Assembly: GCA_964539965.1 (NCBI GenBank)
Contig: CAZILI010000003.1
Coordinates: 1-31,111, forward strand
Source of the DNA: an uncultured Burkholderiales bacterium
GTDB lineage: Bacteria > Pseudomonadota > Gammaproteobacteria > Burkholderiales > JALYOK01
Direction of reading: 5' to 3'
Length of the DNA: 31,111 nucleotides
Shown: piece after piece, positions 1 through 31,111 of the stretch
Numbering within the stretch: position 1 is the first letter of the stretch
How the letters are laid out: each line of letters begins with the position of its first letter
Notes under the pieces: model-generated
Database searches by the model: none
Told to the model about the DNA's origin: nothing
What the model saw: the letters and a program-made list of their open reading frames with translations, nothing else
Made by a program: the position numbers and the translations under genes

Positions 1-1
1 G

Positions 2-379
2 GGTTCGGTCGTGCAATTGATGCCTAACGAAGTCATGATCAAGCAGCAGAAGGGGTTCAGTCCGCCAACCCGAGACTGGGAGTTCTTCTGGATCGACGTT
101 GACAAGAGCGGCTCCAAGATATTCACTCGGGGCTTTGCCGAGGTGAACAACCGCTTCGGATTGAATTGCTTCACCTGTCACGTCAAAGCCCGACCGGAAC
201 ACGACTTCATCTGTGAGACCGAGCACGGCTGCGACCCCATACCGGTGACGAAGGCGATGTTTGGCGCGTTGCAGCGGACCGATCCGCGCTGCAAGGGTTC
301 CGATCAGGTAAGCGCCGAAGACTCTGAGGCGCTGAAACAACTCGGCGAAATCGTAAAGGCATTGACCGAGAAGAAGTGA
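2..379 (+). CDS. Cytochrome P460-family c-type heme protein, 5'-truncated by the window edge
   Basis: Frame is open from base 2 (GSVVQLMPNEVMIKQQKGF...). It has DWEFF, a single CxxCH (CFTCH) late in the domain and the VMIK segment typical of P460-like proteins. Confidence 0.65.
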   Translation, partial: GSVVQLMPNEVMIKQQKGFSPPTRDWEFFWIDVDKSGSKIFTRGFAEVNNRFGLNCFTCHVKARPEHDFICETEHGCDPIPVTKAMFGALQRTDPRCKGSDQVSAEDSEALKQLGEIVKALTEKK

Positions 380-428
380 ACACACCCATCGATGCGGCGC
401 TCGACATTCCTAAGAGGGAGATGCCAAA

Positions 429-755
429 ATGCCTGCTAGTCTGTCGCTTGATCACCTCAACCTGCCGGCTCGCGATCCCGAGGGACTGGCGCAGTGGTAT
501 GCGCGCACCTTCGGCCTGACTGCGGACGCGCATCGCGTTCGTGGCGAGAGTGTGCTGATTGCCTTTCAATCGGGCGAGCCGATCGACCGTTCGCCCGAGT
601 TGCATGTCGGGCTGCGCGTTCCCTCACTAGCCGATCTGGCCAAGTGGGCGGAGAAGTTCGGCGCTCAGGTGACGATGGGCGCCGAGTTCAACTCCTTTCG
701 CACCAGCGATCCCGAGGGTAACTGCATCGAACTGTATTGTAGGGCACGTGTCTAG
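429..755 (+). CDS. VOC/glyoxalase family protein
   Basis: 108 aa with LDHLNLPARD...WY..TFG, HVGLRV and DPEGNCIEL, the beta-alpha-beta-beta-beta VOC signature. GAGGGAG lies upstream. Confidence 0.85.
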   Translation: MPASLSLDHLNLPARDPEGLAQWYARTFGLTADAHRVRGESVLIAFQSGEPIDRSPELHVGLRVPSLADLAKWAEKFGAQVTMGAEFNSFRTSDPEGNCIELYCRARV

Positions 756-785
756 CCCGCTCGCACATCTGTATTCCGGTCGATA

Positions 786-1625
786 ATGGTCATGCAGATT
801 GTCGACGCGCAGATACATTTGTGGGGCAGCGGGCTGCCGAGCAACCGCGCCCATCGCCAGGTTACGGCGTTTACTACGGCGGAAGCCGTCCGGTTGATGG
901 ACGAAGGCGGTGTGGATGCGGCTGTGATCCACCCGCCGAGTTGGGATCCCGGCGCCACTGAGATGGCGTTCGACGCGGTACGTGACCATCCAGGACGATT
1001 CGCGATCATGGGCTCGCTGCCTCTCGAGCGGGCGGAGTCGCGCGCCCGCATCGCGAGTTGGAGAGATCAGCCGGGGATGCTGGGCCTGCGCTATCTATTT
1101 CTCAACGAGCCGGAGCGGTCTTGGTTGGAGGACGGATCGTTAGACTGGGTGTGGCGTGAGGCAGAGCGCGCTGCTGTTCCCATTGCAGTGCTCGCCACCG
1201 ACTCGCTGCGAGTGATCGGAGCTATTGCCGAGCGGCATCCTGGCCTACGCCTGACCATCGATCATTTGGGTGGGAGGGGGGGCAACACGACATTAAAGGA
1301 CGCCGCCGCTATGACGCATATGCCGGAACTGTTGGCGCTTGCTCGATATCCGAATGTTGCCGTGAAGGCGACCGGTGCGCCTGGTTATTCCAGCGAACCG
1401 TATCCGTTTCCGGCAATGCACGTGTACTTGCGCCAGGTATTCGATGCGTTCGGCCCTCATCGAATGTTTTGGGGAACCGACATCACGAAAATGCCTGTCT
1501 CCTGGCGCCAGTGCATCTCGATGTTCACCGAAGAGCTACCTTGGCTTTCCGCCGAGGACAAGAAGCTCGTGATGGGAGACGCCGTCTGCGCCTGGTGGGG
1601 TTGGGATCGGAGCGCGCGCGTTTGA
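786..1625 (+). CDS. Amidohydrolase family protein (Amidohydro_2 type)
   Basis: IVDAQIHLW, GLR, IDHLG, NVAVK and RMFWGTD motifs; 279 aa. Confidence 0.85.
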   Translation: MVMQIVDAQIHLWGSGLPSNRAHRQVTAFTTAEAVRLMDEGGVDAAVIHPPSWDPGATEMAFDAVRDHPGRFAIMGSLPLERAESRARIASWRDQPGMLGLRYLFLNEPERSWLEDGSLDWVWREAERAAVPIAVLATDSLRVIGAIAERHPGLRLTIDHLGGRGGNTTLKDAAAMTHMPELLALARYPNVAVKATGAPGYSSEPYPFPAMHVYLRQVFDAFGPHRMFWGTDITKMPVSWRQCISMFTEELPWLSAEDKKLVMGDAVCAWWGWDRSARV

Positions 1626-1740
1626 AGCTCTACCGGGCAAGTGGTACAGTTGGCCAAAGAAGCGCGTGACCGAACCCTTTTTTCACAACTAAGTCGACTC
1701 GCGCTGCAGGTACAGGAGTCTGCTCGAGCGGAGGGGCATC

Positions 1741-2337
1741 GTGGTGTGCAAGTCTGGCGAAGCTAACGCCAGTGGGCCGACCGCGCGTCGGTCTACGCTA
1801 AAGATGGCGCTGAGCCTACTCTTTGGGCTCGATCTCGCGCCGAGTGTACGAGCTCAGAACACCGAGCAAAACAGCAACCGGCCACAGCCGGGGGATCAGT
1901 TGGTGTTTGCCGACGGGGAGCGCAAGGGTCAGCCTATCGCCGCGGCGGACCTACAAGTAGACGGGCCTCAAATCCAGGCGTTTCCCATCGACCCGGCGAG
2001 CAAGGTGATTCGCGACGGGTCGCGCCTGAACAAGGTCTTGCTTGTCCGCTGCGACCCGCAGCGACTGAATGAAGAGACGCGCGCCCGTGCGGCCGACGGC
2101 ATTGTCGCCTACTCCGCGGTATGTACGCACCAGGGCTGCGATGTCGGCGCGTGGGACGCCGAAACCAAGACGTTATGGTGCCCTTGTCATGACTCGAAGT
2201 ACGATCCGAGAGAAAGTGGTCGGGTCGTGGGTGGACCCGCTCCCAAGCGTCTTGCTACGCTGCCGCTGAAGATGGTGGACGGCGCGCTGACGGTCGCGGC
2301 GGGGTTCAGCGGCTCAGTGGGTTTTCAGATCCGCTGA
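1741..2337 (+). CDS. Rieske [2Fe-2S] protein with twin-arginine-like signal peptide
   Basis: CTHQGC and CPCHDSKYD boxes, GPAPKRL Pro loop, and N-terminal ARRSTLK followed by a hydrophobic stretch. The GTG start is uncertain. Confidence 0.85.
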   Translation: MVCKSGEANASGPTARRSTLKMALSLLFGLDLAPSVRAQNTEQNSNRPQPGDQLVFADGERKGQPIAAADLQVDGPQIQAFPIDPASKVIRDGSRLNKVLLVRCDPQRLNEETRARAADGIVAYSAVCTHQGCDVGAWDAETKTLWCPCHDSKYDPRESGRVVGGPAPKRLATLPLKMVDGALTVAAGFSGSVGFQIR

Positions 2338-2385
2338 GCATTGTTGTCCAGTAGCTCAGAGCCTTTAAGAGAGGAGGAACTCTGT

Positions 2386-4131
2386 ATGCGCACGAAATGG
2401 AGTAAAGCCAAACTAGTTTTGTTGCTCGGTGCAATCGGCGGCTTGCCGCTGATCGGCCATGCCCAAGTGGCCAACTACAGCCCGGTCACGGATGCGAGAT
2501 TGCAAAACCCTGAGGCAGAGAACTGGCTCATGTATCGCGGCAACTATGCGGGTTGGGGGTATAGCCCGCTGGGCAAGATCGATTCCGGCAATGTCGGCAA
2601 GCTCATTCCCGCCTGGACTTTCGGCACCGGAGTGGGCGAGGGCCACCAGTCGCCGCCGATGGTCAACAACGGGGTGATGTTTGTAACCACTCCTCAAAAT
2701 CAGGTGATAGCGCTCGATGCGCGCAGCGGCGAGGTTCTATGGCAGTACAAGAAGGCACTACCCGAAGACCTGATGCAGTTGCATCCGACCAATCGCGGCG
2801 TCGCGCTGTACGAAGACAAGGTGTATCTCGCGACGGTTGACGCGCACTTGGTCGCCCTCGACGCGAAGACCGGCAAGGTCGTGTGGGATAAGGTGGTCGA
2901 CGATTACAAGAAAGGCTACTACTGCACGTTGGCTCCATTGGTGACCAACGGCAAGGTCATGGTCGGCACCTCGGGGGGCGAGTTGGCCATTCGTGGTTTC
3001 GTGCAAGCTTTCGACGCGAAGAGCGGTGACACGCTTTGGCGCACTTACACCATTCCCGAGCCGGGCCAAAAAGGCTCTGAGACGTGGAGCGGCGAGGCAT
3101 GGAAGACGGGCGGCGGATCGGTGTGGATTCAGGGTACCTTCGACCCGCAGCTGAACCTCGCGTACTGGGGCGTTGGAAATGCGGCTCCTTGGGCTGGAGA
3201 CTTCCATCCCGGCGACAATCTCTATACGACTTCAGTCATCGCACTCGACCCCAATACCGGCGCCATCAAAGCGCACCACCAATACCACTGGAACGACTCG
3301 TGGGACTGGGATGAGGTGACACCGCCGATGTTGATCGACGTCCAGCGCGACGGGAAGACCATAAAGGGTCTCGTCCACCCCGGGCGCAATGGCTATCTGT
3401 GGCTGCTGGAGCGCGCCGCCGACAAGATCTCGTTCGTGGCGGCGAAGCCGTACGTGACTCAGAACGCCTTTAAGAGCATCGACCCCAAGACGGGCCGGCC
3501 CGAGTATGTGCCGGAGCATACCCCGGTCAAGGGCAAGCTGATCGATTTCTGCCCGTCACTGTGGGGGGGCAAGGATTGGCCGCCGGCCGCGTACAACCCC
3601 AAGACGAAGCTGGTCTACATCCCGTCCAACGACAACCACTGCGGTAGCTTGAAGTCCAAGGCCGACGAGCCGATGGTTGCCGGCCAGCTCAAGCTCGGTG
3701 TCGAGATACCCGACATCAAGCTGATCGTCGATCCCGCAACCAAGACGATCGGCAAGTTGCAGGCTTGGGATGTCGCCAAGGGGCAGCGCGTATGGGCGCA
3801 GGATTTCGAGAGCCATAGCTTCGGGCCAGTGCTCACCACCGGCGGCAATCTCGTGTTCCAGGGCGGGACTAACGACCGCTACTTCCGCGCGTTCGACGCG
3901 ACCACGGGCAAGCAACTATGGCAGTTCCGCACCAATTCCGGGGTCACGGCCGTGCCGGCGTCGTACATGGTTGACGGTGTGCAATACATTGCGGTCCAGT
4001 CTGGTTGGGGTGTCGACGCCGAGCGCATGCAAGGCTCCCTCATCGCGGCAGGCTACAAGCGTAAGAACTACGACCCGAACGTGCCCATCCCGCAGGGCGG
4101 CGTGCTTTGGGTTTTTGCTCTAGGGAAGTAA
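2386..4131 (+). CDS. PQQ-dependent dehydrogenase, methanol/ethanol-like family (581 aa, secreted)
   Basis: Start moved to ATG 2386 because of the GAGGAGG RBS at 2371-2377. It has a signal peptide, NWLMY, Trp-docking repeats (GEVLWQY, GKVVWDK, GDTLWRT, GKQLWQF), GGELAIRG, GVGNAAPW, WDWDE and LWGGKDW. Confidence 0.9.
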   Translation: MRTKWSKAKLVLLLGAIGGLPLIGHAQVANYSPVTDARLQNPEAENWLMYRGNYAGWGYSPLGKIDSGNVGKLIPAWTFGTGVGEGHQSPPMVNNGVMFVTTPQNQVIALDARSGEVLWQYKKALPEDLMQLHPTNRGVALYEDKVYLATVDAHLVALDAKTGKVVWDKVVDDYKKGYYCTLAPLVTNGKVMVGTSGGELAIRGFVQAFDAKSGDTLWRTYTIPEPGQKGSETWSGEAWKTGGGSVWIQGTFDPQLNLAYWGVGNAAPWAGDFHPGDNLYTTSVIALDPNTGAIKAHHQYHWNDSWDWDEVTPPMLIDVQRDGKTIKGLVHPGRNGYLWLLERAADKISFVAAKPYVTQNAFKSIDPKTGRPEYVPEHTPVKGKLIDFCPSLWGGKDWPPAAYNPKTKLVYIPSNDNHCGSLKSKADEPMVAGQLKLGVEIPDIKLIVDPATKTIGKLQAWDVAKGQRVWAQDFESHSFGPVLTTGGNLVFQGGTNDRYFRAFDATTGKQLWQFRTNSGVTAVPASYMVDGVQYIAVQSGWGVDAERMQGSLIAAGYKRKNYDPNVPIPQGGVLWVFALGK

Positions 4132-4146
4132 AAGCTACTAAAAGAC

Positions 4147-4187
4147 ACCGGGCCGGCTGCTGCGTGCAGTCGGCCCGGTTTGTTTTT
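4147..4187. terminator. Intrinsic terminator, probably bidirectional, between the convergent PQQ dehydrogenase and CVNH genes
   Basis: Stem accgggccggctgc / gcagtcggcccggt (one G-U pair) with a 5-nt loop. It is followed by ttgttttt on + and by gtctttt on -. Confidence 0.8.
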
Positions 4188-4214
4188 CCGATCAGCCGAA
4201 GGCCCGGCTGCCGC

Positions 4215-5087
4215 TTAGGGCTTGGCCCGTGTAGTCGCGTTGCCACGCTCGCAGGTAAGCCTGCCGCCGTCGTTACGAACTGGGCTTTGACAAGTTTCCG
4301 GATCGGCCAAGAACGTCGGCTGCCAGCGACCGACCGCGGTCATGCAGGTGGCGGATAGCACGTTGCCGTTCAATTCCAGCCCCCGACAGCCCTCGACCTT
4401 CGTGTCGACCGCCACCACCGACTCACCGGAGCAGCGCAGTTCTCCATTGACATTGGCGATACCGCCCCGACAGAGCCGATAGTTGTCCAGGTGGGTTGGC
4501 TGCCACATTCCGGCCGCATTCTTGCAAGTGCTACGTAGGGTAGTCGAGTTCACAAAACTATCACGGCAAGTTGCCAGATAAGAGCCGCGCGGCGGTGTAG
4601 TGCCTTGGTTGCATTGAAGCTGTCCTTCCACGTTGCTGATTTGCCCCAGGCACTGCGTTACGCCGACGAGTTCGGTCTTCCGCCATGTTCCACCCGCGTC
4701 CAAGCAGGTGCCATGCAAGGTATTTCCGCTTACGTAGCTATCACGGCAGCTTTGCGAGTAGGGGCCGAACGGCGCGGGGGCGCCTCGCTCGCAGACCAAC
4801 GTGCCGTTGGAGTTCGCGATGTCTCCGACGCACGCGCGAAAATCCTCCAGCCGGGTCTCGAGAAACTGGCCGCCGCGCGACTTGCAGTTACTTTCCAGCG
4901 TGCGGCCCACGACCCTGCTGTCCTTGCAGTTGAGCAAATAGCTGCCTTGAGGTGGGGATTCCGCCCAGGCCGGCGCGCCGGCGCTCCCTGTTAGCAAGGC
5001 TACGACGCCGACGACAACCCTTCCTTGCCGAGGGCGCTGCAGCGATTGACCAGGCGCCCGATGGGTGTGCTGATACATGCTCACCAT
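4215..5087 (-). CDS. Secreted cyanovirin-N-like (CVNH) repeat protein, putative lectin
   Basis: Hydrophobic signal (VVVGVVALLTGSAGAPAWA) followed by four ~58-aa repeats of GSY..xC.d..v.g.tL..xC....G.w..t.L.....C.g.i.N.nG.L.C. The start could be 5123, 5087 or 5078. Confidence 0.7.
   Translation of the reverse strand: MVSMYQHTHRAPGQSLQRPRQGRVVVGVVALLTGSAGAPAWAESPPQGSYLLNCKDSRVVGRTLESNCKSRGGQFLETRLEDFRACVGDIANSNGTLVCERGAPAPFGPYSQSCRDSYVSGNTLHGTCLDAGGTWRKTELVGVTQCLGQISNVEGQLQCNQGTTPPRGSYLATCRDSFVNSTTLRSTCKNAAGMWQPTHLDNYRLCRGGIANVNGELRCSGESVVAVDTKVEGCRGLELNGNVLSATCMTAVGRWQPTFLADPETCQSPVRNDGGRLTCERGNATTRAKP
4243..4955 (-). repeat. Four tandem protein-level CVNH-like repeats, each with 4 Cys
   Basis: R1 QGSYLLNC..SNGTLVC; R2 FGPYSQSC..VEGQLQC; R3 RGSYLATC..VNGELRC; R4 KVEGC..DGGRLTC. 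Confidence 0.8.
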
Positions 5088-5202
5088 CGTACTCCGCACC
5101 CCGCCGTCGAACAATTCGGGCACGGGTTCGACGTCGAGGCGGCCAGCGTTGTCAAGTTATGTCGCAGGGTGGTGCCAAGGCTAGAGCGACCGCGAGACTA
5201 TG

Positions 5203-5215
5203 CAAGTGATTGATT
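5203..5215 (-). promoter_or_regulatory. IHF-binding site consensus
   Basis: Minus strand reads AATCAA-TCAC-TTG, an exact match to WATCAA-N4-TTR. It lies 30 bp upstream of the sigma54 -24 box. Confidence 0.55.
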
Positions 5216-5244
5216 CGACGTGAGCACGAGCGGCCAGCGGCAGA

Positions 5245-5260
5245 TGGCACATCGCTTGCA
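5245..5260 (+). promoter_or_regulatory. sigma54 (RpoN) -24/-12 promoter
   Basis: TGGCAC-ATCGC-TTGCA matches TGGCAC-N5-TTGCW with exact GG-N10-GC spacing. It is intergenic, 75 bp before ATG 5336, with RBS GAGGAGG at 5322-5328. Confidence 0.8.
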
Positions 5261-5335
5261 CTGTAGTCGCCATCGGGTGGCGGCGCCGACCGAACGATGC
5301 GAAATAGGCGCAACCCATCATGAGGAGGCTCTTAC

Positions 5336-7657
5336 ATGACAACCAGCGAGTTCGAAGCGAGCGTTCTTGCCGAGGAGGAAGCAGTCGGCGAGAGGAGTGT
5401 CTTCACGACCCGGGAGGCTCCGTCTGTCGCACCCAAAGGCAATGACCGGCCAAGCGATTGGCCGGAGGGCGGTCCGATCGATCTGCGTGTCCATGACTTG
5501 CCACATCGCTCTTCGACTACCGAGTGGTGGTACCTCAATTGCCATGTCGCGACTCATGGCGGGAGGCAGCTCTCGTTGTTCGCAAGTTTCTTTCGCATTC
5601 TCCTCGATCAAGGCGCAGCGAGCAGCAAACCCGAGTATGCGCACGCGCTGAGTTGGGCGCTGGTCGACCCGAGCGCCGGGAAGTATTACGCCGATTCGCT
5701 GGTTGATCCATGCGCGCCGGCCGTCGCATTGGAAAAGCTCGAACGCGGCGAATGCGGTTTCGATCCGTTGTTGAAGCGCGCCGCCCAGGATATGTTGCGC
5801 GAGGGAAAGGTCCCGCACCCGGACCGCCTGATGGCAGCAGCCGCGCAGATTAGTCACACCAAGCTCGACTTGGACTTCGGCGGCTGCGGTTTACGTAAGC
5901 TAGAGAACGGCGCTTACGCTCTGAGTCTCACGCGCGATACGGCGGACGCTGCCTGCGAACTCGTGTTCCACCCACTGAGCGCGCCGATACGCCACGGCGA
6001 CGACGGCCTGGTGCGCGGAGCAGCGGGTGAGGGCATGTTCTACTACTTTATTCCGAAATGCCGAGTAGAGGGGCAGATCCGCGTTGAGGCCGAAGCACCG
6101 GTGAAGGTGGCCGGCAGCGGTTGGTACGACCACGAATTCGGTCAATCCCGCAAGGATCAAGAGCAAACGCAAGCTTCGTGGAATTGGATTTCGGTTCAGC
6201 TCGACAACGGCTATCAGATCTCCGCGTACGATCTCTTCGACGACGTTCGCGCGACCGGGCTCGGGCGCTGGGCGATCGTGGTAGATCCACAGGGTCGTCG
6301 CCATAAGAGCGTCAATTTTCGTCTCGAGCCGCTGACGCATTGGATCAGCACGCGTACGTTCGCCGAGTACCCGACTAGTTGGGCACTCGAAATCCCCGAA
6401 GTGGAACTGTCGCTCGAGGTCGAAGCGGCTTTCCCCGCGCAGGAGTTCGTGACCATCATTTCCGAGCCCGCCTTTTGGGAAGGTCGTGTCGGTGTGGTGG
6501 GCGAGATGAGGGGGCGGCCAGTGAAAGGCCTAGGCTTCGTCGAGCGCACGGGATTCGGCGCGCCGCGTGCGTTGCCCCAGCTCTTATCCGCAGCAGGCGA
6601 GCAGACTCGCCGCGCAGTCGGTGCGCTCCTGCCCACCAGGCCGACCGAGGCACAAGCGCGCCGTTTGATCGCCAGCGAGGCGCATCGTCATTACGTCGAA
6701 GACTTGGATCTGGACCAACACGCGCGCACCGTCCTCGCGCCGCTGCGAGAGATGATCGATCGCGGGGGAAAGGCGTGGCGCTCCTTCGCGATGCTCGCTT
6801 GCATCGACGCGGTCGGAGGCGACTCGCAACCCTTCGCCGACTGGGCGGCGTTGCCTGAGCTCGTGCATACCGGCTCGCTTATCGTCGACGACATTGAAGA
6901 CGGTTCGACACTGCGCCGCGGCGGCCCCGCATGCCACGTCATGCATGGCGAGGCGATTGCGATCAACGCCGGAAATGCCGCGTACTTTCTGGGCGAGGCG
7001 TTGCTGCGTGAGAGCCGGTTGGACGGCGAGATGAAACTACGCCTGTACGAGCTGTACTTCGAAGCGCTGCGCGCCGCTCACGCCGGTCAAGCCGCCGATA
7101 TCGACGGGCTGCGCGGCGCCATGCCCGCGGTGGTGGAAAGCGGCGCCGGCGACCTCCTCGAACGCCGCGTGTTGTGCGTGCACCGCCTGAAGTCCGCAGT
7201 GCCGGTTCGCTCCCTGGCGATGATGGGCGCGATCATCGGCAGCGGTACGCCCGAACAAGTCAGACGCATGGGTGACTACTTCGAGAAGGTCGGTCTCGCG
7301 TTCCAGATCATGGACGACGTTCTCAACCTGCGAGGCTTTCCTGAAGGGCTGAAGACCCGGGGAGAAGACATCTTCTGCGGAAAAGTGACCATGCCGATCG
7401 CCAAGGCCATGTCCCGGCTCGGACTACGACGTCGCCGCAAACTGTGGAAGGTTCTCTCAGCCAAGCCGCGCGACGCTGTCACCGTTTCCGGAGTCATCGA
7501 TGAACTGGAAGCTTGCGGTGCCATCTCCGCTTGCGTCGAACAAGCGCGGGAACTTCCGGAGCACGCCTGGCGTGCCTTGGATCCGTTGTTGAAGGACTCG
7601 CGGACCAAACTCATGCTGCGAGCATTCGGCTGGTATGTGTTGGAAAGAAACTACTGA
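5336..7657 (+). CDS. Fusion protein: N-terminal CrtC/AttH lipocalin-like domain + C-terminal trans-isoprenyl diphosphate synthase (GGPPS-like)
   Basis: N half: EWWYLN, MFYYFIP, GWYDHEFG, WNWISVQL, YPTSW, FWEG, GLGFVE. C half: GGKAWR, HTGSLIVDDIED (6887-6901), LRRG, GQAADI, FQIMDDVLNL (7313-7327), GEDIFCGK. Confidence 0.85.
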   Translation: MTTSEFEASVLAEEEAVGERSVFTTREAPSVAPKGNDRPSDWPEGGPIDLRVHDLPHRSSTTEWWYLNCHVATHGGRQLSLFASFFRILLDQGAASSKPEYAHALSWALVDPSAGKYYADSLVDPCAPAVALEKLERGECGFDPLLKRAAQDMLREGKVPHPDRLMAAAAQISHTKLDLDFGGCGLRKLENGAYALSLTRDTADAACELVFHPLSAPIRHGDDGLVRGAAGEGMFYYFIPKCRVEGQIRVEAEAPVKVAGSGWYDHEFGQSRKDQEQTQASWNWISVQLDNGYQISAYDLFDDVRATGLGRWAIVVDPQGRRHKSVNFRLEPLTHWISTRTFAEYPTSWALEIPEVELSLEVEAAFPAQEFVTIISEPAFWEGRVGVVGEMRGRPVKGLGFVERTGFGAPRALPQLLSAAGEQTRRAVGALLPTRPTEAQARRLIASEAHRHYVEDLDLDQHARTVLAPLREMIDRGGKAWRSFAMLACIDAVGGDSQPFADWAALPELVHTGSLIVDDIEDGSTLRRGGPACHVMHGEAIAINAGNAAYFLGEALLRESRLDGEMKLRLYELYFEALRAAHAGQAADIDGLRGAMPAVVESGAGDLLERRVLCVHRLKSAVPVRSLAMMGAIIGSGTPEQVRRMGDYFEKVGLAFQIMDDVLNLRGFPEGLKTRGEDIFCGKVTMPIAKAMSRLGLRRRRKLWKVLSAKPRDAVTVSGVIDELEACGAISACVEQARELPEHAWRALDPLLKDSRTKLMLRAFGWYVLERNY

Positions 7658-7667
7658 AGGAGGAGCT

Positions 7668-8195
7668 ATGTTGGACGGGATATGCCTACAAGACGTCATG
7701 CCGCATTCATCGCCAGTCTTTTTGCCCCAGACGAGAAGCAGGAAGCGCTCGGCCTCCGTGTTTCATGAATCGATCTGCCTGCACACGGAGTACGGTCCGC
7801 AATTCATCGACCTGACCGATCGCGTGAACGAGATCGTCGCGCAGTCCGGCATGTCCTACGGAATGGTGAACATACAAACGCGCCACACCACGACCGCGAT
7901 CGTCATCAACGAAAACGAGCCGCTGCTCCTGGAAGACATGAAGCTCATGCTCGATCGCTTGGCGCCGGCTAGCATGGACTACCAGCACAACAATTTTGCC
8001 ATTCGCACCGTCAACATGGTGCCGGGCGAAGTCGCCAACGGTCACGCGCACTGCCAAGCGTTGCACCTACGCGCCTCCGAGACCGTCAATTTGCTCGACG
8101 GTCGACTGCAACTGGGGCGCTGGCAGCGCATCTTTCTGCTCGAGCTTGACCACGCCAGGGAGAGAACCGTGTCCGTGCTGCTGCTTGGCCAATGA
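7668..8195 (+). CDS. yjbQ: YjbQ/UPF0047 family protein (secondary thiamine-phosphate synthase-like)
   Basis: HTTTAIVINENE, NGHAH and LQLGRWQRIFLLELD motifs. Start set at ATG 7668 after the AGGAGGAG RBS. Confidence 0.8.
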   Translation: MLDGICLQDVMPHSSPVFLPQTRSRKRSASVFHESICLHTEYGPQFIDLTDRVNEIVAQSGMSYGMVNIQTRHTTTAIVINENEPLLLEDMKLMLDRLAPASMDYQHNNFAIRTVNMVPGEVANGHAHCQALHLRASETVNLLDGRLQLGRWQRIFLLELDHARERTVSVLLLGQ

Positions 8196-8243
8196 CCGTG
8201 AGTGGCTTCGTCCGCCACGCCGTTCAACCCCGCCCGTAGCAAA

Positions 8244-9536
8244 ATGTACGCGCTATTCACCGCTATTCCTCTGATCGGGCATTTGAACCCGCTCGTGTAC
8301 CAAGCCGTGGAGTTGCAGCGCCGTGGCTGGCGGGTCGCGGTCGCCAGTACCGCCGAGGTCGGCGCATTCCTTGAGCGTGAACATCCGGCCGTCCCGTTCC
8401 TCGCGCTCGGAACGTCAGGCGGCGCGGCCGCCTATCTCAAGCGCGTGCAAGCGCTCGCCTCAAGCGACCGGGATTTTGCGCGCGGCGCGTTGCGCATCGT
8501 GCGAGCGCTGAAAGCGATGTGGCCTTGCATGTTTGACGGCTTGACCGACGCCGTGCGCCAAGACCGCCCCGACGTCATGGTCGTTGACTTGTTCTCTTCA
8601 GCTGGCATGTGCGTGGCCGAAGCAAACGCGATTCCGTTTGTCGTCAACAACGCCAACTTGCTGCCTTGCCTGCCTGTGCAAATGCTGCCTGCGGCGAATC
8701 ATGTTCCCACCTTGTTCTCCGGCCGCTCGATCCGGGCCGTCGGGCGCGCGCGAGCATGCCTGGCGCCGTTGCTTCGCCGACTTGCTGCCGGAGCAGCCGC
8801 ACTGACAGTGGGGCGAGATCTCAACGTCTTGCGGCGCAGTCGAGGTTTGCGCTCGATCGATATCCCCGAATTGCTCAACGGGCGCCCAATTCTGGTCGAC
8901 GGGGCATTCGGGCTCGAATACGAGCGTGCGCTTCCTGCCAACGTACACATGGTGGGCGCCATGCTGCCGGCGGAGCCGGCTCCTCTACCGGGAGATCTAG
9001 CGGCGTGGCTCGATCGGGGGCGGCCGGTGGTCTATGTCAACCTCGGCACCATGACGATCGCCACCCCCAAGCAGCTCGGCACGATGCGTGATGCGTTGAA
9101 GGAGGGACCGTTTCGCGTCCTATGGATAGTGGGAGAGTCTGATGCAGGGGCGCTGGCGCCCGCGGCTTCCGAGCGCTTCAAGATCCTACCTTGGGGCCCG
9201 TCTCCGCTTGCGGTGCTCTCGCATCCCAATGTACGCGCCTTTGTCTCTCACTGCGGCATCAATAGCGTGCATGAGGCGATCCAGGCGGGCACGCCGATCG
9301 TGGGCATCCCGATGTTTGCAGACCAACTCGACATGGGCGTGCGCCTGAGCGACGCGGGCATCGGCATTTGCCTCGACAAGGTCCGATTCACGGCATTCGA
9401 ACTGCGCCAGGCGCTGCAACAAGCAATGAGCGATTCGTCCTTCGCCGTAAATCTCGCGCGGGTGCGCGGATGTTTTCAGCGCGCCGGCGGGCCGGCGCGC
9501 GCGGCCGATCTTATCGTGCAAGCGGCAAGGAGCTGA
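8244..9536 (+). CDS. GT1-family (UGT/MGT-like) glycosyltransferase, paralog A
   Basis: N-terminal IGHLNP, PDVMVVD, and a PSPG-like box WGPSPLAVLSHPNVRAFVSHCGINSVHEAIQAGTPIVGIPMFADQ. Start 8244 was chosen by analogy to paralog B (MYALF); 8202 is possible. Confidence 0.9.
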   Translation: MYALFTAIPLIGHLNPLVYQAVELQRRGWRVAVASTAEVGAFLEREHPAVPFLALGTSGGAAAYLKRVQALASSDRDFARGALRIVRALKAMWPCMFDGLTDAVRQDRPDVMVVDLFSSAGMCVAEANAIPFVVNNANLLPCLPVQMLPAANHVPTLFSGRSIRAVGRARACLAPLLRRLAAGAAALTVGRDLNVLRRSRGLRSIDIPELLNGRPILVDGAFGLEYERALPANVHMVGAMLPAEPAPLPGDLAAWLDRGRPVVYVNLGTMTIATPKQLGTMRDALKEGPFRVLWIVGESDAGALAPAASERFKILPWGPSPLAVLSHPNVRAFVSHCGINSVHEAIQAGTPIVGIPMFADQLDMGVRLSDAGIGICLDKVRFTAFELRQALQQAMSDSSFAVNLARVRGCFQRAGGPARAADLIVQAARS

Positions 9537-9537
9537 C

Positions 9538-10893
9538 ATGTACGCGCTATTCGTTTCCCTTCCCTACGTCGGACATGTCAATCCACTGTTGCGACAAGCC
9601 CAGGCGCTGCAGCGGCGCGGTTGGCGTGTCGGCGTCGCCGGTATGCGGGAAATGGCAAGACACGTAGCGGCCGAAGCGCCGGATATCCCGTTTGTCGATC
9701 TGGGTGCGTTGGGCGACTTAACGCTCGAACTGCGCCGCCTGGAACTGACAGCCTCGATGGATCCCAACTACCTAACCGGCGCGTTGACCATCGCCAAGGG
9801 ACTCGTTTGGGTCGGGCCCCTCATGCTCGAGGGTTTGTGCCGGCACCTGGCGCAAGAGCGTCCCAACGTGGTCGTGACCGACATCTTCACCGCGGCCGGA
9901 GCTTGTGCCGCAGAGCGTTTCGGCATTCCGTTGGTCTTCAACAATCCGTCGTTGCTGACGGGGGTTCCGGTCAGCCTGCTGCCGCCTGCGCCGGACGTTC
10001 CGTTCACCCTCACGGCCCGTTCCATCCACGCAATGCGCTGGTGCGATCGCGCCATCGAGCCGTTGCGCCGAATCCTCAGCGACTGGGCAACCGCGGCCAC
10101 CGTGGGTCGCCATCTCAACGATCTGCGCAAGCGCGCGGGGCTGCCGGCGACGAATCTTACCGACCTCTTGCGCGGCAAGCCCATCCTCGTGAACGGATCG
10201 TTCGGCCTCGAGTACCGCCGAGCGCTGCCCGAAAATATCCATATGGTGGGACCTATGCTGGCGCAAGCCGCACCGGCTCTATCTCCCGAACTCGACCGCT
10301 GGCTGACACAAGGTCCGCCGGTGGTGTACGCCAACCTCGGCACCGTGGTGAAGCCTTCCACTTCACAACTCTCCCATTTGGCGGAGGCGCTCAGATCGAC
10401 CCGCAGGCGCGCACTCTGGGTACTCAAGCCCGACCTTGCCCCGGGACGGTGCATCAGCGAGACGGAAAGCCTGCGAGTGGTGCAATGGGTAACTTCGCCG
10501 CGCGCGATACTTGCCCATCCCAACGTCAAGGCCTTCGTTTCGCACTGCGGCATCAACAGCGTCTACGAGGCGCTCGATGCCGGCACACCGATCGCCGGGA
10601 TTCCGTTCTTCGCCGACCAGCGCGACATGGCAGTGCGCGTGGCGGATGCCGGGGTAGGTCTTTGGCTCGACAAGTCGCGCTTTACCGCAAAGACGCTGGC
10701 CGCACTTCTCGACCGGCTCGTCGACGGAGACGGGTTTGCCCAGCGCATCGCCCCGCTACGGGCGGCCTTCTCCGAGGCGGGCGGCGCTGAGCGAGCAGCC
10801 GACATCATCGAGCGATCAGCGAGCGAACAGCCCGCAGCCGGCTTGGCCGCCGGGCGCAGGGCACTACGCTCGGAGGCCGGCCAATGCGTGTAG
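9538..10893 (+). CDS. GT1-family (UGT/MGT-like) glycosyltransferase, paralog B
   Basis: VGHVNP, PNVVVTD and WVTSPRAILAHPNVKAFVSHCGINSVYEALDAGTPIAGIPFFADQ. It starts 1 nt after the paralog A stop. Confidence 0.9.
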   Translation: MYALFVSLPYVGHVNPLLRQAQALQRRGWRVGVAGMREMARHVAAEAPDIPFVDLGALGDLTLELRRLELTASMDPNYLTGALTIAKGLVWVGPLMLEGLCRHLAQERPNVVVTDIFTAAGACAAERFGIPLVFNNPSLLTGVPVSLLPPAPDVPFTLTARSIHAMRWCDRAIEPLRRILSDWATAATVGRHLNDLRKRAGLPATNLTDLLRGKPILVNGSFGLEYRRALPENIHMVGPMLAQAAPALSPELDRWLTQGPPVVYANLGTVVKPSTSQLSHLAEALRSTRRRALWVLKPDLAPGRCISETESLRVVQWVTSPRAILAHPNVKAFVSHCGINSVYEALDAGTPIAGIPFFADQRDMAVRVADAGVGLWLDKSRFTAKTLAALLDRLVDGDGFAQRIAPLRAAFSEAGGAERAADIIERSASEQPAAGLAAGRRALRSEAGQCV

Positions 10894-10969
10894 GCGCGCT
10901 TGCGTGCATTGCCGGCGATAGGAAACTGTGGCATGCTGTTATGCTTCGTGGCTGATTGGAGGAGTCGCC

Positions 10970-11596
10970 ATGTCTTCTGGTTCTAAGTCATCTCCTAACG
11001 TGGAGGCGCTCAACGCGAAGGCCGGCCAAGCTGCGCTGGCGGCCGGCGGGCTGCCCTCTGCTGAAGGTGTCAGCGTGGATAAGATCCGCGACCTGCTGTT
11101 CGGTAGCCAAATGCAAGATTACGACCGCCGATTCGGTGGGCTCGAGGAACGTTTCCAGCAGCGCATCAAGGAAGTCGAAAACGAGGCCACTCGGACGTAC
11201 ACCGGCCTGGAAGCGGCGACCAAGAAGCAGCTCGAATCGTTGGCGAGTCAGTTGCGCGAGGAAAAAGAGGTCCGATCCGACGCCGAGAAACAAATCGAGC
11301 GTGGGTTGCGTGAACAGGTGCAGGGGTTGGAGAAGCGGGTCGGGCAGCTGTCCGAGCATCTGGCGCAGGTGGAGCGTGACTTCGCCGACCGCCTTGCACA
11401 GGAGTCGCAGACCTTGCGCGATGAGATTCGGCGCCGGAACGACGAACTGCGCAACACAATCGAGCGCATGTTCGGTGAGTTGAGCAACGTCAAGACCGAC
11501 CGGAATTTGCTTGCGGGCCTGTTCGTCGAGATCGCCAAGTGCCTCAATCAAGACCTGAGTCCCAAGAGCGTCGGCAGAACTGAATTGGCCGCGTGA
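10970..11596 (+). CDS. Coiled-coil hypothetical protein associated with the OmpA/Rab module
   Basis: GGAGGAG RBS before ATG 10970; VDKIRDLLFG.QM.DY..RF followed by about 140 aa of heptad-like, charged helical sequence. Confidence 0.75.
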   Translation: MSSGSKSSPNVEALNAKAGQAALAAGGLPSAEGVSVDKIRDLLFGSQMQDYDRRFGGLEERFQQRIKEVENEATRTYTGLEAATKKQLESLASQLREEKEVRSDAEKQIERGLREQVQGLEKRVGQLSEHLAQVERDFADRLAQESQTLRDEIRRRNDELRNTIERMFGELSNVKTDRNLLAGLFVEIAKCLNQDLSPKSVGRTELAA

Positions 11597-11641
11597 ATAG
11601 GGAAACTCTGAAAGGGGGGCCTCGGCCGCGCCGTTCTCGAC

Positions 11642-13477
11642 ATGGTCTCCAGCGTTGCTTGGCCTGATTCCGAGTCCGAGCGCAAGAAAGGCGAGCAGCG
11701 ACTTGCCGCGCTGCTGATCGACCTCGCCCGAAATCTCAATCGTGATGTTGCCGCCGGCGTACCGAGTCAGGTAGTCGATCCGCGCCTAGAAGAACTGCGC
11801 CACATCGTCGTCGGGCCGGAGCGCTCCGGTCTCGAGCGGCTGCAACAGCGGCTCGACGATCCCGAACAACTCACCGCAACCGTCAGTCAGGTGCTTGCTC
11901 CGGCGATCGTGCAAGCGGCTGCGCGCGACGAACGCCTTGGCGAAGCGCTGTCCCCCATGGTCGAGACTGCTACTCAGCTCTCGATCAAGAAAGATCCGCG
12001 CACTCTCGTCAACATCTTGTATCCGCTGATCGGGCCCGCGATCCGCAAGTCGCTCAGCGAGACCCTCGAGCAGTCGATGAAATCGCTCAACGAAATGCTG
12101 CGCCAGAGCTTTTCGTGGCGCGGACTGCGTTGGCGGCTGGAGGCATATCGAACCGGGACGACGTTCGCTCAAGTGGTGCTGCGGCACACACTGGTCTACC
12201 GCGTGGATCACGTGTTTCTCATTCACCGCCATACCGGACTGCTGATCGAGCACGTTACCGCCGATCCCCTAACCGAGAAAGATCCGCAGCTCGTCTCCGG
12301 TATGCTGACCGCCATTCAGGATTTCGTGCGTGATTCGTTCTCTGCGCCTAGCGATGCCGGGCTGGACACCTTGCGATTCAGCGAATGGCTATTGTGGTGC
12401 GTGGAAAGCCCGCACGCGTTCCTGGTCGCGGTGATACGCGGCAATCCGCCGCAGGAGTTGCGCGAGTGGTTGCGCGACACATTGATTCAGATCCATGCCC
12501 ACAAACATCAAGCGTTGGAGCGGTACGAGGGAGATCGCAACGGCTTTCTCGACATACACGACCTACTCGAGCGTTGCCTGCGCGTGCAAGAGCGGCCCGA
12601 GCCGGCCAAGACTTCAACGGTTTTCTGGTTGTTGGTCTTGGTCTTACCGCTGGCGCTGCTGGTGGCGGGGGGGTATGCGCTGTACGAGCGCAGCCAAGAC
12701 CAGCGGCGCTTTGCCGGCTACGTGAATAGACTACGCGCTGAACCAGGAATAGTCGTGACTGCAACGGAAATGCGCGACAACCGTTGGCACGTGAGCGGTC
12801 TGCGCGATCCGCTCGCGGTCGATCCCAAGGACCTGATAGTCGACAGTGGGCTAACGGCCGAGCGGGTGATCGGCCATTGGGCGCCATACCAGGGACTCGA
12901 CCCGGAATTGGTGTTGAAGCGCCTGAAAGCGAGCCTCGAAGTCCTGCCGTCGGTCACCCTGTCGATAGAGAAAGGGGCGATACGCGCTCGTGGACTCGCC
13001 CCGCACTACTGGTTGGAGAAGGCGCGCGCGGTGGCGAGCGTTCTTCCGCCAGGATCGCCACAACTCGACCTTACGTCGGTTAAGGATGTCGACAAGACGG
13101 CGCTGGAGGGCGTACGCGAGTCGATCGAATCCTATGTGATTTTCTTCGACAAGGATGCTGCGACACCGACAGCTGGACAGGAGGCGCAAATCAACGCGTT
13201 GGCCGCGCAGTTGCGCGAATTGGCGAGCGTCTCGCGCAAGTTGCGACTAGGTGCTCGTGTGACCGTGATCGGTCATGCCGACGCTACCGGAAAAGAGACT
13301 ACCAATCTTGCCCTGAGCATCGCGCGCGCCGAGGTGGTGCGCTCACTGCTCAAGCGTGACGGGGTCGACCCCGACTTGTTGGCGGCGCGCGGAGCGGGTC
13401 GTCTGGAGCCGGTGGTATCCCCTGGTGAAGCCGATCGCAACCGGCGGGTGTCGTTGACCGTGACCTTCTCCGAGTAA
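11642..13477 (+). CDS. Single-pass membrane protein: helical + longin-like cytoplasmic region, TM helix, periplasmic domain, C-terminal OmpA-C peptidoglycan-binding domain
   Basis: TM segment VFWLLVLVLPLALLVAGGYALY (12620-12685). The C-terminus VIGHADATG..TNLALSIARAEVV...NRRV is an OmpA-C signature. The N-terminal part has VFLIHRHTGLLI...LVSGMLTAIQDF. Confidence 0.8.
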   Translation: MVSSVAWPDSESERKKGEQRLAALLIDLARNLNRDVAAGVPSQVVDPRLEELRHIVVGPERSGLERLQQRLDDPEQLTATVSQVLAPAIVQAAARDERLGEALSPMVETATQLSIKKDPRTLVNILYPLIGPAIRKSLSETLEQSMKSLNEMLRQSFSWRGLRWRLEAYRTGTTFAQVVLRHTLVYRVDHVFLIHRHTGLLIEHVTADPLTEKDPQLVSGMLTAIQDFVRDSFSAPSDAGLDTLRFSEWLLWCVESPHAFLVAVIRGNPPQELREWLRDTLIQIHAHKHQALERYEGDRNGFLDIHDLLERCLRVQERPEPAKTSTVFWLLVLVLPLALLVAGGYALYERSQDQRRFAGYVNRLRAEPGIVVTATEMRDNRWHVSGLRDPLAVDPKDLIVDSGLTAERVIGHWAPYQGLDPELVLKRLKASLEVLPSVTLSIEKGAIRARGLAPHYWLEKARAVASVLPPGSPQLDLTSVKDVDKTALEGVRESIESYVIFFDKDAATPTAGQEAQINALAAQLRELASVSRKLRLGARVTVIGHADATGKETTNLALSIARAEVVRSLLKRDGVDPDLLAARGAGRLEPVVSPGEADRNRRVSLTVTFSE

Positions 13478-13489
13478 GGCGCCCGGGAC

Positions 13490-13984
13490 ATGCTGCAGAA
13501 GAAGATCTGCATGCTGGGCGCGTTTGCGGTCGGCAAGACGAGCCTGGTTCGGCGCTACGTCGACAGCATCTTCTCCGATGCCTACCTTACCACCGTGGGA
13601 GTCAAGATCGACAAGAAATCCCTCAACGTTCAGGGTCGCAGCGTGGACTTGATCGTGTGGGACATCGCCGGGGAGGACGACATCTCGGCGGTGCGTATGA
13701 GCTATGTGCGCGGCGCCTCCGGCTACCTGCTGGTGGTGGACGGCACCCGGCCGGAGACGTTGGACGTGGCGGATTCGTTGCGCAAACGCGTTGCTTCCGA
13801 AATCGGCAGCGTTCCGTTCGTGGCGTTGCTCAACAAGCAGGATCTGCGTGAGCGCTGGGCGATTTCTCAACGTGCTGTGCAGGAGCGCGAACAAGACGGC
13901 TGGCTGATCCAGTTCACCAGCGCGAAGACCGGCGCGGGAGTGGAGTCGGCGTTCCAAGCGCTCGCAGATCGCGTCGCCGGGTAG
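13490..13984 (+). CDS. Ras/Rab-like small GTPase (stand-alone, 164 aa)
   Basis: G1 GAFAVGKTS, G2 YLTTVG, G3 WDIAGE, G4 NKQD, G5 TSAKTG. There is no C-terminal lipidation tail. Confidence 0.92.
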   Translation: MLQKKICMLGAFAVGKTSLVRRYVDSIFSDAYLTTVGVKIDKKSLNVQGRSVDLIVWDIAGEDDISAVRMSYVRGASGYLLVVDGTRPETLDVADSLRKRVASEIGSVPFVALLNKQDLRERWAISQRAVQEREQDGWLIQFTSAKTGAGVESAFQALADRVAG

Positions 13985-14027
13985 CCGCTGAGTCGCGCTT
14001 TCGTTTCCGTGCCGAGCACTCAAACAC

Positions 14028-15293
14028 ATGTCCCGCCTAACCGCAGTTGACAGCCTTTCGGCGCGCACGGTGACGGAGCCGGAATGGCCGGCTTCCGTCA
14101 CACAATTTCTCCTATCGAACCTGCGTGCGCGACGCGCGGTCGCTTTTCTCCGAGTCGATGCTTCGCTGCTTGTGGCCGATGCGGGTGGTGAACTGGCGAA
14201 CTATGGGTTGCAGGGGGTGCGCATCGGCGTATCGGCGTGCGAACAGGCGGTGTTCTTGGCCGGTTTGCTGCCCGCGCCCGAGTTGCCTTTCTGCCTCGAA
14301 TCGGTGCAGATGCCTTCGGGGCGTTCCGCCGATCTGCACTTGGTCGCCGACTCCGCCGACACTTGGGTGTTGTTGTTGGATGTGAGCGTCGAGCGGGACG
14401 AGGCGTGGCGCTTCCAGCAGCGGGCATACGAGATGACCTTGCTGAGTGAGCGCGAAGGACAGCTGATTCAGCGCCTCGAAAGCGCAAACCGCTCGTTGCA
14501 GCGTACGCAACTCGCTCTGGAGCAGTCGCGCGAGGCGTTGTTACGCGCCAACCGCCGCCTGGAGCAGGAACTAACCGATGCGGCTAACTACGTGCGCTCC
14601 ATCTTGCCGCCGCCGCTGTCGACGCCGTTCGAAGTGGATTGGCGGTTCGTGCCGTCCACCGAGCTAGGTGGCGACTCGTTTGGCTATCACTGGATCGACG
14701 AACATCACTTCGCGTTGTATATCCTGGATGTTTGCGGGCACGGCGTCGGCTCGGCGCTGCTGTCGGTGGCCGCCAGCAACGCGCTGCGCTCCCAAGCCTT
14801 GCCGAGCGCGGATTTCCGTGAGCCGGACGAAGTCCTCACGGCGTTGAACCAGGCGTTTCTGATGGAGAAGAACAACGATCTGTACTTGACCATTTGGTAC
14901 GGGGTCTACCATCGCGGCTCCAGGCAACTCGAGTATGCCTGTGCCGGCCATCCGCCGGCGTTGCTGCTGCGCGGCCCTGCGCACGAAGCGGCCCGAGTGG
15001 ACGAGTTGCGCGCCAGGGGCACGGTGCTCGGCATTACCTCAGGCGTGAGATACCGCAGCCAAACCACCACGGTGCCGCCTGACACCCGCCTGTTTTTGCT
15101 TACGGACGGCGCCTTCGAAGTGCGTAGACCCGACGGCACAGTATTGCCCTATGCCGAATTCCTCGACCATCTGGTGCAGCCGATCGCCGATGGTACTTCG
15201 GAGCTGGACCGGCTGTTGACCTTCATGGGCGAGACTCACGGACCGGGGCCGCTCGAGGACGACTTTTCCGCGGTCAAGTTCCGCTTCCCTTAG
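14028..15293 (+). CDS. SpoIIE/RsbU-like PP2C Ser/Thr phosphatase with N-terminal PAS-like domain and coiled-coil linker
   Basis: ELGGDSF, ILDVCGHG, CAGHPP, LTDGAFE and EDDFS motifs are intact. The N-terminal ~120-aa domain ends in WVLLLDVS and is followed by a heptad helix. Confidence 0.88.
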   Translation: MSRLTAVDSLSARTVTEPEWPASVTQFLLSNLRARRAVAFLRVDASLLVADAGGELANYGLQGVRIGVSACEQAVFLAGLLPAPELPFCLESVQMPSGRSADLHLVADSADTWVLLLDVSVERDEAWRFQQRAYEMTLLSEREGQLIQRLESANRSLQRTQLALEQSREALLRANRRLEQELTDAANYVRSILPPPLSTPFEVDWRFVPSTELGGDSFGYHWIDEHHFALYILDVCGHGVGSALLSVAASNALRSQALPSADFREPDEVLTALNQAFLMEKNNDLYLTIWYGVYHRGSRQLEYACAGHPPALLLRGPAHEAARVDELRARGTVLGITSGVRYRSQTTTVPPDTRLFLLTDGAFEVRRPDGTVLPYAEFLDHLVQPIADGTSELDRLLTFMGETHGPGPLEDDFSAVKFRFP

Positions 15294-15321
15294 GCTATCA
15301 AGAACCCGTCCGACCGTTCGG

Positions 15322-16758
15322 CTACTCTTCGTCGTCGGTTCGATCGACCTCGCGCTGCCGAACCAGTCGCTTATTGAGTGCGTGGCGCGAGATACCCAAT
15401 AGGCTGGCCGCCACGCCTTGGTTGCCGTCGGCGCGCCGCAGCGCCTCTTGAATTAGCGCCTGCTCGGTCTGCTTCAAGGTAGGAAGCTGCTCCGGGAACG
15501 ACATTACCGCCGGATCCGACTCGTCCTCTTCCGTCACTTCGTCTTCGGCCTGCTGGCCGAGAATCGCTTCTTTGAAGCTCTGCAGCGAGAGGATGGTGCC
15601 GCGATGCCGCGCAACGGCATCGAATACCAACGCCTCCAGCTCTCTGATGTTGCCCGGGAAACCATATGTCTTGAGCAGCTGAAACAATGCCGGCGGAACA
15701 CTCGGCTCCGGCTTCGCCAGCGCCCGCGCCGCCTTTTCGACAAAATGATCTACTAGCAGCGGCAGATCTCCCGGTCGCGCCCGCAGCGGCGGCAAGTGGA
15801 AGTGATGCGTGCGCAGACGGTAATACAGGTCTTTGCGGAATTTTCCCTCGCTTACCGCGCGAAGGACGTCGCTATTGGTGGCGACGATGACCCTCGCGCG
15901 TGACTGGCGCGGCTTGTCTGCCCCCAGCGGATAGTAGGTGCCGTCCTGCAGCAGACGCAGGAGCTTGACCTGGGAGGCGATCGATAGGTCGCCGATCTCG
16001 TCCAGGAACAGCGTTCCTTCGGCGGCGCTGGTGACCAGTCCCTCTCTCGGTCGATCGGCGCCGGTGTAAGAACCTTTGGTATGGCCGAACAGTGTGTCCG
16101 AGAACATCGTATCGTCCAGCCCCGCCACGTTGACCGCGACCAGTTCGCCGCGCCGGCCGGACAGTCGATGTATCGCCTTCGCGATGAGTTCCTTGCCGGT
16201 GCCGCTCTCGCCGGTGATAAGTGCAGGCTGCGGCGAGGGCGCGATCGCCTCCAGATAGCGAAAGATCGCCAGCATCGTTTTGCTCTGCGTGACGATCTCG
16301 GATATCAGTCTGCTTTCGCGCGGGCTATCGGTGAGCAGGCTGTCTTTCAGAGAGAGGACCTCGGCGCGCAGGGCGAGGATCTCCAGGGCGCGGTTCACCG
16401 AGGAAATCAGTCGCTCCGCGTCCAGCGGCTGCATGAGGCGGTCGATCGCGCCGGTCCGCGAGGTCAGCGGTCCGCCGCCCGGACCATCTTCACCGCCGAC
16501 CAGGATGATCGCCACCTCGGGATAATGTAGATGGATGCGCTCGAGCAGCTCGACACCTTCCGAGTCCGCGCCGCGCGTTGCGAAGACGAGCACGGCACCG
16601 TCGTGCTTGGCAAGCGTTGCCAGCACCTCGTCGCGCTCGTCCAGTTGTAAGAGATTGGTGACGCCCGCGCTGCGCAGCACCTCGGCCGCGTCGTCCAGCA
16701 AGATCCCTTCGCCTGCCACCAGCAGGATCGGCAGTGTGCTGATCTCGTTGAGTTTCAT
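15322..16758 (-). CDS. sigma54-dependent activator (bEBP): degenerate receiver + AAA+ + Fis-type HTH
   Basis: Walker A GESGTGKE, LFGHTKGSYTGA, Walker B LFLDEI, FRKDLYYRL, FPGNIREL and a C-terminal HTH GNQGVAASLLGISR. Start set at MKLNE (16758) rather than the ORF-track 16959. Confidence 0.9.
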   Translation of the reverse strand: MKLNEISTLPILLVAGEGILLDDAAEVLRSAGVTNLLQLDERDEVLATLAKHDGAVLVFATRGADSEGVELLERIHLHYPEVAIILVGGEDGPGGGPLTSRTGAIDRLMQPLDAERLISSVNRALEILALRAEVLSLKDSLLTDSPRESRLISEIVTQSKTMLAIFRYLEAIAPSPQPALITGESGTGKELIAKAIHRLSGRRGELVAVNVAGLDDTMFSDTLFGHTKGSYTGADRPREGLVTSAAEGTLFLDEIGDLSIASQVKLLRLLQDGTYYPLGADKPRQSRARVIVATNSDVLRAVSEGKFRKDLYYRLRTHHFHLPPLRARPGDLPLLVDHFVEKAARALAKPEPSVPPALFQLLKTYGFPGNIRELEALVFDAVARHRGTILSLQSFKEAILGQQAEDEVTEEDESDPAVMSFPEQLPTLKQTEQALIQEALRRADGNQGVAASLLGISRHALNKRLVRQREVDRTDDEE

Positions 16759-17019
16759 GGCACGACGACGCCTGCGCCGGGCATTTGGCGCTCCGCCGCG
16801 GAGCCGCTGTCGCGTTGCCAATACTGGGACAACACTACGATTGACCTCCTCCAGGCGAATCGACAGTGTCAAAAAGGCGCTCGGGCCAGACGACCTAGGT
16901 GTCCTGAGACGGCGCGCCGAGCCGCATTGTAGCCTTTCTGTCCTCGTATTGCCCGCCATTGGAGCGGCGTTGTGAATGCCCGGCGGTTTGGCTAGACTGT
17001 CGCCTCATCAGGAATCCTT

Positions 17020-17469
17020 GTGATCGAAGACCGGTCGCCTCGGAGTCAGCGAATCAGCACGCGCGCGGTTGTCGCCAATCTGCCGTCGCTGCTGGACTTC
17101 GTTCATCAGGCGTGCGAAGGGGTCGGTGTGGCGGCTTCAGTCACCTCATCACTCAAGCTTGCCGTGGAGGAGGTATGCATGAACATCATCACGCATGGCT
17201 ACGCCGGCAGCGAACCGGGACCGATCGAGTTGTCGTTTCGCGCGCAACGCGATTCGATTACCGTTGTCGTTGCCGATCGCGCCAAGCCGTTCACTCCCGA
17301 GGCCGTTCCTAGCCCCGATTTGGGCACCACTTGGCGCAGCCGCCGCAGCGGCGGCTTGGGCTGGCATCTGGTCAAGCAGATGGTCGATCATGTCCGCCAC
17401 GAGCGAATTGTCAGTGGAGGTAATAGCCTGACTCTAGTGAAGTACATAAAGCCGTTGGATTCGGCATAG
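17020..17469 (+). CDS. RsbW/SpoIIAB-like anti-sigma factor / serine kinase (HATPase_c_2)
   Basis: LAVEEVCMNIITHGY (N box), ADRAKPF and GGLGWHLVKQMVD (G2 box). Confidence 0.88.
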   Translation: MIEDRSPRSQRISTRAVVANLPSLLDFVHQACEGVGVAASVTSSLKLAVEEVCMNIITHGYAGSEPGPIELSFRAQRDSITVVVADRAKPFTPEAVPSPDLGTTWRSRRSGGLGWHLVKQMVDHVRHERIVSGGNSLTLVKYIKPLDSA

Positions 17470-17474
17470 ATACC

Positions 17475-17828
17475 ATGGAAGTCACTTCACGCAACGTGGG
17501 AGGTGTCATCGTCTTGTCGGTGAGCGGTGCTATCGACGGCTTGGCCGCCGACGCACTGTTCGGGGCGCTCGGCGGCCAGATACGCGACGGCCATACTCGC
17601 TTGGTCGCCGATCTGAGCGGCGTCAACTACACGGGCAGTGCCGGTCTGCGCGCGCTGTTGGTGACGCTCAAAGACGCGCGGCGGGGCGGCGGAGATCTCT
17701 ATCTGAGCGCGGTTCAACCAGAAGTCTTAAGGGTGCTCGAACTCAGCGACCTGACGAGTATCTTGAAGCTGTATCCGGACGTCGAGACGGCGGTGGCGAG
17801 CTTCCGCTCGTCGGCGCCCGCGCGGTAG
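17475..17828 (+). CDS. STAS-domain anti-anti-sigma factor (RsbV/SpoIIAA-like)
   Basis: LSVSGAID, DLSGVNYTGSAGLRAL with the phosphoacceptor Ser retained, and VLELSDL; 5 nt after the RsbW-like gene. Confidence 0.88.
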   Translation: MEVTSRNVGGVIVLSVSGAIDGLAADALFGALGGQIRDGHTRLVADLSGVNYTGSAGLRALLVTLKDARRGGGDLYLSAVQPEVLRVLELSDLTSILKLYPDVETAVASFRSSAPAR

Positions 17829-17860
17829 GGTTCTACCGGTTCCTGGAAGGAGAAGTCATT

Positions 17861-18715
17861 TTGGCAAGCGCAAATTTGGAGGGGAGAGTCGCGATCATTA
17901 CCGGGGCGGCCGGAGGCTTTGGTCGAGTCCTGGTGCGCGCATTCCTGGGCGCCGGCGCGAAAGTCGCCGGCCTGGACATCGATACGCGTGGCCTGCAAGC
18001 CTTGAAAGACGATATCGGCGAGTTGGGCGCCGATCGGCTGTTCACTCTAGCAGCTGACATAGCGCGCTATTCCGCTTGTGAGGACGCGGTGGCACAGAGC
18101 GTGCGCCGCCTTGGCGGCCTGCACATCGTGATCAACAACGGAGCGATGGGACCGGCAGTCATACGTAACGACTGCATGACGCGGGCGATCGACATCGAAG
18201 AGATCAGTCCGGAGATGTGGCAGCGGTTCGTGGCGGTGAATTTCAGCGGCGCGTGGAACATGACTCGTGCGGCTATCCCAATCCTGCGCACGCAGCGATG
18301 GGGTCGAATCATCGACGTGACGACGAGTTTCTTCACCATGCTGCGCGGCGGATTTCAGCCCTACGGTCCGTGCAAAGCGGGGCTGGAAGCGATGGCGGCC
18401 GCTCACGCCAAAGAATTCGCCGCAAGCGGGGTGACCGTCAACGTCGTGGTTCCGGGCGGTCCGGCCGACACCCCTATGGTGCCTTCGGAGTCCGGCTACG
18501 AGCGCGAGAGCCTAATTTCGCCGGCGGTCATGGCGCCGCCCATGTTATTTCTGTGCTCGGGAGAGGCCGACTCGCTGTCGGGCAATCGCTACATCGCCGC
18601 GCGCTGGGATGCTGCGTTGCCGCAGGCGGAGGCAGAGGCACGCTGCCGCGCTCCGATCGCCTGGCCGCAGCTCGCTCAGGATCCGGTATGGCCGGGCGGG
18701 AAGCCCGATCGCTGA
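17861..18715 (+). CDS. Short-chain dehydrogenase/reductase (SDR)
   Basis: TGAAGGFG, INNG, YGPCK (YxxxK) and VTVNVVVPG; TTG start after GGAAGGAG. Confidence 0.88.
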   Translation: MASANLEGRVAIITGAAGGFGRVLVRAFLGAGAKVAGLDIDTRGLQALKDDIGELGADRLFTLAADIARYSACEDAVAQSVRRLGGLHIVINNGAMGPAVIRNDCMTRAIDIEEISPEMWQRFVAVNFSGAWNMTRAAIPILRTQRWGRIIDVTTSFFTMLRGGFQPYGPCKAGLEAMAAAHAKEFAASGVTVNVVVPGGPADTPMVPSESGYERESLISPAVMAPPMLFLCSGEADSLSGNRYIAARWDAALPQAEAEARCRAPIAWPQLAQDPVWPGGKPDR

Positions 18716-18745
18716 GGAAGTCGGCTCGCGTCGCAATCCGCCTCC

Positions 18746-19336
18746 TTACTTCTTGGCAAGGTCGGGGCACATCTCGCGGGCACGTGCTCGAGCGGAGAGC
18801 AGTCGCCGCGCGAGTATGCTGTCGGAGCGCACACGGCGATAGGTTTCGGCGAAGATCGCCTCCGACACGATGCCCATGTCTTGTCCGGCCTCGTCGTATT
18901 GCACGAGCCAATCGCCCGACTTGCCCTCGAGCTTGCCCCAGCTCGCCGTGACGGTGAACGGCTCTTTCATCTGCACGCCGAGAATCGGCGACGGACGCTT
19001 GTAGAACTTGCCGTCCTCCCCGCCATGAGCGCGGCCGAACGGGAGATAGTTCGCATCGAAGCTGCGGCGCGGAATCGGCCAGCATTCTCCCTGCGTCCCG
19101 GTCAGAATCGCATCGCCCGGCTTGAAGGCGACGCCCCGATCGCCGCGCGGCGATTCCTTGGTGAGAATATGCCCGCCGTTGTAGGGTGCGTCGGTGCGGA
19201 CGAGATCGGCTTCGACTGCGAAATGAACTTCCAGTGGGACAGGCAGTTTTTGCACCCACAAGACCTTGTCGAGCGCCGCGATGCCGCCGCAATCCTTCAA
19301 GAAATCCATGTCGCGCGGTTTCGCTGCTCCGGTCAT
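18746..19336 (-). CDS. PGDYG-domain-like hypothetical protein
   Basis: Two similar halves, KPGDAILTG.QGECWPI...F..NY and KSGDWLVQYD....GIV...IF..TY. The ORF-track extension to 19819 overlaps the upstream gene and looks non-coding. Confidence 0.6.
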   Translation of the reverse strand: MTGAAKPRDMDFLKDCGGIAALDKVLWVQKLPVPLEVHFAVEADLVRTDAPYNGGHILTKESPRGDRGVAFKPGDAILTGTQGECWPIPRRSFDANYLPFGRAHGGEDGKFYKRPSPILGVQMKEPFTVTASWGKLEGKSGDWLVQYDEAGQDMGIVSEAIFAETYRRVRSDSILARRLLSARARAREMCPDLAKK

Positions 19337-19491
19337 GAACGCTCGCTCAAGTAGGGACGTGCCGCTGCCTTGAAGGTTCCCTGCATACCGCGCCATTGTA
19401 CGGCATCGGCCGACGCCTCTGCGCCTCGGCTCCTCGAGCCTGCGCCGATTCTGGCGAAACTCGGTTCTCTCTTTCGGAAACTCGGGTCGTC

Positions 19492-20343
19492 CTACTGAGC
19501 GTCGATGCGAAACCGGTACAACTTCTCGCCGGTTTGGTATGCGATCTGACGAGCGATCGGCGAAGGCAACTGGGCGAGCCATTTGCGATGCCAAACGGCA
19601 AGGGCAGGCACGTCCGGCCAGCGCGAAGGCGTCCAGGTGTCGCTGCCGACGACGAATCGGTCGGGGAAGCGCAGAAAAAGCGCGCGCCAGCTCGGCGCCA
19701 AGGCGCCTTCCGGATCGGCGACGTCGTAGCGGTACGACAGCTCGACCCACAGGTTCGGAAACCGCTCCAGCCACCGCTCGATCGTCTCGATCGGCGTGGT
19801 GATGCCGGCGTGCGCCCACAGCACGCGCGCCTTCGCGTCATGGGCAAACAATCTCTCGATCGCGGCGGCATCCGAGTGCGCGTGCAGGATGAGGTCGTTC
19901 GCGACCGCCAACTCCACCACCCGGCGAATGACGTCGGTTTCGGCTTCCTTGCCGTTGAGGTGGAACTCGCCGATGCCGCGATAGCTTCCGCGCTTCAGTT
20001 CTGCTTGCAAGTAGTCCGGCAACTCCGGATCGCGCCACCATGTCGCGCGGTCGGCATACCAGGTCTCGAGGCTCGTGGTCTTGCGGTAGACCCTGAGTTC
20101 GGCGATGAACCGTGACCGATCGGCCGCCACCAGCTTGAGCGTGCCGTCGTTCGGCGTGCTCGAGAGTAAGGCCTTCTTGATGCCGGCCTGGTCGAGAAGC
20201 TTGAGTGCAGTCGCGACCGGGTACTCATCCCAGGCGTTGCCGTTGTAGTGAATATGGCCGTCGAACAAAGGCAGTTCGTCGCCGCCGAGCGCGGCGCCGG
20301 CAGACAGAAGCAAGCTGAGTAACAGGGATCGGAGTGTGTTCAT
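19492..20343 (-). CDS. Secreted amidohydrolase-family protein
   Basis: Signal peptide, LFDGHIHY (HxH), GIGEFHL, LHAH, WAHAG and FVVGSDTW. Its start overlaps the CCP stop by 4 nt. Confidence 0.82.
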   Translation of the reverse strand: MNTLRSLLLSLLLSAGAALGGDELPLFDGHIHYNGNAWDEYPVATALKLLDQAGIKKALLSSTPNDGTLKLVAADRSRFIAELRVYRKTTSLETWYADRATWWRDPELPDYLQAELKRGSYRGIGEFHLNGKEAETDVIRRVVELAVANDLILHAHSDAAAIERLFAHDAKARVLWAHAGITTPIETIERWLERFPNLWVELSYRYDVADPEGALAPSWRALFLRFPDRFVVGSDTWTPSRWPDVPALAVWHRKWLAQLPSPIARQIAYQTGEKLYRFRIDAQ

Positions 20344-21476
20344 GGTGGGGGCAAGGGATAATCCTTGAAAGCGGCGCGTGCTTGGTCGGCCAGCTGCTGC
20401 ACGTTGTCGCCGGTGAGGGAGCGTAAGAATTCTACTAGCGCTCGCTTGTCCTCTTCGGAGAGAGCCCGCAGCTCCGGAGGCAAGACCTTGCTCGCATCGG
20501 TTGCTGCGTTAGGCCGATGAGATTCGACGACCGCTTCCAGAGTCGCCAGCGAGCCGTCGTGCATGTAGGGCGCAGTCAGCGCGACGTTGCGCAGGCTCGG
20601 AGTTCGAAACGCGTTCTTGTCGGCGACCCGTCCCGTCACTTCGAATCGCCCCGCGTCGCGGCTTATGGGCTCTGAGACGCTCGCCAGCGCGGCGGCATCC
20701 ACTTCGACGTATACGTCGGGAGCGAGCTGCACCTTGTGCTTTTCGGCCGGCGTCGCGCTCTGTCCGACATCGTGGAAGCGATGGTCGGTGAACAAGCCAC
20801 TAGCCTCGCCGTAGCGGTGGCAGCTGGGGCAGCCCAACGCGTTGAAAACCGAAAATCCCCGTTGCGCCTCGCTCGACAGCGCCTGCGGCTCACGTTGCAA
20901 GAACCAGCGATCGAAACGCGAGTTGGCTGCCAGCAACGTCCGCTCGTAGCTTGCCAGCGCTTGGCCGATAGTTTCCCTGCTCGGGCCGCGTCCGTCGAAT
21001 GCCGCTTCGAACAGCCCGCGATAGTCAGCGAGCGACTTGAGCCTGCCCGCGACTTGTTCGACCGATGCATTCGCCATTTCATTGCGCGCCAACAGGGGCC
21101 GCCAGACTTGATTCTCCAGGCTCGACTCGCCGCCGTCGCGCAGCAACGCAGGCTCAAACGCGACGTTGAGCAGGCTCGGCGCGTTGCGGCGCACGCTTCT
21201 GCCCTCGAAGCCGATCGGCGTCGCCATGTCGTTTACCGCAAAAGCCTGCTCGGGCACATGGCACATGGCGCAGGACATGGTGCCGTTCGGCGACAAGCGT
21301 CGATCCATGAAGAGCTTGCGTCCCAACACGATCTTGGCCGGCGTGAGAGCATTGTCTGCCGGCGTGGTCAACGCCGGCAGACCGAGGGGGACCGTCACCT
21401 GAGCCGCTGCCGGTCCCAGCCCCGCTAGGCAAATCACCACACTGACGCGAGCGGCGAGGGCAGTCGCTGCGGTCAA
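20340..21476 (-). CDS. Di-heme cytochrome c peroxidase / MauG-like protein
   Basis: LGRKLFMD..LS, CAMCH, RNAPSLLN, CPSCH and FRTPSLRNVALTAPYMHDG; located in the mto cluster. Confidence 0.88.
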   Translation of the reverse strand: MTAATALAARVSVVICLAGLGPAAAQVTVPLGLPALTTPADNALTPAKIVLGRKLFMDRRLSPNGTMSCAMCHVPEQAFAVNDMATPIGFEGRSVRRNAPSLLNVAFEPALLRDGGESSLENQVWRPLLARNEMANASVEQVAGRLKSLADYRGLFEAAFDGRGPSRETIGQALASYERTLLAANSRFDRWFLQREPQALSSEAQRGFSVFNALGCPSCHRYGEASGLFTDHRFHDVGQSATPAEKHKVQLAPDVYVEVDAAALASVSEPISRDAGRFEVTGRVADKNAFRTPSLRNVALTAPYMHDGSLATLEAVVESHRPNAATDASKVLPPELRALSEEDKRALVEFLRSLTGDNVQQLADQARAAFKDYPLPPP

Positions 21477-21482
21477 TCGGCC

Positions 21483-22139
21483 TCACTCCAGCAACAACGT
21501 CTCAATGTCGTTCATCACGACCTGCGGCATGAGGAAAGCAGTCGTGTAGATCTCTCGAACCTGCCCTTCCTTGTCGAGCAAGAACACCTTGAGCACGTGA
21601 CTTAGCTCACGATGCATCTTGCCGGTCTTGCCGTCCGTTGCCACGCGCACGTCCTGGCCGAAACCGTCCAGCAAAGGCACCAGGTCTTTCGGTCTCGGAG
21701 TAGTCAGGAAATACCACTTGAGCCCCCGATCGTCCTTTACGTGGCTGCCGCCGTAGTGCCGCATGACATCCGGCGTGTCGCGCAGCGGATCGAACGACAG
21801 GCTCACGAACCGGATCTTACCGCTCCATTCTGGTTTGGCTTGAATCGCCTGTTTGAGGGCGGCAAACACCTCGTAGGCCAGCGGACACCCTTTCGGGTCG
21901 GCACAACTCGTGTAGATAAAAGACAGCAGCGTGATCTTCTCGCGCGTGAACTGAGCGAGCGGTCTGCGGCGTCCGTCTACGTCGAGCACTACGCCGTCCG
22001 GGACGGCCATGATCCTGTTCAATTCATAACTGCCCGGCGGCGGCGGCGTGAAATCGAGTTTGGCTTGCGGTCCAAGCTCGTGCGCCTGGGCCGCCGCGGT
22101 CAGTAGTGCGACCGCCGCCAAATGCCACCGACTCTTCAC
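21483..22139 (-). CDS. SCO1/SenC-family copper chaperone
   Basis: LLSFIYTSCADPKGCP, VSLSFDPLRDTP, WYFLT and HVLKVFLLD; signal peptide present. Confidence 0.88.
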   Translation of the reverse strand: MKSRWHLAAVALLTAAAQAHELGPQAKLDFTPPPPGSYELNRIMAVPDGVVLDVDGRRRPLAQFTREKITLLSFIYTSCADPKGCPLAYEVFAALKQAIQAKPEWSGKIRFVSLSFDPLRDTPDVMRHYGGSHVKDDRGLKWYFLTTPRPKDLVPLLDGFGQDVRVATDGKTGKMHRELSHVLKVFLLDKEGQVREIYTTAFLMPQVVMNDIETLLLE

Positions 22140-22155
22140 GCGACTCTCCCGTTCT

Positions 22156-23502
22156 CTATCGGCTTGCTTCGGCCAGAGTTTCTCGTTGGTCGTCGAGGAA
22201 TGCCGCGCGCGTGGCCTTGGAACCGAACTTCATGTGATGCGCGCGACCGAGCTTCTCCTTGTTGAAATCCACTTCGAAGGCTAGTTTCAGCTCCTTGCCG
22301 TCCCAGTTGAACGCGCGCACGAACTGTTCGTTGTCTTCGCCTTTCTTGTCCCAATTGGCGAGCAGGGAGGAGGTGATGTACACGCGCTTGCCGTCCCAGC
22401 TTTGCGACACCATGTTGACTTGCTTGCCGGTTTGTTTGGTGTAGGTCTCTTTCGGCGCCTCTGGATTCGACAAGTCAAAATAGCGCGTCGTGCCGTCCAT
22501 GAAGGTGTTGACCCAGAGGCCCTTGCCGTCGGCGCTGATCGAAATGTCGACCGGCAGTGGAATCTTGGCCGGATCGCCGATCGTGGCCACATCCTTCGCC
22601 TGCCATTCGCCTTTGTCGTCTTGCTTGATCAGCCAAATTTTCGACGTGAGCGCAGTGGCGACCACGGCCCAATTGTCGCCCGGCTTGAGCGACCAGCGAA
22701 TCTCGAGCGGCGAGCCGGGCACGCTGAAGATCTTGGTCGGCTTCATGGCTTTCACATCCCAAGCGACCATGGTAGATCCGAAGCGCTTCATCGCCTCTTG
22801 ATCTTTGACCATCTTACCCATGTCCATCATGTAGTTGTTCCACCCGGTGAAGCTCGAGGTGAGCATCACGTTCTTGGCGGGATTGATGCCGATGTCGTAG
22901 CCGTAGCCATCGCCTTGCACGTCGCCCATCTTCGCGCTCGGCATGTCGTACTTGGCGATGAAATCGCCCTTGTTGTTGAACAGCGCCATCCCCGTCACGC
23001 CGCTGTGATCCTTGCTATTGGATAGCCCTTGCACCAGCATGCGCCCCGGCATGGCGTAGAACGTGTGGGGTCCCACATAGCCCGTCTTCTCGACCAGGTT
23101 GGCGATGGTCTTGGCGAGCTTGGGTTTGGCGGGATTGGCGCCGATATCGAACACATAGATCTTGCTGTTGTCCAATCCGCCGGCCCAGAGGAAGCGTCGG
23201 TCGTCGGTGAATCCCATGTGATGCGCTTCGCCGCGCTCGCCGACCGATAGCGTGGCGATCACCTTGCCGTACGTCTTGCTCTTGGGATTGACGTCGATGG
23301 TCACTAGCTTGTCTTGACCGTCGCCCAGGCCCTCCACGCCCAGGGTCCACACGTAGACGTAGTCCTCTTGCCCCTTGATGAGTTTGGTGAGATAGGGGCT
23401 GTTGCAAGTCTCATCGGCGTAGCTCGACGGGATCCAGGCGCCGACCATGGCGGCCAAGCTGGTGGCAAGCGTGAAGCGAAGGGCGGCCGAGCGTTGACGC
23501 AT
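22156..23502 (-). CDS. mtoX: Methanethiol oxidase (SBP56/selenium-binding protein family)
   Basis: Mature N-terminus DETCNSP..., VWTLG, GEAHHMGFTDDRR, GPHT, SFTGW and SSLLANWD (candidate TTQ Trp pair), and C-terminal AHHM. Gene order mtoX-SCO-MauG matches the known mto cluster. Confidence 0.8.
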   Translation of the reverse strand: MRQRSAALRFTLATSLAAMVGAWIPSSYADETCNSPYLTKLIKGQEDYVYVWTLGVEGLGDGQDKLVTIDVNPKSKTYGKVIATLSVGERGEAHHMGFTDDRRFLWAGGLDNSKIYVFDIGANPAKPKLAKTIANLVEKTGYVGPHTFYAMPGRMLVQGLSNSKDHSGVTGMALFNNKGDFIAKYDMPSAKMGDVQGDGYGYDIGINPAKNVMLTSSFTGWNNYMMDMGKMVKDQEAMKRFGSTMVAWDVKAMKPTKIFSVPGSPLEIRWSLKPGDNWAVVATALTSKIWLIKQDDKGEWQAKDVATIGDPAKIPLPVDISISADGKGLWVNTFMDGTTRYFDLSNPEAPKETYTKQTGKQVNMVSQSWDGKRVYITSSLLANWDKKGEDNEQFVRAFNWDGKELKLAFEVDFNKEKLGRAHHMKFGSKATRAAFLDDQRETLAEASR

Positions 23503-23539
23503 TTCTTCCTCCTGGGGACGGTAATGTTCCGGAGGGGGG

Positions 23540-23569
23540 ATTCTAGGCTAGCCCTACGCCAACCGGCAA
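23540..23569 (-). promoter_or_regulatory. Putative sigma70-type promoter of the mto operon
   Basis: Minus strand reads TTGCCG-N18-TAGAAT, followed by the AGGAGG RBS before mtoX. Confidence 0.4.
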
Positions 23570-23676
23570 ACGGCCGGGCCTCAGGTGCGACCTATCGGGT
23601 ACCATCACGCGCCATGAACTCCGGCGCGGTACAGAGACTTTGGTCCATGATGCGGTCCGCACGCGTTCGTTGCGTC

Positions 23677-25548
23677 ATGCGGTTGGCGCCGGCGCTCGCT
23701 CTGCTCGGAACCGCGGCGTTCGCCCAAGCGATCGAGGTGCTGACCAACAATTACGACGATGCACGCACCGGTGCCAACTTGCGCGAACGGGTGCTCAACC
23801 TGTCCAATGTTCGCGCGGAAACCTTCGGTCGATTGTTTCGCCTGCCCGTGGACGGCCCGGTGTACGGACAGCCGTTGCTGGCTGCGCGTGTCGACCTGCG
23901 CGAGAAGGGCGTGCACGACGTCGTCTACGTCACGACGGGAAGCAATTCGGTGTACGCGTTCGATGCGCACGACGCTTCCGCGCTGCCGCTTTGGCGGCGC
24001 GAGTTGACGCGGTTGCCCGATGGAACCGCTGCGCCGCCACTCGGCATTTTCAGCACGCCGGTGATCGATCGGGCAAGCCGCACGCTATACGTCGTTGCAG
24101 GACTGCAGCGCGGCGCCGAGGCGCGCTACGTTTTGCACGCACTCGACTCGGCCGACGGTAGCGATAAACAATCCGGGCCGGTTGTTATCTCGGGCGCGGT
24201 GACGCTTGCCGGCGAGCGTGTCGCGTTTCAACCGACGCAGACCCGGATCGCGGTTCAGCGAGCGGCGCTGGCGATCGCCCAGAACAAGGTCATCGTTGCG
24301 TTCGGTGGCGACTATTTCGAGGGTTGGGTGTTCGCGATCGACAAGCACAACCTCAAAGCCCCCGCCGCGACGTTTTGTACCGTGTGCGCGAGCCGCCTGC
24401 CGGCGGTGTCGAAGGTCGACTATTTGGACAAGGACTGTGTCCTGCTAGGTCCGGGAGGCGGGATTTGGCAGTCGGGCCGAGGTCCCGTGGTGGACGCACA
24501 AGGACTGGTGTACTTCTTCACAGGAAACAAACAGCACGTCATCAAGGACGGCTGCCGCGTTCCGCAGGGTGTCAACGCTTGCGCGCGCTGCGCGGACGAG
24601 GCCGGCTGCCTTTGCCGCGGGGCCGGCGCCGGCAAGGCGTGCCGTGGGCCGGACGCGTGCGTCGCGCACCATGCCGGCGACGGCCGCCAGTTCGACGTCA
24701 ACGAGTCGCTGATCCAGTTGCATCCGAGCGAGGGATTGAGGCTCACCGGTTGGTTCCGCCCCGACAATTGGGATGACGGTGATGTGAACGGATTGGAACT
24801 CAACGATCTCGATCTCGGCGGCTCCGGGCCCGTGCTGGTGCCCGGCACCTCGCGATTGATCGGCGGCGGCAAGCAAGGTGTGATGTACCAGTTCGAGACG
24901 GCGCGTCGCTCGCCCGAATGCCGCCCCTCGCTCGATGAGACCTGTATCCCGCCGCCCTTGCAGAGCTTTCAGGTGGCACCGATTCCGCCGCGTCCGCACG
25001 AGTTCTACCGCCACATTCTGGGCGGTCCGGTGATTTGGATGCGAGCGCAGAGTGCGGGCGGCCCGCTGGTGTACCTGTGGCGCGAGAACGACCATCTGCG
25101 CAGCTATCGCTTGTCCGATGAATTTCGCGACTGCGACACGAACGCGCCTGCGCCGACCACGTCTCACGTTTGTCCGAGCGCAGCGCAAAGCAAGGAATTC
25201 ATCGACCGTCACCCAGGCGGCATCCTGGCGCTGTCTGCCGCGGGAGCCGATCCGGCCAGCGCGATCGTATGGGTTTCGACCAGCCGTGCCGTCAACGGCC
25301 CGGGCAAGTTGATGGCGTTTCAAGCGCTGCCCGACGCCGAATCGAAGGAACTCGTGAAGATTTGGGACAGCGACATGTGCGAAGGCGACGGCATCGAAGC
25401 CGGGTCGGACTTCGTTCCACCCACCGTAGCGAACGGCAAGGTCTACCTCGCGACGGCGGCCAATAGCGTCGATGTGTTCGGCTTGATTCCGGCGAGAGAG
25501 TGCGTGAGGCCGCCCGCCGGAGAATCGTTCGGCCCGCTCTTGCAGTAG
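23677..25548 (+). CDS. Secreted PQQ-like beta-propeller-type protein with Cys-rich insertions (about 623 aa)
   Basis: Signal [18 protein letters not shown], then [54 protein letters not shown] and [12 protein letters not shown]. The start could be 23614, 23647 or 23677. Confidence 0.75.
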
Positions 25549-25553
25549 CGGCG

Positions 25554-26385
25554 TTACAGGTAGTCCTTGCCGCGCCGGCCGTAGTCGGCCGCGCGAGACA
25601 CCCGCGACATGAGCGCCTCGTTGGCGACACCGGCGAGCGTCTCGGGCGCCGCCCCGTCGCGCAGCGCTTTCATGGTTTGATACAGCGCCTGCACCGAGGC
25701 GGCGAATGGCTGATGTCCCTGCAGGCACACGCGCACGCCGCGCGCGGCGAGGTAGTCGAGGTCGCGCAACTCCTTGCCCACGCCGCCCAAGATCAGCGGC
25801 AATTTGATCGAGGCCGCGACGGTGTCGAGTTCTTGTCGAGTCTTGATGCCGACCAAGAAAATGGCATCCACGCCGGTGTCTTGGTACGCCTTGGCCCGCT
25901 CGATGGCCTCCGCGAGGTCGCTGATCCAGGCCGGGATCGGCGCGTGCGGCGAGCGCCGCGCGCAGCTTGCCGACGCCCTCTTGCACCGACACGAGCTGAG
26001 CTTTGCCGCTCGAGCCGTACGCTTGCGGCAGCAGCGTATCCTCGATAGACAACGCCGCCACGCCGGCGGCTTCGAGTTCTTCCACCGTGCGCATCACGTT
26101 CATCGCGTTGCCGTAGCCGTGATCGGCATCGCACAGCAACGGCAGCTCGCCGGCTCGGCCGATGCGATGCGCCTGCTCGGCGAACTCTGTCAAAGTGAGC
26201 AACACGATATCCGGCGCGCCCAACACCGCGAGTGAGGCGATAGAGCCGGCCAGCATGGCGACCTCGAAGCCGAGAGCTTGCGCGATGCGCACCGACACCG
26301 GGTCGTGCACCGATGCGGGGTAGACACATCGATCACCGGAGATGATCTGGCGAAACGCCGCGCGGCGCGCATTCCAAGCTGACAT
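25554..26385 (-). pseudogene. ICL/PEP-mutase family (oxaloacetate decarboxylase-like) gene broken by a frameshifting internal deletion near 25926
   Basis: The N part (GSIAS, DADHGYG, SIED) reads to ...ARADPGL. The family sequence resumes in another frame as [23 protein letters not shown]...to the stop at 25554. The span is 832 nt (not a multiple of 3) and the expected VIAGRTSA-type segment is missing. Confidence 0.8.
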
Positions 26386-26407
26386 TGCGACTGCCTCCTC
26401 TACGTGA

Positions 26408-27352
26408 CTAAGCCTTGAGCGCTCCCAACCAGCGCAAGGTGCGGTTCATGCTGGCGGTCTTGTCCGCGCCCACGGGCAGGACGGAAAGTATCAACTCGTC
26501 GCAGCCCGCGACGCTCAGAAAATCCGCGATCTTACGCTCGCACGCCGCCTCGTCGCCATGCAGCAGCACGGCGTCGAGCATCGGCTGCGACCAGCCGCCC
26601 GAGCGCGCTTGCGGGAATCCGGCCGCGACGAACATCTCCTGATAGTTGGTGAGTTTGGGATAGTGGATCAGATACTCCTGCACCGCGGTATCCAGCGGCG
26701 CGCCTTCGGGGTTCAGCGCTACGAAAGCGTGGCCCACGAGCTTGGGACGCGGGCGCCCCTTGGCTGCGCGCTCGAAGGCCGGCAGGGCGACATCGCGCAG
26801 ATAGCGCGCCGGACAAAGCCAAGTGACCGCGCCGTCGGCGATCTCTCCGGCCAAGGCGAACGAATTGGCGCGCAGCGCCGAAATGATCACCGGCACCGGT
26901 GCCGCATGGAACAGCTTGGCGTGCACGCGAAAACCTGCGCCCTCGTGGTCGACTTGCTCGCCGCGCAACAGCGCCTTTACGACGGTGACGAACTCGCGCA
27001 GATGGGTGAGAGGACGATCGTAGGCGATACCGTAGCGCCCCTGCATGATGGCCGCATGGCTGGGACCCAAGCCCAACGTGAAACGGCCCGGCGCAAGCGA
27101 GTGCAGGTCGGCGGCCTGCTGTGCCACCACCAGCGGGTGACGCGGAAAAGTCGGCACGATAGCGGTGCCGAAGCGGATGGATTTTGTCGTGGCCGCCGCC
27201 GCGGCGAAGACAGTCAAGCCGTCCGGCCCCGCGCCGGTGGTGAGCCACACCTTGCCTACGCCGGCGGCTTCCGCTTCGCGAATTCCCGCCAACATCGCGG
27301 CGGCGTCTCGTTGGTGTAGTGCCGCGCCGATCTTGTCGCCGATCATCCCCAT
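26408..27352 (-). CDS. LLM-class flavin-dependent oxidoreductase
   Basis: [35 protein letters not shown] and AGEIADG. Start set at ATG 27352 after GGGGGA. Confidence 0.88.
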
Positions 27353-27576
27353 AACCCAATCCCCCGAATCGCAAAGCACCCACCGCAGCCGACTTGCGGT
27401 CCCGATGCCGCATTGTCATGGCGCGGGCCTCGGATGGCAAGCCTCGCCTTCCTTCGATCACAAACGCCCGCACCGCGCATGCGCGACGGGCCAAAGAACC
27501 TTTTCCCGACTTGCAGCAACTAAGGGATCGGCACCGGTTCCGGCGCCCATATCGCCAAATTTGGGAGCTTCAAGCT

Positions 27577-28176
27577 ATGGCGAAAGCACAAATCGATTGG
27601 AACGACCTACCCCGACTGATGGACGAGGCACGCGCGACCGCTCGCCGCCTGCTTCGGCGCGAGCGCAACGCGCATTCACTGCCGACTACGGCGTTGGTGC
27701 TGACCGGACTGCGACGGCAAAGACTGGTCGGACAAGACTGGGACGAAGTCGCCTGGCCGGACCCCGAGCGCTTTCTCGCTGCTCTGTACCGCGCCATGGA
27801 GCGAGCCTTGCAGGATCATGGCCGGCGACGCAGGGCGAAGAAGCGCCGCGCGTTGCAGTGGGTCAACATCGAAGAGCTAACGACAGAGGAGGCGCTGCGC
27901 ACCGCGCAGTTTCAATTGCACGACGTCGACCGCTCAATCGAAGAGTTCCCCGAGACCTGGGAAGCCTTGTCAGAGGCGCTCGAGGCGTTGGAGCGAGAGC
28001 ACCCCGCCTGGGCCGGCGTTGCCAGACATCGCTATTACGGCGCGCTGACGATCGAGCAAACCGCCCAACTCATGGGGGTCGCCGAGCGGACGGTGCGCCG
28101 GCAATGGGAGAAGGCTCGGGTGTTGCTGCACGACGAAATCCTCCGCAATCTGCGTGCCCTCGGTCACGACATCTAG
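27577..28176 (+). CDS. ECF sigma factor of the kinase-activated type (ECF43/TIGR02999-like)
   Basis: ARRLLRRER.AHSLPTTALV, RRRRAKKR, and region 4 RYYGALTIEQTAQLMGVAERTVRRQWEKAR. Start set at ATG 27577. Confidence 0.85.
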   Translation: MAKAQIDWNDLPRLMDEARATARRLLRRERNAHSLPTTALVLTGLRRQRLVGQDWDEVAWPDPERFLAALYRAMERALQDHGRRRRAKKRRALQWVNIEELTTEEALRTAQFQLHDVDRSIEEFPETWEALSEALEALEREHPAWAGVARHRYYGALTIEQTAQLMGVAERTVRRQWEKARVLLHDEILRNLRALGHDI

Positions 28177-28187
28177 CTGTGCGACAC

Positions 28188-29153
28188 TTGAGCGAGCGGC
28201 AGTGGAATACGTACTTCCGGGTTGTCGAGCGCGTGCGGCGTTTGCCTCCAGCACAGCGCCCCGCGGCGTTACAGTCGCTGCGCGAGGAGATCACCGACCG
28301 GGACGTCGCCTCCCTCGTCGACTTGCATTTTTGCTTGCCGCCCGAGTTTGATCGTCGTCGCGACGGTGAGCGCATTCGTAACTTCGTGCTGCGCGAGCCG
28401 CTCGGGCGCGGCGGCATGGGCGTGGTCTATCGAGCCGTGCAACAGTTCGCGCCCGGCGTCGAACGTGAAGTCGCGGTCAAGCTGATCCATCCCGAACTTC
28501 TGCTGGGCGAGGGGCGTGAAGCGGCGCGACGCTTCAACGCCGAAATCGGCGCCCTGGTAAGGCTCGAGCACCCCGGTATTGCGAGGATCTACGACGGCGG
28601 CAGCTATCGCGACGACGCCACGGGCGAGCGGACGCTGTTCTTTGCGATGCAGTGGGTGCGTGGCGAGTCGCTGAATCGCTATGTCGCTCGCCATGGCGCG
28701 ACGATCGGGGTGGCGGGTGTCTTGCGCGTGTTCTTGAGGGCGTGCGATGCGCTCGAGCATGCGCACCGCAGCGGCGTGGTTCATCGAGACCTGAAACCGT
28801 CCAATATCTTGGTCGATGGCGACGGGCGGCCCCATGTCATCGACTTCGGCCTGGCGCGGGCACTCGACGATCCTGACGGTGGCGAAGCGCCTGGACAGAT
28901 CATCGGTACTCGCGGCTACCTCAGTCCCGAACGGCAAGCAGGAGAACCAAGCGCGCCGGCGAGCGATGTGTATTCGCTCGGCGTGATCCTGCGCGAACTG
29001 GCGTCCGACTGCGGCTGGGCGTTAGACGCAAACGATCAGTTGGCGCGCGTCATCGACAAGGCGACCGCCGCCGCCAAGGATCGGTATGCCTCGGTTGCCG
29101 CATTCGGCCGAGAGCTAATCAGTTGGTTGCGTGGCATCGGCGCCAAGAGTTGA
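28188..29153 (+). CDS. Hanks-type Ser/Thr protein kinase, cytoplasmic (no TM or sensor domain)
   Basis: LGRGGMGVVY, VAVK, HRDLKPSN, DFGLAR, GTRGYLSPE and DVYSLG. The N-terminal W..V....LPP.QR helix is typical of ECF43 partners. TTG start 11 nt after the sigma stop. Confidence 0.85.
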   Translation: MSERQWNTYFRVVERVRRLPPAQRPAALQSLREEITDRDVASLVDLHFCLPPEFDRRRDGERIRNFVLREPLGRGGMGVVYRAVQQFAPGVEREVAVKLIHPELLLGEGREAARRFNAEIGALVRLEHPGIARIYDGGSYRDDATGERTLFFAMQWVRGESLNRYVARHGATIGVAGVLRVFLRACDALEHAHRSGVVHRDLKPSNILVDGDGRPHVIDFGLARALDDPDGGEAPGQIIGTRGYLSPERQAGEPSAPASDVYSLGVILRELASDCGWALDANDQLARVIDKATAAAKDRYASVAAFGRELISWLRGIGAKS

Positions 29154-29284
29154 CCGGTTTTCTCGGACTTCGCGCCATTCATTAGTGGGAAGGCGTCGGC
29201 ACTCGGGCCGGCGCGTATTCCTGCCTTGCGCGCCGCTCACGCGAGCGGGAAGCGCGCCCTCAACCCTTTGCAGGAGACACCACG

Positions 29285-29776
29285 ATGAATCGGAGAACCA
29301 CTCTTATCGGACTAGCGCTCGCCGCGCTTGTATCTGCTCACGCGGGGGCGGCCCCAGACGGCAAGTCCCTACCGGGGGCCATGTGCCAGCCCTCGAACAA
29401 GGACCAAGTGATATTTCGCAATGCTCAGGGCCGTATGTACAACTCATCCAGCGCGCAACAGACCTGGATATGTCCTGTGGTCCGCGACGTCAACGGCGTT
29501 GCGGGGATTCTGGACGCCATGGTCGTAGTGGAGGACCGCAACGCCGGCGTCGGAAGTTCTTTCGACGTCCACTGCACTTTGAGCTCGCGCTCCGCAGACG
29601 GCGTCCAAATCGCCAGTCAGGCACAGGAAACCGACGGCGCACCAGGCGTTGCATCGCTCAACTACGCCGGGCTCGCCTCGGTCGACGACGGCTACTACTA
29701 CTTCGTGTGCAGCATCCCGGCGCAGGTCGGCGTCAATCGCTCTGGTATCGTGTCCTACCGCGTGCGCGAGAACTGA
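29285..29776 (+). CDS. Secreted hypothetical protein with 4 Cys
   Basis: AGGAG RBS, a clear signal peptide MNRRTTLIGLALAALVSAHA, and a beta-rich mature part. Confidence 0.75.
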   Translation: MNRRTTLIGLALAALVSAHAGAAPDGKSLPGAMCQPSNKDQVIFRNAQGRMYNSSSAQQTWICPVVRDVNGVAGILDAMVVVEDRNAGVGSSFDVHCTLSSRSADGVQIASQAQETDGAPGVASLNYAGLASVDDGYYYFVCSIPAQVGVNRSGIVSYRVREN

Positions 29777-29882
29777 CCGACGCATGCCTTGGCGGACGGC
29801 TATGGCCCGTCCGCCTGCCTGCGGGGTGACCGTCCAACTGTCACTCCCGCTAGAATGCGGCTTTCGCTCTTCGCTAGTCGCC

Positions 29883-30251
29883 ATGAGACTCAAGCCGCTG
29901 CGCCCACCGCCTTACTCACTCGACCGCGAGGTGCTCGAGCGCGAAGTCGAGGTCGAAGCATTTCGCGCCAGCGGGCCGGGCGGGCAGCACGTGAACAAGA
30001 CCTACTCCGCACTGCGCGTGGCGCATCCGCCATCGGGCGTGGTGGTCATCGCGCAAGACTCCCCTTCGCAAGTGCGCAACCGGGAACTTGCGTTCGAGCG
30101 ATTGATCGAGCGCTTGCGCAAGTTGAACCATGTGCGCAAGCGGCGCATTCCCACCAAGCCGAGCGCGGGCGCGCGGGAGCGCCGGCTCGAAGCCAAAAAG
30201 CGTGCCGGGGGACTCAAACTGGCGCGCGGAAAAGTCCATCTCGATACGTGA
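29883..30251 (+). CDS. arfB: Alternative ribosome-rescue peptidyl-tRNA hydrolase (YaeJ/ArfB-like)
   Basis: SGPGGQHVNK (GGQ), SQVRNRELA and a basic C-terminal tail RKRRIPTKPS...ERRLEAKK. Confidence 0.75.
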   Translation: MRLKPLRPPPYSLDREVLEREVEVEAFRASGPGGQHVNKTYSALRVAHPPSGVVVIAQDSPSQVRNRELAFERLIERLRKLNHVRKRRIPTKPSAGARERRLEAKKRAGGLKLARGKVHLDT

Positions 30252-30523
30252 GCGAGACTAAGCACCTGCGCGTATTCGGGCGCGTACAAGGCGTGGGCTA
30301 CCGCGCGGCGATGCTGCAGCAGGCGATGCGATGCAACGTCACCGGTTGGGTGCGCAATCGCGCCGACGGCAGCGTCGAAGCCCTCGTGCAAGGGACGCGC
30401 GAAGACGTGGCCGCGATGATCGAATGGGCCAATCGAGGCCCGCGCGGCGCGCGGGTCGAGCGCGTCGAAGTTGCCCTGGGCGAGGGCGTGCACACGCAGT
30501 TTAGCCTGCTGCCGACTCAATAG
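30248..30523 (+). CDS. acyP: Acylphosphatase
   Basis: GRVQGVGYR, GWVRNRADGSVE and GP..ARV; GTG start overlaps the arfB stop (GTGA). Confidence 0.88.
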   Translation: MSETKHLRVFGRVQGVGYRAAMLQQAMRCNVTGWVRNRADGSVEALVQGTREDVAAMIEWANRGPRGARVERVEVALGEGVHTQFSLLPTQ

Positions 30524-30723
30524 GTTTCAAGCGATCTACGCAGTTGCTTTGCTAGCGACGCCTGGCGCGGCATGGGCGACGACAAGCCGCTTGCCGATCC
30601 GATGACCCTCCCGCCTCTTGCGATTGACCGCCCGACTGCGCAGCGGTACAGTTTCCGCACGGTGAGGGGTTTTTGCGACCCGCGTGCCGGCCTGCTAATA
30701 GACTGAAAACGAAGGTGAGATTG

Positions 30724-31111
30724 ATGGCGATGACCGTTCTTCCCGTGACCGAGAATTTCGCCGCTGAGGTGGGTGATATCGATTTATCCGCGCCGTTGGC
30801 CGCGGCCGATCGCGCCGCCATCGATGAGGCGTTCAATCGCTACAGTGTGCTCGTGTTTCCCGATCAACGCTTGTCTATCGAGCAGCATCTGGATTTCGCG
30901 CGCAATTTCGGTCCGCTCGAGACGTCCGTGCACGCCTCACGCAGCGACACCAAGCTGCGCTTGCGTTCCGACTTGGGTGACATCTCGAATTTGGCGCTAG
31001 ACGGCAAGGTGTGGGGCGATCGGGATCGCAAGCGCTTGTATGAAATGGGCAATCGCTTGTGGCACACCGACAGCTCGTTCAAGCGCGTGCCGGGGAAGTA
31101 CTCGTTCCTGC
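30724..31111 (+). CDS. TauD/TfdA-family alpha-ketoglutarate-dependent dioxygenase, 3'-truncated (absent from the ORF track)
   Basis: My translation: MAMTVLPVTENFAAEVGDIDL...VLVFPDQ...FGPLE...DISNL...GNRLWHTDSSF (HxD iron motif). GAAGG RBS upstream. Confidence 0.88.
   Translation, partial: MAMTVLPVTENFAAEVGDIDLSAPLAAADRAAIDEAFNRYSVLVFPDQRLSIEQHLDFARNFGPLETSVHASRSDTKLRLRSDLGDISNLALDGKVWGDRDRKRLYEMGNRLWHTDSSFKRVPGKYSFL

Follow-up and report, generated by a model that had tools for sequence, protein, structure and literature searches.

To our knowledge, all quinoprotein dehydrogenases for alcohols or methanol that have been studied pass their electrons to a c-type cytochrome or a heme domain, and cytochrome cL, c550 or XoxG takes the electrons for the relatives that bear a vicinal Cys-Cys ring. 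In the 31,111-nucleotide stretch of an uncultured Burkholderiales genome analyzed here (the window), a PQQ-dependent dehydrogenase gene lacking that ring is preceded directly by a gene for a Rieske [2Fe-2S] protein, which raises the question of where such an enzyme would send its electrons. An initial annotation had suggested a route from PQQ to the Rieske protein. The reading we favor, with moderate confidence, is that the PQQ dehydrogenase, which probably depends on a lanthanide, would have the Rieske protein as its soluble electron acceptor in the periplasm or as a redox subunit.

The dehydrogenase and its missing Cys-Cys ring

The dehydrogenase gene (positions 2386–4131, forward strand) starts with an ATG at 2386, 8 nt downstream of a GAGGAGG ribosome-binding site (2371–2377, forward strand), and encodes a 581-amino-acid protein of the methanol/ethanol family that falls in a clade without the Cys-Cys pair, marked instead by HPTNRG. 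When scored against TIGR03075 (PQQ-dependent dehydrogenase, methanol/ethanol family), it reached 581.4 bits, above the curated cut-off of 480.05. Its best solved relative is PedH (6zcv), with an E-value of 1.9e-103 over residues 24–580 in the HMMER alignment, and 25 more solved family members, which are eight-bladed propeller enzymes, matched at the level of sequence (each E < 1e-73). No heme motif occurs in the dehydrogenase sequence.

In the alignment to PedH, the loop M130-QLHPTNRG-138 (2773–2799, forward strand; H133 at 2782) stands in place of the CCDxxNRG ring ("edlmql.hptnrg" versus "ddirpccdvinrg"), with Q131-L132 occupying the position of the vicinal Cys-Cys pair and the loop being one residue shorter. 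Adjacent cysteines were found neither anywhere in the 581 residues nor in the 120 closest database relatives, and the earlier description of this loop, MQLHPTNRG with no adjacent cysteines, thus holds. Since xxHPTNRG without the pair is present in 120/120 of these relatives, the loss of the pair is a trait of the clade and not an accident of one gene. [quoted passage not shown] 2009, as cited in PMC8546591 and PMC12997753, tied the rare Cys-Cys ring to this step.

The metal site named in the initial annotation (E in GGEL, N in GNAA and D-x-D in WDWDE) was borne out by the same alignment. E199 (GGEL; 2980–2982, forward strand) and N265 (GNAA; 3178–3180, forward strand) align with the metal-ligand Glu and Asn of PedH and do not vary across the clade alignment, while D307-W-D309 (3304–3312, forward strand), which comprises the catalytic Asp and the extra Asp of lanthanide-dependent enzymes, aligns with the D-F-D of PedH. 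The surrounding W306-D-W-D-E310 (3301–3315) is present in 119/120 relatives, and the D-x-D signature itself is invariant in the clade. The extra Asp has been used to predict lanthanide dependence (PMC12628762, PMC8546591), and since it is present two residues past the catalytic Asp, the metal of the dehydrogenase is probably a lanthanide.

The missing ring could also be taken to mean that the dehydrogenase is a non-catalytic, cofactor-less "empty quinoprotein" and that the pair has a non-redox or other role. The protein does match TIGR04528 (acido-empty-quinoprotein group A) at 390.6 bits, below the cut-off of 650, and degraded CC-less paralogues are present in the window's genome (contigs C13, C211 and C268). 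However, the TIGR03075 cut-off is passed, all metal and PQQ positions are kept without change in the clade, which is not so in the degraded paralogues, and pqqC exceeded its cut-off both in the window's genome and in 5/5 other carriers tested, so the hosts can make PQQ. We therefore rejected the "empty quinoprotein" identity on its active-site positions and family score, and consider this explanation highly improbable. Since Glu, Asn, D-x-D and NRG all align with PedH and are clade-invariant, the family cut-off is passed and the hosts carry pqqC, the protein looks like a true methanol/ethanol-family PQQ dehydrogenase that is catalytically intact. Every sequence statement that had been made about the enzyme agreed with its PedH alignment, family score and open reading frame positions.

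The Rieske protein and its locus

The Rieske gene (1741–2337, forward strand) begins with a GTG preceded by GGAGG and encodes 198 amino acids; it ends 48 nt before the dehydrogenase ATG. The protein matches the Pfam Rieske family (E = 5e-11), and its closest solved relative is the Rieske protein of Thermus thermophilus (1NYK/3FOU; E = 2.4e-38, residues 49–196). Box I, C128-T-H-Q-G-C133 (2122–2139, forward strand), supplies a cluster Cys and His together with a disulfide Cys and reads C-x-H-x-x-C in all true orthologues, and box II, C147-P-C-H-D-S152-K-Y154 (2179–2202, forward strand), reads C-x-C-H-x-S-x-[F/Y] in the orthologues. The gene at this distance and the disulfide Cys pair had both been called in the initial annotation, and both are confirmed by CTHQGC, CPCHDSKY and the stop at 2337. 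Judging from these features the protein is of the bc type, not an oxygenase ferredoxin. All bc/b6f profile models score it below their cut-offs, and the arsenite oxidase small-subunit model TIGR02694 gave 51.3 bits, short of its cut-off of 95.65. One copy of the gene was found in the window's genome, which is 65% complete.

High-potential Rieske centers lie at about +150 to +320 mV, a range near that of cytochrome cL and above PQQ/PQQH2 (about +90 mV). The window's Rieske protein has the full set of four Cys and two His, along with the Ser and Tyr of high-potential bc1/b6f-type centers. The earlier reading of Ser and Tyr as a high-potential mark is correct for S152 and Y154 in the window and, for Ser, in nearly all orthologues, but it does not extend to Tyr, which is Phe in most of them, and the potential may thus be lower than assumed.

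The two proteins would be expected to leave the cytoplasm by separate routes. The Rieske protein carries a predicted twin-arginine signal (1786–1857, forward strand) with R16-R17 in ARRSTLK, a short hydrophobic stretch and a likely cleavage site at V-R-A|Q, which upholds the Tat-export claim at the level of a motif (RRSTLK); an RRxxLK-type motif, a short h-region and an AxA-type site recur in 69/72 orthologues. The signal is probably cleaved, which would yield a soluble periplasmic protein. For the dehydrogenase, a Sec-type signal peptide (M1-A26, ending PLIGHA|Q; 2386–2463, forward strand) was predicted by reading the sequence.

The two-gene unit is closed by an intrinsic terminator-like hairpin (4147–4189, forward strand) with a 14-bp stem and 11 G-C pairs followed by TTGTTTTT, and the next gene past the hairpin (4215–5123) lies on the opposite strand to the pair. 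The Rieske gene is flanked in the window by an upstream amidohydrolase gene and the adjoining dehydrogenase gene, with no cytochrome b gene adjacent to it. The amidohydrolase is weakly lactonase-like and is not conserved beside the pair in other loci. Two genes upstream, at a distance of 1.4 kb, a 5'-truncated open reading frame on the same strand (2–379) contains a CxxCH motif and is likewise not conserved in other loci. The initial annotation had the dehydrogenase paired with a Rieske protein "instead of a cytochrome c"; the Rieske gene is indeed the conserved neighbor, but this truncated CxxCH frame qualifies the second part of the claim in the window.

Conservation of the pair and cytochrome c partners

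Search patterns for the clade matched at least 599 genome stretches, at least 584 of which encode a relative (several hundred species), and we inspected the best 80. Among these best 80 species loci, which span about ten phyla (Pseudomonadota, Rokuibacteriota/Methylomirabilota, Binatota, Acidobacteriota, Gemmatimonadota and others), 70 have a Rieske gene, and in 68 it immediately precedes the dehydrogenase gene on the same strand. Homologues lacking this neighbor had been named in advance as the finding that would speak against the pairing, and the survey of these loci did not refute it. Two of the ten loci without the gene have too little upstream DNA to judge, leaving 8/78 informative loci that lack it. 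In the reverse direction, the dehydrogenase was the next gene for 7/7, 4/4 and 7/7 strong Rieske matches in three genome samples; one of these 18 genomes was already among the 80 loci, which gives 17/17 independent cases. Across 81 loci the Rieske gene is the only conserved neighbor of the dehydrogenase, and no cytochrome b family recurs there. The loop motif, WDWDE and the Rieske neighbor recur in hundreds of homologues and are more than chance. Full-text searches combining PQQ or quinoprotein with Rieske or disulfide returned no paper that pairs PQQ dehydrogenases with Rieske proteins, and the unit is widespread in soil bacteria but, as far as we know, undescribed. The closest named relative of the dehydrogenase comes from a Rokubacteria MAG.

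Pairwise distances of the Rieske protein and the dehydrogenase correlate (r = 0.59, with 0/999 permutations as high), which reflects co-diversification of both proteins, although adjacency and correlated distances also follow from plain co-inheritance of a mobile two-gene unit. The near-obligate adjacency, the short intergenic gaps and the co-diversification would also suit a heteromeric enzyme in which the Rieske protein is a firmly attached subunit, comparable to AioB or, structurally, to MxaI, perhaps with an uncleaved Tat signal that holds it at the membrane, since bc-type Rieske proteins, including the Thermus relative, generally keep an N-terminal anchor. On the other hand, the h-region is short and contains an Asp in the window, and an AxA-type site follows it in most orthologues. 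The clade members without a Rieske gene argue against a structural need, and no fusion of the two proteins was found: a search of longer proteins with the Rieske query returned only actinobacterial QcrA-type proteins, and the Rieske motif is absent from all 150 dehydrogenase representatives at 50% identity. We consider a bound or tethered subunit unlikely and continue to favor a soluble Rieske protein.

Since 8/78 informative loci lack the gene, the clade can function without it. A whole-genome search of three Rieske-less carriers found no match in two and only a weak hit in the third, which is probably that genome's own bc-complex Rieske protein. In a few clade members, a cytochrome c takes over the position of the Rieske partner. 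In locus L065 (Trueperaceae), which has no Rieske gene, the dehydrogenase gene is directly preceded by one for a tri-heme cytochrome c with c550/PedF/cL-like domains, and the clade member P0140 carries a fused N-terminal cytochrome c domain; the CC-bearing sister P0143 has a cytochrome c domain too. Within the window's genome, the CC-bearing paralogues with enough flanking sequence (contigs C1, C2, C70 and C193) have a small CxxCH open reading frame just downstream, whereas the CC-less copy of the window adjoins the Rieske gene; the CC-less paralogues on C13 and C211, however, also have a CxxCH frame downstream. The loss of the Cys-Cys pair is thus compatible with cytochrome c, as P0140, L065 and the paralogues on C13 and C211 show, and the initial annotation goes too far in implying that an enzyme without Cys-Cys has no cytochrome c partner.

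The CC-less clade is monophyletic (SH-aLRT 100) and nested among CC-bearing lineages in a tree built with unnamed representatives; its placement relative to known types such as MxaF, XoxF, ExaA and PedH rests on these representatives and on the ranking of solved relatives.

Proposed electron route, significance and known systems

In the route we propose, both genes would form one operon for a periplasmic redox pair. Sec would carry the dehydrogenase into the periplasm, where it would take up PQQ and metal and oxidize an alcohol-type substrate, while the Rieske protein would acquire its [2Fe-2S] cluster and fold in the cytoplasm before export by Tat, its signal probably being cleaved. Reduced PQQ would then give single electrons to the Rieske protein, and from there they would go on to an acceptor of high potential, for instance a cytochrome c, a cupredoxin or a terminal oxidase. 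We infer from the gene pair and its motifs both the existence and the direction of this transfer, which may occur in a stable complex or by transient contact. There is a precedent in arsenite oxidase, where electrons leave for cytochrome c or azurin through a Rieske subunit with a Tat signal.

Clues to the substrate come from molybdenum hydroxylase genes in 20/81 loci, from a P450 in Binatia and from SGL fusions of lactonase-like type; these point to alcohols or hemiacetals as candidate substrates but disagree on a single one, and the substrate is probably of the alcohol type. The 20 loci share the order Rieske protein, PQQ dehydrogenase, 2Fe-2S subunit and molybdenum subunit with a Tat signal, and since no cytochrome c is encoded there, the Rieske protein is their only visible electron outlet.

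It is conceivable that the adjacency reflects co-regulation only, with the Rieske protein serving the molybdenum hydroxylase or an oxygenase and the dehydrogenase reducing a cytochrome c encoded elsewhere. The two-subunit molybdenum enzyme without its own cytochrome in 20/81 loci, the CxxCH frame at 2–379 in the window and the occurrence of Rieske-less clade members would fit such an arrangement. However, the pair is present in 68 loci compared to only 20 with the molybdenum enzyme, no other neighbor recurs, the dehydrogenase is next to every strong Rieske match sampled, and the Rieske protein is predicted to be exported and is of the bc type, not an oxygenase ferredoxin. We regard co-regulation alone as quite improbable, and electron uptake by the Rieske protein from its neighboring dehydrogenase remains our preferred reading.

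We see about an even chance that the pair makes up a fourth type of system among the quinoprotein alcohol dehydrogenases, in which a lanthanide-PQQ enzyme without the disulfide ring is wired to respiration by a dedicated soluble, high-potential Rieske protein. If true, this would be the first Rieske-type acceptor of any quinoprotein and would extend the electron carriers of the periplasm by a new type; uncultured soil phyla (Rokubacteria, Binatia and Acidobacteria) and Bradyrhizobium would commonly carry the system. A large ring-less clade encoded with a Rieske protein is also a natural experiment on the purpose of the ring. Because of its lanthanide signature and its commonness in soil phyla, the clade bears on estimates of lanthanide metabolism, which at present file such genes under the generic labels "XoxF-like" or "alcohol dehydrogenase (cytochrome c)". 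Carriers available in culture, among them Bradyrhizobium sp. LMG 9283, B. tropiciagri, Skermanella stibiiresistens SB22, Roseicella sp. DB1501 and Paracraurococcus lichenis, bring the idea within direct experimental reach.

The Cys-Cys ring and a dedicated cytochrome c or heme domain, which are hallmarks of the characterized classes (MxaF/XoxF and type I–III alcohol dehydrogenases), are both missing here. Like the PedH/ExaF-type lanthanide-dependent ethanol dehydrogenases (type I PQQ-ADH), the dehydrogenase has the Glu, the Asn, the catalytic and extra Asp, the NRG and a Sec signal to the periplasm. PedH, however, has the Cys-Cys ring, whereas the enzyme described here has Q-L, a shorter loop and a Rieske neighbor; the electrons of PedH pass to cytochrome c550 (PedF; PMC12997753). 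With XoxF and MxaF it shares the TIGR03075 family, and with XoxF the D-x-D, but these enzymes sit on a different branch of the tree of unnamed representatives and possess the disulfide ring and a cytochrome c partner (cytochrome cL or XoxG). Among solved structures, the type II quinohemoprotein alcohol dehydrogenases (1yiq/1kv9/1kb0) rank second as relatives (E about 1e-94) and resemble the pair in placing a built-in one-electron acceptor beside the PQQ domain; unlike the dehydrogenase, which has neither, they carry the Cys-Cys ring and a C-terminal heme c domain, while the fused domain of P0140, a rare form in the clade, is N-terminal.

The Rieske protein resembles that of the Thermus thermophilus bc complex (1NYK/3FOU) over 148 residues at E = 2.4e-38, including both cluster boxes and the disulfide, but Thermus has Gly in place of Ser (CPCHGGVY versus CPCHDSKY). 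The Thermus protein works in a quinol oxidase complex with cytochrome b, whereas the window's Rieske gene has no cytochrome b gene beside it and its product seems to start with a Tat signal that can be cleaved. As in arsenite oxidase AioAB, a Rieske protein with a Tat signal is encoded beside a periplasmic oxidoreductase, and there are weak sequence matches to AioB. Unlike in AioAB, the catalytic partner is a PQQ propeller and not a molybdenum enzyme, and since the dehydrogenase has its own predicted Sec signal, it would not hitch-hike through Tat.

The dehydrogenase and Rieske genes in the window

The Rieske gene (1741-2337, encoding 198 aa) and the PQQ dehydrogenase gene (2386-4131) lie on the same strand with 48 nt between them, as the initial annotation had measured, and its coordinates for this two-gene unit were all correct. 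An amidohydrolase gene (786-1625) is the 5' neighbor, and a strong terminator-like hairpin (4147-4179) closes the unit, followed by a convergent minus-strand gene (4215-5123) whose product carries repeated CVNH (cyanovirin-N-like) lectin domains. We placed the dehydrogenase start at ATG 2386, which has GAGGAGG ahead of it, instead of at the TTG given by the ORF list; the 581-aa product carries a Sec-type signal.

Judged by its HMM score (581.4 bits against TIGR03075; cut-off, 480.05), the dehydrogenase belongs to the methanol/ethanol quinoprotein family, and its residues 24-580 align to the lanthanide enzyme PedH (6zcv; E 1.9e-103), the best solved relative. This alignment bears out the reported loss of the vicinal Cys-Cys ring: "edlmql.hptnrg" stands opposite "ddirpccdvinrg" of PedH, with no vicinal cysteines and a loop shorter by one residue. 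The metal-site pattern, also described earlier as kept, is present as E199, N265, and D307-W-D309 opposite the Glu, Asn, and D-F-D of PedH; the extra Asp serves as a predictor of lanthanide dependence (PMC12628762). Databases name the protein "alcohol dehydrogenase (cytochrome c)" or "methanol/ethanol family PQQ-dependent dehydrogenase." It fails to show two hallmarks of every characterized class, the Cys-Cys ring and a cytochrome c/haem acceptor, and on this ground we treat it as a new variant rather than as a PedH, ExaA, or XoxF enzyme.

The window's Rieske protein carries ARRSTLK as its twin-arginine motif, with CTHQGC as box I and CPCHDSKY as box II. Among solved structures it is closest to the Rieske protein of Thermus thermophilus (1NYK/3FOU; E 2.4e-38), and every score against the bc1, b6f, and arsenite-oxidase models was far under the cut-off. 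C-x-H-x-x-C and C-x-C-H-x-S-x-[F/Y] are kept in all Rieske orthologues, the box II Ser being nearly universal and the Tyr replaced by Phe in most. Of 72 orthologues, 69 combine an RRxxLK-type motif with a short hydrophobic stretch and an AxA-type site, and the RPQxGDxLVF start after that site is conserved; from sequence, we infer a cleaved, soluble periplasmic protein.

Other genes in the window include a 5'-truncated plus-strand ORF (2-379) with one CxxCH and a sub-threshold Cytochrome_P460 match, two genes 5' of the Rieske gene on the same strand and not kept beside the pair elsewhere. Plus-strand positions 5336-10893 encode a 773-aa protein in which CrtC-like lipocalin domains are fused to a polyprenyl diphosphate synthase, then a YjbQ-family protein and two glycosyltransferases of the macrolide/UDP type; together these may form a terpenoid or carotenoid glycoside cluster. 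On the minus strand (20340-23502), an SBP56-family protein (methanethiol-oxidase-like) sits beside a di-haem cytochrome c peroxidase/MauG-family protein.

Ring loss and gene pairing across genomes

We compared the best 120 of about 8,000 scored homologues; these are 64-87% identical to the window's protein. All 120 read xxHPTNRG (most commonly QLHPTNRG), none of them has a Cys-Cys pair anywhere in the protein, and all but one retain WDWDE. In trees of representatives at 50% identity (FastTree, 120 rows; IQ-TREE quick tree, 34 rows), the HPTN clade forms a single branch (SH-aLRT 100) nested among ring-bearing lineages (P0143/P0148, P0146, and P0157), and the group containing all of them has a support of 98. 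An outside root would imply a single loss of the ring, at the origin of the HPTN clade. Across the wider family such loss is not rare, with at least eight changes forced by the larger tree, and several ringless lineages there carry N-terminal haem domains.

Scanning a single genome for each species, we obtained at least 599 pattern matches, at least 584 of which encode a dehydrogenase relative, and we inspected the neighborhoods of the best 80. These span Pseudomonadota (45), Rokuibacteriota/Methylomirabilota (12), Binatota (7), and Acidobacteriota (7), the rest being Gemmatimonadota, Deinococcota, and others; cultured carriers among them include Bradyrhizobium, Skermanella, Roseicella, and Paracraurococcus. 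The proposed Rieske-PQQ synteny held up, with a Rieske homologue in 70 of the 80 loci, immediately 5' on the same strand in 68. The Rieske gene lies 6 kb downstream in L079, and a cytochrome P450 gene separates the two genes in a Binatia locus (L061, 6051-9716); the same P450 precedes the dehydrogenase at a contig edge in L052 (3-2804). Upstream DNA was too short to judge in two loci, and eight informative loci lack the Rieske gene. Clustering of all flanking ORFs revealed no other widely conserved neighbor. At L062 (4125-12282), in an alphaproteobacterial MAG, three PQQ dehydrogenase and two Rieske genes stand in tandem, so the module was duplicated locally.

In the reverse direction, the dehydrogenase follows 7/7 strong Rieske matches among the window's relatives, 4/4 in a sample of its phylum, and 7/7 in an Acidobacteriota-centered sample; one of these last matches lies in a genome already represented in the 80 loci, leaving 17 independent cases. 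A more distant Rieske protein (L123, 41% identity) adjoins a ribosomal protein S1 gene and marks the edge of the family. Across orthologue pairs, distances for the Rieske protein track those for the dehydrogenase (r = 0.59; none of 999 permutations reached this value), a correlation that would also arise from co-inheritance alone.

As for the substrate, in 20 of 81 loci the Rieske and PQQ dehydrogenase genes are followed on the same strand by genes for a 2Fe-2S small subunit and for the Tat-signal large subunit of a molybdenum hydroxylase (e.g., L068, 7155-12437), an arrangement without an FAD or cytochrome subunit. This order suggests periplasmic oxidation of alcohol to aldehyde to acid. Over the surveyed loci, however, what is conserved at the core is the Rieske-dehydrogenase pair and not the molybdenum enzyme. 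Two HPTN clade members carry a fused SGL lactonase-like domain; the window's upstream amidohydrolase is weakly lactonase-like and not conserved beside the pair.

Paralogues and alternative partners

The window's genome is a MAG (519 contigs, 65% complete) that encodes PqqC and at least 12 PQQ dehydrogenase paralogues. Eight retain the ring, three others lack it and have altered, degraded ligand positions resembling an "empty quinoprotein" (C13:100-1758, C211:4669-6264, and C268:8-1204), and only the window's copy lacks the ring while keeping every active-site position. One ring-bearing paralogue (C2:19370-20939, minus strand) is broken over two reading frames by a frameshift or assembly error. 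Every ring-bearing paralogue with enough flank (on C1, C2, C70, and C193) is followed by a small CxxCH ORF, whereas the window's copy has a Rieske gene 5'. However, "no ring, hence no cytochrome" fails as a strict rule, since the ringless paralogues on C13 and C211 also have a small CxxCH ORF directly 3'.

Genome-wide, three genomes with Rieske-less loci gave no Rieske match in two and a weak match, probably a bc-complex subunit, in the third (Trueperaceae); the partner is therefore dispensable or replaceable. In a Trueperaceae locus without the Rieske gene (L065, 4504-9662), the dehydrogenase gene, which encodes an SGL-PQQ fusion, directly follows a gene for a tri-haem cytochrome c whose domains are c550/PedF/cL-like. 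Another HPTN member with no Rieske partner, P0140, joins SGL lactonase-like, cytochrome c, and PQQ domains in one 1075-aa protein. We found no Rieske-dehydrogenase fusion in the protein sets searched.

A proposed electron route

Work on characterized relatives connects the disulfide ring with the passage of electrons from PQQH2 to the cytochrome (Mennenga et al. 2009, cited by PMC8546591 and PMC12997753). Our search of the full-text literature, whose coverage leaves out most subscription journals, returned no paper linking a quinoprotein to a Rieske partner. We propose that the unit encodes a lanthanide-type PQQ dehydrogenase whose putative one-electron acceptor is most likely the Rieske protein. 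This would fit the CxxCH ORF at ring-bearing paralogues versus the Rieske gene at the window's copy, the replacement of a missing Rieske gene by cytochrome c (L065 and P0140), the redox potential expected for a bc-type Rieske center, and the arsenite oxidase precedent. A bc-type center with Ser (and Tyr) has a potential well above that of PQQ/PQQH2 and near that of cytochrome cL. In arsenite oxidase, a Tat-signal Rieske protein is the exit from a periplasmic oxidoreductase, and the window's pair would be alike in having a Tat-signal Rieske protein serve a periplasmic oxidoreductase.

Follow-up and report, generated by a model that had tools for sequence, protein, structure and literature searches.

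An isoprenoid-glycoside-like gene cassette beside a predicted Group 1 Rup GTPase module in an uncultured Burkholderiales bacterium: a probable juxtaposition rather than a conserved circuit

The question raised by this locus is whether eight closely spaced genes on one strand constitute a single circuit, or whether two sets of genes merely lie side by side. The window analysed here is a stretch of 31,111 nt from an uncultured Burkholderiales bacterium (GCA_964539965.1, CAZILI010000003.1), in which the original prediction proposed a feedback circuit, namely an envelope-sensing GTPase switch that controls production of a glycosylated isoprenoid, while allowing that its two halves might just as well be neighbours with no relation to each other. 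The ORF map and domain scans confirmed the eight consecutive plus strand genes, g1 to g8, between positions 5336 and 15293, with gaps of at most 76 nt; g1 and g2 overlap by 23 nt, and the successive gaps from g2 to g8 measure 6, 1, 76, 45, 12 and 43 nt. The sigma-54 promoter assigned to the head of this run was recovered as TGGCACATCGCTTGCA at 5245-5260 on the plus strand (TGGCAC-N5-TTGCA), a perfect -24/-12 match (11/11) whose start and end lie 91 and 76 nt, respectively, upstream of the g1 ATG at 5336, and which is the sole 11/11 match in the window, where 0.01 would be expected by chance. Further upstream, a repeat search identified the inverted repeat CGTCGAAC-N14-GTTCGACG at 5105-5134, approximately 150 nt ahead of the expected transcription start, with the half-site TTCGACGT present again at 5214 and GCGGCCAGCG again at 5139 and 5230; on sequence grounds this repeat may, speculatively, be regarded as a candidate activator binding site.

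The run was also correctly described as having no obvious terminator, as the 13 terminator-like sites, about as many as chance would give (10.2 expected), all lie outside the intergenic gaps. The boundary between g1-g4 and g5-g8 is marked by an RNA stem-loop, obtained by folding, at 10882-10911 on the plus strand (13 bp including G-U pairs), which spans the g4 stop codon and is without a U-tract, the z-score of the whole gap being 0. Neither a canonical terminator nor a convincing sigma-70 promoter was found in the 76-nt gap between g4 and g5, where all candidates were weak. The common strand, the short gap and the absence of these elements make a single transcript from the sigma-54 promoter plausible, and g1-g4 and g5-g8 are thus possibly co-transcribed from the 5245 promoter in this genome. 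GC3 is uniform over both units (0.72-0.82), indicating that neither of them is a recent import.

The first gene, g1 (5336-7657, plus strand), specifies a 773-aa fusion protein, of which residues ~60-410 represent an AttH/CrtC-like double lipocalin (PF07143, E 2.2e-18; PF17186, E 2.6e-23; AttH, PDB 2ich, E 4.6e-17) with the motif WYDHEFG, while residues ~466-773 represent a trans-polyprenyl diphosphate synthase with the FARM DDIED and the SARM DDVLN. The lipocalin half had been overlooked previously. The polyprenyl synthase expected in the run was located in the C-terminal half by Pfam and NCBIfam profiles, the NCBIfam matches all being far below their cut-offs, and by a PDB sequence search which finds GGPPS entries. 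Its earlier description as a type III-like GGPPS is upheld at the level of the FARM (GSLIVDDIED), which has the type III pattern of no insertion and no aromatic residue at -4/-5, but not by overall similarity. A FARM of this kind also occurs in long-chain synthases. Assignment to the type III (eukaryotic) GGPPS on the basis of closest relatives was rejected: the PDB search ranks plant and archaeal GGPPS first (E 4e-26 to 1e-22), and yeast BTS1 follows at only 2.6e-15.

At least 630 homologues share the three-domain fusion, the same three domains being seen in all 120 of those listed, and its carriers belong to the Bacteroidota, Cyanobacteria, Chloroflexota and Myxococcota; WYDxEFG, DDxxD and DDxLN are invariant over the family (alignment A6), and the closest relatives of g1 share 60-62% identity with it. 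The second gene, g2 (7635-8195, plus strand), which is apparently translationally coupled to g1, was reassigned by profile matches as a YjbQ/UPF0047 protein, and in three other loci (L014, L100 and L101) the gene immediately downstream of the fusion gene likewise encodes YjbQ. The two UGT-like GT1 glycosyltransferases of the original prediction were substantiated by profile matches of the UDPGT type, g3 (8202-9536, plus strand) being a UDPGT/MGT-type enzyme and g4 (9538-10893, plus strand) its tandem paralogue, with 47% identity between them. Downstream of the closest fusion relatives lie genes for YjbQ, FAD_binding_4 or P450 proteins, GT1/GT28-type transferases, LMF1 and Methyltransf_21, and in one locus (L003) a g3 homologue is situated 1 kb downstream of the fusion gene, with UDPGT, FAD oxidase and P450 genes also downstream. 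Independent contigs thus show the fusion gene beside YjbQ, GT1/GT28-type transferases, FAD oxidases and P450s.

On this basis g1-g4 have the appearance of a route to a glycosylated isoprenoid, and this portion of the proposed circuit is reasonable; its tie to the GTPase is unsupported. Judged from the family chemistry of CrtC hydratases and CrtX-type GT1 enzymes, the C-terminal half of g1 would make a trans-polyprenyl diphosphate, possibly of C20 or longer, and the AttH/CrtC-like half would most likely protonate and hydrate (or cyclise) the terminal double bond to give an alcohol, to which sugars would be added by both GT1 paralogues, with YjbQ presumably assisting in the pathway in some manner. 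The closest parallel for the lipocalin half is the carotenoid 1,2-hydratase CrtC, which shares with g1 the AttH/CrtC lipocalin pair and a conserved acidic/His motif. The context of CrtC differs, since neither a phytoene synthase nor a desaturase was found in the window, or in the related cassettes, and a carotenoid is therefore an unlikely substrate. The prenyltransferase domain of g1 also matches fungal prenyltransferase-terpene cyclases (copalyl diphosphate synthase, 8v0f/9q3i), in which, as in g1, a chain-elongating prenyltransferase is joined to a second isoprenoid-modifying domain; the fungal partner is an alpha-helical cyclase whereas that of g1 is a lipocalin-type domain. The g1 family is set apart from both CrtC and the fungal fusions by an invariant Asn as the third SARM residue.

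An alternative is that g1-g4 make a carrier lipid, or a precursor of an envelope glycoconjugate, rather than a free glycolipid: a dedicated polyprenyl phosphate on which the transferases would build a glycan for export. The small residues (G, S) at FARM positions -5/-4, together with the lack of an insertion, resemble long-chain synthases such as IspB, and genes for DprE1-like FAD_binding_4 oxidases, MurG-like Glyco_tran_28_C transferases and the membrane protein LMF1 occur in related cassettes. However, GT1 enzymes of the UDPGT/MGT type typically transfer sugars to the hydroxyl groups of acceptors that are small and lipophilic, and the cassette is without a flippase or polymerase gene. In addition, a carrier lipid has no need for hydration of a C=C bond, the reaction suggested by the invariant AttH/CrtC-like domain. 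We consider the carrier-lipid alternative unlikely.

Genes g5 to g8 are, by synteny and motifs, ascribed to a Group 1 Rup GTPase module, for which the four-gene neighbourhood was defined by Wuichet & Sogaard-Andersen 2014 (PMC4316618), who described these GTPases as the closest bacterial relatives of eukaryotic Rab/Ras/Rho/Ran. The module agrees with their description in its coiled-coil protein, in its protein composed of an unknown domain, a TM segment and an OmpA domain, in its GTPase without the G3 Gln, and in an output protein with an invariant Gln in its N-terminal region (PMC4316618). It opens with g5 (10970-11596, plus strand; ATG at 10970 preceded by GGAGG, with an alternative GTG at 10928), a cytoplasmic protein for which only coiled-coil-type matches were obtained, and which is found in the same order with g6 and g7 in almost every one of 80 related loci. 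The predicted Rab-like GTPase is borne out by g7 (13490-13984, plus strand), a 164-aa protein (PF00071 Ras, E 2.9e-29) whose best PDB matches are Rab23, Rab21 and Rab7, with Rabs accounting for nearly all of the first 60. It contains the motifs GAFAVGKT (G1), DIAGED (G3), NKQD (G4) and SAK (G5), thereby lacking the catalytic Gln of G3 (DTAGQE in Ras/Rab), its C terminus is without a lipidation motif, and it is 53-80% identical to the homologues at the same position in related loci.

The last gene of the run, g8 (14028-15293, plus strand; 421 aa), consists of a Rup-effector N-domain (14028-14552) joined through a coiled linker to a phosphatase domain of the SpoIIE/PP2C type at residues 224-420 (SpoIIE, E 2.7e-39), the phosphatase being a correction to the earlier annotation. 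The N-domain is kept whatever the output domain in the 80 related loci, and its Gln131 is invariant across PP2C, cyclase, kinase and sigma-54 outputs (alignments A2 and A7). Among 26 downstream genes the output was SpoIIE in 10, a cyclase in 7, a histidine kinase in 4-5 and a sigma-54 activator in 2 (L060 and L065). The PP2C output of g8 differs from the typical outputs reported for Group 1 Rup systems, which are GGDEF/EAL domains and histidine kinases (PMC4316618), and a further difference is that a STAS protein and an RsbW-like kinase are attached to most PP2C-type modules. Our literature search found no experimental characterisation of Group 1 Rup systems. The domain identities and their conservation are observed, and we infer the direction of signal flow: g7, having no catalytic Gln of its own, would be read and switched off by the g8 N-domain via Gln131, and this interplay would in turn govern the PP2C domain.

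The longin-like domain that had been anticipated in the run was found by AF2 modelling and Foldseek in g6 (11642-13477, plus strand), a 611-aa protein in which residues 11-183 form a cytoplasmic helical region, followed by the longin-fold domain (~185-315, nt ~12194-12586), a TM helix (325-348, nt 12614-12685) and a periplasmic part made up of a BON-like domain and an OmpA-like peptidoglycan-binding domain (514-602); Foldseek matches for g6 include Rv0899, Pal and OmpA. The model of residues 160-320 (pLDDT 76, pTM 0.67) has the order beta-beta-alpha-beta-beta-beta-alpha-alpha and matched Sec22b (TM 0.63/0.77, rmsd ~3 A), with AP sigma, Mon1-Ccz1, TRAPP and Ykt6 (E 2e-4 to 5e-3) as well as MglB among the further matches. 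A longin fold for the cytoplasmic domain of g6 is therefore supported by modelling, and the 'unknown' cytoplasmic domain of the Group 1 Rup description (PMC4316618) would correspond to it. In this model g6 would hold the Rup module in the inner membrane with its BON and OmpA domains bound to peptidoglycan, and the longin-fold domain would form, with the coiled-coil protein g5, a platform for g7, with the probable role of exchange factor or scaffold. A small GTPase beside a partner of longin/roadblock fold is also characteristic of MglA-MglB and of Rab proteins with their longin exchange factors (Mon1-Ccz1, TRAPP, DENN), and the fold matches of g6 include Mon1-Ccz1 bound to Ypt7, TRAPP subunits, Sec22b, Ragulator and MglB. 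Unlike MglB and the eukaryotic exchange factors, the fold here lies in a membrane-anchored, peptidoglycan-binding protein, and unlike MglA the GTPase is Rab-like. The envelope-sensing GTPase switch of the original prediction is accordingly reasonable as a membrane-anchored, peptidoglycan-binding small-GTPase switch, a tie to g1-g4 being unsupported.

Downstream of the run, two reassigned genes encode an RsbW-like anti-sigma-type serine kinase, g10 (17020-17469, plus strand; HATPase_c_2, E 1.1e-26), and a single-domain STAS protein, g11 (17475-17828, plus strand; STAS, E 3.7e-20). The g11 serine in DLSGVNYTGSAGL aligns by eye (GSAGL) with the phospho-Ser of SpoIIAA, Ser58. Together with g8 these genes supply the three components of the RsbU-RsbV-RsbW and SpoIIE-SpoIIAA-SpoIIAB systems: a phosphatase of the PP2C type, a HATPase_c_2 kinase and a single-domain STAS protein bearing a Ser that can be phosphorylated. 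They differ from these systems in three respects: the surroundings of g8, g10 and g11 encode neither a sigma factor nor another target, the input to the phosphatase is a small-GTPase effector domain rather than an RsbT-binding or response-regulator domain, and the order is kinase then STAS, split from the phosphatase by g9. A sigma factor gene was found neither in the window nor as a recurrent neighbour of related Rup modules. By analogy, the substrate of the PP2C domain of g8 would be a STAS protein, for which g11 is the only candidate nearby, and once dephosphorylated g11 would capture g10, thereby freeing some other target. A STAS and HATPase_c_2 pair lies beside ~12 of the 15 PP2C-type modules with enough flank. 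The window pair is only 23-39% identical to those module-linked pairs, while the main upstream group of module-linked proteins shares 47-66% (STAS) and 41-52% (kinase) identity, and this low identity points to a rearrangement at the 5' edge of the Rup module, where g1-g4 now sits.

The convergent sigma-54 activator said to close the run was verified as g9 (Sigma54_activat, E 2e-55), encoded by an ORF at 15322-16959 on the minus strand, or 15322-16758 for the 478 aa counted from Met68, and comprising a pseudo-receiver, an AAA+ domain whose loop reads GSYTGA in place of the GAFTGA of an intact activator loop, and a Fis-type HTH. It sits exactly between the PP2C gene g8 and the g10/g11 pair, a suggestive placement. 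It is the only candidate activator in the window for the promoter at 5245. At full length g9 is 60-65% identical to NtrC-family activators of CCP_MauG/DAHL-kinase operons, with the AAA+ and HTH domains conserved, but unlike these orthologues, which retain DD, D, T and K (alignment A3), it has AG, A, G and Q at the four catalytic positions of the receiver, so that the acidic pair, phospho-acceptor Asp, Thr and Lys of an NtrC-type phosphorylated receiver are all replaced. No cognate kinase for g9 is encoded in the window, adjacent or otherwise, and together with the replaced residues this means that another input is needed.

Whether the two halves belong together was addressed through their co-occurrence in other genomes. 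Homologues of g1-g4 were found in none of the 80 metagenomic Rup loci, many of them on short contigs (of the 72 with a g5 match, 34 have at least 1.5 kb upstream and 14 at least 6 kb), nor in three further Rup places, and the families that recur in the Rup flanks are signalling proteins only. Conversely, the Rup module was absent from all 19 loci with the fusion gene, the nearest available relatives being at ~60% identity. A lack of co-occurrence outside close relatives had been named in advance as counting against the circuit, and the absence of any joint occurrence in 83 Rup and 19 fusion loci is largely that outcome. It speaks against the proposal of one feedback circuit and makes unrelated neighbours, also foreseen in the original prediction, the better-supported reading. 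We put at roughly 70% the probability that the region represents a lineage-specific juxtaposition of independently evolving units and not a conserved circuit; a pairing found nowhere else looks like a local accident, which is more likely than a built circuit, and a functional tie between g1-g4 and g5-g8 is unsupported.

Made explicit, the integrated circuit would begin with g6 sensing the envelope state and setting the nucleotide state of g7, which controls the PP2C of g8; the phosphatase would dephosphorylate g11, leading to capture of g10, which otherwise keeps g9 inactive, and freed g9 would fire the 5245 promoter, giving glycolipid and sensor genes, with the product of g1-g4 modifying the envelope and closing the loop. 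The one perfect promoter and one activator in the window, the short gaps without a terminator, the location of g9 and its dead receiver without a cognate kinase would all suit such a chain, as would the proteins of L060 and L065, in which the Rup-effector N-domain is fused to a sigma-54 activator domain, and the divergent activators which adjoin Rup modules in L083 and L084. Against it, besides the halves never being together, the N-terminus of g9 is unrelated to the Rup-effector N-domain (hhalign probability 0.2%), and its orthologues reside in the unrelated MauG/DAHL-kinase operons, beside neither g1-g4 nor g5-g8. Moreover, g10/g11 are not orthologous to the module-linked pair, a search of the promoters of g9 orthologues found no motif in common with the upstream repeats of the window, and the literature yielded no precedent for an RsbW-like kinase controlling a sigma-54 activator. 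We regard the integrated circuit as quite improbable. It is highly doubtful, too, that a Rab-like GTPase and its longin partner, as a prokaryotic counterpart of the pairs of Rab and longin exchange factor, have been rewired in this genome via the PP2C/STAS/kinase switch to g9 so as to drive an operon of glycolipid and sensor genes. A Zorya-like anti-phage role for g5-g8, as a peptidoglycan-anchored complex with a coiled-coil tail reporting envelope damage, is suggested by weak PADLOC matches (g5 to ZorA tails, E 2e-6; g6 to ZorB, E 4.5e-4) but is extremely improbable, as these span only generic coiled-coil and OmpA segments, a MotA-like channel, nuclease or other effector is absent, g7, g8, g10 and g11 have no PADLOC match, and Rup outputs in other loci are ordinary signalling domains.

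The idea of an integrated circuit is consequently to be treated with caution, and the interest of the juxtaposed units lies in their parts, the uncharacterised fusion family and the longin-fold partner of a bacterial Rab-like GTPase. No product has been assigned to the AttH/CrtC-prenyltransferase fusions, which form a family that is both large and strongly conserved and may represent a new bifunctional enzyme of terpenoid metabolism. For the Rup module, the PP2C phosphatase and partner switch offer a simple biochemical read-out, STAS phosphorylation, for first functional assays of Rup systems. If the longin fold of g6 is true, Rab-type GTPases would have been paired with longin domains before eukaryotic trafficking arose, or independently of it, and the presence of such a pair in bacteria would bear on the origin of the eukaryotic GTPase machinery.

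The eight consecutive plus-strand genes at 5336-15293 and the convergent gene that follows them are best explained, with a probability of about 0.7, as a lineage-specific juxtaposition of three elements: an isoprenoid-glycoside cassette (g1-g4), a Group 1 Rup small-GTPase module with PP2C output (g5-g8) and a degenerate sigma-54 activator (g9). The original prediction had proposed a single feedback circuit, in which an envelope-sensing GTPase switch controls production of a glycosylated isoprenoid. The sequence features it described are real and correctly located, and its list of parts was largely right but missed the CrtC-like half of g1, the YjbQ protein, the PP2C domain and the partner-switching pair. 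The ORF list coupled with Pfam and NCBIfam scans confirmed the co-directional run, which consists of g1 (5336-7657), g2 (7635-8195, overlapping g1 by 23 nt), g3 (8202-9536), g4 (9538-10893), g5 (10970-11596, with an ATG start and the ribosome site GGAGG), g6 (11642-13477), g7 (13490-13984) and g8 (14028-15293), all on the + strand. The gaps are, as proposed, of at most 76 nt, the widest being that between g4 and g5, and the expectation of no obvious terminator was borne out as no terminator-like site lies inside them; the 13 such sites found in the window represent chance frequency (10.2 expected). Where g4 meets g5, the sole structure is an RNA hairpin of 13 bp at 10882-10911, which contains several G-U pairs, lies over the g4 stop codon and lacks a U-tract; it might serve in RNA processing or stabilisation, or act as a weak terminator. 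The sigma-54 promoter said to lead the run was also recovered, TGGCACATCGCTTGCA at 5245-5260 being a perfect -24/-12 element and the only 11/11 match on either strand of the 31 kb (0.01 expected in shuffled sequence); it is not conserved 5′ of g1 homologues, apart from two Myxococcales MAGs that show a 9/11 match. Upstream of this promoter are an inverted repeat, CGTCGAAC-N14-GTTCGACG, at 5105-5134 and a bipartite direct repeat (TTCGACGT ... GCGGCCAGCG) at 5127-5148 and 5214-5239, and the repeats within 5105-5239 are possible activator sites. Just 5′ of the promoter a divergent gene (4215-5123, -) encodes a tandem CVNH (cyanovirin-N homology) lectin protein of 302 aa.

Group 1 Rup systems were defined computationally by Wuichet & Sogaard-Andersen (PMC4316618), and on sequence grounds g5-g8 is assigned to this group, all of the defining features being present. 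According to a domain scan g5 is a coiled-coil protein, while g6 spans the membrane once (TM helix, residues 325-348), with a conserved region on the cytoplasmic side and an OmpA domain in the periplasm. As the original prediction had it, the run encodes a Rab-like GTPase, g7; this Ras-family protein has Rab23, Rab21 and Rab7 as its best matches among solved structures, and its G3 motif is DIAGED, without the catalytic Gln. The N-terminus of g8 is the conserved Rup-effector N-domain, in which Q131 is invariant across 24-26 output proteins of differing types; a profile search against PDB sequences returned no significant solved homologue of this domain. A g6 profile retrieved 80 metagenomic Rup loci; nearly all of them preserve g5-g6-g7 collinearity, and the g8 N-domain is retained while the C-terminal output varies, with SpoIIE/PP2C in 10, adenylate/guanylate cyclase in 7, histidine kinase in 4-5 and a sigma-54 activator in 2 of the 26 output genes. 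The module in the window thus represents the PP2C variant. At two loci with distant Rup modules (L060, 3709-5070, and L065, 3350-4726) the output protein joins the invariant-Gln N-domain to a sigma-54 activator, which makes sigma-54 transcription one of the natural outputs of Rup systems in some lineages. The relatives originate from soil and sediment-type metagenomes. The closest of them (L001/L002, 13900-21857; 59% identity to g6), with flanks typical of Gram-negative bacteria, adjoins a convergent lpxB-lpxA-fabZ-lpxD-skp-bamA cluster, a proximity to envelope biogenesis genes that is probably coincidental. The possibility that g5-g8 is a defence system was rejected, as its resemblance to ZorA and ZorB was confined to generic coiled-coil and OmpA matches.

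The longin-like domain noted within the run gained support from the predicted structure of g6 and Foldseek comparison. The AF2 model of g6 (pLDDT 78) contains a beta-beta-alpha-beta-beta-beta-alpha unit at residues 187-293. Foldseek with the whole protein gave OmpA and BON matches only, and the cytoplasmic fragment was therefore modelled on its own; residues 160-320 yielded a longin topology (pLDDT 76, pTM 0.67) that matches Sec22b (TM 0.63/0.77) and also AP sigma subunits, Mon1-Ccz1 with Ypt7, TRAPP Bet5/Trs23 and Ykt6, matches to the roadblock proteins Ragulator and MglB being weaker. The literature searched contained nothing relevant on bacterial longin partners, and the modelled longin fold would be an addition to the published Group 1 Rup picture. 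The periplasmic part of g6 resembles Rv0899, with BON and OmpA-like domains, and in longer g6 homologues (those at loci L057, L059, L064, L071, L072 and L074, and further proteins of 750-1030 aa) the BON-like domain (query residues about 350-490) is repeated, with up to three copies ahead of OmpA.

At the other end of the run, g1 joins a CrtC/AttH double lipocalin (residues about 60-410; PF07143, PF17186; PDB 2ich) to a trans-polyprenyl diphosphate synthase (residues about 466-773, by domain scan and PDB sequence search), and comparison with its homologues indicates that this fusion constitutes a distinct protein family. It is matched by at least 630 proteins, the same three Pfam domains occurring in all 120 of the matches listed, and full-length identity to g1 is 45-64% among the named members, which come from Spirosoma, Fibrella, Flavobacterium, Calothrix, Merismopedia, Chloroflexota and Myxococcota. 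The family spans at least four phyla with a mean column identity of 63%, and its alignment reveals family-wide invariance of WYDxEFG in the lipocalin half, of the FARM DDxxD and of the unusual SARM DDxLN. The synthase had been described as a type III-like GGPPS, which agrees with a FARM without insertion and with the small residues G and S at -5 and -4, but not with overall similarity, the best structural-database relatives being plant and archaeal GGPPS and not the yeast enzyme. As this FARM pattern is common to long-chain synthases too, and as every NCBIfam equivalog score of g1 falls far under its cut-off, the type III label does not fix chain length. No relevant paper on such a fusion enzyme and no characterised member of the family was found in the literature searched, and the AttH/CrtC-polyprenyl synthase fusion may represent a new bifunctional terpenoid enzyme.

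The remainder of the cassette comprises g2, a YjbQ/UPF0047 protein (Pfam, NCBIfam), and the GT1 (UDPGT/MGT-type) transferases g3 and g4, which are 47% identical to one another. Gene content at the loci of the nearest g1 relatives (60-62% identity) argues that recurrence of this type of cassette is real, the fusion gene being followed on its 3′ side by YjbQ, P450, LMF1 and Methyltransf_21 in L014, by FAD_binding_4, Methyltransf_21 and Glyco_tran_28_C in L015 and L016, by YjbQ and FAD_binding_4 in L100, by YjbQ, FAD_binding_4, GT, LMF1, Methyltransf_21 and GT in L101, by a UDPGT-type GT and a second GT in L102, and by UDPGT, FAD oxidase and P450 in the cyanobacterial L003. By analogy with the established chemistry of the CrtC and CrtX-type families on carotenoids, the synthase half of g1 would supply a polyprenyl diphosphate, its CrtC-like half would hydrate the terminal double bond or promote cyclisation via protonation of that bond, and g3/g4 would attach sugar to the resulting hydroxyl.

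It is improbable that these two halves form one integrated feedback circuit. Co-transcription of both is possible, because GC3 is uniform across g1-g4 and g5-g8, the gap is short and no good internal promoter is visible. No promoter motif conserved 5′ of g5 was found across loci, the upstream regions being too heterogeneous, and some Rup loci have their own sigma-70-like promoters 5′ of g5, none of them transferable to the window. As regards co-occurrence, the halves were never found together in 83 Rup and 19 fusion-gene loci: tblastn with all window proteins detected no homologue of g1, g2, g3 or g4 in any of the 80 metagenomic Rup loci or in L001 and L002, gene calls with Pfam families showed none of the g1-g4 families at the further Rup locus P0080, and g5-g8 homologues were absent from all 19 loci carrying the fusion gene. 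A g5 match is present in 72 of the Rup loci, 34 of which reach 1.5 kb or more and 14 of which reach 6 kb or more 5′ of g5, and the comparison of the junction covers relatives at about 60% identity or below, these being the closest in the collections. Among 132 genes that flank Rup modules, a census by Pfam identified only signalling families as recurrent (HATPase_c_2 12, HATPase_c 10, STAS 4, HisKA 4, Sigma54_activat 2) and no prenyl synthase, GT1 or YjbQ.

A STAS and HATPase_c_2 pair adjoins PP2C-type Rup modules in about 12 of the 15 loci with enough flank, as well as at P0080, suggesting that such modules usually bring a partner-switching pair along, through which they would signal; the literature searched held nothing relevant on a Rup-linked partner switch, and this pair is a further addition to the published Group 1 picture. 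The window harbours an RsbW-like g10 and a STAS protein g11 (17020-17828), 1.7 kb downstream of the module and beyond g9, with a Ser in g11 that we take to correspond to the SpoIIAA phospho-Ser. Identity of g10 and g11 to the module-linked pairs of L002, L021, L024, L025, L031, L033, L037, L046 and L055 is only 23-39%, and their gene order is reversed; the module-linked STAS and kinase proteins form their own orthologous groups, the STAS proteins of the main upstream group sharing 47-66% identity and its kinases 41-52%. Thus g10/g11 probably belong to a different lineage of partner-switch pair, and their low identity to the module-linked pairs suggests loss or replacement of the native upstream pair, at the very point where the biosynthetic cassette meets the Rup module.

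The convergent sigma-54 activator expected at the end of the run is g9 (15322-16959, -), separated from g8 by 28 nt, with a probable start at Met68 (16758) giving 478 aa. Its orthologues are numerous (60-65% identity), have a canonical receiver and, in all three contexts examined, belong to CCP_MauG / DAHL-PAS kinase / activator operons. In the g9 receiver the acidic pair is replaced by AG, the phospho-acceptor Asp by A, the Thr by G and the Lys by Q, whereas about 70% identity is kept in the AAA+ domain (GSYTGA loop) and HTH; owing to these replacements and to the absence of an adjoining kinase gene, g9 is regarded as a pseudo-receiver activator. A CCP_MauG gene (20340-21476, -) persists on the same strand 3.4 kb from g9 (15322-16758, -), with g10, g11 and an SDR among the intervening genes. 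We infer a link between g9 and the promoter at 5245, for which it is the only candidate activator; when compared for activator sites, the region upstream of that promoter and the sigma-54 promoters next to g9 orthologues have only chance 8-mers in common and no shared motif. A role for g9 as a second Rup effector was rejected, its N-terminus having no similarity to the Rup-effector N-domain by BLASTP or hhalign. Elsewhere in the window, a domain of the Ser/Thr protein kinase type is encoded at residues 409-616 of a long ORF at 27165-29153 (+), which overlaps the 5′ end of a gene for a luciferase-like monooxygenase (26408-27379, -), the true kinase start probably lying farther downstream than 27165.

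The interest of this locus lies in its Rup module, in which a Rab-like GTPase and a predicted longin-fold partner are coupled with a tractable phosphatase output, and also in the uncharacterised fusion enzyme family to which g1 belongs.

Follow-up and report, generated by a model that had tools for sequence, protein, structure and literature searches.

Enzymes of the AttH family that act on prenyl groups are known for converting an isoprene double bond into a tertiary alcohol, a reaction described for CrtC, kievitone hydratase and the archaeal enzyme Hgs, and the three prenyl-acting family members that we found characterised are all hydratases. In the CrtC of Rubrivivax gelatinosus (RgCrtC), the tryptophans W110, W283 and W285 stabilise the cation, and CrtC hydrates only the terminal prenyl unit and accepts head-to-tail terpenes of C12-C20 (PMC12402844), with geranylgeraniol and geranyllinalool among its substrates. 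Kievitone hydratase acts on a prenylated isoflavonoid, and Hgs hydrates double bonds of isoprenoid lipid chains and is encoded by a gene that overlaps the gene of the enzyme creating its substrate (bioRxiv 10.1101/2025.10.20.683597). The sole reported cyclase with an AttH-like fold is the Diels-Alderase CghA, which is not a terpene cyclase. Fusions of a prenyltransferase to an enzyme that uses its product have been described from fungi only, where the partner is a cyclase.

In the 31,111-nucleotide window, that is, the whole stretch of DNA that was analysed, a single gene (5336..7657, + strand) joins an AttH/CrtC-type hydratase domain to a type III-like isoprenyl diphosphate synthase, as judged from the ORF, Pfam and an AF2 model. 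The gene begins with ATG, 7 nt after a Shine-Dalgarno sequence read as GAGGAGG (5322..5328, +), and encodes 773 amino acids; the ORF list and Pfam agree exactly with the original prediction of one continuous reading frame joining the two domains. The first 35 residues (5336..5440, +) are predicted to be disordered (pLDDT <50) and are poorly conserved, being variable and gappy in an alignment of 36 homologues. They are followed by an AttH/CrtC double beta-barrel (aa ~37-406; 5444..6553, +), made of two lipocalin-like barrels set orthogonally, and by an all alpha-helical isoprenyl diphosphate synthase domain (aa ~410-773; 6563..7654, +), both supported by Pfam, PDB sequence matches and Foldseek. 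All three proposed Pfam families score well above their cut-offs: CrtC at aa 170-270 (67.9 bits vs 22.5), Lipocalin_9 at aa 277-406 (83 bits vs 26.2) and polyprenyl_synt at aa 466-718 (147.6 bits vs 27). The AF2 model has a mean pLDDT of 87.8 and a pTM of 0.86 for the whole chain, with an all-beta N half and a connector of about 8 residues between the last strand of the barrel, ending at 404, and the first helix of the synthase, starting at 413. In the ORF translation, the motifs DHE, WEG, HTGSLIVDDIED and FQIMDDVLNL lie at aa 265-267, 381-383, 511-522 and 656-665, respectively.

We rejected an assembly artefact or a chance ORF on the grounds of hundreds of full-length homologues and of invariant residues in both halves, and the possibility raised at the outset that the fusion might be absent from other genomes is contradicted by its distribution. 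Each of the best 120 of 630 homologues (48-64% identity) is a full-length fusion carrying the three domains described above, and a relative is encoded in 492 species-representative genomes of at least five phyla, the family cluster occurring in Cyanobacteria, Bacteroidota, Acidobacteriota, Verrucomicrobia and Myxococcota. In the AttH clade nearest the N domain, those members that are roughly 720-810 aa long are fusions. Cultivable carriers are found in Spirosoma, Fibrella, Telluribacter and Calothrix sp. 336/3. Searches of open-access PMC papers and bioRxiv returned neither a paper on an AttH-synthase fusion nor a characterised member of the family, leaving room for a paywalled report. Scores far below the NCBIfam equivalog cut-offs led us to reject membership of the protein in either IdsA or the encapsulin cargo prenyltransferases. 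Invariance is given below for the alignment of 36 homologues at 48-63% identity; a second alignment brings together divergent fusions (Streptomyces, Tolypothrix) and the genuine photosynthesis-cluster CrtC of R. litoralis.

Judged by its motifs, the C-terminal domain is a catalytically complete trans-isoprenyl diphosphate synthase. The first aspartate-rich motif (FARM), HTGSLIVDDIED (6866..6901, +), contains D518, D519 and D522, and the second (SARM), FQIMDDVLNL (7301..7330, +), is of the DDxxN type with D660, D661 and N664. These six residues are invariant in the 36 homologues along with K479, R482, H511, R527/R528, K619, F656/Q657 and K673, and at least 90% of them also have K683. Against the PDB, the domain matches 88 synthase sequences at E<=1e-10, and its fold matches the GGPPS 1wy0 with a target-normalised TM of 0.86 (Foldseek). 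The original prediction had correctly noted the DDxxN motif and the small residues at -5/-4 of the FARM, which are G513 and S514 and are invariant as well, and had read both as signs of a type III GGPPS. Additional features of the region point the same way: the FARM has a gap where plant and bacterial enzymes carry a 2-residue insertion in the PDB sequence alignment, and the PDB entries most like aa 495-600 come from Penicillium CPS (its prenyltransferase domain), from human and yeast GGPPS, and from the astellifadiene, variediene and stellatatriene synthases (again the prenyltransferase domain), all of which have INxxNxxYF and H-x-GQ in common with the fusion. Fungal chimeric prenyltransferase domains among the best matches of the motif region include PDB 9wyv, 9wyx, 9e2h, 9wz3 and 7wij.

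The type III GGPPS-like helix INAGNAAYF (6962..6988, +) aligns with 'INSANYVYF' of human GGPPS and 'FNSGNYVYF' of fungal prenyltransferases, and its Y550 and F551 are the putative floor of the chain pocket. Both residues and H582 are invariant in the 36 homologues and line up with the 'VYF' and 'H-Q-GQ' stretches of human GGPPS; we take the three to be the equivalents of Y107, F108 and H139 of yeast GGPPS. This likeness to type III enzymes is limited to the chain-length and motif region, however, because plant type II GGPPS scores best over the whole domain (1e-26 vs 6.6e-16 for yeast); by sequence similarity, type II ranks first in the whole-domain search and type III in the motif-region search. 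Compared with yeast and human GGPPS, the fusion is thus alike in the uninterrupted FARM, the small -5/-4 residues, DDxxN, INxxNxxYF and H-x-GQ, and unlike them in being bacterial, in having two domains and in its higher full-domain score against plant type II. Since the chain-length region resembles type III GGPP synthases, the product is likely to be C20, though it might fall elsewhere between C15 and C25.

For the N domain, the nearest solved structures are AttH (NE1406, 2ich) and kievitone hydratase, both in PDB sequence searches (7.5e-18 for 2ich and 7.5e-8 for 7a0q) and in a Foldseek comparison of the model (target-normalised TM 0.84 for 2ich and 0.76 for 7a0t). The three proteins share the motifs W-x-D-[HR]-[EQ]-[WF], WxW, QE, WEG and vE. 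The first of these is W263-Y-D265-H-E267-F in the fusion (6122..6139, +), where W263, D265 and E267 are invariant in the 36 sequences, D265 is the putative proton donor corresponding to RgCrtC D268, and W263 takes the place of RgCrtC Y266. W282-N-W284 (6179..6187, +) matches the cation-pi residues W283 and W285 of RgCrtC, and the second tryptophan of W64-W65 (5525..5530, +) aligns with W110; both tryptophan motifs are invariant in the two alignments, including the genuine CrtC. D265, W65, W282 and W284 therefore align on residues that are essential in CrtC, where the local RgCrtC sequence was deduced from mutagenesis primers and the alignment was made with R. litoralis CrtC. Across phyla, some 60 other N-domain positions show no variation in the 36 homologues, whose overall identity is about 50%. 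Conservation of the Asp/Trp set does not prove hydratase activity, because AttH keeps the same set and has no known function, and of the four residues that were first described as essential in CrtC, two are replaced in the fusion (RgCrtC H239 by Y236 and W241 by F238), the N domain being only 19% identical to R. litoralis CrtC.

A further feature of the barrel is a helical insertion at aa 124-165 (5705..5830, +) with the pattern DP...DPLL.RA...G.VP.PDR, which forms helices at 127-136 and 144-155 in the AF2 model and is common to three divergent AttH-synthase fusion subfamilies. It is kept in the Streptomyces and Tolypothrix fusions, gapped in CrtC and unaligned to AttH 2ich. Pfam and NCBIfam identified no cyclase motif or domain of class I or II in the N half, where DxDD, DDxxD and NSE are all absent; the beta-gamma alpha-barrel domains of class II cyclases are likewise missing, the fold being a beta-barrel.

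The fusion gene is followed by three closely spaced genes on the same strand, with gaps of 10, 6 and 1 nt. The first encodes a YjbQ/UPF0047 protein (7668..8195, +; Pfam UPF0047, and TIGR00149 at 102 bits vs a cut-off of 67.75), with its likely start at ATG 7668 and AGGAGGAG directly after the TGA of the fusion; the longest ORF runs from 7635, and YjbQ is also a partner of the fusion in two relatives (loci L001 and L089). The next two encode GT1 glycosyltransferases, GT1a (8202..9536, +; UDPGT / macrolide-GT-like, Pfam UDPGT 1.3e-31, NCBIfam MGT subfamily 1e-36 but under the cut-off) and GT1b (9538..10893, +; Pfam UDPGT 5.1e-32), which are paralogues with 47% identity by blastp. Scanning 4900-15500 for promoters and terminators yielded no signal above shuffled controls, and a phosphatase for removing the diphosphate was not evident.

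Glycosyltransferases recur in related loci, being present in all five loci of the lineage of the window. In 26 of 93 loci, spanning Cyanobacteria, Bacteroidota, Verrucomicrobia, Acidobacteriota and Myxococcota, a GT1 or MGDG-synthase-like GT28 flanks the fusion (25 within 5 kb). GT1-AttH-IDS proteins also exist as single polypeptides, and Tolypothrix encodes a Sulfotransferase-GT1-AttH-IDS polypeptide beside a DevBCA-type exporter. Other recurring partners are an LMF1-like membrane protein, an FkbM methyltransferase, a P450 or FAD oxidase and a sulfotransferase. Glycosylation is not universal to the family, since 19 of the 93 loci (Myxococcota) have a 207-aa partner and no glycosyltransferase; this protein and the 373-aa and 640-aa partners in Myxococcota have no Pfam or NCBIfam match. 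In Chitinophagales, the fusion gene lies beside mevalonate-pathway genes (HMG-CoA reductase, GYDIA kinase). These partner counts come from tblastn searches with reference partners and from precomputed gene calls; neighbour clustering by longest ORF suits low-GC loci only, as in high-GC Myxococcota it picked shadow ORFs and missed the fusion itself in 15 loci.

The operon context with its glycosyltransferases was not part of the original prediction and is the strongest clue to the purpose of the hydroxyl. Our preferred reading, to which we give about even chances, is that the fusion would be the bifunctional core enzyme of a small terpenoid-glycoside cluster, in which chain synthesis and hydration are followed by glycosylation by the neighbouring enzymes; we infer chain length, hydration site and glycosylation site by homology. 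The C-terminal domain would condense IPP with an allylic diphosphate and most likely stop at C20. The short connector and the confident single-body model suggest that the chain may then be handed directly from the synthase to the hydratase, a cofactor-free barrel in which D265 would protonate a trisubstituted double bond, most likely the double bond at the chain end, as CrtC does. The resulting tertiary carbocation would be stabilised by W65, W282 and W284, and quenching by water would yield a tertiary alcohol. The new hydroxyl, or the C1 hydroxyl once the diphosphate is lost, could then be glycosylated by the two GT1 enzymes encoded downstream, and one may speculate that the coupled YjbQ protein removes or replaces the diphosphate. 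The proposal that a C20-like chain is hydrated or cyclised on one polypeptide is thus reasonable, by homology, as far as C20 and hydration are concerned; the cyclisation part and the label 'terpenoid synthase' find no cyclase domain or motif in Pfam to support them, and the three characterised prenyl-acting relatives are hydratases.

Cyclisation would require the barrel to protonate the terminal double bond and an internal double bond to capture the cation, making the barrel a class II-like terpene cyclase, or cyclase-hydratase, of a new beta-barrel type. The CrtC mechanism has been explicitly compared with that of squalene-hopene cyclase, in which an Asp and aromatic residues play the same parts, at least one enzyme with an AttH-like fold (CghA) forms a ring, the conserved insertion that CrtC lacks could reshape the cavity, and the layout of a tailoring domain followed by a type III-like prenyltransferase parallels the fungal enzymes. 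We nevertheless consider cyclisation quite improbable, given that no known terpene cyclase has an AttH-type fold, that the prenyl-acting relatives are hydratases, that the cyclase motifs and domains were not found in the N half, and that hydration directly provides the hydroxyl needed by the conserved glycosyltransferase partners. If true, it would give the first bacterial counterpart of the fungal chimeric terpene synthases from an unrelated fold, a barrel rigidly docked on its own prenyltransferase and feeding a new class of bacterial terpenoid glycosides. The barrel may, on the other hand, serve lipid binding, product release, membrane targeting or regulation, leaving the prenyl diphosphate as the sole product. 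Lipocalin-like barrels often merely bind hydrophobic ligands, AttH (2ich) has no demonstrated activity, most Myxococcota loci have no tailoring genes, and the mevalonate-pathway neighbours in Chitinophagales would fit general precursor supply. Yet the CrtC Asp, the three Trp and the 60 or so other invariant positions are far above the constraint expected of ligand binding, and flanking or fused glycosyltransferases require an acceptor hydroxyl, making a non-catalytic barrel unlikely.

A different role would follow if the protein were a CrtE-CrtC fusion, with the synthase supplying GGPP for C40 carotenoids and the barrel 1,2-hydrating the acyclic end of the finished carotenoid, whose 1-hydroxyl is then glycosylated by GT1. 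In carotenoid pathways it is well established that the tertiary alcohol left by hydration is glycosylated, with rhodopin glucoside and the myxobacterial carotenoid glycosides as examples, and several of the host phyla make 1'-hydroxy carotenoid glycosides. The N domain also passes the Pfam CrtC threshold, and crtC-crtD adjoins crtE-crtF in the R. litoralis photosynthesis cluster. However, none of the 85 loci probed has a crtI, crtB or crtD homologue within 10 kb of the fusion, and R. litoralis CrtI, CrtB, CrtD, CrtF and CrtA used as probes of these loci detected nothing. The N domain is nearer to AttH than to CrtC and has not kept H239 and W241, the recurring partners (including the MGDG-synthase-like GT) are not carotenoid enzymes, and rigidly joining the first and last enzymes across several intervening steps offers no obvious channelling gain, so that a role in carotenoid synthesis appears doubtful to the point of being quite unlikely. 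For the synthase domain itself, activity as a non-elongating IDS-like terpene synthase, as in the IDS-derived synthases of fungi and insects, is very improbable: fungal IDS-like 'terpene synthases' (6v0k, 7s0x series) do rank near the top of the PDB matches of the FARM region, but these matches span only aa ~508-590, and the elongation residues (K479, R482, H511, R527/R528, K619, FQ, K673 and K683) are invariant or nearly so.

With synthesis and hydration of the chain as the preferred reading, the fusion can be placed among the described enzymes. With CrtC (Rubrivivax gelatinosus, Thiocapsa roseopersicina; PF07143) it shares the Pfam family, the double-barrel fold and, by sequence comparison, the residue set for cofactor-independent Asp protonation and Trp cation-pi stabilisation. 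It differs from CrtC in its low identity, in the Tyr and Phe at the H239 and W241 positions, in the 40-residue helical insertion, in being fused to a synthase, in having no crtI, crtB or crtD nearby, and in lacking the N-terminal membrane anchor of CrtC. AttH, whose type carries the generic name 'predicted secreted hydrolase', and kievitone hydratase are stand-alone proteins, unlike the fusion. Hgs also belongs to the AttH family, but it is an unfused archaeal enzyme whose substrates are membrane-spanning tetraether lipids and whose partner, a radical SAM desaturase, does not build chains (bioRxiv 10.1101/2025.10.20.683597). The fusion would be a natural system for hydrophobic-chain hand-over between two active sites of one rigid protein. 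Together with lipid or natural-product glycosyltransferases, it defines a modular cluster for which we found no published description, with an FkbM methyltransferase, a P450 or FAD oxidase, an LMF1-like membrane protein and a sulfotransferase as optional members; this cluster suggests that bacteria make a so far unrecognised class of hydroxy-prenyl glycosides or glycolipids.

The fungal chimeric synthases (fusicoccadiene, variediene and astellifadiene) resemble the bacterial fusion in having two modules, the C-terminal one being a type III GGPPS-like prenyltransferase, and in building and modifying a chain on one polypeptide, as proposed here. They carry an alpha-helical class I cyclase as N-terminal module, where the bacterial fusion has a beta-barrel hydratase-type domain, and Pfam detected no terpene synthase family in the N half of the latter. 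In the fungal enzymes the linkers are long and flexible and the prenyltransferase cores are hexamers or octamers; the bacterial connector is about 8 residues long. The fusion would represent a widespread bacterial version of the fungal arrangement with a different partner chemistry, the regioselective and cofactor-free hydration of an unactivated double bond, a reaction in demand as a route to tertiary terpene alcohols (PMC12402844).

The fusion gene is an ATG-initiated open reading frame of 773 aa at 5336-7657 on the plus strand, with a Shine-Dalgarno sequence, GAGGAGG, 7 nt before the start codon. The reading frame and all motifs quoted in the original prediction were located where they had been placed, and that description was correct throughout. 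Three Pfam domains, all well above their curated cut-offs, make up the product: CrtC (aa 170-270), Lipocalin_9 (aa 277-406) and polyprenyl_synt (aa 466-718). Among NCBIfam models, only those for isoprenyl diphosphate synthases matched, all far below their equivalog cut-offs, and public annotation of the relatives is no more specific than 'polyprenyl synthetase family protein'. The full-length AlphaFold model (mean pLDDT 87.8, pTM 0.86) has disorder in residues 1-35 only; between the final barrel strand, which runs to residue 404, and the opening helix of the synthase at 413 there is a connector of about 8 residues, and the two halves are predicted to form one rigid body.

The fusion is genuine and occurs widely, and an assembly artefact can be set aside. 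Among 5.8 billion proteins searched, 630 matched the window protein at E<=1e-10, and the best 120 of these 630 (48-64% identity) were all full-length, measuring ~740-800 aa and containing the three Pfam domains named above; their sources are Spirosoma, Fibrella, Telluribacter, Calothrix, Merismopedia, Cyanosarcina, Chloroflexota, Chitinophagales and many metagenomes. When one genome per species was scanned, the fusion was found in 492 of 185,579 species, mostly in Myxococcota, then Bacteroidota, Cyanobacteria, Acidobacteriota and Verrucomicrobia. Every one of these 492 relatives is at most 55% identical to the window protein; one protein relative from the searches, P0007, reaches 62%. With the N domain as sole query, an exhaustive search returned 161 representative clusters at E<1e-30 which, fragments aside, are proteins of ~720-810 aa with the barrel N-terminal, plus some longer ones, and thus the AttH clade of this barrel occurs essentially only in fused form. 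In one metagenomic relative of 888 aa (P0157), a PX domain at the N terminus precedes the AttH-synthase pair; since PX domains are typically eukaryotic, the family may extend into eukaryotes.

The C-terminal half belongs to the trans-isoprenyl diphosphate synthase family. Across 36 aligned homologues (mean column identity 60%), both aspartate-rich motifs (D518, D519 and D522 in the first, D660, D661 and N664 in the second) and the substrate-binding residues K479, R482, H511, R527, R528, K619, F656, Q657 and K673 are invariant, as are G513 and S514 at -5/-4 of the first motif, with K683 kept in at least 90% of sequences. Superposed on Pyrococcus GGPPS, the synthase half of the model reaches a target-normalised TM of 0.86. 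The proposed likeness to type III enzymes was borne out for the chain-length region. Among solved structures, 88 synthase sequences matched the entire domain at E<=1e-10, plant GGPPS scoring best, whereas aa 495-600 as sole query gave a wholly different ranking, led by the prenyltransferase domain of Penicillium copalyl diphosphate synthase, a fungal IDS-like synthase, human and yeast GGPPS, and the prenyltransferase domains of astellifadiene, sesterbrasiliatriene, variediene and stellatatriene synthases. Aligned with plant GGPPS, the window protein is 2 residues shorter in the first motif and thus lacks the insertion that bacterial and plant enzymes typically have. The motifs I-N-x-x-N-x-x-Y-F and H-x-G-Q are common to the window protein and the top matches of aa 495-600, and in yeast GGPPS their Tyr-Phe pair and His form the floor of the pocket and hold the product to C20. 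The window counterparts, Y550, F551 and H582, are invariant; with a type III-like chain-length region, this makes C20 the most likely product, judging from sequence.

The N-terminal half is an AttH/CrtC-fold domain in which the catalytic set is retained. Its nearest solved proteins by sequence are AttH NE1406 (2ich, E 7.5e-18) and 7a0q (E 7.5e-8), and the fold search gave target-normalised TM values of 0.84 for AttH and 0.76 for 7a0q/7a0t, which is kievitone hydratase. Catalytic residues were mapped by aligning crtC from the Roseobacter litoralis photosynthesis plasmid with the barrels of three fusion subfamilies, the local sequence of Rubrivivax gelatinosus CrtC (RgCrtC) being taken from published mutagenesis primers (W-S-G-H264-A-Y266-L-D268-S-N-E and H239-R-W241-G-P-I). 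In this alignment the proton donor D268 corresponds to window D265, and the cation-stabilising W110, W283 and W285 to W65, W282 and W284. The essential Y266 is W263 in the window protein, with Trp also found in AttH and kievitone hydratase, and the essential H239 and W241 are not kept, their places being taken by Y236 and F238. CrtC activity requires D268, W110, W283 and W285 (PMC12402844), and their counterparts D265, W65, W282 and W284 are invariant in 36 of 36 family members; a Streptomyces fusion subfamily has Glu at the position of D265. A helical insertion at aa 124-165 is kept in the three fusion subfamilies, gapped in CrtC and unaligned in AttH.

Directly after the TGA stop of the fusion come AGGAGGAG and, at 7668, the ATG that opens a YjbQ/UPF0047 gene (longest reading frame 7635-8195, plus strand), which is translationally coupled to the fusion and is followed, at gaps of 6 and 1 nt, by two GT1 glycosyltransferase paralogues sharing 47% identity. 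The four other loci of the window's lineage vary this arrangement: L001 has the fusion, YjbQ, P450, LMF1-like, FkbM methyltransferase and GT28-like genes; L088 the fusion, an FAD oxidase, a methyltransferase and GT28-like; L089 a methyltransferase, the fusion, YjbQ, an FAD oxidase and GT1; and L090 the fusion, GT1 and GT28-like. Coupling to YjbQ/UPF0047 ('secondary thiamine-phosphate synthase') is confined to this lineage (3 of 93 loci, the others being L001 12327-12878 and L089 12062-12508). As thiamine-phosphate synthase chemistry displaces diphosphate, YjbQ could conceivably handle the prenyl diphosphate, though this is speculative.

A 212-nt intergenic region separates the fusion gene from a divergent minus-strand gene (4215-5123) for a cysteine-rich protein of 302 aa with two CVNH (cyanovirin-N homology) stretches. 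After the second GT1 gene, 10928-15293 (plus strand) encodes an apolipoprotein-like protein (222 aa), an OmpA-domain protein (611 aa), a Ras-family small GTPase (164 aa) and a SpoIIE/PP2C phosphatase, preceded by gaps of 34, 45, 12 and 43 nt; no terminator stood out around these genes in a scan of 4900-15500. Farther along on the minus strand, the gene order is SBP56 (selenium-binding-protein-like, 22156-23502), SCO1/SenC (21483-22139) and then a MauG-like di-haem cytochrome c peroxidase (20340-21476), which resembles the order reported for bacterial methanethiol oxidase (mtoX) loci. At 23314-26385 two long reading frames overlap on opposite strands: the 646-aa minus-strand product has a PEP_mutase match confined to aa 11-152, and the 744-aa plus-strand product a weak PQQ_2 match and no other.

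Across 93 loci, a GT1 or GT28-like gene flanks the fusion in 26, lying within 5 kb in 25 of those, and at least one tailoring partner is present in 29. The GT28-like partner is 56-61% identical among the L001 metagenome-assembled genome, a Calothrix cyanobacterium, whose locus (as in Calothrix sp. 336/3) consists of the fusion and this enzyme and nothing more, and a Spirosoma; by its resemblance to plant MGDG synthase and bacterial diglucosyl-diacylglycerol synthase, it is classed as a lipid glycosyltransferase. Larger natural fusions join GT1 to the AttH-synthase pair, tying glycosylation to the same pathway: P0189 and P0206 are GT1-AttH-synthase proteins, and P0175, P0182 and P0279 (~1500 aa) each carry sulfotransferase, GT1, AttH and isoprenyl diphosphate synthase domains on a single polypeptide. 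A 1509-aa protein of the latter order on Tolypothrix sp. PCC 7601 plasmid NZ_CP064882 (L086 7646-12175) is flanked by a DevBCA-type exporter, a type known for glycolipids, with a DevB-like membrane fusion protein on one side and DevC/ABC ATPase genes on the other. In some Chitinophagales (L023, L035, L037, L075, L080), HMG-CoA reductase and a GYDIA-family GHMP kinase of the mevalonate pathway adjoin the fusion. A further 19 of the 93 loci, all labelled Myxococcota or related, have a conserved protein of about 207 aa directly downstream (L091 11363-11986, L093 11367-11996, L065 12398-13012 and 16 more), which has no Pfam or NCBIfam match, and a glycosyltransferase is never present there; a 373-aa protein often precedes the fusion in these loci. 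An LMF1 (lipase maturation factor) family membrane protein of ~770 aa, with no NCBIfam match, is directly adjacent in ten loci (L004 12322-14631, L001 14263-16641 and 8 more), in Spirosoma, Chitinophaga, Verrucomicrobia and others.

The original prediction had the fusion make a C20-like chain and then hydrate or cyclise it on one polypeptide. The domains, invariant residues, folds, gene order, co-occurrence and larger fusions of the family are direct observations, and the most economical reading of them, to which we give about an even chance, has three steps. The synthase half would make a short prenyl diphosphate, probably GGPP; the rigidly attached barrel would, via D265, protonate a trisubstituted double bond of the chain, most likely the terminal one, with water quenching the cation to give a tertiary alcohol; and glycosyltransferases would use a hydroxyl of this product as acceptor, with methylation, oxidation or sulfation being lineage-specific. 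Chain length, regiochemistry, the timing of hydration before or after diphosphate loss and the sugar acceptor site are all chemistry that we infer. CrtC, kievitone hydratase and archaeal hydroxy-GDGT synthase (bioRxiv 10.1101/2025.10.20.683597) all hydrate an isoprene double bond, forming a tertiary alcohol, and CrtC also accepts more than 20 head-to-tail C12-C20 terpenes, including farnesol, geranylgeraniol and geranyllinalool, always hydrating the terminal prenyl unit and nowhere else (PMC12402844).

Four other readings are rated lower. A barrel that binds lipid without catalysis is considered unlikely in view of the invariant proton-donor and tryptophan counterparts. Cyclisation by the barrel has a precedent in the Diels-Alderase CghA, the sole ring-forming enzyme reported with an AttH-like fold, and no terpene cyclase with this fold was found in the literature searched, leaving such a role rather improbable. 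The pairing of a GGPP-type synthase with a CrtC-like barrel could also be a carotenoid CrtE-CrtC pair, to which we likewise assign a small chance; homologues of crtI, crtB and crtD were absent within 10 kb of the fusion in all 85 loci probed. That the synthase domain is itself an IDS-like terpene synthase, as one of the top matches of aa 495-600 might suggest, seems highly improbable alongside its invariant aspartate-rich motifs and substrate-binding residues.

No publication on an AttH-synthase fusion was found in the literature searched. CrtC proper has H239, W241 and a carotenoid gene context, whereas the window fusion has none of these and, with both residues replaced and carotenoid genes absent nearby, is not to be filed with it. 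Fungal chimeric terpene synthases contain a class I cyclase domain; the window fusion lacks one, which rules out that assignment and limits the likeness to layout. Compared with these systems, the AttH-synthase fusion brings familiar domains together in a combination that is widespread, uncharacterised and suggestive of function.

Follow-up and report, generated by a model that had tools for sequence, protein, structure and literature searches.

The closest described system is the Group 1 Rup neighbourhood, recognised by comparative genomics in 2014 (Wuichet & Søgaard-Andersen, Genome Biol Evol 2014/2015, PMC4316618); its genes follow the order DUFY > DUFX:OmpA > Rup > output protein. According to this work, Group 1 Rup GTPases are devoid of the G3 Gln, and the N-terminal domain of the output protein carries an invariant Gln that was proposed to be supplied in trans to the GTPase. 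For PPM phosphatases, binding of a partner protein to the N-terminal domain and linker was reported to order a coiled coil and to activate the dimers; the activating module is exchangeable with GGDEF and kinase outputs (PMC12143880).

The window under study, a stretch of 31,111 nt from an uncultured Burkholderiales bacterium (contig CAZILI010000003.1), carries a four-gene cassette (Table 1). Judged by its sequence, the cassette is the Group 1 Rup neighbourhood, the missing G3 Gln and the invariant output Gln included. It had been singled out in an earlier note on this DNA as an unstudied system: undescribed it is not (PMC4316618), and no experimental study of the Group 1 Rup cassette was found in the literature searched. 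New relative to 2014 are the phosphatase output, a partner-switching link and hints at which parts regulate the GTPase. The cassette is rather probably a Group 1 Rup small-GTPase signalling module, the PP2C output of which feeds a partner-switching pair.

Table 1. Features of the cassette and of the neighbouring gene pair in the window.
Feature	Size or residues	Positions	Strand	Basis
Cytoplasmic coiled-coil protein (DUFY of Wuichet 2014)	208 aa	10970-11596	+	ORF
Single-pass inner-membrane protein (DUFX:OmpA)	611 aa	11642-13477	+	ORF, Pfam, AlphaFold2
Candidate longin/roadblock-like alpha/beta domain	187-293	12200-12520	+	AlphaFold2, pLDDT ~90
Transmembrane helix, VFWLLVLVLPLALLVAGGYALY	~327-348	12620-12685	+	read from sequence
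Periplasmic alpha/beta spacer module	370-496	12749-13129	+	AlphaFold2 model
OmpA-like peptidoglycan-binding domain	499-610	13136-13471	+	Pfam OmpA, Foldseek
Group 1 Rup (Rab-like) small GTPase	164 aa	13490-13984	+	ORF, Pfam, structure-sequence matches
GTPase G1, GAFAVGKT	10-17	13517-13540	+	read from sequence
GTPase switch I, T35	35	13592-13594	+	read from sequence
GTPase G3, WDIAGE (positions of DIAGE)	57-62	13661-13675	+	read from sequence
GTPase G4, NKQD	115-118	13832-13843	+	read from sequence
GTPase G5, SAK	144-146	13919-13927	+	read from sequence
Output protein	421 aa	14028-15293	+	ORF, Pfam SpoIIE, AlphaFold2
Rup-associated N-terminal alpha/beta domain of output	~17-119	14076-14384	+	AlphaFold2
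Linker helix of output, 72 residues	120-191	14385-14600	+	AlphaFold2
Q130-Q131, motif QQ[KR]AY, at N-terminal domain/linker helix junction	130-131	14415-14420	+	alignment
PP2C/SpoIIE domain of output	202-420	14631-15287	+	Pfam, AlphaFold2
RsbW/SpoIIAB-like serine kinase or anti-sigma-type protein (HATPase_c_2)	149 aa	17020-17469	+	Pfam 1.1e-26
STAS anti-sigma-antagonist-like protein	117 aa	17475-17828	+	Pfam STAS 3.7e-20

ORF reading returned all four genes on the + strand with the coordinates and the intergenic gaps (45, 12 and 43 nt) given in the earlier note; for the coiled-coil protein an alternative GTG start is possible upstream, at 10928. Loci were fetched using the GTPase alone (n = 80), and 69 of them had flanking DNA enough for synteny scoring. 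The coiled-coil gene was upstream and the membrane protein gene present in 69/69, and the order coiled coil > membrane/OmpA protein > GTPase was identical, strand included, in the same 69/69; the relatives span at least four phyla (Proteobacteria, Acidobacteriota, Cyanobacteria, Victivallales). The genes are thus linked in an arrangement far beyond chance, and the gene-neighbourhood survey that the earlier note had proposed bears out its view of one conserved functional unit. Near-invariant motifs of the coiled-coil protein (76 orthologues) were VDKIRDLLFGxQMQDYDRRF at the head and LSNVKTDRNLLAGLFVEIAKCLNQD at the tail; no Pfam or NCBIfam family was matched over cut-off, and Pfam gave sub-threshold coiled-coil-type matches only.

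The GTPase was matched by Pfam Ras (2.9e-29), Roc (1.3e-21) and Arf (1.8e-13). Its best matches among solved structures were all Rabs (Rab23, 1e-22; then Rab21, Rab7, Rab2 and Rab1), in keeping with the Rab-like character assigned to it earlier, and the five G boxes, SAK included, are directly readable in the sequence. A C-terminal Cys is absent. In the alignment with Rab structures Glu62 stands under the catalytic Gln; Phe occupies the Ras Gly12 position and Glu the Gln61 position. G3 read D[LIVM]AGE in 78 of 83 GTPases and G1 read G.F..GKT throughout, so the replacement of the catalytic Gln by Glu, noticed earlier in the single sequence, is a family trait. With Glu at the Ras Gln61 position a GTPase can retain intrinsic hydrolysis, and the dependence of the GTPase on a GAP is therefore not certain. 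Canonical Ras hydrolysis is impaired by substitution at the Gly12 and at the Gln61 positions, and essentially every member retains F12 and E62; this would suit a GTPase that does not cycle but serves a membrane complex as a structural subunit, always GTP-bound (or sensing nucleotide), with the invariant Gln of the output as a structural or regulatory linker residue instead of a catalytic finger. Retention of all five G motifs, T35 and the guanine-specificity boxes included, at 58-75% identity across phyla argues for a working switch instead.

The membrane protein was modelled with pLDDT 78.7 (AlphaFold2): residues 1-326 are cytoplasmic, the transmembrane segment falls inside a continuous helix (326-366), and the remainder is periplasmic. 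The cytoplasmic domain family comprises 4279 representatives among 50%-identity clusters (E<=1e-3). Residues 187-293 form two strands, helix, three strands, helix in the model and contain the near-invariant motifs DPQLxSxMLxAIQDFVxDSF and AxLxxVIxGxPP. Foldseek against BFVD gave five giant-virus longin-SNARE matches to the cytoplasmic domain (E 0.02-0.24), and Pfam on 43 family members gave Fuz_longin_1 (E 0.022) and Robl_LC7 (E 0.15) in two members each, no more than chance would yield over 43 queries; profile searching of PDB sequences returned nothing, and Foldseek of the membrane protein against the PDB returned OmpA matches only. A longin/roadblock-like fold is tentatively suggested for this domain by the model. 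GEFs and GAPs of small GTPases are usually built on longin and roadblock domains (MglB, Mon1-Ccz1, Ragulator).

In the periplasmic part the spacer module, present in one copy in the window and in one to five in orthologues, was matched repeatedly by phmmer in Mesorhizobium proteins of 885-1049 aa; it belongs to no Pfam family, with a single weak BON hint. The OmpA-like domain (Pfam OmpA, E 7.8e-12, residues 514-602) was matched by Foldseek to Pal, OprF, YfiB and OmpA C-terminal domains (E ~5e-8). Domains of this kind serve as anchors in MotB and Pal, both matched by Foldseek, the repeat resembles a spacer more than a ligand-binding domain, and MglA, the sole well-studied prokaryotic Ras-like GTPase, regulates polarity (PMC4316618). 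The membrane protein might accordingly hold the module at one envelope site, such as a pole, septum or peptidoglycan feature, and pass no periplasmic signal, with the GTPase as an MglA-like localisation or polarity switch that recruits or releases the output enzyme. This spatial role is unlikely: the large, strongly conserved cytoplasmic part exceeds the needs of an anchor, and the outputs are classical signal-transduction enzymes on a coiled-coil linker of fixed length, which suits allosteric activation more than recruitment by itself.

The output protein (AlphaFold2, pLDDT 86.5) consists of an N-terminal domain joined by a single helix to a PP2C domain (Pfam SpoIIE/PP2C, E 2.7e-39, residues 224-420). 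The N-terminal domain had no Pfam and no PDB sequence match; the PP2C domain was closest by Foldseek to the partner-switch phosphatases P. aeruginosa RssB, SiaA, Rv1364c, RsbX and SpoIIE. The phosphatase is the output, as named in the earlier note. All output proteins carry the conserved N-terminal domain with the invariant Gln at its end; it is joined to PP2C in 37 loci, to a class III cyclase in 36, to a histidine kinase in 4 and to a sigma-54 activator in 1, and PP2C is one among several interchangeable outputs of the cassette. On the GTPase tree PP2C-type and cyclase-type loci intermingle, which means that outputs have been swapped on a constant core.

Q131 was invariant in 79 aligned outputs and present in every complete output, the divergent histidine-kinase outputs included, which keep it as AQKAR or IQKAR; it corresponds to the invariant glutamine described for Group 1 Rup outputs (PMC4316618). 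From Q131 to the GGD motif, 30 of 34 PP2C outputs had a spacing of 83 residues and another had 76, a heptad less. A simple heptad count puts Q130 and Q131 at b/c positions, outside the a/d core, a placement that fits an exposed contact site and proves nothing. TBC RabGAPs supply a Gln in trans, and such a mechanism suits a Rab-like protein. Gln131 might just as well have a structural or regulatory part in the linker, as does Q94 of RsbU, a linker Gln that governs coiled-coil stability, not catalysis (PMC12143880). The latter agrees with the non-cycling GTPase considered above, which is nevertheless quite unlikely in view of the G motifs, the TBC precedent and the position of Q131 outside the a/d core.

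Downstream of the cassette lie the genes of an RsbW-like kinase and a STAS protein, overlooked in the earlier note. NCBIfam RsbW matched the former at 1.2e-12, under the family cut-off, and ant_ant_sig matched the latter at 2.3e-19, over cut-off; the Ser in DLSGVNYTGSAGL is presumably, judged by eye against the SpoIIAA motif, at the phospho-serine position of SpoIIAA. The first is probably the partner-switch kinase, the second probably the PP2C substrate, and the two together probably the substrate pair of the phosphatase. STAS and RsbW genes were present at a distance of <=10 kb in 22 of 31 PP2C loci vs 0 of 38 other loci (Fisher p 3e-11, the loci not being phylogenetically independent), in five different arrangements; the pair was not found within 10 kb in 9 of the 31. 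Among the long ORFs of the window scanned with Pfam (a subset of ORFs) there was no sigma factor or other obvious RsbW target.

PADLOC gave weak matches of the coiled-coil protein to the ZorA tail (best 2.1e-6, 24.8 bits) and of the OmpA domain to ZorB (4.5e-4), as if the coiled-coil protein and the peptidoglycan-binding membrane protein formed an envelope-anchored anti-phage defence of the Zorya kind. This is very improbable: the matches are confined to the coiled-coil and OmpA-like segments, the MotA/ExbB-like membrane domain of ZorA is missing, the GTPase, PP2C, STAS and RsbW proteins fit no PADLOC defence model, and every output type is a regulatory enzyme. Moreover, same-genus loci mostly cluster on the neighbour-joining GTPase tree, which fits the vertical inheritance argued in PMC4316618.

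For the preferred signalling module, the direction of signalling and the GEF and GAP roles are inferred from the architecture, and the flow from envelope sensor to GTPase to phosphatase, as proposed in the earlier note, is plausible. The OmpA-like domain and the variable-length spacer would tether the membrane protein to peptidoglycan, and envelope state would be relayed to its ~326-residue cytoplasmic part, where the candidate longin/roadblock-like domain would work on the GTPase, its likeliest role being that of an exchange factor or a docking platform; participation of the coiled-coil protein is probable. GTP-bound GTPase would then bind the junction of N-terminal domain and linker in a dimeric output protein and order the 72-residue linker into a coiled coil, rendering the PP2C domains active, as RsbT does with RsbU. 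Gln131 may complete in trans the active site of the GTPase, with its Glu and Phe at the Gln61 and Gly12 positions; if so, the effector would double as GAP and time its own signal. Active PP2C would dephosphorylate the STAS protein, which would bind the RsbW-like kinase and free the target of the latter.

Compared with Group 1 Rup as described, the window has the same order of DUFY (coiled coil), DUFX-TM-OmpA, Rup and output, the same missing G3 Gln, an invariant Gln in the output N-terminal domain and no coupled MglB; a published Mesorhizobium member falls in the same family. The typical outputs in PMC4316618 are diguanylate cyclase/phosphodiesterase fusions and histidine kinases, whereas the window has PP2C with a STAS/RsbW pair; no mention of PP2C, SpoIIE or phosphatase was found in its text or supplement, nor of Guanylate_cyc in its supplement, and the DUFX cytoplasmic domain was given no fold assignment there. 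With RsbT-RsbU-RsbV-RsbW of B. subtilis and P. aeruginosa RssB, HsbR/HsbA and SiaABC the window shares a SpoIIE/RsbU-type PP2C behind a long helical linker, a STAS substrate candidate and an RsbW-like kinase nearby; in the published model a partner protein activates by binding to the N-terminal domain and linker (PMC12143880). It differs in the proposed activator, a Ras-superfamily GTPase in place of the RsbT kinase or a phosphorylated receiver, in the unrelated, uncurated alpha/beta N-terminal domain of the output, and in that the Pfam scan of long ORFs in the window showed no sigma factor.

MglA/MglB of Myxococcus xanthus is likewise a prokaryotic Ras-superfamily GTPase system, possibly comparable in control by a roadblock-like domain; the window GTPase is a Rup and not of the MglA family, MglB has no gene of its own here, the roadblock/longin-like domain, if it is one, sits within the membrane protein, and the outputs are enzymes, not motility machinery. 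The actinobacterial conservon (CvnA-D, Mfp), an analogy already drawn by Wuichet & Søgaard-Andersen (PMC4316618), is also a four-gene operon of membrane protein, accessory proteins and small GTPase; its GTPase, however, is MglA Group 2, a histidine kinase serves as its membrane component, roadblock (CvnB) and DUF742 proteins are encoded separately, and an OmpA domain is lacking. Of the eukaryotic system of Rab, TBC GAP and longin-domain GEF, the Rabs are the best sequence matches of the window GTPase; the proposed trans Gln resembles the TBC dual-finger mechanism, and a longin-like domain is possible, on a weak assignment, in the upstream partner. Unlike the eukaryotic system, that of the window is without prenylation motif, cis Gln, TBC or DENN domains, and its setting is signal transduction, not vesicle traffic.

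The four co-directional plus-strand ORFs claimed in the earlier note were all found, with identical coordinates (cassette 10970-15293; intergenic gaps of 45, 12 and 43 nt); they are listed below together with their neighbours. An NCBIfam scan of the cassette proteins added nothing specific, and promoter and terminator scans gave background level only. Long antisense ORFs at 10988-11551, 11786-12253, 13343-14101 and 14112-14510 (all minus strand) overlap the cassette genes and also match other loci; they are shadow ORFs of high-GC coding sequence and no genes. Residues 1-16 of the PP2C ORF (14028-14075) are not conserved, most orthologues beginning at the equivalent of residue 17; translation may nevertheless begin at ATG 14028, because the closest relative (locus L003) also has an N-terminal extension.

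Cassette genes and neighbouring features of the window (Pfam E-values where available)
Feature	Position	Strand	Size, matches
Coiled-coil protein (DUFY)	10970-11596	+	208 aa; sub-threshold coiled-coil-type Pfam matches only
Membrane protein with OmpA-like domain	11642-13477	+	611 aa; OmpA 7.8e-12, residues 514-602
Small GTPase	13490-13984	+	164 aa; Ras 2.9e-29, also Roc, Arf
PP2C/SpoIIE phosphatase	14028-15293	+	421 aa; SpoIIE 2.7e-39, residues 224-420
Sigma-54 activator (AAA+ and HTH_8, degenerate receiver)	15322-16959	-	Response_reg E 9.5e-4, below cut-off
RsbW/SpoIIAB-like HATPase_c_2 protein	17020-17469	+	HATPase_c_2 1.1e-26
STAS anti-sigma-antagonist-like protein	17475-17828	+	STAS 3.7e-20
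302-aa protein with two CVNH (cyanovirin-N homology) lectin stretches	4215-5123	-	
CrtC-type lipocalin/polyprenyl synthase fusion	5336-7657	+	
UPF0047 protein	7635-8195	+	
Two tandem UDP-glycosyltransferases	8202-9536, 9538-10893	+	
Hanks-type Ser/Thr kinase domain	~28390-29153, in ORF 27165-29153	+	Pkinase 4.6e-35, residues 409-616

Species-representative genomes were scanned with the GTPase alone, and 80 loci were obtained (GTPase identity to the window 58-75%). The loci belong to Variovorax, Limnobacter, Mesorhizobium, Xanthobacteraceae, Rhodospirillales, several Gammaproteobacteria, Acidobacteriota, Chloracidobacterium, Fischerella, Calothrix, a Myxococcaceae MAG and Victivallales. ORFs were called in the fetched loci and then searched with the domains of the window. 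The order coiled-coil protein, membrane/OmpA protein, GTPase on one strand was observed in all 69 loci with enough flank, which strongly supports the functional linkage that the earlier note had proposed; gene linkage and domain architecture are regarded as established. The gene after the GTPase begins with the N-terminal domain of the window's phosphatase in 64 of the 69; in the other five it encodes a histidine-kinase-type protein with a divergent N-terminal domain (one of them split) that, where complete, ends in a Q-K-A motif too. Median identity to the window: GTPase, 63%; coiled-coil protein, 54%; cytoplasmic part of the membrane protein, 48%; N-terminal region of the output protein, 45%. 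Across the fetched loci no other gene of the window was conserved with the cassette, the sigma-54 activator included. The family of the membrane-protein cytoplasmic domain is large: searched against 1.84 billion cluster representatives, this part gave 4279 matches at E ≤ 1e-3 (counted among 50%-identity clusters) and 1579 at E ≤ 1e-30.

The Rup family was defined by Wuichet and Søgaard-Andersen (2014, PMC4316618). According to these authors, no prokaryotic GTPases resemble eukaryotic Rab, Ras, Rho and Ran more than the Group 1 Rup proteins do, and none of the latter had been studied experimentally; three conserved genes stand beside rup; DUFY is a cytoplasmic coiled-coil protein, and DUFX:OmpA an unknown domain followed by a membrane helix and OmpA; the output is "typically" a diguanylate cyclase/phosphodiesterase or a histidine kinase, with an invariant Gln in its N-terminal region; the GTPase is without the G3 Gln, and a Gln supplied in trans was speculated (PMC4316618). 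The order DUFY, DUFX:OmpA, Rup is listed in their Table S2 for 27 genomes, including Mesorhizobium loti. The cassette of the window is a member of this Group 1 Rup system, since every defining feature was found: a GTPase below 240 aa (164 aa) with G1-G5 like those of eukaryotic Ras/Rab, and with a G3 in which the catalytic Gln is missing; a coiled-coil ORF (208 aa) upstream, with an orthologue in 69 of 69 loci; a DUFX:OmpA-type protein directly upstream of the GTPase, with the helix in the model and again in 69 of 69 loci; a fourth gene for a signalling output with the invariant N-terminal Gln; and no coupled MglB/Roadblock gene among the scanned window genes or in the Variovorax locus L001. 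Specifically, Robl_LC7 was detected neither in the cassette proteins, downstream neighbours and upstream genes of the window nor in the called genes of L001. Many Mesorhizobium loci carry GTPases of 62-65% identity in the same synteny (M. loti mlr3243 is a listed Group 1 Rup member; its strain MAFF303099 was not among the loci).

The description of the cassette as an unstudied system was thus right in one part: no experimental work on Group 1 Rup was found in the literature searched, which turned up the 2014 paper alone, and comparative genomics had already described the cassette there (PMC4316618). A 2020 conflict-systems paper with shared keywords was unrelated. The terms PP2C, SpoIIE and phosphatase are absent from the 2014 paper and its supplement, and Guanylate_cyc from the supplement; that paper makes no mention of the variant with PP2C as output and a partner-switch pair accompanying it (PMC4316618).

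GTPase: the motifs read from the sequence were G1 GAFAVGKT, T35, G3 WDIAGE, G4 NKQD and G5 SAK. The 60 best solved-structure matches were almost all Rabs, Rab23 first (1e-22), and the Rab-like character recognised earlier holds in this sense of overall similarity. When the protein is aligned with Rab23, Glu62 falls beneath the catalytic Gln, and Phe12 occupies the position of Ras Gly12. The Glu noted previously in the DIAGE of the window is a family trait, D[LIVM]AGE being present in 78 of 83 members. Two marks of eukaryotic Rabs are absent: the protein ends in ...QALADRVAG with no C-terminal Cys prenylation motif, and WDIAGED replaces WDTAGQE with its Gln. The replacements of Gly12 by Phe and of Gln61 by Glu speak against canonical hydrolysis in cis. 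Ras Q61E stays hydrolytically competent, so the GAP dependence proposed in the earlier note is not certain; the GTPase may also be non-cycling. Preference is given here to a cycling GTPase, which the output protein may assist in trans.

Output proteins of 82 fetched loci and of the window were compared (n = 83): PP2C, 37; class III adenylate/guanylate cyclase, 36; histidine kinase, 4; sigma-54 AAA+ activator, 1 (Victivallales locus L069); truncated or split, 5. PP2C and cyclase types are interleaved in the alphaproteobacterial part of the GTPase tree; therefore outputs have been swapped on a constant core. The heterocystous cyanobacteria (L079 10499-12052; L060 10729-11853; L066; L076) show a different output arrangement: in Calothrix a stand-alone 133-aa N-terminal domain is followed by a separate 376-aa protein, and in Fischerella and Pelatocladus a divergent N-terminal domain ending in IQKAR is found on a HATPase_c protein or split from it. 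In Variovorax rhizosphaerae (L010, 19543-20012) a second output N-terminal domain/PP2C-like fragment, 9 kb downstream of the cassette, may be a partial duplicate.

Gln131, at the junction of the N-terminal domain and the linker helix (motif QQ[KR]AY), is invariant in 79 outputs and in all complete outputs of every class. The AlphaFold2 model of the output protein, built from a shallow alignment of 29 sequences, was still confident (pLDDT 86.5) and showed one helix of 72 residues, with Gln131 at its start, bridging the N-terminal alpha/beta domain and the PP2C domain. Of 34 PP2C outputs, 30 have a distance of 83 residues from Gln131 to the GGD motif, and one has 76, a heptad fewer; the Mesorhizobium cyclase linker matches the C-terminal coiled-coil part of HNOBA. 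TBC RabGAPs supply a Gln in trans, and Gln131 may in a similar manner complete the active site of the GTPase, whereby the effector would time itself. Alternatively, Gln131 would be a residue of linker stability (cf. RsbU Q94).

The phosphatase domain is of the SpoIIE/RsbU type of the PPM/PP2C family, having the SpoIIE match and conserved metal-binding Asp motifs (GGD216 and D234-x-x-G237-H, invariant in alignment A2). Its nearest structures (Foldseek, PDB) were the partner-switch phosphatases P. aeruginosa RssB, SiaA, Rv1364c, RsbX and SpoIIE, with E down to 6.6e-15 for RssB, SiaA and RsbX; the full-length model gave PP2C matches only. For the N-terminal domain, a profile search of PDB sequences yielded nothing meaningful and a lenient Pfam scan chance-level matches only; a homology search with this fragment returned only 30 proteins, mostly truncated.

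Membrane protein: the AlphaFold2 model (pLDDT 78.7) comprised a helical region of medium confidence (residues 11-183), a confident alpha/beta domain (187-293; strand-strand-helix-strand-strand-strand-helix, the longin/roadblock topology), one long helix holding the membrane span (residues ~327-348), two periplasmic alpha/beta units and the OmpA-like domain. Against the PDB, Foldseek with the full-length model gave OmpA-type matches only; against a viral library, the best non-OmpA matches included five giant-virus longin-SNAREs (E 0.02-0.24). A lenient Pfam scan of the alpha/beta domain gave Fuz_longin_1 and Robl_LC7 at chance level (2 of 43 members for either family); a profile search of PDB sequences gave nothing meaningful, and hhalign found no similarity between this domain and the alpha/beta domain at the N-terminus of the output. 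The longin/roadblock reading of residues 187-293 is thus a lead, not a result. A periplasmic module (window 12749-13129), without Pfam family, occurs once here and in up to five copies in Mesorhizobium proteins of about 1000 aa (L033, L038, L077, others); orthologues with one to five copies span 611 to 1049 aa, and the module looks like a spacer of variable length from the inner membrane to peptidoglycan. The membrane protein may be looked upon in two ways: it may be an anchor and no sensor, or, as is preferred here, its cytoplasmic domain, perhaps with the coiled-coil protein, would set the nucleotide state or the availability of the GTPase according to an envelope condition.

The coiled-coil protein has near-invariant head and tail motifs. 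By profile comparison, the tail motif (residues 173-202) has a modest match in membrane-protein residues 13-42 (E 3.6e-5 for a single comparison, probability 71%) and the head motif a weak one in residues 43-72 (E 0.045), both within window 11642-11860; with BLASTP, similarity between the coiled-coil protein and the N-terminus of the membrane protein was not significant. The coiled-coil and membrane proteins may have a helical module in common, or they may dock end to end. A Zorya-like defence system was considered and rejected: PADLOC matched ZorA/ZorB weakly, in coiled-coil and OmpA segments only, with no MotA/ExbB-like domain, and the coiled-coil protein is without a membrane domain.

The PP2C output postulated in the earlier note is present; the RsbW/STAS set nearby had been overlooked. 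Here a predicted STAS antagonist and an RsbW/SpoIIAB-type kinase lie near the PP2C gene, and the three would make up a full partner-switching set, as judged by domain content; the Ser of TGSAGL, placed by eye, is presumably the phosphorylatable STAS Ser. STAS and RsbW-like genes were found within 10 kb in 22 of 31 PP2C loci versus 0 of 38 others (Fisher p 3e-11, the loci not being phylogenetically independent). Five arrangements of the pair were seen; in the most frequent (19 loci), STAS, RsbW, coiled-coil protein, membrane protein, GTPase and PP2C follow one another in a single run. The Xanthobacteraceae locus L014 has the order of the window, RsbW before STAS on the cassette strand and downstream of it; in L014 the pair follows PP2C directly. 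No sigma-factor domain, which might mark a target of the RsbW-like protein, was found among the long window ORFs scanned with Pfam.

In the window, the sigma-54 activator separates the PP2C gene from the RsbW/STAS pair; it is not kept beside the cassette in other loci, and the usual acidic residues of its receiver look replaced. The run 5336-10893 (+) resembles a carotenoid or terpenoid glycoside cluster. The start of ORF 27165-29153 is probably overcalled, because the ORF runs into a gene for a luciferase-like monooxygenase on the opposite strand. The remaining genes of the window are metabolic and not conserved with the cassette.

For the remainder of the mechanism we infer the following sequence: the GTP-bound Rup GTPase would be the partner that binds the N-terminal domain/linker of the output, and the active PP2C would dephosphorylate the STAS protein, flipping the RsbW-like switch. 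The full bacterial circuit, with the longin/roadblock-like domain of the peptidoglycan-tethered membrane protein as GEF, the output N-terminal domain as both effector and trans-Gln GAP, and the GTPase acting through a coiled-coil-activated PP2C on partner switching, appears to us rather unlikely as a whole. If true, it would be the first functional link of a Ras-superfamily switch to partner switching, and longin domains would have been paired with Rab-type GTPases before eukaryotes arose; should the roles of the longin-like domain and of the trans-Gln hold, they would bear on the origin of eukaryotic small-GTPase regulation. The family is also of interest for three conserved domains (DUFY, the DUFX cytoplasmic part and the output N-terminal domain) that are still without Pfam or NCBIfam family. 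The GEF/GAP/effector logic is directly testable, because the PP2C variant gives a handy readout, STAS phosphorylation, and is present in genera with isolate genomes, e.g. Variovorax; the cyclase variant is present in Mesorhizobium.

In the mechanism published for RsbT and RsbU, the partner binds the N-terminal domain and linker, the linker becomes an ordered coiled coil and the active dimeric enzyme is formed; GGDEF and kinase outputs are driven by the same input module (PMC12143880). The helical linker of fixed length and the interchangeable outputs (PP2C, cyclase, kinase, AAA+) of the Group 1 Rup cassettes fit this mechanism.
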